A program made the translations under genes and the position numbers. The notes under the pieces were generated by a model. That model was not told the DNA's origin, made no database searches, and saw nothing but the letters and a program-made list of their open reading frames with translations. From Utricularia gibba (Eukaryota; Plantae; Magnoliophyta), in the NCBI GenBank assembly GCA_002189035.1, contig NEEC01000011.1, positions 1,364,001 through 1,428,000 of the forward strand: a stretch of DNA of 64,000 nucleotides, written 5' to 3'. This document shows positions 1 to 64,000 of the stretch, piece by piece. How positions within the stretch are numbered: the stretch's first letter is position 1; the number at the start of each line of letters is the position of its first letter.

Positions 1-1047
1 GCCTCCTCTAATATGTTAGCTTTACTGGTGTCGTCGATCTCAGCTCCATTCGTCTCTCCGGTCATTTCTGTTGCAGCCGCCGGGTCAGTCTCATTCTCAT
101 CGATTGTTTCTTCTGGTTTGTCCTGTTCGGTGTTGTCATCAGGCTCAGTAGCATTTGCAGTTGTTTGAGACACCTCTGTTCCTTCAACGACTGTGGCTTC
201 ATCAGTAGCAGCTTCAGTGTTTTCGGTCTGCACTATCTCTTCACTTGCCTTGTCAGCTCCCTTCTCCTTGATGTCCACTTGGATATCAGAATCAGCAACG
301 ACATCTTCCTCGGCAGCTGCTGCTTCGACTGGTTTGTCGTTGGTCTTGATATTGTCTCCCGTCCCCTCAGCCCCTGCATCTTCTTCCTGCCGAGTTTCCT
401 CAGCTGCTGCAACTTCAGCGGGTTCAGCATCTGTCTTGGTACCTATTTCTTCCTTTTCATCAGTTACTGGGACTTGTTCCGCAGCGGGATGCTCAGCCTC
501 CTTTTCTTTCTTCTTCCCGGAAGATGATCTCCGTCGTTTCGTGGGTGTCTCTATATCTTTCCACGTGCTGCTGCTCTTCACCCTTTCACTGATCCGAACG
601 GATCTCCTCGGAGTCTCACCCGTCCCCCAGTCGAATTCCGACAAAGCAGGCCCCCCTGGGTGTGCCTTCAAGTACAAATCAAGCTGCTTGCGGCTGTTAA
701 TCTCCACACCAGTAGGCGCAACAAACACTATTTCGCTCTTTTTCGGTGTACCTCCGTTCTTCGGAATGTACTGGCAAAAGCAAGGAAAACGCATGTCAAC
801 CAGCACGCCCCACAAGCAACCAGCCCAAAAACAACAAACAAATAATACAAAAAGAAACAGATTCCTCTGGAACTTGTAGGGCAGCGAACGACGACGGCGT
901 TTCAAATAAACGGAAACGAACGAGTCTAACGTGCAATCGAAAGACGAAACTGCAAAAACGAAATACGTATGATACCAATTTCTTCCAGGATGGCGGCGCC
1001 GGCAGCTCCACCGACACGACATCCTCACACGCTTCTCCCTCCACCAT
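1..1047 (-). CDS. MBD10: Methyl-CpG-binding domain protein, MBD10/MBD11-like; 3' end runs off the window
   Basis: Exon 1 is 1047-976 ([24 protein letters not shown]|GT). Exon 2 starts at 770 (AG|[62 protein letters not shown]) and stays open to base 1 with an acidic Glu/Ala/Thr-rich tail. This matches the MBD10/11 domain from memory; MBD10 versus MBD11 cannot be resolved. Confidence 0.9.
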
Positions 1048-1624
1048 CTCTCTCAAGTCAAAGCTCAAAGGCAACTCCTACAAAACAAGAGCAGCAGCGC
1101 GCGCAGTATAAGTACAACGACCAACAAAGCAGAGGTGCGAAAAGGCTTCCAAAGAAGACGCACCTCTCTCTAAAACTCAAACATCTCTCGCTCTAACCGC
1201 CACGACTGCCTTTTTCTCTCATCGAGTCCAGAAAATTTTGCAGCGACCGATCGAGAACGGCGTGAGTTCAGCCTTTGGGATTTGGATGAAGGACATGTGG
1301 CGGAATCTGGGAGGTTGGTGATGACTCACGCGGTGCACCGCCGCTTCAGTATATAACTCCTCCATGAACACCACTGGGCGTGACGTCTCACGTTCGTGCG
1401 GGTAGCGCGTGTGGGAGACGTCGAGTCCATAGCGCTAGGATGCGTGTCGCGTGTGACGCACGTCGGGTGGTTGAGAGTGCGCGTGCGCAGACGAGATTTA
1501 TGGTATTATTAACTGGATTGGAGAGATGTGGGATTGACGTCCGGATGAGGAGGGAATTGGGAATATGTGGGGTGCCGCATACAGAATAATCCCCCTTGCG
1601 GTACGACGCCAAAAAGCAAGAATT

Positions 1625-1740
1625 GGGCCGTACGTAAAATATGCACAAGGCCCATTTTAATTCTTAAAAGGCTTATTTGGCCACATTGGGCTTTTCCTTC
1701 CAGGCGAAGTGAGCCCACTGTTGCGCCACATAGGGCCGAG
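1625..1740. promoter_or_regulatory. Cluster of site II-like (GGCCCA/TGGGCY/GGGCC) elements upstream of the MBD gene
   Basis: Several TGGGCC, GGCCCA, TGGGCT and AGCCCA words within ~115 bp, about 450-550 bp upstream of the MBD 5' region. This is typical of TCP-bound housekeeping promoters. Confidence 0.4.
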
Positions 1741-3403
1741 CTGTGCTTATTCGATCGATATATCCTATGCTAGGGATATTCATGGATGGGATATTATAGT
1801 AATTCATTTAAGAACTTATAAATTGAAATCAATAATAAATAATATGGATATAATTAAAAAGTTATAGGAACTAATTATAAATGGTACGAATCCGAATTTG
1901 AATTCTTATAAATTGTTTATCTGAATCTAAATCCATTATTTTTTATTTTTTATAATATTAATTTTTTAATATATTATATTTTATGAATAAATATATATTA
2001 TTTAAAGTCAATAATATAAAATTTATCATTTATATACTAATAAAGTAAAATATGATATAAATTTGAGATAATTAATATTTAAAATTTAAAATAAAAATAA
2101 ACATATATTTATTTGAAATCGGACCAAAACCAATGAAAAATCAGACCAATACCGATTATGAATCCAAATTGATGATTCTAATAATAACTAATTAACCGAA
2201 TATTTAATCAAGTTTAATTCAAGTTATTGTTGGTACTGAACCGAATGCGATCGAGAACATCTGTACTCTATGCACATGCACAACCTTTTAGTAGTATTTT
2301 ACAAAAAATGTGTCCATCAGCAAGAAATCATGTGCAAAAGATATGAGATTTCGGTTCTAGTTCTTGCTGGATTTGGCTCATCCAGGCGCTATTTTTATTT
2401 TTTAAAAAACATTATTCAGTTATTTAATATTTTATATTATTGCTTTTAGAAACTACCATTATCATTATATCTCAATTTATCCAAATTATCAGACACAGAT
2501 TATGGTGATCTTTGATTTGATTATATCAATTTTATTCTAAAAAAACTACAAATCTTGTGTATTTGTAGTTTTTTTTGTTGGATCGTATAAGAAGTTGTTC
2601 TTCCAATTATACGATTATGTAATTAGATTCATTTATTTATGATGAAATGTAGTCATTTACATTATTTTATTTTTTGTAAATTTTATGATATCATTATTTT
2701 TAATCTAATAAATAATAAATGAAAACTGTATATTTAGTTGAAGTACCTGCATCCCCACATCAGAGTGTAAAATAGGAATTTTTTTAAATTATAAAAAATT
2801 CAGTAAAATTAAAATCATAAAACTTCCCAATTGATACCCTCTTTTGTCGGGGGACGGGCATGTCTTTGGCATGGAGGATGAGATCTAATCCTGAGCGTCG
2901 CAGTTCCCAAGGTGTGACAGTAGATATTTCCCCACCAACCATGCTGCCCCACGTGGATTTGGAAACTCACTACGTGTACTTTTCAGACTCTTTCCTAATT
3001 AAAAATATTCTTCTATAAAAAATAATAATAAAATATTAAGTATTAAAATTATTATATGTATATTGATACTAATTGGTAGTTGATATAAGATTTGGCATGT
3101 TACCCCTATTGAGAATATATGTGTTGGTTTTATATCACAAAAATTCTGTGAAATAAAAAAAGAATTATCTAAAAGAGATTAAATATGATTTGAATTCAGA
3201 TTTTTTGATTTTGAATTTGGTAATAGTCCATAAGGTCTTGTGCTACTTGAACTGTTCAATGCATACGGATCGCTACATTCTGTTTTCCTTTTCTTCATAA
3301 AGGACTTAACGCTAGCGTCTCTCTTCTTCTTCTTCCTCTCCTCCCTTGCGCTACACCTATCCTATCTTTATTGAGGGAGAATTGAGAAGAAGGGTAGAGC
3401 AGT

Positions 3404-5696
3404 ATGCAAGGTGTTCTTCAGTCAAGAGGGCTTTTTTCCTTTCCGTCTCACTCAAAGTCCAGAGCTTTCATTGCTCAGCCTCCACGTGAATTGGGAAACA
3501 GATTCTGTCCCTTGAATTCTTCGTTGAAATTCGATAGAATTTCTATTGCGCGTAATGGGTTTTCCAAATTTCATGGCTTTGTTGTTGCAAGACCACATTT
3601 TTCTGAAAGAAAGAGTGGGTTTTATCCTGTTTGTCGAGCGGAGGCTGCGGCTTCTGCGTCAGCTGATGGGGAGGCTTTGTTTGCAGAAAAGGAGTCGCCC
3701 AAGTTTCTGGGTATTGAGCAGGCGACTGTGAAGAAAATTGTACCTCTTGGGATGATGTTTTTTTGCATTCTTTTTAACTACACAATTCTCAGGGACACTA
3801 AGGATGTTTTGGTGGTGACAGCCAAAGGTTCCAGCGCTGAAATCATACCATTCTTGAAAACATGGGTGAATTTGCCTATGGCTATAGGGTTTATGCTCCT
3901 ATACACAAAGCTTGCCAATGTGCTGTCCAAAAAGGCTCTCTTCTACGCTGTTATCGTTCCTTTCATAGCCTTTTTTGGTGCTTTTGGGTTTGTGTTGTAT
4001 CCCCTAAGCCAATATTTCCACCCCACAGCCCTGGCAGACAAGCTGTTGAACGCTCTTGGTCCGAGGTTTCTTGGACCTCTTGCTATCATGAGGATCTGGA
4101 GTTTTTGCTTGTTTTATGTTATGGCCGAGCTTTGGGGCAGTGTGGTTATCTCTGTTCTGTTCTGGGGCTTCGCTAATCAGGTATTCATTTGTCTTTTCTA
4201 CTAATCCTAAAACTGATATCCAAAAGCAAAACGGTATGGTTGATTAAAAAACTCTCCTACGTAACCGTCGGATTCTTCCTAGTATGTTTCTTGAATGACT
4301 CATGATTGGATACTTTGTGTTTCTTAGATCACCACTGTCGAGGAAGCCAAGAGATTTTATCCTCTTTTTGGTTTAGGAGCCAATGTTGCTCTTATCTTCT
4401 CCGGTCGAACTGTGAAATATTTCTCCCAGCTGAGGCAAAATCTAGGACCGGGAGTCGACGGCTGGGCCGTCTCACTCAAGGGGATGATGAGCATTGTGGT
4501 GGTTATGGGGCTGGCTATCTGCGGCCTTTATTGGTGGGTCAACCGCAACGTTCCTCTACCAACTCGCAGTTACAAAAAGAAGGTAAAATTCGTACTTGAC
4601 CAACAATGCTGCTTCTCTACATTGGTTGCATGAGTCATTCAATTCTTTCTTCAAAATTTTCCTCAGGAGAAGCCGAAAATGGGGACAATGGAGAGCTTGA
4701 AGTTCTTGGTATCTTCAAAGTACATCAGGGATCTTGCCACTCTGGTTGTAGCCTATGGTATTAGCATCAACCTTGTGGAGGTTACATGGAAATCGAAACT
4801 CAAAGCTCAGGTAAGAATACCGGTTTGTACTTCGTTGATAGTCCCCTGTCACTCACATGAATCCGCCATTAATGTTTTTGCTGGTTGCACTTCAGTTCCC
4901 AACGCCGAATGAATATTCCTCCTTCATGGGGATTTTTCAACTGCAACTGGCATAGCGACTTTCACCATGATGCTCCTGAGCCAATGGATCTTCGGTAAAT
5001 ACGGTTGGGGTGTGGCTGCAACCATCACACCTACCGTCCTGCTGCTCACCGGAGTTGGCTTCTTCTCCCTGATCCTGTTCGGTGATCCTCTAGCTCCTGC
5101 TCTTGCGAAGTTCGGCATGACTCCCCTTCTAGCAGCAGTATACGTCGGAGCATTGCAGAACATTTTCAGTAAGAGTTCGAAGTACAGTTTGTTCGATCCC
5201 TGCAAGGAAATGGCTTACATTCCTTTGGATGAGGACACAAAGGTTTTCTACTTTCCACCCCTTTTTTCTTCCTCTAAATTCCCTGTGTTCATCCTAGTAA
5301 TCAGTAATTCTTCGGTCTCAGGTGAAAGGAAAAGCCGCGATCGATGTTGTCTGCAATCCTCTCGGAAAGTCGGGAGGCGCTCTGATACAGCAGTTCATGA
5401 TTCTGAGCTTCGGTTCACTGGCGAACTCGACTCCCTACCTTGGCGGCATTCTTCTGGCGATCGTGCTTGCCTGGCTAGCCGCGGCCAGATCGCTGGATGG
5501 GCAGTTCACAGAGCTCAGGCGAGAAGAAGAGCTCGAGAGAGAAATGGAGCGTGCCAACGTGAAGATTCCGGTCGTGTCTTCAGGGGAAGGCGGTGAAGAT
5601 GGCTCCCTACTCCCCGGTGGGACGGCTCTAAACCCGAGCAGGGGCGAGCCATCAGCCACACCTGCATCTACTACACCTAGGAAAGCATCAAGCTGA
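3404..5696 (+). CDS. NTT1: Plastidic ATP/ADP translocator (NTT/AATP), 5 exons, one apparent -1 frameshift
   Basis: Exons 3404-4180, 4328-4582, 4667-4810, 4896-5242 and 5322-5696, all with GT-AG borders. Motifs: transit peptide, KKIVPLGMMFFCILFNYTILRDTKDVLVV, YVMAELWGS, SKYSLFDPCKEMAYIPLDED, KGKAAIDVVCNPLGKSGGALIQQ. One base is missing at GGGG 4928-4931 (MG-DFSTATG). Confidence 0.95.
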
Positions 5697-5955
5697 AGAA
5701 CAATCATTGATGGGAAGAAATAAGCAAGATTTTAGTGGGCGTTTGGCTAAGAATGAAGCTATTTGGTCACGTGTAGTATTCCCTCTGCCCACTGAAATTA
5801 CAGTGCTTTATTAACGGTTAATCAAAAATCATATGATTCACAGTTTACTGTCTTAGAATCTAAAGATTTTTCCCAGGGGCTTACCGTCCGGCACGCTCGG
5901 TGCAGAAGTCTCTCCCCTCTTCAGGCATTCGAGAGCTCTCTTCCTAATCATCCAA

Positions 5956-5976
5956 GCAGCAGCAGCAGCAGCAGCA
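5956..5976. repeat. (GCA)7 microsatellite
   Basis: gcagcagcagcagcagcagca read directly. Confidence 0.95.
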
Positions 5977-8344
5977 AATCATCCTTCGGCTTCCTCTCGC
6001 ATCGCAGGCTTGAAGCCAATCTGCATCGTCACTACTTAAAACACACCAAAACCCAAAGAAAATAAGATTCAGATAAGGGTTTTTCCCAACCGCCTGGGAA
6101 ATTGATGGGCTACAACTCCAACAAGATTAGACATAAACAAAAAGAAGAACAATCGAAAGCAACAAAGCATGGCTTCCTTTGGACGCGGGTGCTCGGATGG
6201 CGCTCCTACCCGATAGACTCGAAAAGGGCACCCAACTCGGATTATTTGCCTCTAATTCAAACTCGAGGGGAGTAGAAGTTGGAGAGAGCAAGTACTTGAA
6301 AATAAACCAATAAAAACTGTGTTCAATCCCTACCTTAAGGAATGAATGGAGAGCTAATGTTTAGTGAGCCACAAAATTGGTTCAGTCAACATGTTGATCG
6401 GAGTCCCTCTCTTTTGTTGCATAATATCATCCTTCTATAGAATCCCCTACTCGAGGGAGTATGCGCATTCCATAAATATATTGTAAAAAACTAGATGTAA
6501 AAAAAAAAATAACTAGCTAATGGTGAGGTGTTGATGATCATTGTTCGGTCATGGTGAAATCCTCAATAAACATGTCTAGGTAGAGTAGTATATAAGAAGG
6601 AAGTGTTGAAGTAGTATTACTAAATTAACAAGATCTGGGCAAGGTGTGCCTTAGAGTAGCTCACATAAAGATTTTAGGTAGAACGTGCACAATGCTTGGT
6701 TATGTATCCCACTTATCTTTGGAAAAAAATTCTGACAACACAATAGAAGACTTGGGTACAGAGTGTTCGGAAAGATATTACTCAAGAAATGAACACTTGA
6801 ATATATAGAATAATTGAAGCAATCTCATGAAGATCTCGTGGAGAATGGCTCACAAAGGACTACTATAACGCTCAAATGACTCACAAGATACTCACTAGAT
6901 GGGTATAATAAAAAAATGATGGAACGTAGTATTGAAATTATCCGAGTAACAAACTACGACTAGATACCTAACAAGGGGCATCACAACAGTACATGTGCCC
7001 AACAAGTAAAAGATCTTAGTGAAGAGCTCACCAAGCATTTCGAAAGTCGGAAAGGGCAAGAGATGCATTGAAGATCCAAATAATAAAAGTTGAACTATAA
7101 TATAAGAAAGAAATAATATCTATGGAAATATATTTACTAAGACGAAATAAAGTCAAAACTCTCTTCATATCAAAACTATTCTTTATATATTTAAAGTATC
7201 CAAAAAATATAAAAATCTCCACAAACCTTTAAAAATGGGCATCAACACCTTTGAGAAGAAAGTATTCAATGTACTTTTTATTTGATATTGAGAAAAATAC
7301 TTTTTTAAGTTATAATATTTTAATCATTTTTATTTTAAAGTCAAATATTTTAATTTATGTAAAATATTTTAAAAAATTTAATTTGAGATATATATTTTTA
7401 AATAAAATTAAAATTAAATATATATTTTTTAAAATTATTTTTCTCAATTTTTAATGTTTTTTCTATGATATTTCCATTATCCAATTTTTTTGAGATTGAA
7501 ACATCTTAATAGTAATATGTGAATATAAATAATGTTTTCTTATACTTTATCTAAAGTACTACATCATACTCGTATGTATCTTCTTCAATTATACCAAGTG
7601 TGTCATACATACTAACAAGGTTTTCAAATTGAGACTTGAATTTGCATAAATGTTTTTGATTAAAATTGAAATACAAAGAGATAAGGGAAGTTTTGTGCAT
7701 AGAATAATTACTTCTATAATACATTTTGTAGGAAATTATAAGAAATGAAACTAGAAAATGATTCAATTGTAATATTTTTTTCATAATTTTTTAGTATTTT
7801 TTGAATATTTTTTTAAAAATTTACAATATTTTGTAAAAATGTATATTAAATTTTAGTTCCCTTTAAAAATATTTATCTCAAAATTTAAAAAATTTTAAAA
7901 TAATTTTTAACCGAAATGTCATAAATTTAATTTATTGACTGTATTTTGCATAAATTAAAATGTTTGATTGTAAAATGAAAATAGGTGAAAGATTGTGATT
8001 TAAAAAACAATTTTTCCTTTTGATATTCCTCAAATTCACTCCAAGTATCAAAAGTCTCTTGAAAGTACTTTACAAGCATTTTGTCTTCATATCACCATCT
8101 ATTGGAATCCACCATAATCATCATTTACTTTGTATCACCAAGTTATTTTTTTACTATTAATTGATTTTATTCTCTTGTGTAAAGAGCATTACTCATGGTT
8201 TTCTCATTTTTCATGTCATCATTCCTTATGTTTTTTTATTCCTAGTGATAAATGAACTTTTTACCATCAATGATGTATGATATACACCTCAAATAATGTA
8301 GGAAAATAGAACTATATAAGAATTAACAATTATTTAATTCTCAC

Positions 8345-8800
8345 AATTTTGTTACAAGACTTGTCTAAAAGAAAAATTGATGAGACAACCTATTCATGTG
8401 AGTATGATCAAAAGTGAAGAAAAACTTGAATTATTGTACATTGACTTGTGTGAAATGTTCAAAGAATTGTGCCTAGGTGAAAGTATGTACTTTCTTATTA
8501 TTGTGAATGATTAAAACAAGTTATATTATGTGTACTTTCTAAAAGTCAAGTCATGAGTGTTCAACATATTCAAGAAGTTCAAAATTGTTGTAGAAAAAAT
8601 ATAGAGATCATAAATTTAAAAGAATAGGCCCTAATGAAAGAGATGAGTTTTTAAAAAATGAACTAAATCAATACTATATAAGTAAAAATAACTTACTACA
8701 TTCTACACATTAGATCAAAATGGTGTTCATGACGAAAAAAATAGAACCATTTTGAACATGATCACATGTAGTTTATTCAAGAAAAATATATCTTTCGTTT
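8345..8800 (+). mobile_element. Degenerate Ty1/copia GAG-pre-integrase and integrase core fragment
   Basis: Manual translation across stops and shifts gives C..C..EKL.RQP, LELLYIDLC, MYFLIIVND, VYFLKVKS..FNIFKKFKIVVEK, DQNGV..RKNRTILNMI. These are copia integrase motifs. Confidence 0.8.
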
Positions 8801-11603
8801 TTTATGTTTTAGAGCCCAAGTAACTTAAATGAGAATTATAAATTTAAACAGTTTTTTAGAAAACTTTTACGATTTAATTTTAGTTCTATAGAAGTAAAAG
8901 TTATTTTTTTACAAAACAAAATTAATTTTAAAAGTACTTTTGAAATCAAATTAAAAAAAAACTTTTACAAAATTACTTTAAATATTATACTTTTCAAATG
9001 CTGCTTTAACTTATTCGAAAATTCTCAAAAACATTTTCATAAAAATTCTATTGTAGATTTTCTTCATCAAAAACTCTAAGGTAAGATGAATAAAGTTGTT
9101 TTTCGTGTTTTTGATATATTGTAAATTTTCTTATTCTTTCCCTTTCTTTTATTGTTTGTATTCAATTTAGGTGATTGAATAAAATCAAATATAACTTTCA
9201 GATTTTGACATTTTAATAAATAAATAACTCAACAATTGCTTAGAAGTTATATTGTGAGTCAATTAGAAATGTAGATATTGACAAAAAAATTATTTTATAA
9301 AAATAGACAATTATGCACATTATGTAATAAAAATAGTCATCTTTTAATTTTAATTTTATTTTATTGAATTATTTTTATTTTAATTATATTTATTAAGTGT
9401 ATTTAGAATATATGTTTAAAAAATTAGATTATATTATAAGGATTTCTTCTACTTATAGGAGAGGTCGATTTGACCTAATTCTAAATTCTGTAGGTGTCAG
9501 TTGCTTTCTGTACCTGTATTGTGATCCTAATTTTCAAATGATCGCCATCTATTCTACCACTATTCAGCTACTTTTCAGATTGTGCAAAACGGCCGCTGCA
9601 AACAAATTATGACAACTATCGGTATGTCATCCTGAGCTATCACATCGAAGCACCTTTTGGCAGCTTTTCAGGAATCGATTAGCTGTATATGATTTGTCCC
9701 CCATCAGTATCTTTAATGAGTGTTTTCAGATTGTCAATGACGTGCCACCAAGTGTGTTTGGTTAATGCAACTCTGATTATTTATAATTTTTTTCAGCAAG
9801 TTAATGCACAAGATTATGGTCATGATTTGAGTGAATATAATAATCTAAATCCATTTTCAGAAATTAATGATGATCCAATCAAAGAAAATGAAAATGCTAC
9901 ACGTAAATTGAATGAAAACCATACATGATTTGTGATTAACTTTAGAGTATAAAAACTATGTTGTTTTTAACTTTGATTGTATTTTAAAATTCATGATCTA
10001 ATGTACCAATCTTTTGAATATAATCAATTAAAGGTAATTAATATTATAAATAAAAGTAAATTCATTTTAAAAATAAAAATATGTTCAAAACACTAAAATA
10101 TGTTTATATTTTTATTAGGTTTACTACTTTTCAAAAAATATATACAAAAATATAATTAAATCGTAAAAGTTTTACAAAATACTATTTCAATATATGATGA
10201 TATAATAGATTTAAACATACAAAATTGGTGCAATTTCATTTCCTAAAACATAAGAGATGAGTATGATAAATCTACTTGAAATGTTGTTCTTGCGACAACA
10301 TTTTGGAGTACACGGAAGAATCATAATAATTACATTTGGAGATAACATTGTCATAGTAAATACTCTAATATAACCGAACCTAAATCCAATACATTCATGC
10401 TTGATTCACACATGCATTGAAACTCTTCCTTGGATAAATGTGGAATGTGCTGGTAATAAAGTGCATGTCTATGATTGAATTTGTAATGCATGGTTAGTAA
10501 TGAAATGAAGATAGAGTTTTGAATATTTTGGATTTTTACTTTATTTCTAGAAAATGATAATAAAAAAATCTTAATATAATAATATACTTTATAATTAAAT
10601 GAAAACAAAATTTCTACTGAATTCAGATAATTTTAGTTTTTACATTTAACTTTTAAATAAAAAAATGATATTGAAACATAAAAAATATAATATAATATTC
10701 TAATCAATTAAGAAAATGCGATTGAATACATAATTTATAATATTTTTAATTAAAAGTAATAATTATTTAATCAATATTCATGAAGGAAATGAGATTGAAA
10801 CATTAGAAATATAAAATATAATATAGAAATTTTTTTGTAACATTTCAAATCGAAGAAAAATTAAGATGCTGCCTTGCGGGTGGGCTTCCGTTTACAGTAG
10901 TTAACTATATAACATGGGCCCATCGGTGGTGTCACTGATTTCCAGCCCGGAAAAATAGAGTTTTCAATTTTATATTGCAAATATTCATAATTTTGTTGTA
11001 TCGACCTTGCCAGTAGCCATGGCTATGGCTGGAAAGCAGATACACAGAACCAGGGCATCTCCTCCTTTCCCTGATCAAGCATGGGACAATCAGCACAACC
11101 CACAACCACACGATTTCAGAAGTTTAAGCCTTGGTTCAACTAAGATATCCCCAAGGATCCTGAGCAAAGCATCTCCCTGTATCTATCTCTTTGTTTCTCC
11201 TCTTATGTCCACAACATAAATCGAAATATGTAGATCAGCAATTCATCAAACCTGCGGCAACACAAGAGTTGCTCCCAAGAATCAATACGACCATATCAAT
11301 GGAATCCCCTCCTGCTGGCTTTCTGTGAAGCACTCAGTGGGCTGAGGGCTTCTAAAAACATCGTAAGCGTAGATCTTCCCGTATCATTCATCAGCCAACA
11401 TATAAATCATGTTTGCAAGTAGGGAAAAAGAGGAGGCACTTGTAAATGATTCGTTAATGCACAATACAGCATCCATCCAGACATGTTTTACGTACAGGAA
11501 GCATTAGGGATGATGCCCAATTCACAGTCGTTTTGCGATATATACAACAAACAAATCTTGGAAAGATGAGTGCAGCACTCACTGGCCAGCCATATAAACC
11601 ACT

Positions 11604-12491
11604 TCAAACCTGCACAAACATTCACTCGTGTTACACAGCATTCATCAAAGCAGCTTTTTTGTGATGGAGTTTCCTTAAACCATAAGCACAGGAAACAAGC
11701 AGGAAATAAGCAAAGAAAACTCACTTCGGGATAGCAATTTTGGTGAGTAATTGTTTGATTATCCGTGCTCACAAGGATTTCACATGCTACTTTTCCCTGC
11801 ATCCAAGGGTAGGAGGGATTAAAAAATGATGACAATGACAGCATTTTCAAGATGGAGTTGCTTTGGGAAAGAAATTGCAAGTGGAAAATATACCTTCAGA
11901 GGTAAGCCAATGGAGAAAAGATCGATCTTTCCCTGAATCTCCGAAACCGTGTCAAATTCAATAGCTCCTTTAGCCAAATCCTCGATCAACCAGATCGCAT
12001 CACTCAACATCTCCACGCCGTTGAGCTTCAGTCTAGCGTTCACATACGATGAACCCCGTGCCCTAATGCGACCACCGTGGGAATTTACAAATCCCAGTCT
12101 CCTACCCCTGTATCCCACCGCCACCAAAAGGGATTCATACTCAATCGAGTAGAAATCCCTGTTCCGAACCTTAACCCTCATGTCAAGGTTATATCCAACG
12201 AGATATCAGGTTCCGTGCGAAAATGAAGACGATCGAGTTTGAGACGAGCGATGGAGATCTCGGGATCGGATGGCCAGAATATGTACCCGATTGCGACAGC
12301 CACGAGGAAGAAGAGAGCAACCGCGAAACAGCAAAGACGCTGCCGATTGCAGAGACGGAAACGACGACGGCCAAAGGGATGGTAAGGAGGTAACACGATA
12401 ACGTATTGTGGCGACGGAGGCTCGGGTACCACGGTTGAGGGAGGAGGGGCTGGCCGTAAGCCACCCCGTCGGCCTCTTGCGCTGCCTTCAT
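11604..12491 (-). CDS. LEA_2 / NDR1-HIN1-like membrane-anchored protein (At1g52330/At4g13270 type), two apparent -1 frameshifts
   Basis: ATG at 12491 (MKAAQEADGVAYGQPLLPQP), then PQYVIVLPPY, TM helix LCCFAVALFFLVAVAIGYIFWPSDP, and VKVRNRDFYSIEY..LLVAVGYRGRRLGFV. Exon 2 is 11796-11725 (GKVACEILVSTDNQTITHQNCYPE); exon 3 is 11609-11604 (V*). Frame breaks at 12433-12434 and 12187-12188. Confidence 0.88.
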
Positions 12492-13572
12492 CGGATGGAG
12501 ATCGCCAGAAATTCCAAACGGCGTGTTCGTCAACTTTTATTCAACGCCGATTTCCAGCTCTCAATGGAAGAGCAGCGGCGAGTATATGGTTTTTTTCAGC
12601 CCAACCCACCGAAAAACGCGTTTGTTAAAAAAAAAAAAAAAAGATAATCCTTTTGTATACTCTAAAAAACATTTTGGAAAATTTTTTAAAATCTATTTTT
12701 ACTTATAAAAAAGCAAAAGAGAAAAATGATTAATATATTGAAGTAAAAATAGAATTGAAAAGTAAAGAATAATTCATTTTTTACTTTTAATTTGTATTCA
12801 TTATACATTCAAAAATATGATACTAATAATAGAAAAAATAAGTTATATTCCCTAACTTCAAAAATTTTCCCAAAAACACCAAGAAATGTCATTTCCAACT
12901 AGTGAATTTACCTAAACAATATAGACTTAAATAAAGGGTTATTTTGAATAATAACCATCATTACAACACAAAATTTGAAAAATAAGTTATTTCCAAAATT
13001 TGTTTGAAGAATAACCATCCTATAATAACAAATATATATCCAATTGATAAGAATTATATATAATAATAATAAATATCAAAATTATATTTTCTTCGCTTTA
13101 AAATTAATATAAATATAAGTAATGCAATACATTATACTTATATTCATTATTATATAATAATTTCAAAAAAAATATTAAAAAAACAGTTCATAATCATTAT
13201 GTTTTATGAAATCATGAAAAAAGAATTCTTTTAGAATTCACTATGGTAAATAGGAGTTTTAGATATCTCAATTATTCAAAAGATATCTTAAATATAATTA
13301 AATTATGTAAAAAAAAAAATACTTTTTAAATAAAACCACCTCAATTCTTATATTAATTTAAAACCCATTTTCGATTTATAATAAAAAAATTATATAAAAT
13401 TAATTATTAGACATGATTTAATAAAACCAAACCGATCAAACGCCCTCTCATCGATGATAGTTTAGAACTCATGACTGGAGCATCAAACAAGTAGCATGTG
13501 TTCAACTTCAAAGCGGGAGGGGTGTGTGTAAAGGGCCGGGAAAAGGATACTCCTGTGACAGCGTCTATTGTA

Positions 13573-16632
<3,060 letters not shown>

Positions 16633-18549
16633 TTCTCACCAACCACCCAGGAAACACAAACTGTACTGACGAAGGACAAGTTCGTTTTCAAAAAAAATCA
16701 AAAAAATCTTTCCCTGATCTGCAAATCCAACACCGTTGTTGAATGAAAAAAAATCAGAATGAATTTGAAAACAAAAACAAAAGGAAGAAGAAACAATCTT
16801 TTTCAGTGACAACTGCAAGGGAATATGTGGTTTCAAACGGGAGGCAACGGTTGCTAGAAGCTTTGACTTCAGAATGCAACTCGTTCTCAGAGCAATGGAA
16901 TGGACTAGACACACAGTACGGCAAGAAGCAATGGGGATCAAACAAAATGCACAAACAAACAGAAGAAACCGCTGCGCAGAAGACGAGATTAAGAAAATAA
17001 TTTTAGTTTAAAAAAACAACGAATTGCAGCGGCGATTTCTTATAAAAACAAATAGTGCCACCAGAAGATTTTGAAATTTGAAACGCTGGAGCTACCCACG
17101 GCGGTGTGTGGGGCCCAACCTTGTTTTCTCACGTGGTGGAGCATGTCGTTCTGCTTTGGGTAGATTGACACTAATACCCACCCATTTGCCAATGTTTCAG
17201 TGCTTGTTTGAATAACAAAAGGTGGTTTATCAAATTTAGTATATATTATATTAGATAAATTATAAATGTGTTTGAATGGTAGTATAAGTTTATGATATAT
17301 GATTAATAAAAAAATTCTTTTCCATAAATAATTCTTTTTATCAAGAAAAAAGGTTCATGAGCTCTTGAAAATATTAGCCACAAGTTTTCGTGTTTGAACT
17401 TTAGTATCGATTGTATACAATAGAAAATTACTCAATATAGAATATAGAACATAAATATATAACTTTAATTTCGAAATACTCACTAAAGAAGGATAAACTA
17501 TACAAAATATAGAAATTTATCACATTGTTGTTCATGGTTGAGATTACTCCTATTGAAAAAAAAAAAGTAGAAATAGATTTTGTAATTTAAATAAAAAAAT
17601 TCAAAATAAAAATATTTTAGTAAGAAAATTCTAATTTTTAGTTCAATAAATGAAATTTATGTATTAAAATATTTGTGTTATACTCTCTAATCACGGTGCT
17701 TAATGTCTTTGCTTTGCTTTCACTTTTTCTCGGTTGGGAGATCTCCTCCACAAGTGCGATCACCGTACGCAGAGTTATTTCTAGCCTATAAGGATTATTG
17801 GTTCTTTGTTGGAATTCCTAGGTTAAACAAAGTAAATCTAAGTTTAAATACTACGCACGAACCAAACGCTCCACCAAGGGAGATGGCAAATGATGAATAT
17901 AAGAGGGTGGGATGGTAACAATCGCAAACCGCTGACCATCATATCCAAAAATGGTTATAAAAAATATCCAACTACATTTTAATAGTTTAAGAGTAATTCG
18001 TATTTGATTGATGAGTGAAATATAGTTGAGTATAAAATAAAAGCAAATTTAAATGAATATAGAAAAAGTGTGGTTTTTTAATTATTTTATGCAGTTATCA
18101 AAATGACCCTATTACTTAATTTTTTTAAAAAAAACCTAAAAGTAACTATCTTTCATTTTTTTAGTTTGTGCTCATCTACCCTGCATTTCAGCATTCTCCT
18201 CACGAATAGAAAGATGTTGCGGGAGCTTCTCTGAATTTTCTGATAGCAAGTAAATATGGTAATTCGACTTTTGAGATATGCTTGGTTCCCCTCTTATATT
18301 GTGAAGGTTCAACATGTCTTTCGTTGTTTTCATTTTGAGGAGGTGGTTGTAGTTGTCTTGTGTTGTATACTGTTACATTACATACAATATCATTTTGTCA
18401 TAACTTCTTTTTCCATTTTATATTCTTAACATACGTATCTAAACAATTCCAAAGAATCAAGCAAAAACAAAACGGTCATGGAAGCCTGAGGAAATGACAA
18501 ACTCTAAAGCAAATTGTCTAAGAGGAATTGAATGGCTGAGAATGATTTT

Positions 18550-19180
18550 AGAGTTGAGTATCATCAAGTTCTATAACCGAACTTCTCAAAACTATATTTA
18601 GAAACCGATGTTCTTATGCATCCACACATATCTAATAAGATACATGCATGAAAAAAGAATTATTATTTATTTGTGAATTTTTTAACCAGATTAGACACCA
18701 GTTTCAACGAATTGATCAACATTATGGATGCCAATGACATGGTTTGAAAAGAAATTGAGCATCTGCACATTTGTTTTACAATAAATATGATGCTATTTGG
18801 TTCAAAAGGTGTATGTATTGTAACATGTGGCAAGACTCCATAGGCTAAGGTATAAACCTTGGCCCTCTTAAGTAAAGGAAGATATTTGAAAAATATTGAA
18901 CTATTGGAAAGAATTCCATTACCGAGAACCTACAAATATCTACTCAAGAAGATTAGGTTCTTGAGTATAAATCTTGGACCTCTTTGATTCATGGATCTTC
19001 TTTTACAAAAATAAATTGGTGGGAGAAAGAGTATAGATGATGAGAATTGGAAAAAGAAATTAAGAGTTTCATGAATAGCTTAAATCCTTAATCAAAAGTA
19101 AGTAATTCTTTTGATAATTTTTTGTTGTATCCTTTTCTGGTTTTATATGAGTGATTTGTTTAGTTTGGCATAAGATTTCA
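18550..19180 (+). mobile_element. Possible degenerate copia 3' end plus LTR
   Basis: A segment running TGTAAC (~18820) to TTTCA (~19179) has LTR-like composition and follows weak RNaseH-tail-like sequence. No TSD found. Confidence 0.3.
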
Positions 19181-19969
19181 GCAAACTAAAACTCAAATAG
19201 AATGTTATTGTATGTTTCTCGCAATCAAATTGCTGAATCAATAATCAATATTGTTTTATATTTTATATTATGAGATGATGAGTAAGCTACTTGGATTAAT
19301 TATTTTAACTTATCAAAATATTTTTGTTTCTTGTAAATGAACTAGAAGTATCATATTTTCTACCACAAACAATACATGCCTAATGGATATAAAATAATCA
19401 CCAAAATTTTATTTTCTATTTCCATTGTGTAATCAACATGTGTGATGGTAGTTGTAGAGAAGTTGATGCTTGAGTTACCTGAATCGAGCCACATTCTTAT
19501 TCAGTTTTGTGATGGTTAAATAACAGCACGAGTTGAATTTAATTGCCTTGACGAGACTTAACCCATTGCGAATCCTTGTCTTGCAGCCTGATTTGAAAGC
19601 TCTAAATCAAATTATATTTGAAACCCAAATTTTAAAATTTTACTTTTAGTAAACAATTCCAATTTATTTAAGATTTTGAATCCATTTTCATTATCTGAAA
19701 ATGACAATAAGTCGGTTCGTCATCATCTTTGAGACATTCATCTTGTAAAATATCTAAAAACAATAATGATCATTTTATCCATTTTGTTATATTCTATCCT
19801 GAAAAACTCAATTACAAATATTGTTGCAAGGGAATTGCAAAGAAAGTTGTGGGACAAGTAGATACTAGTTTCTGCATAAGATTCCTAATCGACACCGTGA
19901 CCCGTCCCAACTGAACTCAGGCGTACAGTTCTTCAGGGCACTAAGCGGGCACTACAGTGATTGTGTCCA

Positions 19970-22031
19970 ACAGGTTTCCCTCGGGAACTTTCCTGATCTT
20001 TTAGGGGCAATGAATCAATTGAGCGAGAGTTTCAAGAACATTGAGAAGACCTTCGACAATGCTCCCGGACTCGAGGGGAATTCAGATGCAATGGCAAGCG
20101 ATGATGAAGGTATAGCCTTATTGCGTATCCCTTTTGGAGCTTGGATTTCTGTCGCTAACAGTAATGGTGAGTGGTTGTCATTTGTCTGATACGCTGTATG
20201 TCTTTTTATCATTATTTTGGCCAAGAAATCTGGTAATGATATGCTATCGAACATTTCCTTTTAGGCGAAATGTATATGTGGGTTGCAATGCGATACGTAT
20301 GGGAAGAAGTATGTACTATTGCTTACGGAATCTTCAATCTCAATGCAGAAGTACGGGGCAGAAAGATGAGGAAGATGTTGATGTTACAGTAAAGAGTAGC
20401 TCCTCAAGACCTTCCCCATTCAAGAACGAAAAAATTGAAAGAGGTCCTCCCAAGGAAGAAGCTAGCGAGGAGTTAAAAAACTCTTAAGGCAGTTATAGCA
20501 AAGGAAGAAGCCATAAAAGAAAATTAGTCATGATTCAGAGGATAACACTGCAGCAGATGGAAAAGGAGCTAATGCTCTATCAAGCTCAATTCTCATTAGT
20601 GAATGTAAACAAAAAGATGCTCTTCCCAAAAATGAACCTTCAAATCTTCTTGATAAAGATCTACTGGAAAAAGTACCTTTTACATTACTACAGCCAAAAC
20701 ATCCTGAATCTATAGAAAACAATTTTGTTGATAAATATCAGCGGTAGTATCTTCAAGGAATTTGGAATCAGTGGAACCTGAATCAATCATTGGAGGACCG
20801 GATACTTCTAAATTGGAAATGGATGGTTCTACTAGTATTTCAGATAACTTGGAAGTAGGAAATGTTGAGAAAGAGAGTTCTGGAGATGTTTTTTCAACTC
20901 ATTACAATTTGCCTAAAGTCCCTGAACGAAGCATAGAGCATCTGCCCTACATACCAAGTTTAATGGCATGGGTGATAACGTTTCTGAAATGCTGCTTATC
21001 TCACAAAATAATGTTGTGGAGGCTACTGAGGCAGTATTGTGATGCCTCAAGCTGATACTTTGATTGAACCACTGGAAATCAAACATTATCTTGAGGAAGA
21101 TAGCATAGGGGACTAATGATAAGTGCTGGAAGCCAAGCATCTGTTGTGGATTACGTGGCTGAACTTTATAAATTGAGGAAGGAGATGACAATAATGGAGA
21201 CTGCATCACAGGGTGCAGCCTGACAAGCTCAGGTAAACAGTTTGCTGTATTTCCATATTCCTATGAGTTTTTTAATGAACATGTATCGGAAAATCATTCC
21301 ATGGAAGTAGGAATGTTTCAAATAAGAAGTATTTCGTAGACTATGGTGGCACCAAAATTTTCCTCAGTATTTATCTCACCATGAAAATAAATATCATATC
21401 TTTGGTTGTACACTCTATGAGAGGGCTGCATACCATGAAATTTTATCCAATTGGCTCTTTCATTTACCAGCCTTCTTGTTAAGTTTACTTAGAATTTATG
21501 ACTTGGCATGGTGTGATTTGAGAGCTGTAAATATTTTAGTAAAATTGCGTTGAGAAAGAGGTTTATCATGCTGTGTCACTGGAGGTCTTTATCTTCTGAG
21601 CAGAAATGTAAACTTGATTATCCTCTTATCTCGGGCCAAGGCTGATGAAATTGCAAAGCTTATAATAAAAATGAATAGTTTAAATCAACAATTGATGATT
21701 TGAGGGCCAGTACACACTTTATTGGCTGTATTTTACGTTTCATTTTGGTGCATAGAGTTTCTTTCTATCTCCTTTTTTAGATCATGTTTCCGCAAAGCAT
21801 TTTAAACAGGTTGCTGATTGTAATTTTATTAATCTATATATTTGGAAAGTGATCTGTTTTTAAATGCATGGGATTTATCTATTACCATTATTTACTTACA
21901 TCTTCTCGCTTTCTTATGAAACCTCAATAGATATTTCAACTCTAGCAGTTTCTCTCGGCAGATCTGTATGTCTTTTTTTTTACAATGTTCTGGAACTTAT
22001 GACTTACAGACTGTATGAAATTAAGCATTAT

Positions 22032-22069
<38 letters not shown>

Positions 22070-25000
22070 GTTAAGAAAAAGATACATCTATATTCCCACA
22101 TATTTCCTACTGGTATCATTGAACTCCAGAAAAAAAAAATGAAGCTGATATTGAATCTCTGCGCGAGGAATTTCACCGAAAGGTCACCACACTTGAGAGG
22201 AAGGTAATCTAGTTTTTGGTTCCAAGATGTATTTTTAATTCATTTTTTTAAGAAAATGGAGAGACTGGCAAATTTTCAAGTATAAATGGTAGTTTGGAAA
22301 CTGTATTCAGAATTATTTCGGGTTGTGAATTATTTTATATGCATTTCCTTGACTGTAGAGACAAGCATGCGATTGTATCAGTATTGAACCTTATAAAAAA
22401 AATATGTGGTATAAAATGATATTTTCAAACAAAAGTGGCAAGGTTGCCTCACTACCTAGAATTCCTTATATCAGTCCAAGGGATGATAGTGATTTTACCA
22501 GGAAAAAGATGCACTTCGTAGAGAACAGAGCAAGAATAGTGATGTTGCTGTCTGTCTGAAGCAAAAGGATGAGATAATTGCTCAAGTGATTGCTGAAGGT
22601 ATATCATTCAATTTGAGTAGGGGAATTGGTTTCTTGTAGTTTGAGCAAATCTGCATCTCACTGGCTTAAAGTTGCTTCGCTGTTTTATTTCTCAGTAGAG
22701 GGAGCTTTCGGTGTTTCATGGGGACTGTTCTGTTAAGTCTATGAATATTAAGGTGCAAACAAAATTCAAAATATCAATGTATATATTAAGAAAATTACCT
22801 TGGAGATTATTTGGTTAACCTTTCTAAGGATTAAAATTTTGTGCATATCTCTAACAACACTGCCATGATCTGTAGCATCAACATCTTATTCTGGTATTCA
22901 ATGTGGTTTTATTTTCGTTTGGTGTCAGTGAGATTCATTGTAAGACCTGTGGTGGTTTTCACTCTGTTGGATGTTTAACACTCTATTTCTTCTGAAACTT
23001 AACTTAATTAATGACATTTTGGTTGTCGTTGATTCCTTTGACGCCACTCATCTGTTTTTATGGCCTAAAAATTAAGCATCATATGAGGTACCGCTAATTT
23101 TGGCTTCTCAGTTCTTCAAAAAATTCACTTATTGAGCCACTTTACTAGCAAATTTGTTCACAATACCAAAGCATTCTCTTGTTGTTCAGCTATCAAAAAA
23201 GCAAGCAGCTCAAGAATCTCAAATGAGAAAACTGAGAACACAGGTATGAAAATACAAAGCCATTTTATCTTTTAGAGTTGCATGCTCGAGGTGAATTTAG
23301 ACCTGGTTTATCATTTACTTTTTATGTAAGCTAGATCAGAGAACTAAAGGAAGAGAAGAAAGGGTTGCTTACAAAGATTCAGGTGCATTCTCCTCTATAT
23401 TCTGTTTGGTAATACATGTATATGTACTATTGATCCCTTTTGTCATATGCCCTATTAATTACATTGTGCCACGTGCTTTCCTTATTAGAATCGCTATGAT
23501 CCTCATATTGGATAGAGTTTAGACTACTGCATTCACTTACTTTTTGAATACCCAACTTGAGAAGAGTTTTTCTCTGATTTATTCCAGATTTTTATTCTCT
23601 ATCAGTATTAGTGTCCTGTCATTCATATGTTGTATGTCAACATTGTTTTATTGCGTTAAAGTTTCTAATATTTTGTTCGTTTTTTGCCGTATGTTAGTCT
23701 AACTGCTGTATGGATTCAGGTTGCAGAGAGAAAATCAGATAGCATGAAAAAGAGACAAGGCAACAGCTAAAAAATTGCTACAGGATACTGTTGAAAAACA
23801 TCAAGCTGAACTTATTGCTCTGAATGCTTCAAAAAAAGCTGTCGCGTTTGCTGAGGCATCTGCAGACATTAAAGCTTGAACTGAACTGGAAAGTCGACTA
23901 AGAGAAGTTCGGGATAAAGAAACTATGCTAATTCAAAGTCTTGAAGAGCTAAGACAGACTCTTAGAAGAAATGAACAGCAGGCTGCTTTTAGGGAAGACC
24001 AGATTGAAGCCATTCAGGTTCCTGTCCAATAAGCTAATTTTCCTGTAATAAATCTTGTTTCTCAGATCTAATGGAGTTTCGTAGTCATGCCAGGAAACAG
24101 CTGCTAGTGAGGCAGAAGCTTCGGCTGCCATTGAATGAACACTGAACGCAAGGCTTCAGGTTTTGGAGAAGTTGTTCTATCTAGTCTTTAGTATTGTTTC
24201 TAGTACAAGAATAGTCATTCCTGATCTAAAATGCAGGAAGCTGAGGCAAGAGATGCTGCTTCTAAGGAAAAAGAGCGTTACTATAATGAAAGAGTGACTC
24301 AAATCTTATCTCGAATTTGTGTTCTTGAAGCTCAGGTTCATATCTCAGTGTAAGCTATAGTACACTAGCGCTCAAGTTCTTTACTTATTTTTGGGCACCT
24401 TATGCTAATAAAGTACACAGATATCATGCTTTCGAGCTGAACAGCCACAGTTAACAAAATCCATTGAGAAGAAAAGACAGAGGGCAGCAGAAAATCGCCA
24501 GGAGCATCTACTTTTGAAGGAGGAAGCTGAAACTCATGAAAGTTGTACAATTCAGCTAGAAAATGAAATTAAGGAGCTCAAAAGAAAGCATAAAGACGGG
24601 TTGAATGAAATGCAGGTCCGTCAAGAGCAATTATAACAGGTATTCTTCTTCCTCAAGTGCTAAGCTCGTATCCACACTTAGCATATTAATTGAATGATAG
24701 TCTGGTTTTATGAACTATCTATTTACTATTCAGTTTTCACATTGAATTGTAATGCTGTACTTGAACAAGAACTTGAGCGGGAACAGGCTGCTCAGTCTGA
24801 AAGGGAAATGGTTGTTACAGTTCAAACTTCTGCGTTTCTTGAGTCAAGCTCCGTGTCTGGGCAGAAATTGATTTCATCTGGAAATGGTATGACCGTGAAG
24901 TATACCAATGAATCACTACTCTTATTTAAACTCTTGTTTCATTTGCAATCATTTTCTTCAGGTAACGGAATTCAAAAAATCTCAACTGCAAGGAGGCTCT

Positions 25001-25200
25001 TTCTGACAATTATGGAAGAAAGTTGTTTTCTGAAAAAAAACCTTCGAGCTATCTGAAAAAATCACCTGGGTTTAGAACCGAGGATGAGGCTTTGATGGGT
25101 CCGCATTACATCAAAAACCTTAACATCAAACTTTGAAGCTGCACTTAGAGAAAAGTATGGGGAGCTGGCATCTTACTATCTAGATTGGTATACGATGAAC
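19970..25200 (+). pseudogene. GC5: Golgin candidate 5 (GC5/TMF-like) pseudogene, intron-containing
   Basis: Exons read QVSLGNFPDLLGAMNQLSESFKNIEKTFDNA, IESLREEFHRKVTTLERK, EKDALRREQSKNSDVAVCLKQKDEIIAQVIAE, LSKKQAAQESQMRKLRTQ, ISCFRAEQPQLTKSIEK.RQRAAENRQE. There are several in-frame stops (TGA at Arg-like positions ~23878 and ~24135, TAA ~24635), frameshifts and an internal deletion. No in-frame ATG at the conserved MAWF start. Confidence 0.85.
22031..22069. repeat. Compound (CA)n(TA)n microsatellite in a GC5 intron
   Basis: tacacacaca cacacacaca cacatatata tatatatatg read directly. Confidence 0.9.
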
Positions 25201-25866
25201 TATGGTATTTACTCGTTCAGCACAAATCTTTTTTTGTGAGATATTGATCTATGTGCTTGTCAACTCAACCTGAGATAAAGTAGGAAAAAGCTGCGTAGTG
25301 ATGACTGTCAATATTCCTTTTTCTGTTCTTTTTGGCCTTGAGCAGAACAACTAATGTAGCTGATTCCATGCTGTGAGAAAATGATTGTGCTATGAAAAGT
25401 TTATGATTGCTCATTCTTACTTGCTTGAGAGCATGGTTTTGCGACTGCAAGACGGTTTTAAGATGAAGAAAACGTATCCACTGGTTTTGCCAGGGGGTCG
25501 AAGAAGTTTGAAAGCCTGTTTATTCAGGCTATGATCAATTCACAAGGTCTCTGAGCCAACTCTGCCATGGAAACTTCTGGGCTTCTGTTTCTGATTTTAA
25601 GCAGATCAAAGCACAGTTTCCCATTCGGATACTGCGCAAATTCTATCATTTGATGGAGAAACGCACAAAATCTGATGAAATTCCGTAGGCCAGATATCCA
25701 AAACGTTGAGTCACAAGCAGCAGCATCAGAAGCAGCCAGACAGACAGACCGATTCATTCATCATCATCAGCTGGGTGTCTGCTCCTGATGTTGTTACATA
25801 CCCTGGTCCTGTATTCAGGGGCTTCGAATCCAGGCAATGTATTTATATATCTTTGTGAGAAAGTCA

Positions 25867-27753
25867 TCAGAAGCCTCCGCCCAGAGAGGAGGGAGCCCAG
25901 TAATCAGCGCCAGTGTCGTTTCCGACGTGCTGAGTGCATGAAATGGGGACAAGGCACAGCCCTCTACTTCTCAGGTCCTTCCCTTGCCCTCCTCTTTTTG
26001 ATTCCTAACACCATTTGCAGAAGAAAATACCTCATTGAGAACTCCCCAAGACATCAGTTCCCTGATGAATTGGATATTCCAAAGCGTAGGTTAGATACCT
26101 GGCCACCTTCTTCAGAGAACAAACAGCTCCTTTCTTGAACCTACCACAAGGTAACACAACATGCTTCATCCTCTCTTGAATCATTATGGAGTTTGACTCG
26201 TGGATTTGAAAGGCAGCAGCTTTAGACAGAGAGAGATGTCACTTACAGAATGTTGGGTCCGCATGTAGGGGGAACTGAGAGCCTGCACCCCGCACCACAA
26301 AAGGAATATCTATCTGTTAGGTTCTGTGTAACTAACTCAATGCACTTTTTTTCAGTGCACACATTACCTCGACCTGAGTTTGAAGGAACCCAATGTACCC
26401 GATGGCCTCTGACAGCACAGAAGCGGTATCAGTCTGCAACTCACACAAACCAACTCTTTAGATGCTTAGGCCACTAATCATGGTGATTAGTAACTGGTAA
26501 CTACTAATCACCTTCCCAAATGGAGAAACCAGTTGATGAAGTGCCGTTATTCTGTCCCCCAACTTCTCCTTTCTCACCTGATTTCTTCCACCATGTGATT
26601 CATGCATATCAAAGGACCAACACAAGAATGCTCAATGTTACCTTCAAAGCAGGCTGCGGTGACGAAGCCTGAACTCTAGCTTTCTTCGACACTCCATCGG
26701 GCGCCATGGTCGCATTGATGCACTTTTTGATACAAAACCAGAGAAGCAATGATTAGCACAACACAAAAAATCTTTTTTTTCCTCTCTAACATAAGTATTC
26801 AAATGTGACTAAAAGCCAAGAATGTGGGAAATAACTAAGAAACCCTTCATCCAAAACCCAACAAAAGTTCTTGTTCGATGATATTTGAATTGGTTGGCCC
26901 TTGTAAGGACCGGACCACACCCCACATCTGTTCGAGATTCGGACTGGGGTTTAGCACAAGACTTGACAGTTTCCCAATTGTCCATAATGTGTTTGGCTGC
27001 TAATGGCACCATGCAACATATTCCATTCAAAGAATAAATAAATAAATGCATTCTGGATAGGGGAATCTCACCTGAGATGCATGATCTCCCCTCCTCGATT
27101 GTTTCTGACTCTTCACTCCTCCATCCGCCGCCGGGGCGAGTCCCACTTTGTCACCGGAGAAATCGAGCACGCCATCGGTTACGAACGAGGAAGATGAAGA
27201 AACCGGAAGATGCCGCCAGGATTCACTCTCTAACAGTTGCTGGCTCGTACACCGCACGAGTTCCTGCTTCACATCAATAAGGGGAACCCTTGCAATGCTA
27301 GGGCTCAAGTTCACAACCTCATCCTCCCAAACCTCCAGCTTCTTCTCCGGCTGAAACCCGCCGCCGCTGATCGGAATCGGCATAAACACACAACACACAC
27401 CTCAGAAACACATACGCACACTTACTCCCTTTATATACTACAACAGCAGATTCTTCAACAGATTCCCATGTTGAAAAGAAGCCACGAAAAAAGAAAGAGA
27501 ACCATGTTCTTCTCTGTCAAAGCTTGGAATATATACTGACAACAACCTTTACAGTATTAAAAAAAAAACATCAAGGATAAACTTACAGTAGCAGTTGGCT
27601 CCAAGACCTGGCCGCTGGAAGATGACTAAAGCCATAGACTGTGTCTGAAGATGAACCCACTGAAGCATAAGCTGGAGAAGCGGACGAAGAAGAAGAAGAA
27701 GCAAGGCTGGATTCATGGGAGTGCATGGCCCACCAGCTAGGGTTTCCTGCCAT
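25867..27753 (-). CDS. bHLH transcription factor, subgroup X (bHLH68/bHLH133-like)
   Basis: [15 protein letters not shown]|GG, then SKKARVQ..PALK|[22 protein letters not shown]|[22 protein letters not shown]|ALSSPY, ending [34 protein letters not shown]. All joined by GT-AG introns. Confidence 0.92.
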
Positions 27754-28901
27754 CTAAAACAAACAAGAATCCTTCCCTCTAGAAAAACGAAAAAACCACA
27801 GATTCAATGCGTTGGATCTCAAATTTTGTCTGTGAATTATCAGCTTTTGTATGAAAACTCAAAGCCATTTTTATACTTGTGGGGGCCTAGGAAGCTTTCT
27901 TTCTTTCCCACTCTCACCCTTTTTTAATTATATGTAAACATGCTCGATCATAAATGGTTCATTTCAGACAAATTTATTTGTGTTAAAAATGGGATTGTCA
28001 TAAAAAAATTAAAACTTGTTGTTTAATTTTTTATAAAAAAATGTTTTACTCAAAATATTAATATTTTATGATCCAATGCCTCAGGTTACATTCCCCAAAT
28101 ATTATTATTTGTATTTTTCATTTTCAAAATAAAAACTTAATAGTTCTATAAAACAAATTTACTCTGACTTTTAATTCTCATTCTAACAATTTTTTTCCAA
28201 TAATATCATCTTTTTATTCTTTATTTCAAATTCCCTCTATATTTCTAGGGTTTAGAGAAATTAAAGAACAAAATCTATTGCATAAATTAATTTTTATCCA
28301 AATAGTATTATTATTATTATTATTAATTAGGGAATTTTAATCTGGATCCGGATTGTATTTTTCCCACCCTTCCTTTTATATTCTCGCTTTAGCTTTTGAG
28401 AAAAGCGATGCAGAAGAAAAGCTGATGGGAAGTGTTCCCTCCCCAAAGAACAAACACTAGTGGACTTCTAGATCCTCTTTACTCTTCCTTTACAATACCC
28501 TTTTTTTTTTTATTTTTTTTACAACAAACAAAATTAAAAAAATCAGATTAAATTAATTAGGAATCATAATCACTCCGGCTGTTGGTAAATTGGTCACCCA
28601 CTTTCGGTAATAAATAATTATTAATTTCAATGTATTCAAATTCCACATCCACAATAAGCAGATGGCTAAAAATAGTAAGTGCGTTGGATTTCTTATTTTT
28701 TTAATTGGATAAAAAAAATATTCAAGTGCGCGTGATTGTCAACTTGACAGCTACACTCTTAAAAGGTGGCCCCACATCATACAAAAAGAAAATACATAAA
28801 TAAATGGATATTAATATTAAAATCTTCCCTATTAGTGCGCAACAAAAAAGATTAGAATAATTAATTTTCCCTCTTTGTAACAAATATGGACGAAACTACC
28901 C

Positions 28902-29549
28902 TCACACGATTCGGTCCAATTCTCTTTCGAGCTCGTCGGCCCAGTCCGCCTCACCGAAGCCCTTTAGTGCTTTGCTCAGGACCCGGCCCAAGTAGTCGTC
29001 CACTTCGCACCCACTCCTCTTCATCATCTGGTAGATCCTGACCGTTGATTCCTTCCTCCCGGCGCCGACCACCGCCATCACCAGCCGCAGCAGTCCCTTC
29101 GTCTCGATGATACCGCTTCCGTCGGCCTCCAATTCTCCGATCACCGAATCGATCTCTTCAGCCATCCCGTTCCTCGACAACGCGAGGACCAGCTCCGCGT
29201 ACGTGTCGAGGTCGGCGCCATACTCCGAGCGGAGGGCGGAGAAGGCCAATTTGGCTAGGGGTAACTGGTCCTGGCGGAGGAGCTCCTTGTACGTGGCGGT
29301 GAGGTCTGATTTGAGGAGGCGGTAGAGGAGTTGTGTAGGGAGATTGCCGGCGTCGGTTTTGTGGGCGCGTTTTAGGGATTGGATTGTTTGGATTGCTTCG
29401 CTGCTGAGGATCCGGCCTTTCGATGGCTGTGGCCGGTGGTCACGCCGACCGCATCTCACGATGTAAATACTGCGGCTGGGTCTCTTGACGACGACGGCGG
29501 CCGTGAAATTTTGGAGCAATGTGAGGCTAGTACCGGCGGCGGCAGCCAT
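28902..29549 (-). CDS. THA8: THYLAKOID ASSEMBLY 8 (short PPR, plastid group II intron splicing factor), intronless
   Basis: Intact ORF from ATG 29549: transit peptide ending IVRCG, KGRILSSEAIQTIQSLKRAH, LLKSDL...KELLRQD, AVVGAGRKESTVRIYQMMK, VDDYLGRVLSKAL. Matches THA8 (At3g27750) from memory. Confidence 0.88.
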   Translation of the reverse strand: MAAAAGTSLTLLQNFTAAVVVKRPSRSIYIVRCGRRDHRPQPSKGRILSSEAIQTIQSLKRAHKTDAGNLPTQLLYRLLKSDLTATYKELLRQDQLPLAKLAFSALRSEYGADLDTYAELVLALSRNGMAEEIDSVIGELEADGSGIIETKGLLRLVMAVVGAGRKESTVRIYQMMKRSGCEVDDYLGRVLSKALKGFGEADWADELERELDRIV

Positions 29550-30445
29550 TTGGTGGTGGCACTTGTGCGGCGGAACATCGAAATCCAAGATAAGAACCGT
29601 GCTGAGTGCTGGGTGATGTGTCTAAGGTAAATGACGGAAGTGCCCTGCCGACCCGTTTCTTTCATTAATCAATCGAATTGAAGGATTTAAAATCGAAAAC
29701 TTGGAATTGATGTTTTTTTCCCAAGTTTTTGGTACGAACAAATGAGTTTAGATGATTTTAATTATAGGATATCATTAATTTCTAAAAAAATATTTATTAA
29801 AATGATTCCTACTTAATTGTTCAACATTAACAACAAATCCGAAATTTGAGAATCTTTTCCTTGTATCTTTGTTTATGATTTATTGTTTTTGACTGACGAG
29901 TGTGAAATTTGGCCGATGTATTATTTAGAGTTTATTAGAAAATTAATCATTTTTCCACATGTGTTTGAAAAAATTGGTCATTATGTGTAATGTTTTACCA
30001 AAATGATCATCTTGTCATCATAAAAAAATAATATATATTTTTATTGAAATAACCTTATAATAATATGAATTAAATTTGATATATAATATTCCAATTTCAT
30101 AAATTATATTTTTTAAAAAAATAAAAAAATAACTAAAAAATGATTAAATATCTAAAAATTTTCTTTAATTTTTTATCTTAGTATTTTTTTAATAAAACTT
30201 GATAAATTATTTCTAAAATATTAATTCAAATAAATTTATACTAACATTTAAAAATAAAATAAATATAGCAAGTATAAAGTATAATTAAGATAAATTTAAA
30301 GTGGTGTTTGGTAGATATTTTTTTTATTATTTAAACATCCATATATTAATAATAATATTTAAATTATATTATGTTATATGGTAACATTTCCTAATTTAGA
30401 GTCATATTACAAATCCTAATGTTTCCATATTTCAATGGAAGTGAG

Positions 30446-30455
30446 TATATAAAAA
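30446..30455 (+). promoter_or_regulatory. TATA box of PAM2-RING copy A
   Basis: TATATAAAAA 67 bp upstream of ATG 30522. The paralogous copy B has TATAAATA at the same position (~38155). Confidence 0.6.
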
Positions 30456-30521
30456 GGTTGTTTTCGACAGGAATTCTTCACACGACTCAGCCTGAGCCCC
30501 TCTTGCCGACTTGTTTTTCCG

Positions 30522-30795
30522 ATGCATCCCCTGGCCGCTCCTTTCGTGCCTGCGCCTTTCCCGATGAATATCCATGCTCCTCCATACGTGCCACTAAGTT
30601 TCAGGCAGTCCATGCTTCCACAGATATCTGAAGCTCCTTACGGGTTGGATCCCCTGGCCCCTCCATTCGTGCCTGCTCCTTTCCCGATGAATATCCATGC
30701 TCCTCCATACGTGCCATCAAGTTTCACACAGTCCGTCGTTCCACAGATTTCCCAAGCTACTTACGGGTTGAATCCTGACGCTCCACCCTTCGTGT
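30522..30795 (+). repeat. 123-bp (41-codon) coding tandem repeat, ~2.2 units
   Basis: Units start at 30522, 30645 and 30768. The sequence cctttcccgatgaatatccatgctcctccatacgtgcca is identical in units 1 and 2. Confidence 0.92.
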
Positions 30796-31255
30796 CACGT
30801 TTCAGAGGCTTTTGGTGCTATGTGCTGATTCCTCGTAGTGAGAGTATTTCCTCCGATGAAGAACCCGAGGTTCTGGACAAACCCATCGTTGAGGGCCATG
30901 AGGTTGGTTCGAACCAGAGGAGCAGCGAGACGGAGGACGCGGCCTTCGCGGAGGAGATCGGCGAGGAGGAACCTGCACATGACGAACATCAGGAAAAGTT
31001 GCTGAGGAGGTATCAGAGGATACTAATGGAGAGCATGACACTGAAGAACAACTGGGAAATTGAAGCCATTGATGAAGACGGGCAGTCCAACATCTGCGTC
31101 GTTTGTCAGGAGGGCCTCTGCGACGGCGGCATGATCGGAATCCTGGACTGCCAACATCAGTTTCATTCCGCATGCATCAAAAAATGGCTGGAAGCTAAGA
31201 GCAAATTCCCCTCTGTCGCACAAGAGTCAAGGTTTCTCTGAACCGTCGTCGTTGA
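30522..31255 (+). CDS. Intronless protein with five PAM2-like motifs, an acidic linker and a C-terminal RING-H2 (copy A); one-base frameshift at the last CxxC
   Basis: N-terminal MHPLAAPFVP, MNIHAPPYVP, LDPLAPPFVP, MNIHAPPYVP, LNPDAPPFVS. RING is C-VV-C-x14-C-Q-H-QF-H-SA-C-IKKW-x6-[C]PLC. The ORF as given stops at 31241; adding one base near 31207-31211 gives ..K(C/F)PLCRTRVKVSLNRRR* ending at 31255, as in paralog B. Confidence 0.85.
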
Positions 31256-34149
31256 TCACCATGTGGGTGGATATTCTTGCAATCAAATCTAGGGATGACA
31301 TTCCGGTTTCAAACCACAAACTACAATACAGCAATCAATAACAGAATTTGCAAAACAAGGAAATGTGCAGACAATTACCGAGCTTTGAAAGCCCACTAGA
31401 AACCAAAGCATCCGCTGACCAAAAAAAAATCGGTGTGTTGGAACAAGGAATGAAAAGGATATAGCAAAGGCACTTCCCGTAAAATTTTGAGGAGATTCTA
31501 CTGTTGTGAAAGTCGATTTCAATACAAGAGACTGCAGAAGATGTTACAAACCTGTTTCCCTGATCATCTTTTCGTCAACGTGACACGCTTTGAAAATGAT
31601 TCCAACTGTTCCACCTGAAAAATGAACCCCACAAAAGGCAAAATGAGAAGAGATTGTGCTTTCCTCGACGACTCGAGTGCAACAACATTAAGAGAACTGA
31701 GTACGCAATGGACAGAAATCATTTCCAGAGCCTCTAGCTTCAAAAGATAGAGGGATGAGGAACACCGGCAAAATGTGGTAGAACCCAGAAGACGGTTTCC
31801 AGAAGCATCATTTTCAACAAATGGATGACAACAAAAAGTACATCGACGTAACAAAAACCATCGCGCAGTCATCATGATTCTGCACAACCCAGAACACGAT
31901 TCACCCCCCATTTGAGGAGTGGCCACAAGCCCATTTGCCAACAAACTCCTACTCAAAAATTCTCCATCGTGGGAATTGCTGGAGGATGATTATCCAATGA
32001 AGGACTCCGAGAACCCTCGCATGGCCTCACCTCCAGAAAAATGCGAGTTTCATGAAGACTGTCGTAGCTCCGAGAAGACCAACACACTCATTCGAGAACT
32101 TGGGTCTTATTGCGCTGGACAGAAGCCCAACACAGACTTCACGAGTGTTGGACTCACGCCCCAGCTCACCCACCCAAGCCCACAGCCCAAAACTACATGT
32201 ACATAAAGACAACGCCGGCAACGCCTCTTCCAACCGATGTATGAGTTAATTAGTATTTTACATGTGTTAGAGTTTTTTATTTATAATTTATTTAAACTTT
32301 TTTTTTCTAATTTTTAAATTACTTTAATTTTTTATTTTTATTTGCAAAATATCTTAGATTTTAGGGCTGAATTTGGTAAATTAATGGGTTGGAAGAGAGA
32401 GATTGACAAAATAGCATAACTTTTGGTTTTATTGATATTTTAAATTAGCTATAACTTTTCATTTGTAATTTACTGGAACTTATTGTTCTAATTTGTAAAT
32501 TACTTATTTTTTATTTTTCTTTATAAAATGATTTAGATCTGGAAATTCATTTGTATATAGTGCAAAAATAAGTTTAATACCACAAATTATATTTTTTTTA
32601 TGAAATCTATATTTTTTTATGTTTAAATAATATCCTAATTTTTATTTTCATTTATAAAATACAACATTTTTATTAAATTCTAAGTATTATATAATAATAA
32701 AAATCTACTTTAAATTAATATTGAATTCCTAATTTAATAGAATTATAAAATATCTATTAATTCACTTTTTTAAAAAAATATTGGATTGGTTGCCTAATTT
32801 AACAAGCAACACTAGGGTTCTTTTTGCTATCTAACCATACTTTCATTGATACATTTTGAAAACTAACCATACTTTTTAATTTATTAAATATTAATCATTA
32901 TATATTCATTTTGTAAATTAATAAATAACAATGCATGTATTTTTATTTTTTAATTAATTTCTACTTACATATATAAATAGTATAATATAATTATTTTAAA
33001 CTTTTAAAATATAAATAATTATATTTTTAACATTTATTCAATATTCAATACATTTATAAGGAATAAATTTATTTTATATAACACAATAAAAATATGAATT
33101 TATCATTTAGTATAATATAATGGAAACTTACAATTAAGAGTAGTTTATATTTAGGAAAAAACCTTGATTTCATATTTCATTTGAAAATTAGTTATGTTAG
33201 ATTGCTTTATTTGTAAATTACCCTATATTTTCAGTTTTTAAAATATTTTATTATACAAATAATTTAAATATTACTTTTTAATATAATAAGATATTTATGT
33301 ACCAACATATTTTCATTATCAAAAAATCAATTTTCTTTGATTAATAATCTTTCACTCAATATATTTATTATATATGAAACATATAAAATTAAATGTTTTT
33401 TTAAAAAAATTCGAAATAACATAAATTTAAAAAAAAATTATTCACAGTGTGACTTGAATATTTTTATAAAATGAATAAATAAAATCTAAAAAGCTATATA
33501 CAACATATTTAAAAACTAAATAATTTCACATAATTCATAATATTTATTACTCCATAACAAAACTGTTATTGTTATTGGTGAATAAAAATATATAACATAT
33601 TTACAAATATCTACAATCGTTATTATCATTTACAATTTATACTTTTCATATAATAAATTAAATTTTAATGAATATAAACATGAGTGCTTATAAAGAAAAA
33701 AATGATTTATTATAAAATTAAAATATTTCGAGTTAAAATATAATAAATAAAAAATATTATCAATTTTGATTAAACATATGATTTTAATTTTTTCATAATC
33801 AATATTAAATATGGGTAAACTATTTCTTAAATAATAAAAAATAGCTAATTTGATGTAACAATAATGAAAAGAAAATTAATTCAAGTAAACTATTTTTTTA
33901 CTTAAATTTTTAATAAAAAATAGCTAATTTGATGTAACAATAATTTATAAATTAATTAAAATAATGAAAAGAAAATTAATTCAAGTATGAAAAACGATTA
34001 AAACATAAAGTATAAATGATGTAATACAAATAATAGTATTCAAAAGATTAAAATGAATGTCTAGTTTTAAAAAAAATAACAATAATCAATATATATAATG
34101 CTCAATAATGCGTTTATAGATTTGTCAATGTGGATTAGTCTCATCAATT

Positions 34150-35000
34150 GGCTTCTGACCGAACTAGAATTCGCTGACGTAACTTCCCACATCATCCGCA
34201 TCTAGAACACCATGAAGGAATAACTGAAAGACATTGTAAGGGCAAGCAAATTGTCCATACCTTCAGTGCAATTCTATGAGATATGAAATATTACATTATT
34301 AACCTATAAAAATTGCATTAGAGAGATTTATAGAAAAAAAAATTTAAAAAAAGAAATTTAATAAACAATTAAAAGTTACTTACTGGATTTAAAATCGATT
34401 TATACGGAGAGTCATCTATTAGCAATGTGTTGATAGAGTTGTATTTGTCTTCAAATATTTCATTCTCCCAAATATACCGTAGAAGTTTCAACTTCATGGT
34501 ATCAAATGCGTTGTCGAACCGCCTCTCGAAAGTGATTATGCAATTGCTTTGATCTCATAAAAATACCAAATTCTGTTTGATATTATCTCCAAAAATTTAT
34601 TCTATTAATAACTTGAGTATATCCCTATCACCAAAAATACTATTAATAATTGAATACAAAATAAATTAATTTAATTGCATAATACAATATTTAAAAAATG
34701 ACTTACATTCCCCTCAATGACCATATTTCTACCTCAAAATTTGTCATACACCACTTCAAAAAGGATCTAGAATATGGTATTAAATACATTAAAAACAAAA
34801 ATGGTTAATTTTATATGTATTTTAAAAAAATGAAACAAGTAAATATACTAACCTACTCATCCCTTAATCATAATTGGAGGCATATGGTCTCGTCTATTCC
34901 TACGATATACGACATTGGCTAGTACCCCATTAATATCTAAAACAAGTAACTTCCGACATGTCATGGAAAAATAGCAAGGTTGCACAATCAAGCTTTCAAT
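34150..35000 (-). pseudogene. FCP1-homology (NIF/HAD-like) domain exons carried inside the MULE
   Basis: RKLLVLDINGVLA (34857-35078 ORF), NTLLIDDSPYKSILNP (~34380-34430) and LHGVLDADDVGSYVSE..FGQKPI (~34150-34220). These are the hallmark motifs of plant FCP1-homology proteins, with stops present. Confidence 0.7.
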
Positions 35001-36034
35001 TCTTTCTTCGTAATTACGAAAAGTACTAATCAATCTTTCTATCTCTGATTGTGCCTCCAATATCTCCAATTGTAGCATTTGTACTTACAAATAAAATAGT
35101 TAATCATTTAAAAATAAGTAACATACCATTTCGGGTAAGGTGTCAATATGTGTGGGAGATGAAGTATCATAAGGCTCTGGAACGTCTCGTGAGACATTTT
35201 CCACATTCCGAATTTCTAAAGATTGTTGTCGTCGAGATGCAATCTTTTTCCTGCCACACCAAATACGCCTAGTACTTCGAGTGTCCATAAATGGTGATTC
35301 AACTTCTGATAATTTTAATTGTTTACCATGAACCAAGATAATCAAAGAAACTTTTGACGCTTCATCTAATTCATCGACACCTTCATAAAAAAAAACATGG
35401 TAAATTTAACTAATATAAATCAATCAAAATAAAAAAATTAACCGAAAATTAAAAAATACTAAAATAGATTAAATTATAACATTACTATAATTAAAACATA
35501 CCTTCAACAATTCAGACTGAATCGAAGTCTCCAATTATTCCTCTAGGATTTCGAATTTGTGTACTCATTCATGTTATCATCCATATGAAACTCATCCACC
35601 ATGTACCATAAGATACTTGTAATCCTTCAATAATAATAGAAAAATCTTGCTTGCAAGTGATAGAAAACCGGTTTGAAGTTGTAACTCGGTTGCAAAAGAT
35701 TTGACTGAAAAATGCACTTAGTGAATTTAAAATACGAAATATTAAATAGAAAATAGTAATGTTAACAAATAGAAAGAAATTAGAGAATTTAACCAATACA
35801 AGAATGTGAAGATTCAATTCTAACTATAACACGACGAAGACTCCCAAAAAAGATAAAATGGTGCATCCAAGTCTTGTGTTGGATAAATGTTACATCTCTC
35901 ACTAGTTTGTTCGTTCACGTTGAACCTTCAATTTGCAATTGTAAAAAAGTTCATGCAATTTTATATCGCAACTTATCAAAGAAAACCTCAAATTTTTTCT
36001 AAATTTCATCTAGAGCATGACTACTAGAAGTCCC

Positions 36035-36361
36035 CTACCATCGTGGGTTTGGTTTAACGAACAATTCAATTCCATACTCCGAATAGGTAAGTGATAAAAT
36101 ATAACGTATTACGTCGGTACTTGAAATCTCCGTAAAATTTGCATTTCTGGATTCCGCATCATAAAATTTTGCATTTAAAGTAAATTGAAAATTTAAGGGT
36201 GATATTTGGAGGATCTCACCTATAATTTTAATAAGTTTATTAAGAGTTGATGTGCATTTAATCTTGATGATTTTCATAGGATCTGTATCGTATGCAACGT
36301 ATCCATATGCATTTTGAATTACATTTTCTTTGTATAACAGTTTGACAAGAATCTTACTCAT
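36035..36361 (-). pseudogene. MuDR-transposase-like N-terminal (PB1-like) fragment
   Basis: MSKILVKLLY...YDTDPMKIIKI..T.TLNKLIKII.EIL...F..ISSTDVIRYIL......IELFV resembles the N-terminus of MULE transposases. I found no DDE core. Confidence 0.5.
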
Positions 36362-38231
36362 TATATTTTAATGAAAAAAGAAATTTCAAAGGAGAAATTA
36401 ATGAAAAAAATTACTTTAAATTGAAATACAATACCTATTATATGAGATTGCCAAATTCCACTTAAAGATAGCACCACTTGTAATCGAGAAGTTGAGAAAA
36501 AAGTAACACGATTTATAGTAAGTAAGACTTTTAACATAAAAGATGAGAACAAATATTTTATATTATATGATTGTGATTTATAAAGAATAATATGAAGATA
36601 AGTCATGGAAGATAGTGAGAACGGATATCATAAAAACCAAATGAATTATATAAATTTCAATTTGTATTTTAAATCTTTTTAAACTTTTTTTCTTATATAA
36701 TATTTAATTTTTTTATTATCTCATATTTCAAAGATATTACTTTAAAAAATTTATATACAAAAACCACATTAATAAAATGAAATAACTGAATATTTTAAAA
36801 ATCCATAGCTGGGCGCTGCTTGTTAAAATAAACAATCAATCCAATAATTTTTTTTAAAAAAGTGAATTAATAGATATTTTCTAATTTTATTAAATTATGA
36901 ATTCAATATTAATTTCAAGTATATTTTTATTATTATATAATAGTTGAAATTTAATAATAATTAAAATTTAATTAAAATATGGTATTTTATAAATGAAAAA
37001 TGAAAATTAGGGTATTTTGTAAATATAAAAAAATTAAGGAATTTCATAAAATAAAATATATAATTTGTGATATTAAACTTATTTTCGCATTATTGTATAA
37101 ACTAATTTATAGATCTAAGTCATTTTATAAAGAAAAATAAAAAATAAGTAATTTACTAATTAGAACAAAAAGTTTCGATAAATTGCAAATGAAAAATTAT
37201 AATGCATATAAAATATCAATAAAATAAAAATTTACAGTATATGTCAATGTCTATCCTTTGATACATGTATTTACCAAATTTAGCCAAAAAGTTATGATAG
37301 ATTGCAAATGAAAAATTGTAATCTATGTAAAATATCAATAAAATAAAAGTTACGGTATTTTGCCAACTTCTTTCCTATGACACACGTATTTAGCAAATTT
37401 CACCACATATCTATTTTTCCGTACTAATACCCCCTCTAATCTATCAGTTAGGAAGCTTCTCTCTCAAAATTCTCCAATATTTCTCAATTTTTTAAATGAA
37501 AAACAGCTGATGCAATCAACAAAAGAAGTAGAAGCGATGAAAGTCTTCGCATATACTCCTTACCGAACTAGTTGGACACACAGAAAATAATAAATATCAC
37601 TAAGATAGCTTTAAAGTGCTGCTTAATAGATTGTATTTATTATTCAAATATAATATATATTAACTAGTTTAACAGTATATGCATATTTTATAAAATATAT
37701 AAAATACTTTGTTTTAATATTTTAAAACTCACGTTTTTGTTGAAAAAATCAAATTTTTAATTATTTATTTTAAATATAAATAAATAATTTATTTATATAT
37801 TTTATTGATAAATTCACATTATTGATCAATTGTGCGTTGCGGTGTTCTTTTTTTATGATTGTATTTATTGATCATTAGATTTCCATGAATGTTGGAAGAT
37901 GTAATTTTGGCACGTGTATTGATTTTTGTCTTTTTATTTCTATTTTTTATTATTCATTCTTCATAAAATCATGAAGATGTAGTTTTTATGTAGAATTACG
38001 ACCCATTAAGCGCTAATGAAATCCTAATTATATTATATAATATTTTAATTATATTATATTATATGTCAACATTTCCTAGTTTAGAGTCATATCCGTATCT
38101 GATTGCTAATCCTAATGATTCCATATTTCAGGGGAAGTGAGGCACCTGAATCCTTATAAATAGGGTTGTTTTTGCCAGAGTAACTCTTCACATGACTGAG
38201 CCTGAGCCCCTCTTGCCGACTTGTTTTTCCG

Positions 38232-38417
38232 ATGGATCCCCTGTCCACTCCTTTCATGCCTGCGCCTTTCCCGATCGGAATCCTGGACTGCCAACATCAA
38301 TTTCATTCCGCATGCATCAAGAAATGGCTGGAAGCGAAGGACAAATGCCCCCTCTGTCGCAAAAGAGTCAAGGTTTCTCTGAACGTCATTGTTGATCATT
38401 GTTTGAAATCCCTTTGA
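38232..38417 (+). CDS. PAM2-RING family copy B: 61-aa in-frame deletion derivative (one PAM2 plus the C-terminal part of RING-H2)
   Basis: MDPLSTPFMPAPFP|IGILDCQHQFHSACIKKWLEAKDKCPLCRKRVKVSL. Promoter and 5' leader align with copy A. The junction is ttcccGATcggaatcc. Confidence 0.7.
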   Translation: MDPLSTPFMPAPFPIGILDCQHQFHSACIKKWLEAKDKCPLCRKRVKVSLNVIVDHCLKSL

Positions 38418-39537
38418 TTACCAGATTTGTTCATCTGATGAGTTCCATGTATCATGAGATGAAAATTTGGCACATGAATTTGATTTTCTCCTCGTCTATG
38501 TCTTTTTTTTTTTTATTAATTGTTATCATTATCCATAATAAACATTAATGATGCAATAAAATCGTTTATAGGGACTTTTTGTGTGATCTTAATTTAACAA
38601 ATAGTCACCTAATGTCAAGTTTTATCATCACCCAATAGCATGTTGATACAAAATAAATCAGACTTATCAATAATGATCAATACTTGAACCTCCTTATAGT
38701 TAGTTTATAATTATCAGATTTTCCAAAATATAATTTACATTTAGTATGTCTTTTTTTTTCCATTTTTTATCCTATTTATTTTTTGCACATAATTTCATGA
38801 AACCGGATAATCAGTAGTTACTCTTACTCGAAGGTCGTATTTAGTTGATGTGAATGAGATAAAATTAGTTTTAATTTATTTGAGTTTAAATAAAGTTGAT
38901 GTATTGAGATTAATATTTTAATTAGTATTTAGTTATTGAGATTAAGTGGTTTTAGTAAAAATAAGGGAGGTTAATCATGGATTTATTTAAACATATAACC
39001 TAAATATTTTATAATTTATAATTCTCTTTTTAAATCTATATAATCTCATAAAGATTAAGTCACCTAAATTATGGGTTTAAGTTTTTGAAAAAAAAAAAGA
39101 AAAAATATTTTTTAAATTCAGCCTGAAATATTTTTAATCATATATTAATAATAATAAGCATATGACCTATTTAGTACTATCAAAATAATGAAACTAAATA
39201 TTGAATTGATAAATTAATGAAATGGTGCAAAATCGATAAATTTATTGATGATGAATAAAGAAAAAATATTTTCTCAAATATTAAAATCATTTACTTTTTT
39301 ATTTAAAGTTTGTTTCCTTGGATATTAATCATCTCATTTTTTTATCAATAAATTTTAAAGTAGTCTGATCAAATTTGATTATGTAATAATATATGGTAAC
39401 ATTTCCTAGTTTAGTGTAATTATTCCTTATCTGATTGCTAATCCGAATATTTCCATATATGGTAACTTGGTTTCGCCAACGGAATTCTTCACACGACTCA
39501 CAACCTAAGCCCCTTTTATCGGCGATTTGATTTTCCG

Positions 39538-39717
39538 ATGGATACGTACTTGCCTAGTTTCATGAAAGCCCCTTTTTGGATGAATCCCATTGCTCATCAG
39601 TACATTCCAAGTTCCGAAGCTCCTTATGGGTTGGATCCCTTGGCCTCTCCCTTCATGTCAAGTTTCAGTGTTTTGGTGCTATTTAAAATTTGTTGTAAAT
39701 CGTACATGAAAAAGTAA
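39538..39717 (+). pseudogene. PAM2-RING family copy C: PAM2-only 59-aa ORF
   Basis: MDTYLPSFMKAPFWMNPIAHQYIPSSEAPYGLDPLASPFMSSFSVLVLFKICCKSYMKK*. It shares the upstream module and leader with A and B but has no RING. Confidence 0.7.
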
Positions 39718-40289
39718 AAAAGATTAAAATTTGATCATATAAAATATTGTTATAAATAATTTCTCAATCCCTAATATTCAATAGCCTTTTTCATAATTAT
39801 TATTTTAATCTTAAAAATCAATCAAATATATATGTAAAACACGTAAACACTAATAGGTTTAAGATAAAAGGAATCAAAGTTACCACAGTGATTGAGTTGG
39901 GAACTTTGTACCCGACGGAATGGAAGGGGCAACCGTGTCACCAGAAGCCGACGAGGCTGGCCGTGCCGGTGATTAGATGGCTGCCGGCGGTGACTGTGGG
40001 ATGTAGTGTATGAAAAATGACGGATTTACCCATCACCTAGAGACTCCGAAGTAGAAGTACGCGAACTGCAGGGGATTCAATTTTGACTTGTTCCTGGAAC
40101 AACCAACACTAGCGTTGCAATTTTTTATTGGTGAAGCGTTATTTATATTTCAATAGCATTTAAATAAATGAAAAAAAAACTACAAACAGACATATTTATT
40201 AAACTTAAAGGTATGAATATCACAGGCCTGATTCGTGTATCATAAATCGGGACAAATGAAACACAAGACCACACAAGACAAGGAAGCAG

Positions 40290-40815
40290 CAACACACTTT
40301 CTTTCGACATGAAACGAAACCACGACTTCGACTCATGAGGCTGGACGCCATAGGCGGCCAAAATTTCTGCAACCTCAGCAGCTTCTGCAACTCAACAACA
40401 ACAAAAAAACTTCATTCCACATGCATTTTTCCATAGGTAGAATTATTTTATTGATAGGGAGACCTGTATCAGGCACTGTGATGATCTCCTCTTCTTCCCT
40501 TTCCTGCTCCCTCATGTAGTGGTCCTCTTCGCTCTTGGCCGCAAGGTAGCTGCCCATACCGCACAATGAAGAGTGAGGAACGAGGCATCACTATCAAAAA
40601 AACCCATGTACTGGAATGAATGTATACCCTCCGAGCCCGGCGGTGAGAATCAGAGACGGCGAGACCTTGGCGCCGGAGAGGCCGGCGGCGAGGGCGAAGG
40701 GCACAGTGAGGCCAACAGAGACCCCGATGATCACATCGCGCACGACCTGGTTCGCCGTGAAATGCTTCTCCTCATGGTGGTCGACGCTGCGACTTTTGGA
40801 AGGGGAAGGCTCCAT
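40290..40815 (-). pseudogene. VIT1: Vacuolar iron transporter VIT1-like, internally deleted and 3'-truncated
   Basis: DHHEEKHFTANQVVRDVIIGVSVGLTVPFALAAGLSGA, TAG|LGG (12-aa block missing), YLAAKSEEDHY.RE..RE.EEII.VPDT|EAAEVAEILAAYG. I found no FELGLEKPDP final exon downstream. Confidence 0.85.
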
Positions 40816-41844
40816 GCCTCCATGGGCGGCACGCCATTATATAGACCTCCGAAATTCCTTATAAACTATTAAATTATATAATTAAATATGGATTTATTAA
40901 ATTATAATTTAATTGAACCCAAAAATGTTATCCTTATTTTTTAATACAAAATTGCATAAAAATATTCCCTTACTATAAACTTAGAAAAATAATTAATCGG
41001 AACAATTACATGAAATAATCCAAAGTAAATTGAAAGTAATGAAATCATTACTTAAAAAATATTATATCATCCGTTTTATTTAAAGTTAGTTATCTTATTA
41101 AGTTTTAAGTCTGGTCAATAAAAAGATAAATCCACGTCAAGCAAGCGTTGTCATGACAATCTTTTTATTTAAAAATAAATAAGTTTTAAGTTTTTATTAA
41201 ATGGATTGAAAAAGGCCGTGACAAGGGATGTGTGGGTTGGGCGTCCCATAGCTTCCTGGTAAGTGCAGGAGCACGTGCTGCATTGCTTCGCTCCCTCCCT
41301 AAATCACAACACACAATACAAATCCCCTGGGTTCGGGTTGGTGGTGTAACGCCCTCACCAAAATCGGGCACCTATACTGAAAGTAATTAAGTAAAATGAT
41401 GATACAAATCATATACCAAACATTTTTTTCGAATAAGGAAAAAGTTTTCTGGACAATAATTTTTAAATTAAGTATGTTTCATGATAAATTATTATTTAAG
41501 AAAATGTTTAATTAAAGATGAAAATAATATAAAATCGTGAAGATTGAGTATCTAAATTGTATAATATTGTATAAATACTACATAATGATTATAGTTGATA
41601 AGATAATTGCGTGGTGGCATGTAGATAGTAGTTGTGTGAGGTTAAAATTGTCAGTTCAAAGCAGGTGAATGAATGTCAAAGTAGGGAGTTGAAAGAAAGG
41701 GATGGCGTCCTCTCGTATTCATGTGCTAGTTAAAATACCAACAAAACAAATGATGATTATTATGGATAGGTGGTGAAGTGTGATGATGTGTGTGTGTGTG
41801 TGTTGTTGTAGTAAAATGATGATAATTTGAGAAGAACAAGTGAA

Positions 41845-42266
41845 ATGGGGGTTGATGACGCAACTGTCCCCATCAGCTTAGCTTGTAACTTCATTGGAGT
41901 GTGTGCGGTGCACGATGGGCTACGTGGACGCTCCGTTGGTCGCGTCGACAAAAGAGTGCCGTCATCGGTGGAGTGGAGACAACGCCCTCTTCGCCAATCA
42001 ACTGCGATCATGAAACGGGGACCCCTTGGGGACAATACGACAATCCTGTTGATGAGATTGAAAATGGGGAGTTGTGTTTGATGAAAATCACCCCAGTTCG
42101 TGTGCAGTGGGGGCCGCACGTCGATATTGTTCCCGGGAGCAAATTCTGTAGCTGCCCAGTCCCTAGCATCCACCGGAAGAGACGGCGCGCGGCGCTACCA
42201 TTGGCCGGCACACGGATTTTGGAAATTTTACTTGTATTTTGCAACAACCACAACACCCACTACTAA
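41845..42266 (+). other. Unidentified GC-rich probable coding segment, possibly frameshifted at a GT repeat
   Basis: ORF 41901-42266 (..GTPWGQYDNPVDEIENGELCLMKITPVRVQWGPHVDIVPGSKFCSC..) looks protein-like. The nearest ATG (41845) is in another frame and joins if one GT unit at 41899-41904 is removed. Confidence 0.35.
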
Positions 42267-42822
42267 AATCGAATTCAACATATTACATATAATTTTAGAC
42301 TAAATTCTTTTTATAATATGTTGCATTGATATTAATAAATTATAAAAACAATTAAAACAATAAAAATACTTATCTAAAATGAAGATTGAATCGAATTTAA
42401 TAATGAATTTTAAGAAATGGCTCAATTAATGAAGTCCAAAAATAAACCCACTACTAGTTTTTTCCTTCTATCTTAACACCAAGGATTAAAAAAAAAAAGA
42501 ATAAGAATGATTCTCCATAATGGATATTTGGATTCTTGCATTTGAGATTTCACTTGTGTTAAAACAAAAACATAAAAAAAAAATGTTTACATGGAAGATT
42601 TCAAACAAGGTGTGCAATCAGCAATAACAAATATACCAAGCGAAGGTTAGTTAGACAGACAGCGGATTTAGTCTTATCTTACAAACCTAAGGCCCATCAC
42701 CAAAGTAAAGAAGCAGAAAGATGCCTGGCACGACCTCATCATGCTCATCATATTGCCCAATTTTGTGTAGGAACATATAGAAGAGTAAGAAGCAGGGATG
42801 CTCACCAAGCGAAAGGAGACGT

Positions 42823-44218
42823 TCAGCGATACGTCGGCCCCAAGAGTGAAAGAAGGAATGCCCTGTAATGGCTGGATGTTTCTGCGTGAACTGCATCATT
42901 TAATGGCGTGTGGTACTTCTTTTGGTACTCTGCTTTTATGTACTGCATGTCGATCTCAGTTCTGGTCACTATGAATCTTGTGAGAGCGGAATCATTAGTT
43001 CCAACGCCCTTCATTGAGTCATGCAGCATCTGTGGAATTTGCAGGAGCAATTCAGCATCATGATGAATATATTCAAGCAAGTGCAGAGATGTGCAGTTCT
43101 CTCAATACCTTTGCGAAGTACTTGGCAGGATTCAGAGCACACTGCAAAATAGTCAATAGGGCGAACTCGAACAGGCCTGATGTTTCCTTTTTAACTGCCT
43201 GAAGGAGACGATGTGATTAGTGTTTGGTATATGAATCAATTCGTGGGAGAACGTGACGAGTTACCTACCTTTTTCAGAGAGCTGCCGTACATTGAGTGAT
43301 AAGCAGAAGCCACGGCAGCCAAATGTCCAGGACTAGACTCGGAAAATATGTGTATGAAGGTTTTCTCATCGGTTCCCAGCCTCCTTTCTCCAGCTTTGTA
43401 GAGAGACTTCGCATCGTGCTCTGCTCCTGCCCTGTCCACAATTGGACCTTCAAAGCGTACTTTACTGACATAAGCCAGAAGCAACTGCAGCATTGATGAT
43501 GTAGGACAATCAGTGAGTGATTATATTACTCGGCACAAGGATAACCATCAAATATGCTTTCATGTTCTGGTATCACAGAAAGAGAAGAATAATGACCTTT
43601 TTCAAATCACCGGTTACTTGACACTCAATGTCTTGTTCAAGATGAAGATGAAATCTAGTCACGTATATCTGCTTCAAGTGTTGAAGCTGAGCAGAACTGC
43701 GGGAGCATATAACTTCAGTAGCAGTTTGTAGATTAATTAGTTCACCAGATAAACTCTTCCTCAAAATGATTGCATCACGCGAAGCCGGATCAGGCAACCA
43801 CATCAAAATCGCTCTCTGAATACGAAAAAAAACACTCAACCAACAATTCAAGATAAAAAAACACATTCAAAGTCGCTGATTCCATTTCCATTACCTACCT
43901 CGAGGTCGCCGTGGAGTTCTTTCGCAAGGCGATTCGAAAGCTCCTCAGAGTACATCATTCTGTACTCATTTTCGATCAGCTGCCGCTGCGCCGCATCCCG
44001 ATGAGCAAGAATGTTGATAACGGCCTCCTTATCGCAACCGAAACCTAGAACAACACAATGACTTTCAGCATCCAAATTTCTAACACAAACAACAAAATAA
44101 AATCTCCTGATAGCAGAATTAAAGAAGAAGAGTTCTGCGTCACCCTTGAACGCGCGGTATAGCTGCGTAGCGTCGTCTCTAGGAGAAGTCAAGACCGGGG
44201 AACGCTCAAAGTCGCCAT
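42823..44218 (-). CDS. ANN5: Annexin D5, 6 exons, one apparent -1 frameshift
   Basis: MATLSVP(P)[18 protein letters not shown]|[35 protein letters not shown]-like [64 protein letters not shown]. One base is missing at 44197-44200. Confidence 0.93.
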
Positions 44219-44764
44219 AGTTGATCGATAGATATGTCACCCGTTCTAATTTCACAACTCATCTGGTCAAATCAATTTATAGTACTCAAAGTAAACCGAA
44301 GCTGGCCCCATCGTTAGGATGTGACGTGTGACGCGTACGAGAAAAATATAAGCGATTGGAAAATAAGTATCATCGTTTTAGAATTTTTATTCTTTTTTTG
44401 GCGTAGGACATACAATGGGCGCCAAACCATTTGCGAAATAAGTATTTTTTAAAAAATAAGTATTTTTATAAAATTTTCAAAAAAACCCCGTTCAATTTTT
44501 ATTCAGTTTTGCTATCGAATTCTATTTTAAGAAAATTAGAAAATTAAAAATAATTTATATTTTTTAAACTCTAAAAAAAACTCAAATGCTAATGCTTTAT
44601 AATCAATTTGCAAAATTATAATAAGTTTTTTAAAAAATAGAAAAATTAAAAAGGAAACAATTCTATTCAAGTACCAAAGTGACATTCTCTAAGATCCATT
44701 GAAATTTGGATCTAAGATACAACCGTAGTGACATGGCATTCAGGTGAACAGAGGGATTTCAGTC

Positions 44765-45220
44765 AAAGCAACCAGGTGATCAACGATGATGACGGTTCAG
44801 AGAAACCCGTACTCTTGTGCGATAGAGGGGATACTTGTCCTTTGGTTCAAGCCATTTCTTGATGCATGCAGAATGATACTGATGTTGCAGTCTAGGATTC
44901 CGATCATGCCGCCGTCGCAGAGGTCTTCCTCACAAACGATGCAGATGTTGGGCTGCCGTCTTTATTAGCGACTTCGAGTTCCAAATTGCTCTTCAATATC
45001 ATGCTCTGCATCAGTATATTATGATACCTCTACACTAACTTTTCTTGATATGCATTATGTGCACCTTCATCCTCTGTTTCTTGCCAATCAACTTGGTTCT
45101 CCTCCACGTGAAGGAGGTGGTGTCCTCCATCTCGCTGCTCCTCCAGCTTGAACCAACCTCATGGCCCTTAACGATGGGTTTGTCAAGAACCTGAGTTCTT
45201 CCTAGGAGAAAATACTATCC
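44765..45220 (-). pseudogene. PAM2-RING family copy D: degenerate linker plus RING fragment, no PAM2 part
   Basis: Aligns to A 30840-31260 (gacaaacccatcgtt.agggccatgaggttggtt, gacctctgcgacggcggcatgatcggaatcct.gactg) with stops, frameshifts and Cys-to-Tyr changes. Confidence 0.85.
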
Positions 45221-45439
45221 GAAAATTTATGTGGAATTTTTGAGAAGGCATGGACATACCATATTTCTAGTTGAAAATGGTTTTTAACTAGTTTATATGG
45301 AATGTCAATTCATTAACTTTAATAGTTTTGAATGGAAGTTGGGTATTACACACACATAAAGTTCTAATTTGTCATATTGAATTATACTTCCGGAGGATCT
45401 CTAAACCCAAAAAGTCTACGAGAGTGTGCAAATCCATCC

Positions 45440-45750
45440 CAAAGGGGCATTTGCTCTTAGCTTCCAGCCATTTTTTGATGCATGCGGAATGAAACTGATG
45501 TTGGGAGTCCAGGATTCCGATCATGCCGCCGTCGCAGAGGCCCTCCTGACAAACGATGCAGATGTTGGACTGCCCGTCTTCATCAATGGCTTCAATTTCC
45601 CAATTGTTCTTCAGTATCATGCTCTCCATTAGTATCCTCTGATACCTCCTCAGCCACTTTTCCTGATGTTCGTCATGTGCAGGTTCCTCCTCGCCGATCT
45701 CCTCCGCGAAGGCCGCGTCCTCCGTCTCGCTGCTCCTCTGGTTCGAACCA
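45440..45750 (-). pseudogene. PAM2-RING family copy E: near-identical to A 30905-31211, truncated at both ends
   Basis: GSNQRSSETEDAAFAEEIGEEEPAHDEHQEK...CIVCQEGLCDGGMIGILDSQHQFHSACIKKWLEAKSKCP then unrelated sequence. The third Cys is changed to Ser. Confidence 0.88.
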
Positions 45751-45765
45751 TCTACATTTAACAGA

Positions 45766-46216
45766 TTTGCTTTGAATCGAGGCTGAGGATCAAATGTTTT
45801 ATGGGGTTGTGATTCTGCGGCTTGGTTGAATGCTTTGCATTTTCTATGGCACGGTGAACTTTGGGTCATTCTGTTGACTTTATTAAGCTGTTGCCCTATG
45901 TTTCTTTCCAGCGTAGCTCATGACAGTATTGTTGAAGGAGCACCACAGCAGAAGAATGTGGACATTGTGCGTGTGAGTATAGTAACTTTGATCCTTTCTG
46001 CTCATTCTTTTTTCAGTGGTGTTATTATACTTGATCATTCCTCAGGTTCAAGGGGTTCATGTTAGCTCCGCCGATGTAAGGATTCAACAAGGAATGGCTT
46101 ATGCTCTGGCCCAGATGCAGAAGGAAGATTGCACTGGAAATTTCCGATTAGTAGAATCACAATTTGCAAACTATCTCGTCCCAGTCATTCCAAATCGTAC
46201 AGACTTGGGCCAGTGA
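45766..46216 (+). pseudogene. Orphan 3' end of an unidentified spliced gene
   Basis: Exons 45912-45972 and 46046-46216 join in frame over a GT-AG intron: VAHDSIVEGAPQQKNVDIVR|VQGVHVSSADVRIQQGMAYALAQMQKEDCTGNFRLVESQFANYLVPVIPNRTDLGQ*. A probable upstream exon lies at 45766-45853. The 5' part is absent. Confidence 0.6.
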
Positions 46217-46479
46217 TTCTATTCCTGGTTACATGAGTATTTCTGTATCCTCTTTTTTGCAAGGGAGGGTGGGTAGGTTGCAGACTTGCAGTTATACCTT
46301 GGACTAACAACATTTTTAAGGCTTCACGTTCGTGTTGATATTTAGCGATGCTATTGATCACGTAGGAGCATATTTTGTTGCACCTTAAGGAACTCAAATT
46401 AGAATTCGTACAGGAAAAGTAGGACATGCTTCCTAAATGAATACATCTATGCTTCAAGAACACTTATTTACTCCCTAGA

Positions 46480-49400
46480 TCAAACGGGGATGAAAGACCT
46501 TTCATGATTTTCTTCAGGTCTACAAGACTTCGTACTGCTTAGGAGAGGGAAAACGTCATGCTCTTCTCTAATGCTGCACACTGGAGTCTGTAGCCTTTGA
46601 CTGCACTGGAGTAAGATATGCAACGCATCTTTCATATGCGGCCTGTTTAAGGGGATCTATTTGTACATACCAATCCCAACTTCAGCACTGTGCTTATTTC
46701 CTCCATATAATGTGATTCTTTTACTTCCTCATCCAGTATGTCATCTATTGGCCTTCCCTGCTGAGCCACATGGCGCCACACCCATTCGGCAAGTGATGAC
46801 CGTTCATCTCCATTGTGAGCTTCTCTTCCAGTTACCAACTCAAGAAGTACTACTCCAAAACTATAGACGTCTATCTTCTCATTTACACGTCTTGTATGAG
46901 AGTACTCTGAGATGAAGTTCATGGTTGAAAGGGACAGGTTATCAGGTTAAAATGCTTGAAAGTCAGTAAGGGGGAGAAAAAGAAGATGATTATTACCTGG
47001 AGCCATATAACCAAATGAGCCCGCGACAACAGACATTGTATCAGGCTCTCCGGTGTTCATCAGCATCCTTGCAAGCCCAAAATCTGAAATCTTTGCATTG
47101 AAATCTGAATCCAGGAGGATATTGCTTGACTTCACGTCTCGATGGATTATTGGAGGCGAGCAGTGGTGGTGCATATAGCAGAGGCCTTGAGCAGCTCCAA
47201 TTGCAATGTGCAGCCTTTTTGGCCAGTCCATGAGATGAACTGAACTTGCGTTGCTGATAAATCGCCTCTTGCTGCGATGAAGCCATGTGTCTAGGCTGTG
47301 GTTCTCCATGTATTCATAAACCAGAACCTGTGACTTCTCCCCTGAGATGCAGCAAAGCAGTTTGACGATGTTTGCATGCCGGATCATCCCAAGAATTCCA
47401 ACTTCTGCATGGAATTCCTTCTGAAGTTTTCTATCCAACTTTGTGCTGTTCCGTATCTTCTTAACAGCAACATACTCATCTGACCTGTGCAATGGGACAC
47501 GGTAAACGCTCCCTGATCCTCCTTTCCCGACTAGATTATCATCAGTCAAACTTTGCAGGATGTTTGATTCAGTGAAATTCAGCTTGTTAAATGAAGTCAG
47601 CTTCCAGTCGGAATCAGTCGAATGCACAGCCTTTCTGTAGCATCTGAACACAAAGACTGCATACAGCAATGCCAAAAAGAATGCAACTGCAGCTAGACTC
47701 GAGATGATTGGAGTGAAACTTGATGAACGACCTCTTGATCTCCCATTTCCTTCAACACAACTGTTTATGCCGAGTGATCGTGTATTGGAACACAGTCCAG
47801 CATTGGAAATGAAACTGTTGTCATAAGCTGCATTCTCAAACTCAGCTGGGATCTGCCCAGAAAGCAAATTATGAGAAAGGTTGAGATAAGACGGCATCAA
47901 ATGCCCAAGACTGGGGGAATTTGGCCTGACAACTGATTCTCTGACAAGTCCAATGCTACAAGGTCTGGTAGCTGGCCTAACAACGAAGGGATTGTGCCCG
48001 AGATGTGATTTCTGCTGAGATTTAAAGTTGCAAGAGATCTCCAGGAGATTATTGTTGGAAGCGGACCAGAGAGTTGATTCCTGTCAAGCAAAAGAACTGT
48101 TAAGAGTTGGAGAGCTGTCAGAGCTTGAGGTATTTCACCGCTGAAAGAGTTGTTGCTTGCCCTGAGGACCTTCAAGCTCTCCCACGAAGATATCCCTACG
48201 GGGATTGAACCCGAGAACTGGTTATCCATCACCTCGATGAGCGATAACTTGGGGCTCACCACTTCTGGAAGCTGACCGGAAAACAAATTGTTGCTTAGCA
48301 TCAAGTATTCTAAATTTGGTGCTCTCCATAACCCATCGGGGACACTGCCTGACAGCAAGTTATCGTGGACTCGAACAATTGTCAGGCTATCGCAATCGTT
48401 CAGAGATGATGGGAGTTCACCAGTCAAATGATTCTCAAAGGCTACCACCCCTACCAACGCTTTGTTTATGCACAGGTTCTGGGGTAATCCACCCGAAAAA
48501 TTGTTGGTAGAGACTTGGAACGTTTCAAGTTTCGAGTGTAGGCCGAACTCTGGTGGTAATTCACCATACAGGTTGTTGTTGAATACTGAGAAATCTCTTA
48601 GACTTGGCAGTCTGCTGATACTGGATGGAACTTGGCCTGATAATTGATTGAAGAACAAAGCCAGACCAGTGAGAGTGGTGATATTTCCAATCCCATCAGG
48701 GATTTCTCCTGTCAAGGAATTGTTAGAGAGATCAAGAACTTGCAAGTTCAGTGATTCTATTCTCCCAGGAATAGGACCAGAAAGATTGTTCTTGTACAAG
48801 TACAAGAAAGTCAAGTTTTTTAGAAGAAAAGTGCCACTAGGTATGGTTCCGCTTAGACCATTTGTAGAGAAATCCAGGGATTCAAGAGCAGACATATTCC
48901 CAATATCAGCAGGGATTTGTCCCACCAGATTTGTTTGTGTCATCCACAAGTTCCTGACTTTCTTCAGCTGAGTGAAGCTCTGTGGAATTGGCTGAGGCAA
49001 AAACGGGTTGTAGCTCAAAACAAGCTCTTCAAGATTTAAAAGGTTACCTATTTCCGCTGGAAGCGAGCCGTTTAACAGATTTGAATCCAAATGAAGACTT
49101 TTCAGGCTGGACAACCCCCCAATCTCCAGTGGCAAATCCCCAGTAAAGTTATTAAAGGTCAAGATCAACGACTCCAGCCGTGACGAGAGGCGGTTTATAT
49201 CCCCCGGAAGGACGCCCACCAGGCTGTTATACGACAGGTTCAAGTGCTGAAGGATGGTGCAGTTGTAGAAAACAGTAGGGAATGTTCCAGGGATCAAGTT
49301 CCAAGAAAGATCAACGTAGGACAGGTTCGTAAGATCACATATTGCCCCTGGTACTGTCTGACTTATCGTCATGTTGATGATCCGGATGGCGGTGACGGCG

Positions 49401-49606
49401 CCACCGGAGGAGCAGGTGATCTCCGGCCAACTGCAGTGGGCTGTCGACGGCGTCCAATGGCTGAGAGACGGCGGATTGAACCAGTGAAGCTTGAGCCCCA
49501 TGAGTATACCCTGCTCCCGCCGAGGATCAACTTCCACACCTTGGGACCTTCCATTGAAGGGGAAGAAGAAGAGAAGCAACAAACAAGGTAGAAAATTACA
49601 CCCCAT
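46480..49606 (-). CDS. HSL3: LRR-XI receptor-like kinase, HSL3/NUT (At5g25930)-like, two apparent -1 frameshifts
   Basis: Signal peptide, PPSLSHW..HCSWPEITC cap, ~20 LRRs, AYDNSFISNAGLC, TM helix, WKLTSFNKLNF, GKGGSGSVY, VAVKKI, HRDVKSSNILLD, DFGLARML, one intron after GSFGYMAP|EY. Breaks at 47904-47906 and 46651-46654. Confidence 0.9.
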
Positions 49607-51496
49607 CTCTTTTCCCAGCAGAAGCAGCTCACGCCTCCATTTTCTTATACCCCCTATCCCCACGTGCAGATTATGTTATTACAGGATCTGCTTCTAGAAG
49701 GGCTTAGACCAAACGGTAATTGCGTCTACTTCTAGAGGCGCTTTTAGTTTCTGTGCGTGCAGACAAATTACAACAACATCAGCTTCTAGAGGGAAGCCGT
49801 CAAATACGACCATCTGGGTGCCAAAATTCTGCTTGTTCCCACCGGTCGCTGAAGTTTCTAAGAAGCAGCCCAGCCCTCAGACTCGCCTGGAAAATCTTGC
49901 CTTTTTTAATTTACATTATCCGCAAAAAAAAAAAGATAAATTTCATACTAACATCTATGATATATTGATTCTCCTGTTTTATATAAATTTATATACTTGA
50001 TATAGGGATTCACATGCACACATACATACATATGTATTTATGTGCACGTCTTTAATAAATTTTAATTAAAGATTTTCTTATTCAAGTATATAATCATTAT
50101 TTTATTTTATTTCATTAGTAGTTGTATGGATTATCTTTTTTCATTGAGATTAGAGATATATTATTCGTTAATATTAATCTTAATATTTCTGATATTATAT
50201 TTTTTTAAAATTGATTAATATGATATTTAAATATTTACATGTTGATTTATTATTTTATTATTATTAATTAATTTTTATATTTTATATTTCAAGTTAATTA
50301 TTTGTTATTATATAATTTTATCTTTTAAAATTTATGAATTTTTAAGAAGAAAAATTCATAGGAATATGAACAAACAATAGTCTTATCAGTCCGTACTTAT
50401 AATTTTCAAATTAATAAATAAATATTCTTGAATAGTTCCAAAAATCAAGTAGGCAATTATTTAATATTCATTCTATAATAGTTTGACTCTACGTAAAAAT
50501 ATTTGATTACTTTCGATTTAAAAATTTGTTTGATTTACAGAATAAAATAAACACAATTTATTTCCTAAATTCTAACTAAATATATGTATATAATTTATAA
50601 AAACCCATCTCCTGTGTGTATTTAGTATAAAAAGATCTCATTATTTTCAATTCATATTTTTCATATAATTAATAGGAAAAAATTGTTTATTAAGAATAAT
50701 AATGTAATTTATGTTTAATAAATTCAATTTTTAATTTTAGCAACTAAACATATTACTTCAATAAACAAAATCCATCCATTAAATATAATTTTCATCTAAT
50801 CCTTAATAATCTAAACCCTTTAAAATATGAAATTCTCAACCAAATAAGCTTTTAATAGTGTTTGAATTGAGATTATAATTCGGTTGTTGAATTGCCAACC
50901 TAACATTGGTTGAATTAGGGATTTATGTTCTTGTCAATTATGTTGGATTTAACTTGTCAAACCCTTGTACAATTAAACATTCTAGATACAACTCTCAAAT
51001 TGTCAACTATATCAATCCAAAGACACACTTACACTTTTATCAATCATCACTACACAAGTGAGGTGAATGGTTATAACATAATTGAAATTTTTGATAGAAT
51101 AAAAATTGATATATTTTCATTGAATTGATTTATATTTAAAATATAAAAAAGAGAATTAATTTTTTTAGTACATAACACATTTTATCAGACTAATGTTTGA
51201 GAATTATAAAAAATATGAATATAATTATAAATTTATATTATTATTTTTTAAAAGAATGGTGTCAATATAATTGTTTTTCAAGCATTGCAGCATAGAGAGA
51301 AGGAGTTTCGATAGTTGGTTAAAAGAAGGCCTCCGTGATCGACGTCACTTCCCACATTCATATGTAGTAGTGGACTGGTTCTTCACTCCCCTAAAAGTCG
51401 AGAGAGATGCCACTTGCCTGCGATGAACATGATGATAGCATACGCATCCACCCACTCTCCCCAAAGCGCGATAGTATTTTCTCCCCGGAAAAACTA

Positions 51497-51712
51497 AGTG
51501 GAATTTTTGAGAAGGGATGTATATACCATATTTCTAGTTGAAAATGGTTTTTAACTAGTTTATATGAGATGGTAATTCATTAACTTTAATAGGTTTGAAC
51601 GGAAGTTGGGTATTATACGAACATAGAGTTCTAATTTATCATATTGAATTGTATTTCCGGAGGATCTCGAAACCCAAAAAATCTACGATATTGTGCAAAT
51701 CCATACCAAAAG
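51497..51712 (+). repeat. ~215-bp direct repeat of 45228-45440
   Basis: gtggaatttttgagaagg.atg.a.ataccatatttctagttgaaaatggtttttaactagtttatatg...ccggaggatctc.aaacccaaaaa.tctacga is shared by both copies. Confidence 0.9.
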
Positions 51713-51899
51713 CATTTTACGTGTGTACGAATCAGACTCACATTTTGCTTTATTTTTGTCTTGATCCCATTAGGAGTTAGAATTTACGTGATTTAGATTT
51801 TTTATGAGATTGAGATTTGATTTATGAATAATTGAATAATCATTTAAAATAACATTTTACATAGTTGAGATTTTGATGTTTTTTTATTCTTCGTGTTCC

Positions 51900-53884
51900 A
51901 TTTACAACAAACTTCACATAGCACCAAAACCCTGTGAAACATGGCATGAAGGGAGCGGCCAGGGGATCCAACCCGTAAGGTACACAGCTTCGGAAATCCT
52001 TGGATCCATGAACTCTCTGAAACTTGGAATGTATGGATGAGCAATGGGATTCATTCGAAAAGGGGCTTTCATGAAACCAAGCACGTACGGATCCATCGGA
52101 AAATCAAATCGACAAAAGGGGCTTAGGTTGTGAGTCGTGTGAAGAATTCCGCTGGCGAAACCAAGTTACCATATATGGAAATATTCAGATTAGCAATCAT
52201 ATAAGGAATGATTACTCTAAACTAGGAAATACTACCATATATTATTACATAATCAGATTTGATCAAACTACTTTAAAATTTATTGATAAAAAAATGAGAT
52301 GGATAATATCTAACGAAAGAAACTTTAAATAAAAAATTAAATGATTTTAATATTTGAGAAAATATGTTTTCTTTATTCATCATCAATAAGTTTATCGATT
52401 TTACACCATTTCATTATCATATTATTTCAATATTTAGTCTCATCATTTTGATAATACTAAATAGGTCATATGCTTATTATTATTAATATATGATTAAAAA
52501 TATTTCAGGCTGAATTTAAAAAACTATTTTTTCTTTTCTTTCAAAAACTTAAACCCATGAATTAGTTGGCTGAATGTTTATGAGATTATATGGATTTAAA
52601 AGGAGAATTATAAATTATAAAATATTTAGGTTATATGTTTAAATAAATCCATGATTACCTTCTCTTATTTTTATTAAAACCACTTAATCCCAATAACTAA
52701 ATACTAATTAAAATATTAATCTCAATACATCAACTTTATTTAAACTCAAATAAATTAAAACTGATTTTATCTCATTCACATCAACTAAATACGACCTTCG
52801 AGTAAGAGTAACTATTGATTATCCGATTTCATGAAATTATGTGCAAAAAATAAATAGGATAAAAAATGGAAAAAAAGACATACTAAATGTAAATTGTATT
52901 TTGGAAAATCTGATAATTATAAACTAACGATTAAGGGGGTTCAAGTATTGATGATTATTAATAAGTCTGATTTATTTTGTATCAACATGCTATTGGGTAA
53001 TGATAAAACTTGGTATTAGGTGACTATTTGTTAAATTAAGATCACACAAAAAGTCCCTATAAATGATTTTATTGCATCATTAATGTTTATTATGGATAAT
53101 GATAACAATTAATAAAAAAAATAGACAAAGACGAGGACAAAATCAAATTCATGTGACAAAAATTAAAGAAATTTTTAAACATTTAATCATTTTTTTAGTA
53201 ATTTTTATTTTTTAAAAAAATATAATTTATGAAATTGGAATATTATATATCAAATTTAATTCATATTATTATAAGGTTATTTCAATAAAAATATATATAT
53301 TATTTTTTTATGATGACAAGATGATCATTTTGGTAAAACATTACACATAATGACCAATTTTTTCAAACACATGTGGAAAAATGATTAATTTTCTAATAAA
53401 CTCTAAATAATACATCGGCCAAATTTCACACTCGTCAGTCAAAAACAATAAATCATAAACAAAGATACAAGGAAAAGATTCTCAAATTTCGGATTTGTTG
53501 TTAATGTTGAACAATTAAGTAGGAATCATTTTAATAAATATTTTTTTAGAAATTAATGATATCCCTATAATTAAAATCATCTAAACTCATTTGTTCGTAC
53601 CAAAAACTTGGGAAAAAAACATCAATTCCAAGTTTTCGATTTTAAATCCTTCAATTCGATTGATTAATGAAAGAAACGGGTCGGCAGGGCACTTCCGTCA
53701 TTTACCTTAGACACATCACCCAGCACTCAGCACGGTTCTTATCTTGGATTTCGATGTTCCGCCGCACAAGTGCCACCACCAAATGGCTGCCGCCGCCGGT
53801 ACTAGCCTCACATTGCTCCAAAATTTCACGGCCGCCGTCGTCGTCGTCAAGAGACCCAGCCGCAGTATTTACATCGTGAGATGC
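51900..53884 (-). repeat. Composite inverted duplication of 29451-30172 joined to ~38466-39700
   Basis: The reverse complement of 53884-53165 matches 29451-30172. The reverse complement of 53160-51900 matches ~38466-39700. The junction is tttctttaatt|tttgtcacatgaatttg. Confidence 0.92.
51914..52096 (-). pseudogene. PAM2-RING family copy F: PAM2-only 60-aa ORF, inverted duplicate of copy C
   Basis: MDPYVLGFMKAPFRMNPIAHPYIPSFREFMDPRISEA..., frameshifted before the third motif. Confidence 0.75.
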
Positions 53885-53914
53885 ATTTCAACAGTTAAAT
53901 CACTTCCATATTAG
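53783..53914 (+). pseudogene. Truncated THA8 duplicate (transit peptide only)
   Basis: MAAAAGTSLTLLQNFTAAVVVVKRPSRSIYIVRC then ISTVKSLPY*. Homology to THA8 ends at 53884. Confidence 0.85.
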
Positions 53915-54199
53915 TAATAATTTTGGTGTTATGATGAGGTTAAGTAAGGGCAATAGTGATAGTTGAGTCAAGATACAAATAATAGAGAGTAGTTGAATTA
54001 AAATAAGTTCAATAAATTGATTGTTTGTTAGATTAAATGAATAAGAGGGAGGTGTTATAAACAAAATAGAAGATGAATTAGGGGAATTGACAAACTAAAC
54101 AAGAGAATTTTAAAATGACCTAATAATAACAAGTGAATGACAAAGAATATGTGATGAAAGTAAATAAAAGGAACATGAAATATTTTTTTGTTGGAATTT

Positions 54200-54327
54200 C
54201 TAAGCTCGGCTCGACTCACCTACCTTCATAGTGAGCTCAAGCTCAGACCGAGCCTGATAACCTGTGCTCAAGCTCGAGCTCGAGCAAGCTCTACACTTGA
54301 TTAAAGCCCGACCCGATTACACCCCTA
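54200..54327. mobile_element. hAT-like non-autonomous end fragment
   Basis: GCTCG/CGAGC subterminal repeats ending in TACACCCCTA (reverse complement TAGGGGTGTA), a common hAT terminal sequence. Confidence 0.5.
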
Positions 54328-54459
54328 CCTTATTTTACTCAAGATTGAAGTATATTGATCAACATTATTACTGAATTAAAGATGTTCTGGATAATAAGCA
54401 CATACACTTCGAAAAGATTTATATATGAAAAAAAACATATTAAATATGATAACTGTGAT

Positions 54460-54810
54460 GTGCAATTGATATCAAACAATAAATTGATCGTAAAATAAAA
54501 AAAAATAGATATAGAAATTTTACGTGATTCACTTCAAAATAAGATCTACATCTATAATTAACTTTGAGAAAAATTTATTATTTACCACGTTAAATATAAA
54601 AAGATTTATACTAGTAAATTGTTAGATTTTATCTTATTTATCCTCTTTTTAAAGATTCTATCAAACAAGAGTTATAAATAAGAATGAATAATATATTTAT
54701 TCTTTCTCTATTCTATCCTCGAAAGTCACTACAATTACTATAGAACTCATTCAGTAGAATTTGATCATATGCTTAAATAGGTTGTAAGGTTTTCAAACAA
54801 CATTCCCCTT
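54460..54810 (-). mobile_element. Possible degenerate LTR with polypurine tract
   Basis: On the - strand, AAGGGGAA is followed by TGTTG (caacattcccctt at ~54797-54809) and then LTR-like sequence. No partner LTR found. Confidence 0.3.
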
Positions 54811-56776
54811 TAAAAATAGAGGAGAATTGGACAGCCAACTCTGAAAAGTTGGTTGGCCACAAATTCATGTTTAACATTTTTTGAAAAAAATATTATGTGA
54901 ACTCTATGTGGAGCGATTTATGAATAACAAAGATATTTTTGAAAAAATCTTTGAATTCTATAAAAAACTCGTTGGAGTTATGCATGTATTGTGGGTGAGA
55001 GAATTGATAGTCTCTCCATATGTGGAGTCTATAGATTTAAAAATTAAAAAAAACGTGTGATTGATAGCTAACCTACTCTTCAATGTTGGTTTGCTGCTCA
55101 CCGTTATAAATAGAGAATTCATCCATTGCACTATATTGTCATCCCATTTGAGTGATGAATTATAGTTTTTAGTAAAAAATTGAATGATAGCTGAGGGTAT
55201 AATTGAGAAATAAGAATGATAGTATTTTTTTGTTTGTGTATCAAATCTGATAAAGTTTTTAATGGATAGATTAAAAAAATAGTGATAAAATCTGAAAATT
55301 TATGAGGATAAATTTATTTATATTCATTATAATGAATAATGAATTTTTTTCGAAATTGAATGTAGATGTAAACCTTTGTTTATAGTGATTCATATAAAAT
55401 TTTAGTATCTATTTTCTTGATTTTTTGATAAATTTATTATTTTGGTAATACTTTGCACAAAACCCCTCCAGAAATAAAGATTGCAGGAACTTGAAGTCAT
55501 TGAGCATCGACTTCGAAGGGAAGATTGCAAAATAGAAAAGAAAGATCAAGACCATAGATGAAGCGTTGGATTGATTGAGTGAAATATGAAAGATTAATGC
55601 CCACACATATGATAAACTTCCTAATATTAAGATAATAAAAAGCATGTCTATCCAATTAACCATAATGCACCAATTTAAGATTTTAAAAGTCATTAGATCC
55701 AATCTTGTGAAATTGATCTTCTTCTTTTGCCTCTGATTAAGGTGAATGAGGGCTCAATATGTAAAGTATGCCTTAAGGCCATTGAAGATATGGTTGGGTT
55801 TTTTTTCTCAATGTATTTGGCACGTTTATTGATTTTGGATAGTTACAGTATGGTTGCATTTTGTAAATTGTGTTCTTTTTAATGTATTGAGTTTATCAAA
55901 TGATTTCATTTTTTCTAGTATCACTTGTAAGCATGTTTGATCTCATCCATAAAAAAAATGTAAACTTATTGTAGATATACCGATTAATTTTAAATACAAA
56001 ATTTCAAAAATTGAAATATTATGATACGGTTTTTATTTTTCATTTTTGATAATATGGAAAGCACAAGAACACATTTAAAGAAGCAATTGTGGTGTTTGTA
56101 TCTAAAATCTTCGTTTTAAATTTTTGAGTAGCAAATATCGCAATTGCACTATTGTGATATATTATGAAATAATGTTTAAATGGAGAAAAAAGTGATGGAA
56201 ATTTGGTTATTTTAGAGTGAAAGCCCATGAAGAAATATTACACATACGTCACAAATAAAGGATTCTGATTTTAAAATAATAAAAATGTTTCCTATGGCAA
56301 TTTGATAGGAATCAGTTGCTTCGCTTTGCCTTCGTAATTTCTTGAAAAGTTACGGCCGGTGTTCTCGTCGGGTAACGTGAGTGTGAGCGCCCGCGGCTGT
56401 CTTGTCCCAGGAACCCGCCTTTTATTGTCTCTACTTGTGTGGGTTTCAAAGGGAATTGCTCGGTGGTGTCCTTGAAGTTTAATCGGTGTCTGAATTGGCA
56501 GTGGTCTCGCATCTGAGTGATTTTCGACGGTGAGATTTCAGCTTTTGATGCTTATTTTGTGACTGTCTCGAGGGTTTTATTTGATTAGTACATAAGATGC
56601 ACAAAACCCCTCTTTTTGGTCAATGAATTTTTTTTTTTTGTGTTTTGCTCTGGGGGTGTTGAACTGGATCATGGTGAAAGTATGAGTTTTGTAATTTGTT
56701 GTCTGCTGCTATAGAGGAGTTGATTCTTGTTTCTGCTTGTGTTTGTTTTCCTTAGGGGCTTAGAGTAGTTTTTTAG

Positions 56777-59700
56777 ATGGCTTCATATCGGCCGTTTCAT
56801 CCGCCTCCGCCGCCTCCGTCTGCATTTCCTCCTGCACAACCTCCGCCACCAAATCAAAACCCTCCGCCACCTCCGCCGCCTGCGCATGGGGGGAATCAAT
56901 ACTCTCAGAATTGGGGTCCTTACGGTTCAAGTGAGACTTCAAACTACAGTCAAAATTATTCTCAAGGTAACCCTGGTTCAAATTTTCACCGGCAGAACCT
57001 TAGTCTTCCACCCAGAAACCCGTTTCCTCCACAAAATCAACAACAATTTCACTATCAACCTCCTCCCCCGCCGGATGCTGCTTATCCTCCACCGCCTCCA
57101 CCTCCAGCTGCTCCTTCAGCTGCTCCTGCATACTTTCCAGTATCATCTCAATATCCTAATTTTGGTCAGCCTCCGCAAGTGCAGCCACCACCTCCTCCAC
57201 CCCCTCCTTCTTCGCCTCCACCCCCACCACCACCATCACATCCATCACCTCCTCCGCCGCAGTTGCCTAGTCAACCATCTTCCGGAGTCACTAAGGATAG
57301 TAAGCTTGATTCAGGGGCATACCATAAGACAGATGTCAAGCCTCCACTTCCAACGAGTGGTAAAAGATCAAGTGGAGAAATAACAGATAGAGTTGAAACT
57401 GAGGAGGAAAGGAGAGTAAGAAAAAAAAGAGAATATGATAAACAAAAACAAGATGAAAAAATGAAGCTGCATCTCAAGGAGTTGCAGAATAAGGCTCTCC
57501 AGAAAACTCAGGTGGTTGCTTCAGGTGTCAAAGGCCATGGGTCTATTAGTGGATCACATATGGGTGACAGGAGGAATATTCCATTAATGAGTAGTGACAG
57601 AGCTGAGAACCGGCTCAAGAAGCCAACAACATTCCTTTGCAAGATGAAGTAAGTATGTCTTAATAGTTTAATTGTGAGGAAAATTATTATCACATGTTAC
57701 TGAGTTTTATTCGAAAGTTACACTATGTGTGCTAGTAAGCTCCATGGGAAATATTGAGAAAGATTAGATTGTTGTTTATTTTCAGAACTTCCTGACCATC
57801 CTGTTATCATGTGGAATATTATGCAGCAGCTTAATCTGACTTTATTTCTCCTTTTTTTTCTTTGAGACCTCTCTCACCAAAAAAAATCACTCAAAACTAT
57901 CAAAACCTGATACTAGATTTTTCCTGCTGTGCATTCTATGTGATTTAAAATGTGGGATAGACAAGAAAAATTTGTTACCATATTCGTTTGGATATACTGT
58001 CCATCCATACTAAGCATTTGCTGTTACACATCGTTACCCTTTGTTTCAATTGTCAATGGTTTGGTTTGTTTTCCAATTTCTTGATTGTGTGCCATGTCAG
58101 GTATTTGGCTACAAAATTAAAGAAAACATCTCCTTTGCAACCTTTCTTTCCTGCGCCATTACTGTTTCTAAAAACATTACATGGCTGGTTGAATGAGTAT
58201 TACTTTTTCTTTTAAGCTCTGTGTTTCAGCTGGAAAAATCCCTTGTGATCTTGCAGGTTCCGAAATGAACTTCCTGATCCTTCTGCTAAGATGAAGCTGT
58301 TAAGTTTAAAACGGGATCCAGACCGGTACATCGCCTTGAGGCTGAATCACTGAATTGCATTTCAGATCGCATGTTAATCACTTTCTATGTTCTTGGGACG
58401 TGCAATCTTTTATCTACATTTTTTAAGCTATGATGTCACCATCTATATATGCTTTCGGCCTTTTTACCCGTGCTTTGTCTGAGCTGCCTTTTAATTATTC
58501 TTCAGTGGCAATTTTAAAAACATCAAATAGTTTTTTGAGATTCATTTTGACCTATCCTCATTTCATTTAGTAAACAAAGCTTTGAAATTTGCTAGCTTAT
58601 TTTTTAGTGACAGTATTGTGTTTTATCCACCAGTCTTTTTAGGCTGTTAGCGTATTGATTGCGTTTGTTTACAGTTACTGCAAATACCAAATCACGTCTC
58701 TAGAGAAAAACTGGAAGCCTCAGTTGCATGTGGAACCAGACCTTGGCATTCCTCTGGACCTTCTTGATCTGAGTGTGTACACGTAAGGACTCTAGCACCT
58801 TGTTTTCTTATCTTTTCTCTGTTGCTTTGTAATTCTTTATTTTGGTTTCATCGTTGAACAGCCCACCCAAGGGTGAAAGGATACCTCTTGACCCAAAGGA
58901 TGAGGAATTATTGCGTGATGATGATCAAGTTACGCCAGCCAAGACTGATGGTATAAGGATAAAAGAAAGACCGACAGATAAAGGTGTCTCTTGGCTTGTA
59001 AAAACTCAGTACATATCTCCACTAAGTATGGAGTCATCCAAGCAGGTAACAAATGATCGTCTACTGTGATTGCATTTAAACATAGTAACCAGTTGTTTGA
59101 GAAGTTGATTTTCTACTACAGTCACTTACTGAAAAACAAGCAAGGGAGTTGAAGGAGTCTAGAGATAGAGACCTTTTGGAGAACCTCAATAGTAGGTTAG
59201 TCATCTGGTTGGCTTATCAATATGATCTCATCTCTATGGTTACTTTATTCTATATCTTTTATTTAGGGAAAAGCAGATTAAAAATATCACTGCTTCATTT
59301 GAGGCATGCCGCTCAAAGCCTATCCATGCTACAAACCCCCAACTCCAGCCAAAAAGGATTCTCCCACTCTTTCCTGATTTTGACCGGTAAGACCTACTGT
59401 GGTATATGTATGCCTTTGCTCATATGGAAGTGGGGGAGGTTAATCATGTGTTTTATGCTATTTTGTGGTGGTGTTGAATTCTTTGTCGGACAAAATGGAG
59501 GATCATAGAACCCCCTTACATGAAAACCACAATATGCGTCCATTTGCTGATGTGCCTGTTACCCATCATTAATATTTTTTTTCATGTTTTTGTCTCAGGT
59601 GGGAAGATCGATTTGTAATAGCTACATTTGACAGCGCTCCCACAGTAGATTCGGAAATGTACGGCAGATTAACTCCACAGGAGCGTGAGGAGTTTGAACA

Positions 59701-60925
59701 GAGGGTGAGTAAAACCAAAAGACCATTCAAGTACTTTTTAGGACTGCTAGTACTGATTTTTCCCAATTTTGGAAAAAATTGATCAAGCTGATGGTTTTAA
59801 GCCTATATGTTTCCCACCTTTGGAAAAAAGAACAGATGCTTTGATATACTTTCTGAGGTGCATTTAACTTTAAAGGGCTTAAAAAGAAATGATGACTAGA
59901 AAAGACCTGTATTGCTAATTGTTGTTTCTTAGGTGTAGGAAACAAGTTTGTTTTCAAGGAGATTATGATTGCTGTCTTGTTTCTCATTCCTTGTTTCTAT
60001 TGAATGAGATAACTCATAGACAAATATTTCTGTAACGATCTGAGAAACACAAGAACTCCATATGTTTTGCAGGCAATTATGAAAAGCTACACTTCCTCAA
60101 GCTCCAATGGTGAAAAACCAGACAAATTTTTGGCCTACATGGTTCCTTCAGCAAATGAGGTAGAATTTCCTCACGTCATATGCAGATTTTTTTGTCGTGC
60201 ATGACAGAATTTTCTGTTAGGCTACCATGGAGAGCTTTACTTTTTGTCATTTGGTTTCAGCTTGAGAAGGACATGTATGATGAAAATGAAGATATTTCTT
60301 ATTCTTGGGTTCGCGAGTATCACTGGGACGTATGTCTTCGCTTCCAATTCTCATAAATTTCTTTTAGATGCAGCTTCATTCCCATGCTAACGCCTTGTCA
60401 TTGACCTAACAGCTCCGGAGTGATGATGCGGAGGATCCTACGACATACCTAGTGACATTTGGTGAAAATGAAGCAAAATACCTGGTTAATTAGTCTCTAT
60501 GAAGTGCCGTTTCCATTTAACTACCGGTGTCATTGCTCACGAATAACATATCAATGCAGCCACTTCCAACAAAGCTCGTTTTGAGGAAAAAACGTGCCAG
60601 AGAGGGGAAGCAAAGTGAAGACGCTGAACAGATTCGAGTTCCCAGTTCCATTACCGTTAGAAGGCGACCAAATGTGGCTGCCATGGAATTAAGAGAAGAG
60701 GCAAGCTTGCTTATACATTCAAGCTGTCCTTGCTACTTTGTCATCATTGAGCCCTGCTCTTAAATTCTTCCTGTCTTTCAGGATTATGCACCTTCTTCAA
60801 AAGGTCGTAACTTGAGCTCCAGAGGGAGAAGGGATGGTGTGGATAGACGCAACAATAGGCTGCACCGGGTTGTCGAAGACACTGACGGTGATAACTTCAG
60901 TGGGGCAGAAGATGATCTCGAGTAA
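56777..60925 (+). CDS. ELF7: PAF1 complex subunit Paf1 (EARLY FLOWERING 7 / VIP2)
   Basis: MASYRPF plus Pro-rich N-terminus, ETEEERRVRKKRE, ENRLKKPTTFLCKMK|FRNELPDP, VEPDLGIPLDLLDLSVY, ERPTDKGVSWLVKTQYIS, FLAYMVPS, YSWVREYHWD, PLPTKLVLRKKRAREG, ending FSGAEDDLE*. 12 exons by my reading; the last intron is GC-AG. Confidence 0.96.
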
Positions 60926-61789
60926 TTATTTGCTCTTCAGTGAAGGGGGTGAGACAGACTCCCCCTTTTTTTTTAGATTAAAGTTTCCATTACGATGAAG
61001 TGAGCGCATTCTTTTTTAGAATTTTCTGTATTTGCAACAAGATGGAGAAAACCAGTCCAATGGTTGTTTAACCCACTGCTTACACAAATTTTGGTCTCAT
61101 TACATTTTCCAGCGGAACAATGTGCTTCCCTTTCTTGTCTTTTGTTTTTAAGGATACTACAAAAAAGAGTTGGTATTGCCACTAGAGAGCGTAAAACGAA
61201 AATGGAAGCCATCGCAAGAGGCTAAAGAAAAGCTTCTTCATCAGCTCTAGCAACTGCCGAGTTTTACGTGTCTGGTACTTTCTATCAGACCAGAACATCT
61301 CAAGCCTTGGGGGAGTTGCAGTTCTCAAAGGTACCTCGATTTTTCAATTTCTTCTGTGATTAAATATCGTGGACTTATGAACTATGTTTACAAACTGAAA
61401 ATAAAAACTGGACCGATATGGGATCCGGTTTAGATTAAAATCTGATTTTGACCGGTCAAATCCGATTCTAATTTTTTAAAAAAGATATGAAATATTAATA
61501 AAATATGAAAAATCAATATCAAATATCAATTACACAATACAAAGTAAATTTAAAAATATAAGTTTTATGCATTTTTATTAATAAAAGCGTGAATATCGAA
61601 CTTTTCCACATTCTTGATGTCATCATGTTAATTTGTTCCCAATCAAATGGTATCTTCATTATCCATCTTTAGATTAATTATGTTAAGAATTCCATAATCT
61701 AAAATATCATCATATTAGATTGTTTTTAGAATTAGTAGGTTATCTTTATGACCAATTATATAATCAATTAATTATCAATAAAATCTAAT

Positions 61790-63249
61790 AATTTGAAACA
61801 GACTGATCCAAATATTTTCAAGTGTGCTAGGTCAAGCTTTGGTTGAACCAGAGCTCATAAGGTGATCGGTGTTCAATCACGCCTTTGGTTGAAAGGCGAT
61901 TAAGGATATATATGGAGGTTTGTACAGCTTTTCCCCAGAATCTCAGTGGAATTTTTTTCTCATATAAAAGGCACCTATCATGTTCATTATGGTGCGGTTT
62001 TTTCTTTCGCTGATACCATTTTGTTGTGGGGTGTAGGGTGCCAAGAACCTATGTGTCTTGTGAGCTTGCAGTAAGTACAAATGACCTCTGGATGCCACCA
62101 ACAAGCAGAGGGTAGTGGTTTTTCTATTTTCAGAAGGGGCATGGATTCTAATTGTTGGGTCTTTCTATGTTGATCGGAGATATCTTGACTTACAATTGAT
62201 CATATTGATGCATGGTGTGTGGGGTGGTTGCTTCTTGAGCTTGAAATGCAAACTCATGCGGATTTTGTTGCTCATAATTTAGTTGGCGCATTTCCACTCC
62301 TTTAAGGCCCTTTAGGACTTGTTTGGGAGTCATGGTGTGAATGCTACCATAAAAATAGCAGCATTGATTGTTGAGGTTTATTGAGTGGGAATTGTACTAA
62401 TAATCTTCATGCAGATTCTGTTGTCGTCGACTACTTCAGCTCATTGACCACTTTAGTCAGGTAGTCGTAGAAGTTGGATATGCTTTGTCCAAGTAGCATT
62501 TTAAGATTTTCAAATACTTGCCACTTCAGAGCTTTCTCAAGAACAAGAGTCTGCTGATTTTTTCCGTATGATTCAGCTAGAGTATTCCATGCCTCGAGTG
62601 GGGAGGAGCAATTGTTGATTAAGTCGTAAGCATCATCAATGACAGCTTGATCTAGTAGAGATTGAGCTCTGTTGACCTTTTTGGTACAAGTTTCCTTATC
62701 TGCATCAATGGTGAGTGGTTCTTGAAGAGAAGGGTCAAAGATCTCCCAAAGTTTTCAGGTTCGGAAGTAGTTGGTCATCTTTTTCGACCAGTTGACATAT
62801 TTGGCTGAGTTTCCATTGAAAGTGGGGGGAGGCTGGGAGAATCCGCTTTCCATGCTGCTGGTGGAGTTGTGATTGTAGAAGAAGGTTGGGTGTATGGATT
62901 AGAGTTCACGTTAGGTTCACCATGAAAGGAAACATTAGGTATATGAGAGTTTTGAGAAACTTTGTAGTGTTTGCTTGAATGCTTGTATCATTTTGAGATA
63001 TAATACAGGGTATTTATGAACCGTTAATGCCTCAGTAAGAGTTGTTGCCTTATCGTCATGTGCGTGTGGTCTTTGGGCTGTGGGCTTGAATGAGTGGACA
63101 CGGTAGTGAATCCAGCATTCATGACCTCAGTATTTGGCTCCTATCCAGCATGATAAGGCCTAAGTTCTTGAATCAGTGAGTCTTCGTCTTCTCGAACTTG
63201 CGACAAAGCTCGGGTGACTTGACGGTTTCCGGAGCTGACCATGCGAACA
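61790..63249 (-). mobile_element. Truncated Ty1/copia element: 5' LTR, PBS, gag and a partial integrase
   Basis: Putative LTR 63249-62923 (TGTTCG...TTTCA), PBS 62922-62905, gag MESGFSQPPPTFNGN...YVNWSKKMTNYF, AWNTL, CTYCKLTRH knuckle, then APYTPQQNGISERKNRTIMNMI..FWGKAV.TS.YILNR. Stops and shifts present; no 3' LTR. Confidence 0.85.
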
Positions 63250-64000
63250 TTCTTAGAGCCCTCAATTGGGTAATCATCCTCCAACAAATCACACCCATTA
63301 CATAAAAAGCCAATCTTTTTTCATCTATCGTCAATTCTTTCGTGAGGATAAAACACCAGCAATCCTAAAGAAGATGACGCTCACATTGACAACAATCTAC
63401 CATCAATCGTGTAGCCATTGGCCCAATGTCGACAAAGATGTCCCATTTCACACAAAAAACAGAAAAAAAAGCTTATAAGTTGAAAAGGGATATGCACACG
63501 AAAAAGTAGTATTACAAGTTTTATTCATCATTATCTGAATCTAGAAACCATGCCAAAAAATTAGATCCCGATCTTTGTTCTTTTTGAGTTAATCGGCAAT
63601 TCTGTACTGTCATAGAACACCACAGCCTACGAAATTGAAGATAGCTCCTGATCGAAATAAGACTGCTAGATGGTATCATATTTTATATAACATTTTTTAC
63701 AATTAAAAATTATTTTCCAATAATTAGATATAATTTTTAATATATCTTATATTTTCTAAAAAAATATAATTAAATTATTTTAAAGCATATATTATTTTTA
63801 GTAATTCATGATTTTTATCTAATTAAATACTATCTATAATCATATTATGGACATGTTATGTGTTTTGAATTTATTAAAGTGATTTTATTTAATTTTTAAA
63901 GATTTTAATATTTAATTGTTCAATATTAAAATTAAAAATTCAAATTATGTGATGAATTTTAAAATTATTAAATTTATTGAATTTCTGTTTTAGAGATTAA

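Follow-up and report, generated by a model that had tools for sequence, protein, structure and literature searches.

The control of mRNA translation and decay by ubiquitination has so far been studied mainly in the animal Makorins, and the locus described here raises the question of whether a plant gene could encode a RING-type ubiquitin ligase that docks on poly(A)-binding protein (PABP). The locus lies in a stretch of 64 kb of Utricularia gibba DNA, which we call the window. A preliminary description of the window had read here an intronless gene for a protein with five PAM2-like motifs, an acidic linker and a complete RING-H2 finger, and had proposed a working E3 ligase directed to PABP. 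We find that the open frame, the motif array and the linker are as described, but that the RING-H2 finger is broken in the assembled sequence. The gene, copy A in the following, is probably a member, disabled not long ago (hence a pseudogene, or at best RING-dead), of a young multi-copy family restricted to the U. gibba lineage. Here, we set out the lesion, the nature of the array, the other copies and the transcripts, and weigh the alternatives where the evidence bears on them.

Reading frame and control region

The features are collected in Table 1. The preliminary description was right that the frame is intronless with a TATA box of its own, and that an acidic linker separates the motif array from the RING-H2 finger. 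In the alignment of the window copies, the start codon and the 5' leader of copy A are kept in copies D, C and G. The TATA-like box has its counterpart in copy D (TTATAAATAGGG) and is deleted in copies C and G; in other genomic copies, seen at loose contig ends, it reads CCCTATAAAAAGG. The gene end had been placed at 31255, but this is the stop codon of the +2 frame and the in-frame stop is at 31241, so the earlier reading had passed across a frameshift. Reading by eye can silently mend a frameshift, as it did at copy A. Since the long open frame, the conserved start codon and the TATA box are present, a RING-less product could still arise from the locus. An exact-protein look-up found neither the copy A ORF nor the neighbouring gene on record, and Rfam gave no match anywhere in the 64-kb window.

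Table 1. Features of copy A and of the further family copies in the window
Feature	Position	Strand	Basis or remark
TATA-like box TATATAAAAAGG	30446..30457	+	65-76 nt 5' of the ATG; direct reading
Copy A, 239-aa intronless ORF: PAM2-like array, acidic linker, truncated RING-H2	30522..31241	+	ORF reading, Pfam scan
Tandem duplication of a 123-nt (41-codon) unit, two motifs per unit	30523..30768	+	88% identity
Motif 1, MHPLAAPFVP (M for L3, H for N4)	30522..30551	+	no Pfam PAM2 match scanned singly
Motif 2, MNIHAPPYVP (M for L3, Y for F10)	30564..30593	+	no Pfam PAM2 match singly
Motif 3, LDPLAPPFVP (D for N4)	30645..30674	+	no Pfam PAM2 match singly
Motif 4, MNIHAPPYVP, duplicate of motif 2 (M for L3, Y for F10)	30687..30716	+	no Pfam PAM2 match singly
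Motif 5, LNPDAPPFVS, sole motif with L, N, A and F	30768..30797	+	Pfam PAM2 20.1 bits, E 4.5e-4 singly
RING-H2 ligands 1-6 in frame: C192, C195, C210, H212, H215, C218	31095..31175	+	ORF, Pfam, RNF38 alignment
Lesion: TTC (F229) vs TGC (ligand C7) elsewhere, and one base fewer in the next C run	31206..31211	+	copy alignment, contigs
Out-of-frame tail IPLCRTRVKVSLNRRR and stop, with former ligand C8; stop codon ends at 31255	31205..31255	+	frame reading
Copy D: promoter, leader, degenerate motif MDPLSTPFMP, second RING half with intact KCPLCRKRV end; 61-aa ORF	38029..38417	+	
Copy C: leader and two degenerate motifs only; TATA region deleted	39378..39717	+	
Copy F: linker and RING; in-frame stops, RING frameshift, C7 and C8 changed to Tyr codons	44775..45219	-	78% nt identity
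Copy E: linker and RING; C210 changed to S	45372..45869	-	97.7% identical to 30905-31215
Copy G: leader and motifs only	51915..52253	-	within a 1.3-kb inverted duplicate of the copy C region

The RING-H2 finger and its lesion

A RING-H2 (C3H2C3) finger has eight ligands, spaced C-x2-C-x(9-39)-C-x(1-3)-H-x(2-3)-H-x2-C-x(4-48)-C-x2-C, which form two cross-braced zinc sites. Copy A has six of the eight in frame (C192-x2-C195-x14-C210-x-H212-x2-H215-x2-C218), and the eight-ligand pattern is found in copy D and in all contigs across the site. Beyond C218 the frame runs through IKKWLEAKSK to F229 and then P-S-V, and ends in RFL without a further Cys. When copies A, D, E and F are aligned, AAAT-TCCCC of copy A stands against AAATGCCCCC of copy D, copy A being one base short. 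A missing C in a run of C is a typical long-read error; the adjoining G-to-T difference is not.

The C-x10-C-x2-C end that had been reported for the finger is absent from this frame: PLCRTRVKVSLNRRR, with its stop ending at 31255, lies in the +2 frame, and ligand 7 of the true frame is Phe. The Pfam zf-RING_2 profile, proposed as a check, does recognize copy A above its cut-off (32.9 bits vs 27.3, E 8e-8), but the match is partial and covers profile positions 2-38 of 44. PDB RING-H2 alignments (RNF38) end at residues 230-231, with F229 opposite the C7 ligand of RNF38. The protein as assembled, with F229 at C7 and with C8 in another frame, is unable to build the second zinc site, and from the cross-brace architecture of RING fingers E2 recruitment should therefore fail. 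A working E3 ligase at this locus, as formerly proposed, is not supported, both C7 and C8 being lost from the second zinc site. The lesion call itself comes solely from the assembly.

The PAM2-like motif array

All five motifs are present with the sequences quoted before, but they are not independent events: they derive from the duplication of a 123-nt unit (30523-30645 and 30646-30768), which is followed by a partial third unit. Between the two units, changes in the motif codons are confined to two x positions and two synonymous sites, so that every motif-defining residue is kept, whereas the spacer has six non-synonymous codons. The clustering of the motifs is beyond chance. Among 100,000 composition-preserving shuffles, 17 gave two matches within a single 41-aa unit and none gave five in the ORF, and all seven strict matches in a six-frame translation of the window fall inside copies of the family.

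The main determinants of PAM2, LNxxAxx[F/W]xP, are L3, N4, A7 and F/W10 (PMC7356810). A fit to the PAM2 spacing had been asserted for every motif; at these four positions it is complete for motif 5, but motif 5 ends in S and motifs 1-4 each lack one or two of the four. In place of the terminal S, P is found in both RNA contigs and in about half of the DNA depth (T>C at 30795). Ala7 is kept in all five motifs. Scanned singly, motif 5 just reaches the Pfam PAM2 (PF07145) gathering cut-off of 20 bits, but the whole protein stays under it (17.2 bits, E 0.004) and the other motifs give nothing. The likeness of the array to PAM2, as judged from these comparisons, is real yet weaker than was first stated. 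A single-sequence AlphaFold2 model of copy A was uninformative (mean pLDDT 38.8).

Relatives in the protein databases

Nothing was returned from 5.8 bn protein clusters by a word-indexed search, either with the whole ORF or with residues 1-105 at E up to 1. A phmmer search of 1.84 bn representatives gave 484 matches, all of them on the RING and none below 1e-30; among the best 150 of the 484 there was none with a PAM2-like array. Two metagenome scans found no relatives. The best relatives of the RING-H2 finger, including P0005, P0006 and P0054, have 27-38% identity (E 1e-11 to 4e-6), and RNF38 is matched at E 2e-6. The assignment of the finger to the MBR/RHG1A type holds for the signature that copy A has in common with these proteins, G-x-L-x-C-x-H-x-[FY]-H-x-x-C-I-x-x-W-L, but the conserved box before the RING (SYEELLxLxExxGxxxTGLSxE in P0005, P0006 and P0054) is absent from copy A, which has HQEKLLRRYQRILMESMTLKNN there. 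No paper on a plant protein of multi-PAM2 and RING-H2 architecture was found in the searchable literature and no such protein in the protein libraries, two of them very large and without N-terminal likeness. This agrees with the earlier statement that none is characterised; by the sequences covered, the architecture is not a well-described plant family.

It is conceivable that the motifs are no PABP ligands at all, and that they are a proline-rich repeat derived from an MBR/RHG1A-like disordered N-terminus, or serve another partner, in what would be an ordinary RING-H2 E3 family. Four of the five motifs and the whole protein fail Pfam PAM2, and position 9, which is E in the consensus LNxxAxEFxP, is Pro in each of the five. 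BLASTP aligns MNIHAPPYVPSS and YGLDPLAPP with NFYNHRFIPSS and YELDPHQPLP in the N-terminal region of the MBR-like P0054, and most neighbours of residues 1-105 in a protein-language model are plant RING E3 clusters, MBR1 among them. The likeness to MBR-like N-termini does not, however, reach significance (E 0.065 or worse among 150 proteins), and the N-terminal part has, weakly, a PAM2 cluster as its top feature neighbour (score 0.50). Motif 5 combines all four determinants with a score at the Pfam cut-off, and the positions that define PAM2 are exactly those kept between repeat units while the spacers drift. We consider a repeat unconnected with PABP improbable.

Other copies in the window

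The window holds six copies of the family, one full-length (A) and five fragments (C-G). Copy D goes back to a 570-nt in-frame deletion at a GAT microhomology, and its joint (30562>31133 in copy A numbering) is also found in DNA runs X1 and X2. Copy E resembles copy A until just past C7, and its 5' part is unrelated. Copy A and its nearest copy, E, differ by five non-synonymous substitutions to one synonymous, with one ligand lost on each side; with copy F as outgroup, three of the five non-synonymous differences are copy A's own. Over the second RING half, A and D differ by three synonymous substitutions to one non-synonymous. The 5:1 ratio and the S for P in motif 5 suggest that constraint on copy A is relaxed. 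The 3:1 synonymous excess, and motif residues kept between tandem units where the spacer is not, point to earlier constraint.

Two other origins were considered. Copies G and C (5' part) and copies F and E (3' part) could be taken as exons of an intron-containing parent, given the ttctcctag before copy F; we dropped this reading because G and F are separated by an LRR receptor kinase gene, and because an RNA contig of run X7 is unspliced through 30824-30840. Capture by a transposon (Pack-MULE or Helitron) is unsupported, there being no terminal inverted repeats flanking the unit, only AT-rich chance pairs.

Contigs from DNA and RNA sequencing runs

Contigs came from four sequencing runs, two of DNA (X1 and X2) and two of RNA (X5 and X7). 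Every contig across 31207, in all four runs, has T>G and an inserted C, which restores KCPLCR; the lesion of copy A is reproduced by no contig in these runs, and no indexed sequencing run is listed as a match to the 62 nt across it. The frameshift could thus be an error of assembly, in which case the locus would have TGCCCCCT instead of TTCCCCT and would encode an intact five-motif RING-H2 protein ending KCPLCRTRVKVSLNRRR, a working ligase. That the missing base falls in a C homopolymer, and that the ORF, start codon and TATA box of copy A are otherwise preserved, speaks in the same direction. Nevertheless, the contigs with the intact form are 3-7% divergent from the window at many further sites and by this measure are paralogues, so that they report on other copies and not on the copy A locus. 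The lesion also consists of two changes, a Cys-codon substitution and an indel, which is no plain homopolymer miscount; copy A departs from its relatives elsewhere too, in motif 5 and in its own share of the A/E differences, and the sister copy E is clearly broken. On balance, an assembly error is an unlikely account of the lesion.

The presence of several paralogues is also seen in run X2, with up to three distinct contigs per site over the ORF, and contig depths summed across the ORF exceed those of the flanks several-fold. The genotype of run X1 seems to be that of the window, since the flanks and copy F are matched exactly (for copy F by loose ends at 31207 and 31247); local coverage in X1 is patchy, at only ~3-4x.

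In RNA runs X5 and X7 the neighbouring gene is covered at 0-1 mismatches and intergenic DNA is uncovered. The check for transcripts succeeded for the family, but the RNA contigs over the ORF are ~94-97% alike to copy A and thus paralogues; neither run has an RNA contig that matches copy A at 99% or more, though the adjoining gene is matched there. The family is expressed, and copy A has no RNA contig of its own in X5 and X7. This leaves the silence of copy A unproven, because contigs drop rare variants. Both RNA paralogues seem to carry disabling lesions of their own (in X7, CAG>TAG at 30744; in X5, the loss of 80 nt at 30970-31049), so the whole family, beyond copy A, may be dead. The X5 gap was also considered as an antisense intron, as its CT..AC ends would read GT..AG on the minus strand; a genomic deletion in the paralogue is the simpler reading, since the contig has the sense 5' leader and ATG.

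Discussion

The Cys-to-Phe change with the loss of one base, and the position of the locus among several decaying copies, make it most likely that copy A encodes no working ubiquitin ligase. On this reading, an intact member of the family is short and intronless, roughly 240-290 aa long, with a disordered N-terminal PAM2-like array whose motif number varies by 42-nt and 123-nt duplications and losses; an acidic linker comes next, and the C-terminal RING-H2 finger is nearest to the MBR/RHG1A/BIG BROTHER and RNF38/Arkadia types. The family turns over by birth and death, with deletions, partial duplications and inversions leaving the fragments in the window. For intact members or the ancestor, the likeliest mechanism is the one first proposed: the canonical LNPDAPPFVP would dock on the MLLE domain of PABP with some help from the weaker flanking motifs, and the RING-H2 finger would recruit an E2 for the ubiquitination of PABP or of mRNP proteins nearby. 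The proposal of a PABP-docking E3 ligase is not supported for copy A with its broken RING, and survives only for such intact paralogues or the ancestor.

A bolder reading is that the intact paralogues are a plant-lineage-specific class of small E3 ligases, whose PAM2-type arrays, variable in copy number, dock by avidity on the PABPs along a poly(A) tail and whose RING-H2 fingers ubiquitinate PABPs or their partners, copy A being a casualty of rapid turnover; we hold this to be possible though doubtful. Should some members prove intact and able to bind PABP, plants would have their first RING ligases with a direct link to poly(A)-binding protein, and these would be a natural case of avidity being tuned through expansion and contraction of a motif array. 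Least probable of all is that the truncated product is functional as a RING-dead MLLE binder that competes with intact members or other PAM2 proteins or acts as their decoy: copy A keeps its long ORF, promoter elements and motif array, and modular derivatives such as the 61-aa copy D retain open frames, but frames of this length persist for a while by chance after a lesion near the 3' end, the truncated form is without evidence of conservation, the sole canonical motif has lost its terminal Pro, and RNA contigs of at least 99% identity exist in X5 and X7 for the adjoining gene only. The disabled copy remains our preferred reading; as it stands, the copy A locus mostly shows the decay of a young gene family.

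Comparison with known systems

Makorins have a C3HC4 RING flanked by several RNA-binding C3H zinc fingers, a single PAM2 and the Makorin Cys-His motif. The family described here differs in its RING-H2 finger, its array of five to seven motifs and its lack of C3H fingers. No zf-CCCH was detected in copy A by a Pfam scan at E up to 10, no Makorin is among the matches with named proteins, and there is no sequence relationship past the RING fold. That a RING ligase can dock on PABP through PAM2 is nevertheless already known from MKRN1. MKRN1 (mammals and Drosophila) and MKRN3 are RING E3 ligases recruited to cytoplasmic PABP via a PAM2 or PAM2-like motif, and PABPs or neighbouring factors are ubiquitinated (PMC6805484, PMC7001992, PMC8053111).

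Precedents for the two parts of the architecture come from Ustilago maydis. Upa1 combines PAM2 and RING in one protein, with one PAM2 and two PAM2-like motifs, ankyrin repeats, a FYVE domain and a C-terminal RING that was dispensable in the assays reported (PMC4466420); Upa2 is a multi-PAM2 scaffold and thus a multivalent array (bioRxiv 10.1101/455378). Both are large fungal endosomal proteins and are not homologous to the small protein of copy A.

In plants, an LNPxAxxFxP-type motif binds the MLLE/CTC domain of PABPs in the CID proteins of classes A-D, namely ERD15/CID1, the ataxin-2-like CID3/4, the CUE/SMR proteins CID5-7 and the RRM proteins CID8-13; CID3 and CID4 have two tandem PAM2 copies each (PMC4574140). 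None of the four classes is described with a RING, and the word RING is absent from the text of that survey (PMC4574140). No sequence likeness was found between CID proteins and the N-terminal part of copy A. The closest matches to the RING-H2 finger and the stretch just before it are MBR1/MBR2, RHG1A, BIG BROTHER-type proteins, RNF38 and Arkadia/RNF165. These share its signature, but are mostly longer and have no PAM2-like array.

The motif array of copy A

Copy A is a single ORF of 239 residues in which the five motifs at the start are followed by an acidic linker and then by C192-x2-C195-x14-C210-x-H212-x2-H215-x2-C218 (see the table). The five 10-residue motifs of the preliminary description are all present at 30522-30797, exactly as quoted. 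Two tandem copies of a 123-nt unit, each with two motifs, lie at 30523-30645 and 30646-30768 (88% identity), and motif 5 comes from an incomplete third unit behind them; the five motifs are not five independent events. Nor is their pattern a by-product of composition: with [LM]x3Ax2[FY]x[PS], five matches in the ORF were obtained in 0 of 100,000 shuffles and two matches inside one 41-residue unit in 17 of 100,000, and when the whole window is translated in six frames the strict matches number seven, all of them inside copies of the family. Between the tandem units, differences in the 23 motif codons are confined to two x positions and two synonymous changes, and six non-synonymous changes fall in the 18 spacer codons.

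Features of the window
Feature	Position	Strand	Description
TATA-like element	30446-30457		TATATAAAAAGG, 5' of copy A
Copy A ORF	30522-31241	+	motif array, acidic linker, RING-H2 without its end
Motif 1	30522-30551	+	MHPLAAPFVP; M and H for L and N
Motif 2	30564-30593	+	MNIHAPPYVP; M for L, Y for F
Motif 3	30645-30674	+	LDPLAPPFVP; D for N
Motif 4	30687-30716	+	MNIHAPPYVP; M for L, Y for F
Motif 5	30768-30797	+	LNPDAPPFVS; all four main PAM2 determinants
Copy C	39378-39717	+	leader and motifs only; no TATA region
Copy D	38029-38417	+	promoter, leader, one degenerate motif, second half of RING with intact end
Copy E	45372-45869	-	97.7% identical to 30905-31215; C210 to S; diverges directly after C7
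Copy F	44775-45219	-	78% identical; stops, frameshift, Tyr codons at C7 and C8
Copy G	51915-52253	-	leader and motifs only; no TATA region
1.3-kb inverted duplication	38466-39768 / 51831-53160		90% identity; contains copies C and G
730-nt inverted duplicate	29451-30173 / 53158-53884		98% identity
Neighbouring gene, ORF	28902-29588	-	expressed; no Pfam family
LRR receptor-like kinase	46947-49663	-	two abutting ORFs in different frames
TLC-type ATP/ADP transporter exons	3404-5596	+	two ORFs, Pfam TLC positions 10-175 and 337-430
Kinesin motor fragment	14556-15110	-	
Segments matching a spliced RNA contig	31377-31414, 31552-31613, 31906-31947		~93% match
AT-rich stretch	30126-30357		232 bases

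In the PAM2 consensus LNxxAxEFxP, Leu3 and Phe/Trp10 fill two hydrophobic pockets, Asn4 stabilises a turn and Ala7 is a small residue, the latter two also being main determinants (PMC7356810). Position 9, E in the consensus, is Pro in all five motifs. The Pfam PAM2 profile scored the whole protein at 17.2 bits, under the cut-off of 20, and motif 5 alone at 20.1 bits (E = 4.5e-4), whereas motifs 1-4 scanned alone gave no match. Thus, of the five proposed PAM2-like motifs, motif 5 is one credible PAM2 and the others, which lack determinants, are weaker variants. A protein-language-model search with residues 1-105 placed a PAM2 cluster on top with a weak score (0.50), followed by plant RING E3 clusters including MBR1. 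Binding of the motifs to the MLLE domain of PABP would be plausible.

A lesion in the RING-H2

Past C218 the frame of copy A reads IKKWLEAKSK-F-P-S-V-AQESRFL up to the stop at 31241, with no further cysteine. The preliminary description had reported a complete RING-H2 ending in C-x10-C-x2-C; its motifs stand, but this end is absent, with Phe in place of ligand 7 and ligand 8 out of frame. The reading PLCRTRVKVSLNRRR, which stops at 31255, belongs to the +2 frame, and since the described feature also ended at 31255, the frameshift had been read across. Pfam zf-RING_2 accordingly covers profile positions 2-38 of 44 only. The PDB chains that phmmer matched to the finger include RNF38 and Arkadia/RNF165; these alignments stop at residues 230-231, and F229 occupies the place of the seventh RNF38 ligand. 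Against the other copies in the window, copy A reads AAAT-TCCCCTCTGTCGC, copy D AAATGCCCCCTCTGTCGC (K-C-P-L-C-R) and copy F AAGTATCCCCTCTATCGC; therefore, in copy A TGC has become TTC and one base is missing. In the RING cross-brace, the second zinc site is formed by ligands 3 and 4 together with ligands 7 and 8. Lacking the last two, the copy A RING should neither fold nor bind an E2.

Related copies and surrounding sequence

Searches of the window with the copy A ORF (tblastn and blastn) found five further copies. Copy D is a 61-residue ORF that originated by the loss of 570 nt, in frame, at a GAT microhomology, and its joint is also found in contigs of the DNA runs X1 and X2. That copies F/E and G are exons of one gene was ruled out, because they are separated by the gene of an LRR receptor kinase; they are distinct fragments. 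Copies A and E differ by five non-synonymous changes and one synonymous change, and with copy F as outgroup three non-synonymous changes and the frameshift fall on the A branch. Over the second half of the RING, A and D differ by three synonymous changes and one non-synonymous change. These small numbers would fit an ancestor constrained in motifs and RING and a recent easing of that constraint in A and E.

The 730-nt duplicate takes in the upstream region of the neighbouring gene together with its ~46 initial codons, and adjoins the 1.3-kb duplicate at 53158/53160; the loci of copies A and G therefore have a common upstream flank. One X2 contig skips the AT-rich stretch just 5' of the copy A promoter (joint 30125>30358); this stretch could be a small inserted element, perhaps a MITE, missing from another copy or accession. 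Positions 31260-31262 are a breakpoint between two repeat families: past the RING stop codon some genomic copies run on with GCTTGAAATCCCTTTGATTA, like copies D and F, and others, with a contig of the RNA run X7, follow copy A to ~31322. Further downstream, three segments match one spliced contig of the RNA run X5 (777 nt, depth 52), in which the ends are CT..AC at the first junction (GT..AG if read on the minus strand) and CC..CC at the second; its flanks are absent from the window and it has no Pfam match. The segments seem to belong to a fragment or a paralogue of a multi-exon gene on the minus strand, placed immediately 3' of the ORF. In the LRR kinase, one ORF (588 residues) carries LRRNT_2 and LRRs and the other (317 residues) covers Pkinase positions 4-166 of 263 only, so that the split could come from a short intron or a frameshift, or the kinase could be truncated. 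The TLC-type transporter and the kinesin fragment look like ordinary plant genes.

Sequencing-run contigs over the locus

Logan contigs of X5, X7, X1 and X2 were compared with window positions 29400-32400. Every contig crossing 31207 carries T>G and a C inserted behind it, exactly the two changes that restore KCPLCR, although in X1 the insertion accounts for a depth of 13 out of 18.2, the remainder being copy F, known by its loose ends; the corresponding depths are 10.7 of 10.7 (X5), 9.49 of 9.49 (X7) and 250.8 of 283.8 (X2). Position 30795 is C in both RNA contigs and in about half of the DNA depth, so that motif 5 there reads LNPDAPPFVP. The X7 contig (781 nt, spanning 30558-31322) has 35 mismatched positions and 10 gap letters against the window, and the X5 contig (748 nt) has 16 mismatched positions and lacks 3, 42 and 80 nt; with so many differences, they are not contigs of the copy A locus. 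Over the neighbouring gene (29400-29560), both runs differ from the window at 0-1 positions, and they do not cover intergenic DNA, thus behaving as RNA from a near-identical genotype. The family is transcribed.

Both RNA paralogues seem damaged, each differently. X7 has C>T at 30744, which makes a TAG stop out of CAG in frame with the motifs, and the differences listed show no indel before it; X5, whose first motif reads MDSLAVVHFP, lacks 30970-31049, which shifts it to the +2 frame and a stop ahead of the RING. These lesions come from difference tables rather than full contig sequences, with 41 further differences beyond those listed.

In our view, the copy A locus is probably one member of a young birth-and-death family, disabled in recent times. 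That an assembly error hides an intact gene here is improbable. Support for the lesion outside the assembly was not found in the contigs of the four runs, nor was the copy A coding sequence at 99% or above, and a search with 62 nt across the lesion listed no run. However, X1, which seems to be of the reference genotype given its exact match to the flanks and to copy F, covers the locus at only ~3-4x and patchily, and the missing support does not amount to evidence of assembly error.

Relatives and comparison with known systems

A word-indexed protein search gave no match to the whole ORF or its N-terminal part, and two metagenome scans gave none. Among 1.84 billion representatives, phmmer found 484 proteins at E <= 0.001, none below 1e-30, with the best stretches all in the RING or just before it. 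The nearest informative relatives are MBR/RHG1A-like plant proteins (P0005, P0006 and P0054), to which the N-terminal part has no significant similarity, and none of the best 150 of the 484 carries a PAM2-like array; the libraries apparently exclude this genome's own proteins, so this result informs on other plants and not on its own paralogues. As only generic RING relatives were obtained, the family seems confined to a narrow lineage, or unannotated. A PABP-docking E3 ligase would be a reasonable reading of its intact form; that living members work in this way is conceivable but rather doubtful. The family as a whole deserves an inventory, which copy A alone does not.

Some plant RING proteins may be listed in the 2004 PAM2 survey of Albrecht and Lengauer. 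No plant protein joining PAM2 to a RING-H2 was found in the literature searched, in agreement with the preliminary description, which knew of no characterised one, and the four classes of plant MLLE partners described in a survey include no RING (PMC4574140). Human NFX1-123 binds PABPs via PAM2, a motif that Arabidopsis NFXL2 does not have (PMC3207813). The precedent originally invoked, MKRN1, is indeed a RING ligase that is brought to PABPC1 through a PAM2-like motif (PMC6805484); in the fly, Mkrn1 binds pAbp via PAM2 (PMC7001992) and MKRN3 ubiquitinates PABPs (PMC8053111). Upa1 of Ustilago combines a RING with PAM2 and PAM2-like motifs (PMC4466420), and Upa2 is a multi-PAM2 protein (bioRxiv 10.1101/455378). 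The present family belongs to neither the Makorin, the Upa1 nor the MBR family; its intact architecture, a PAM2-like array with a RING-H2, would be new, though the principle of joining PAM2 to a RING has precedents.
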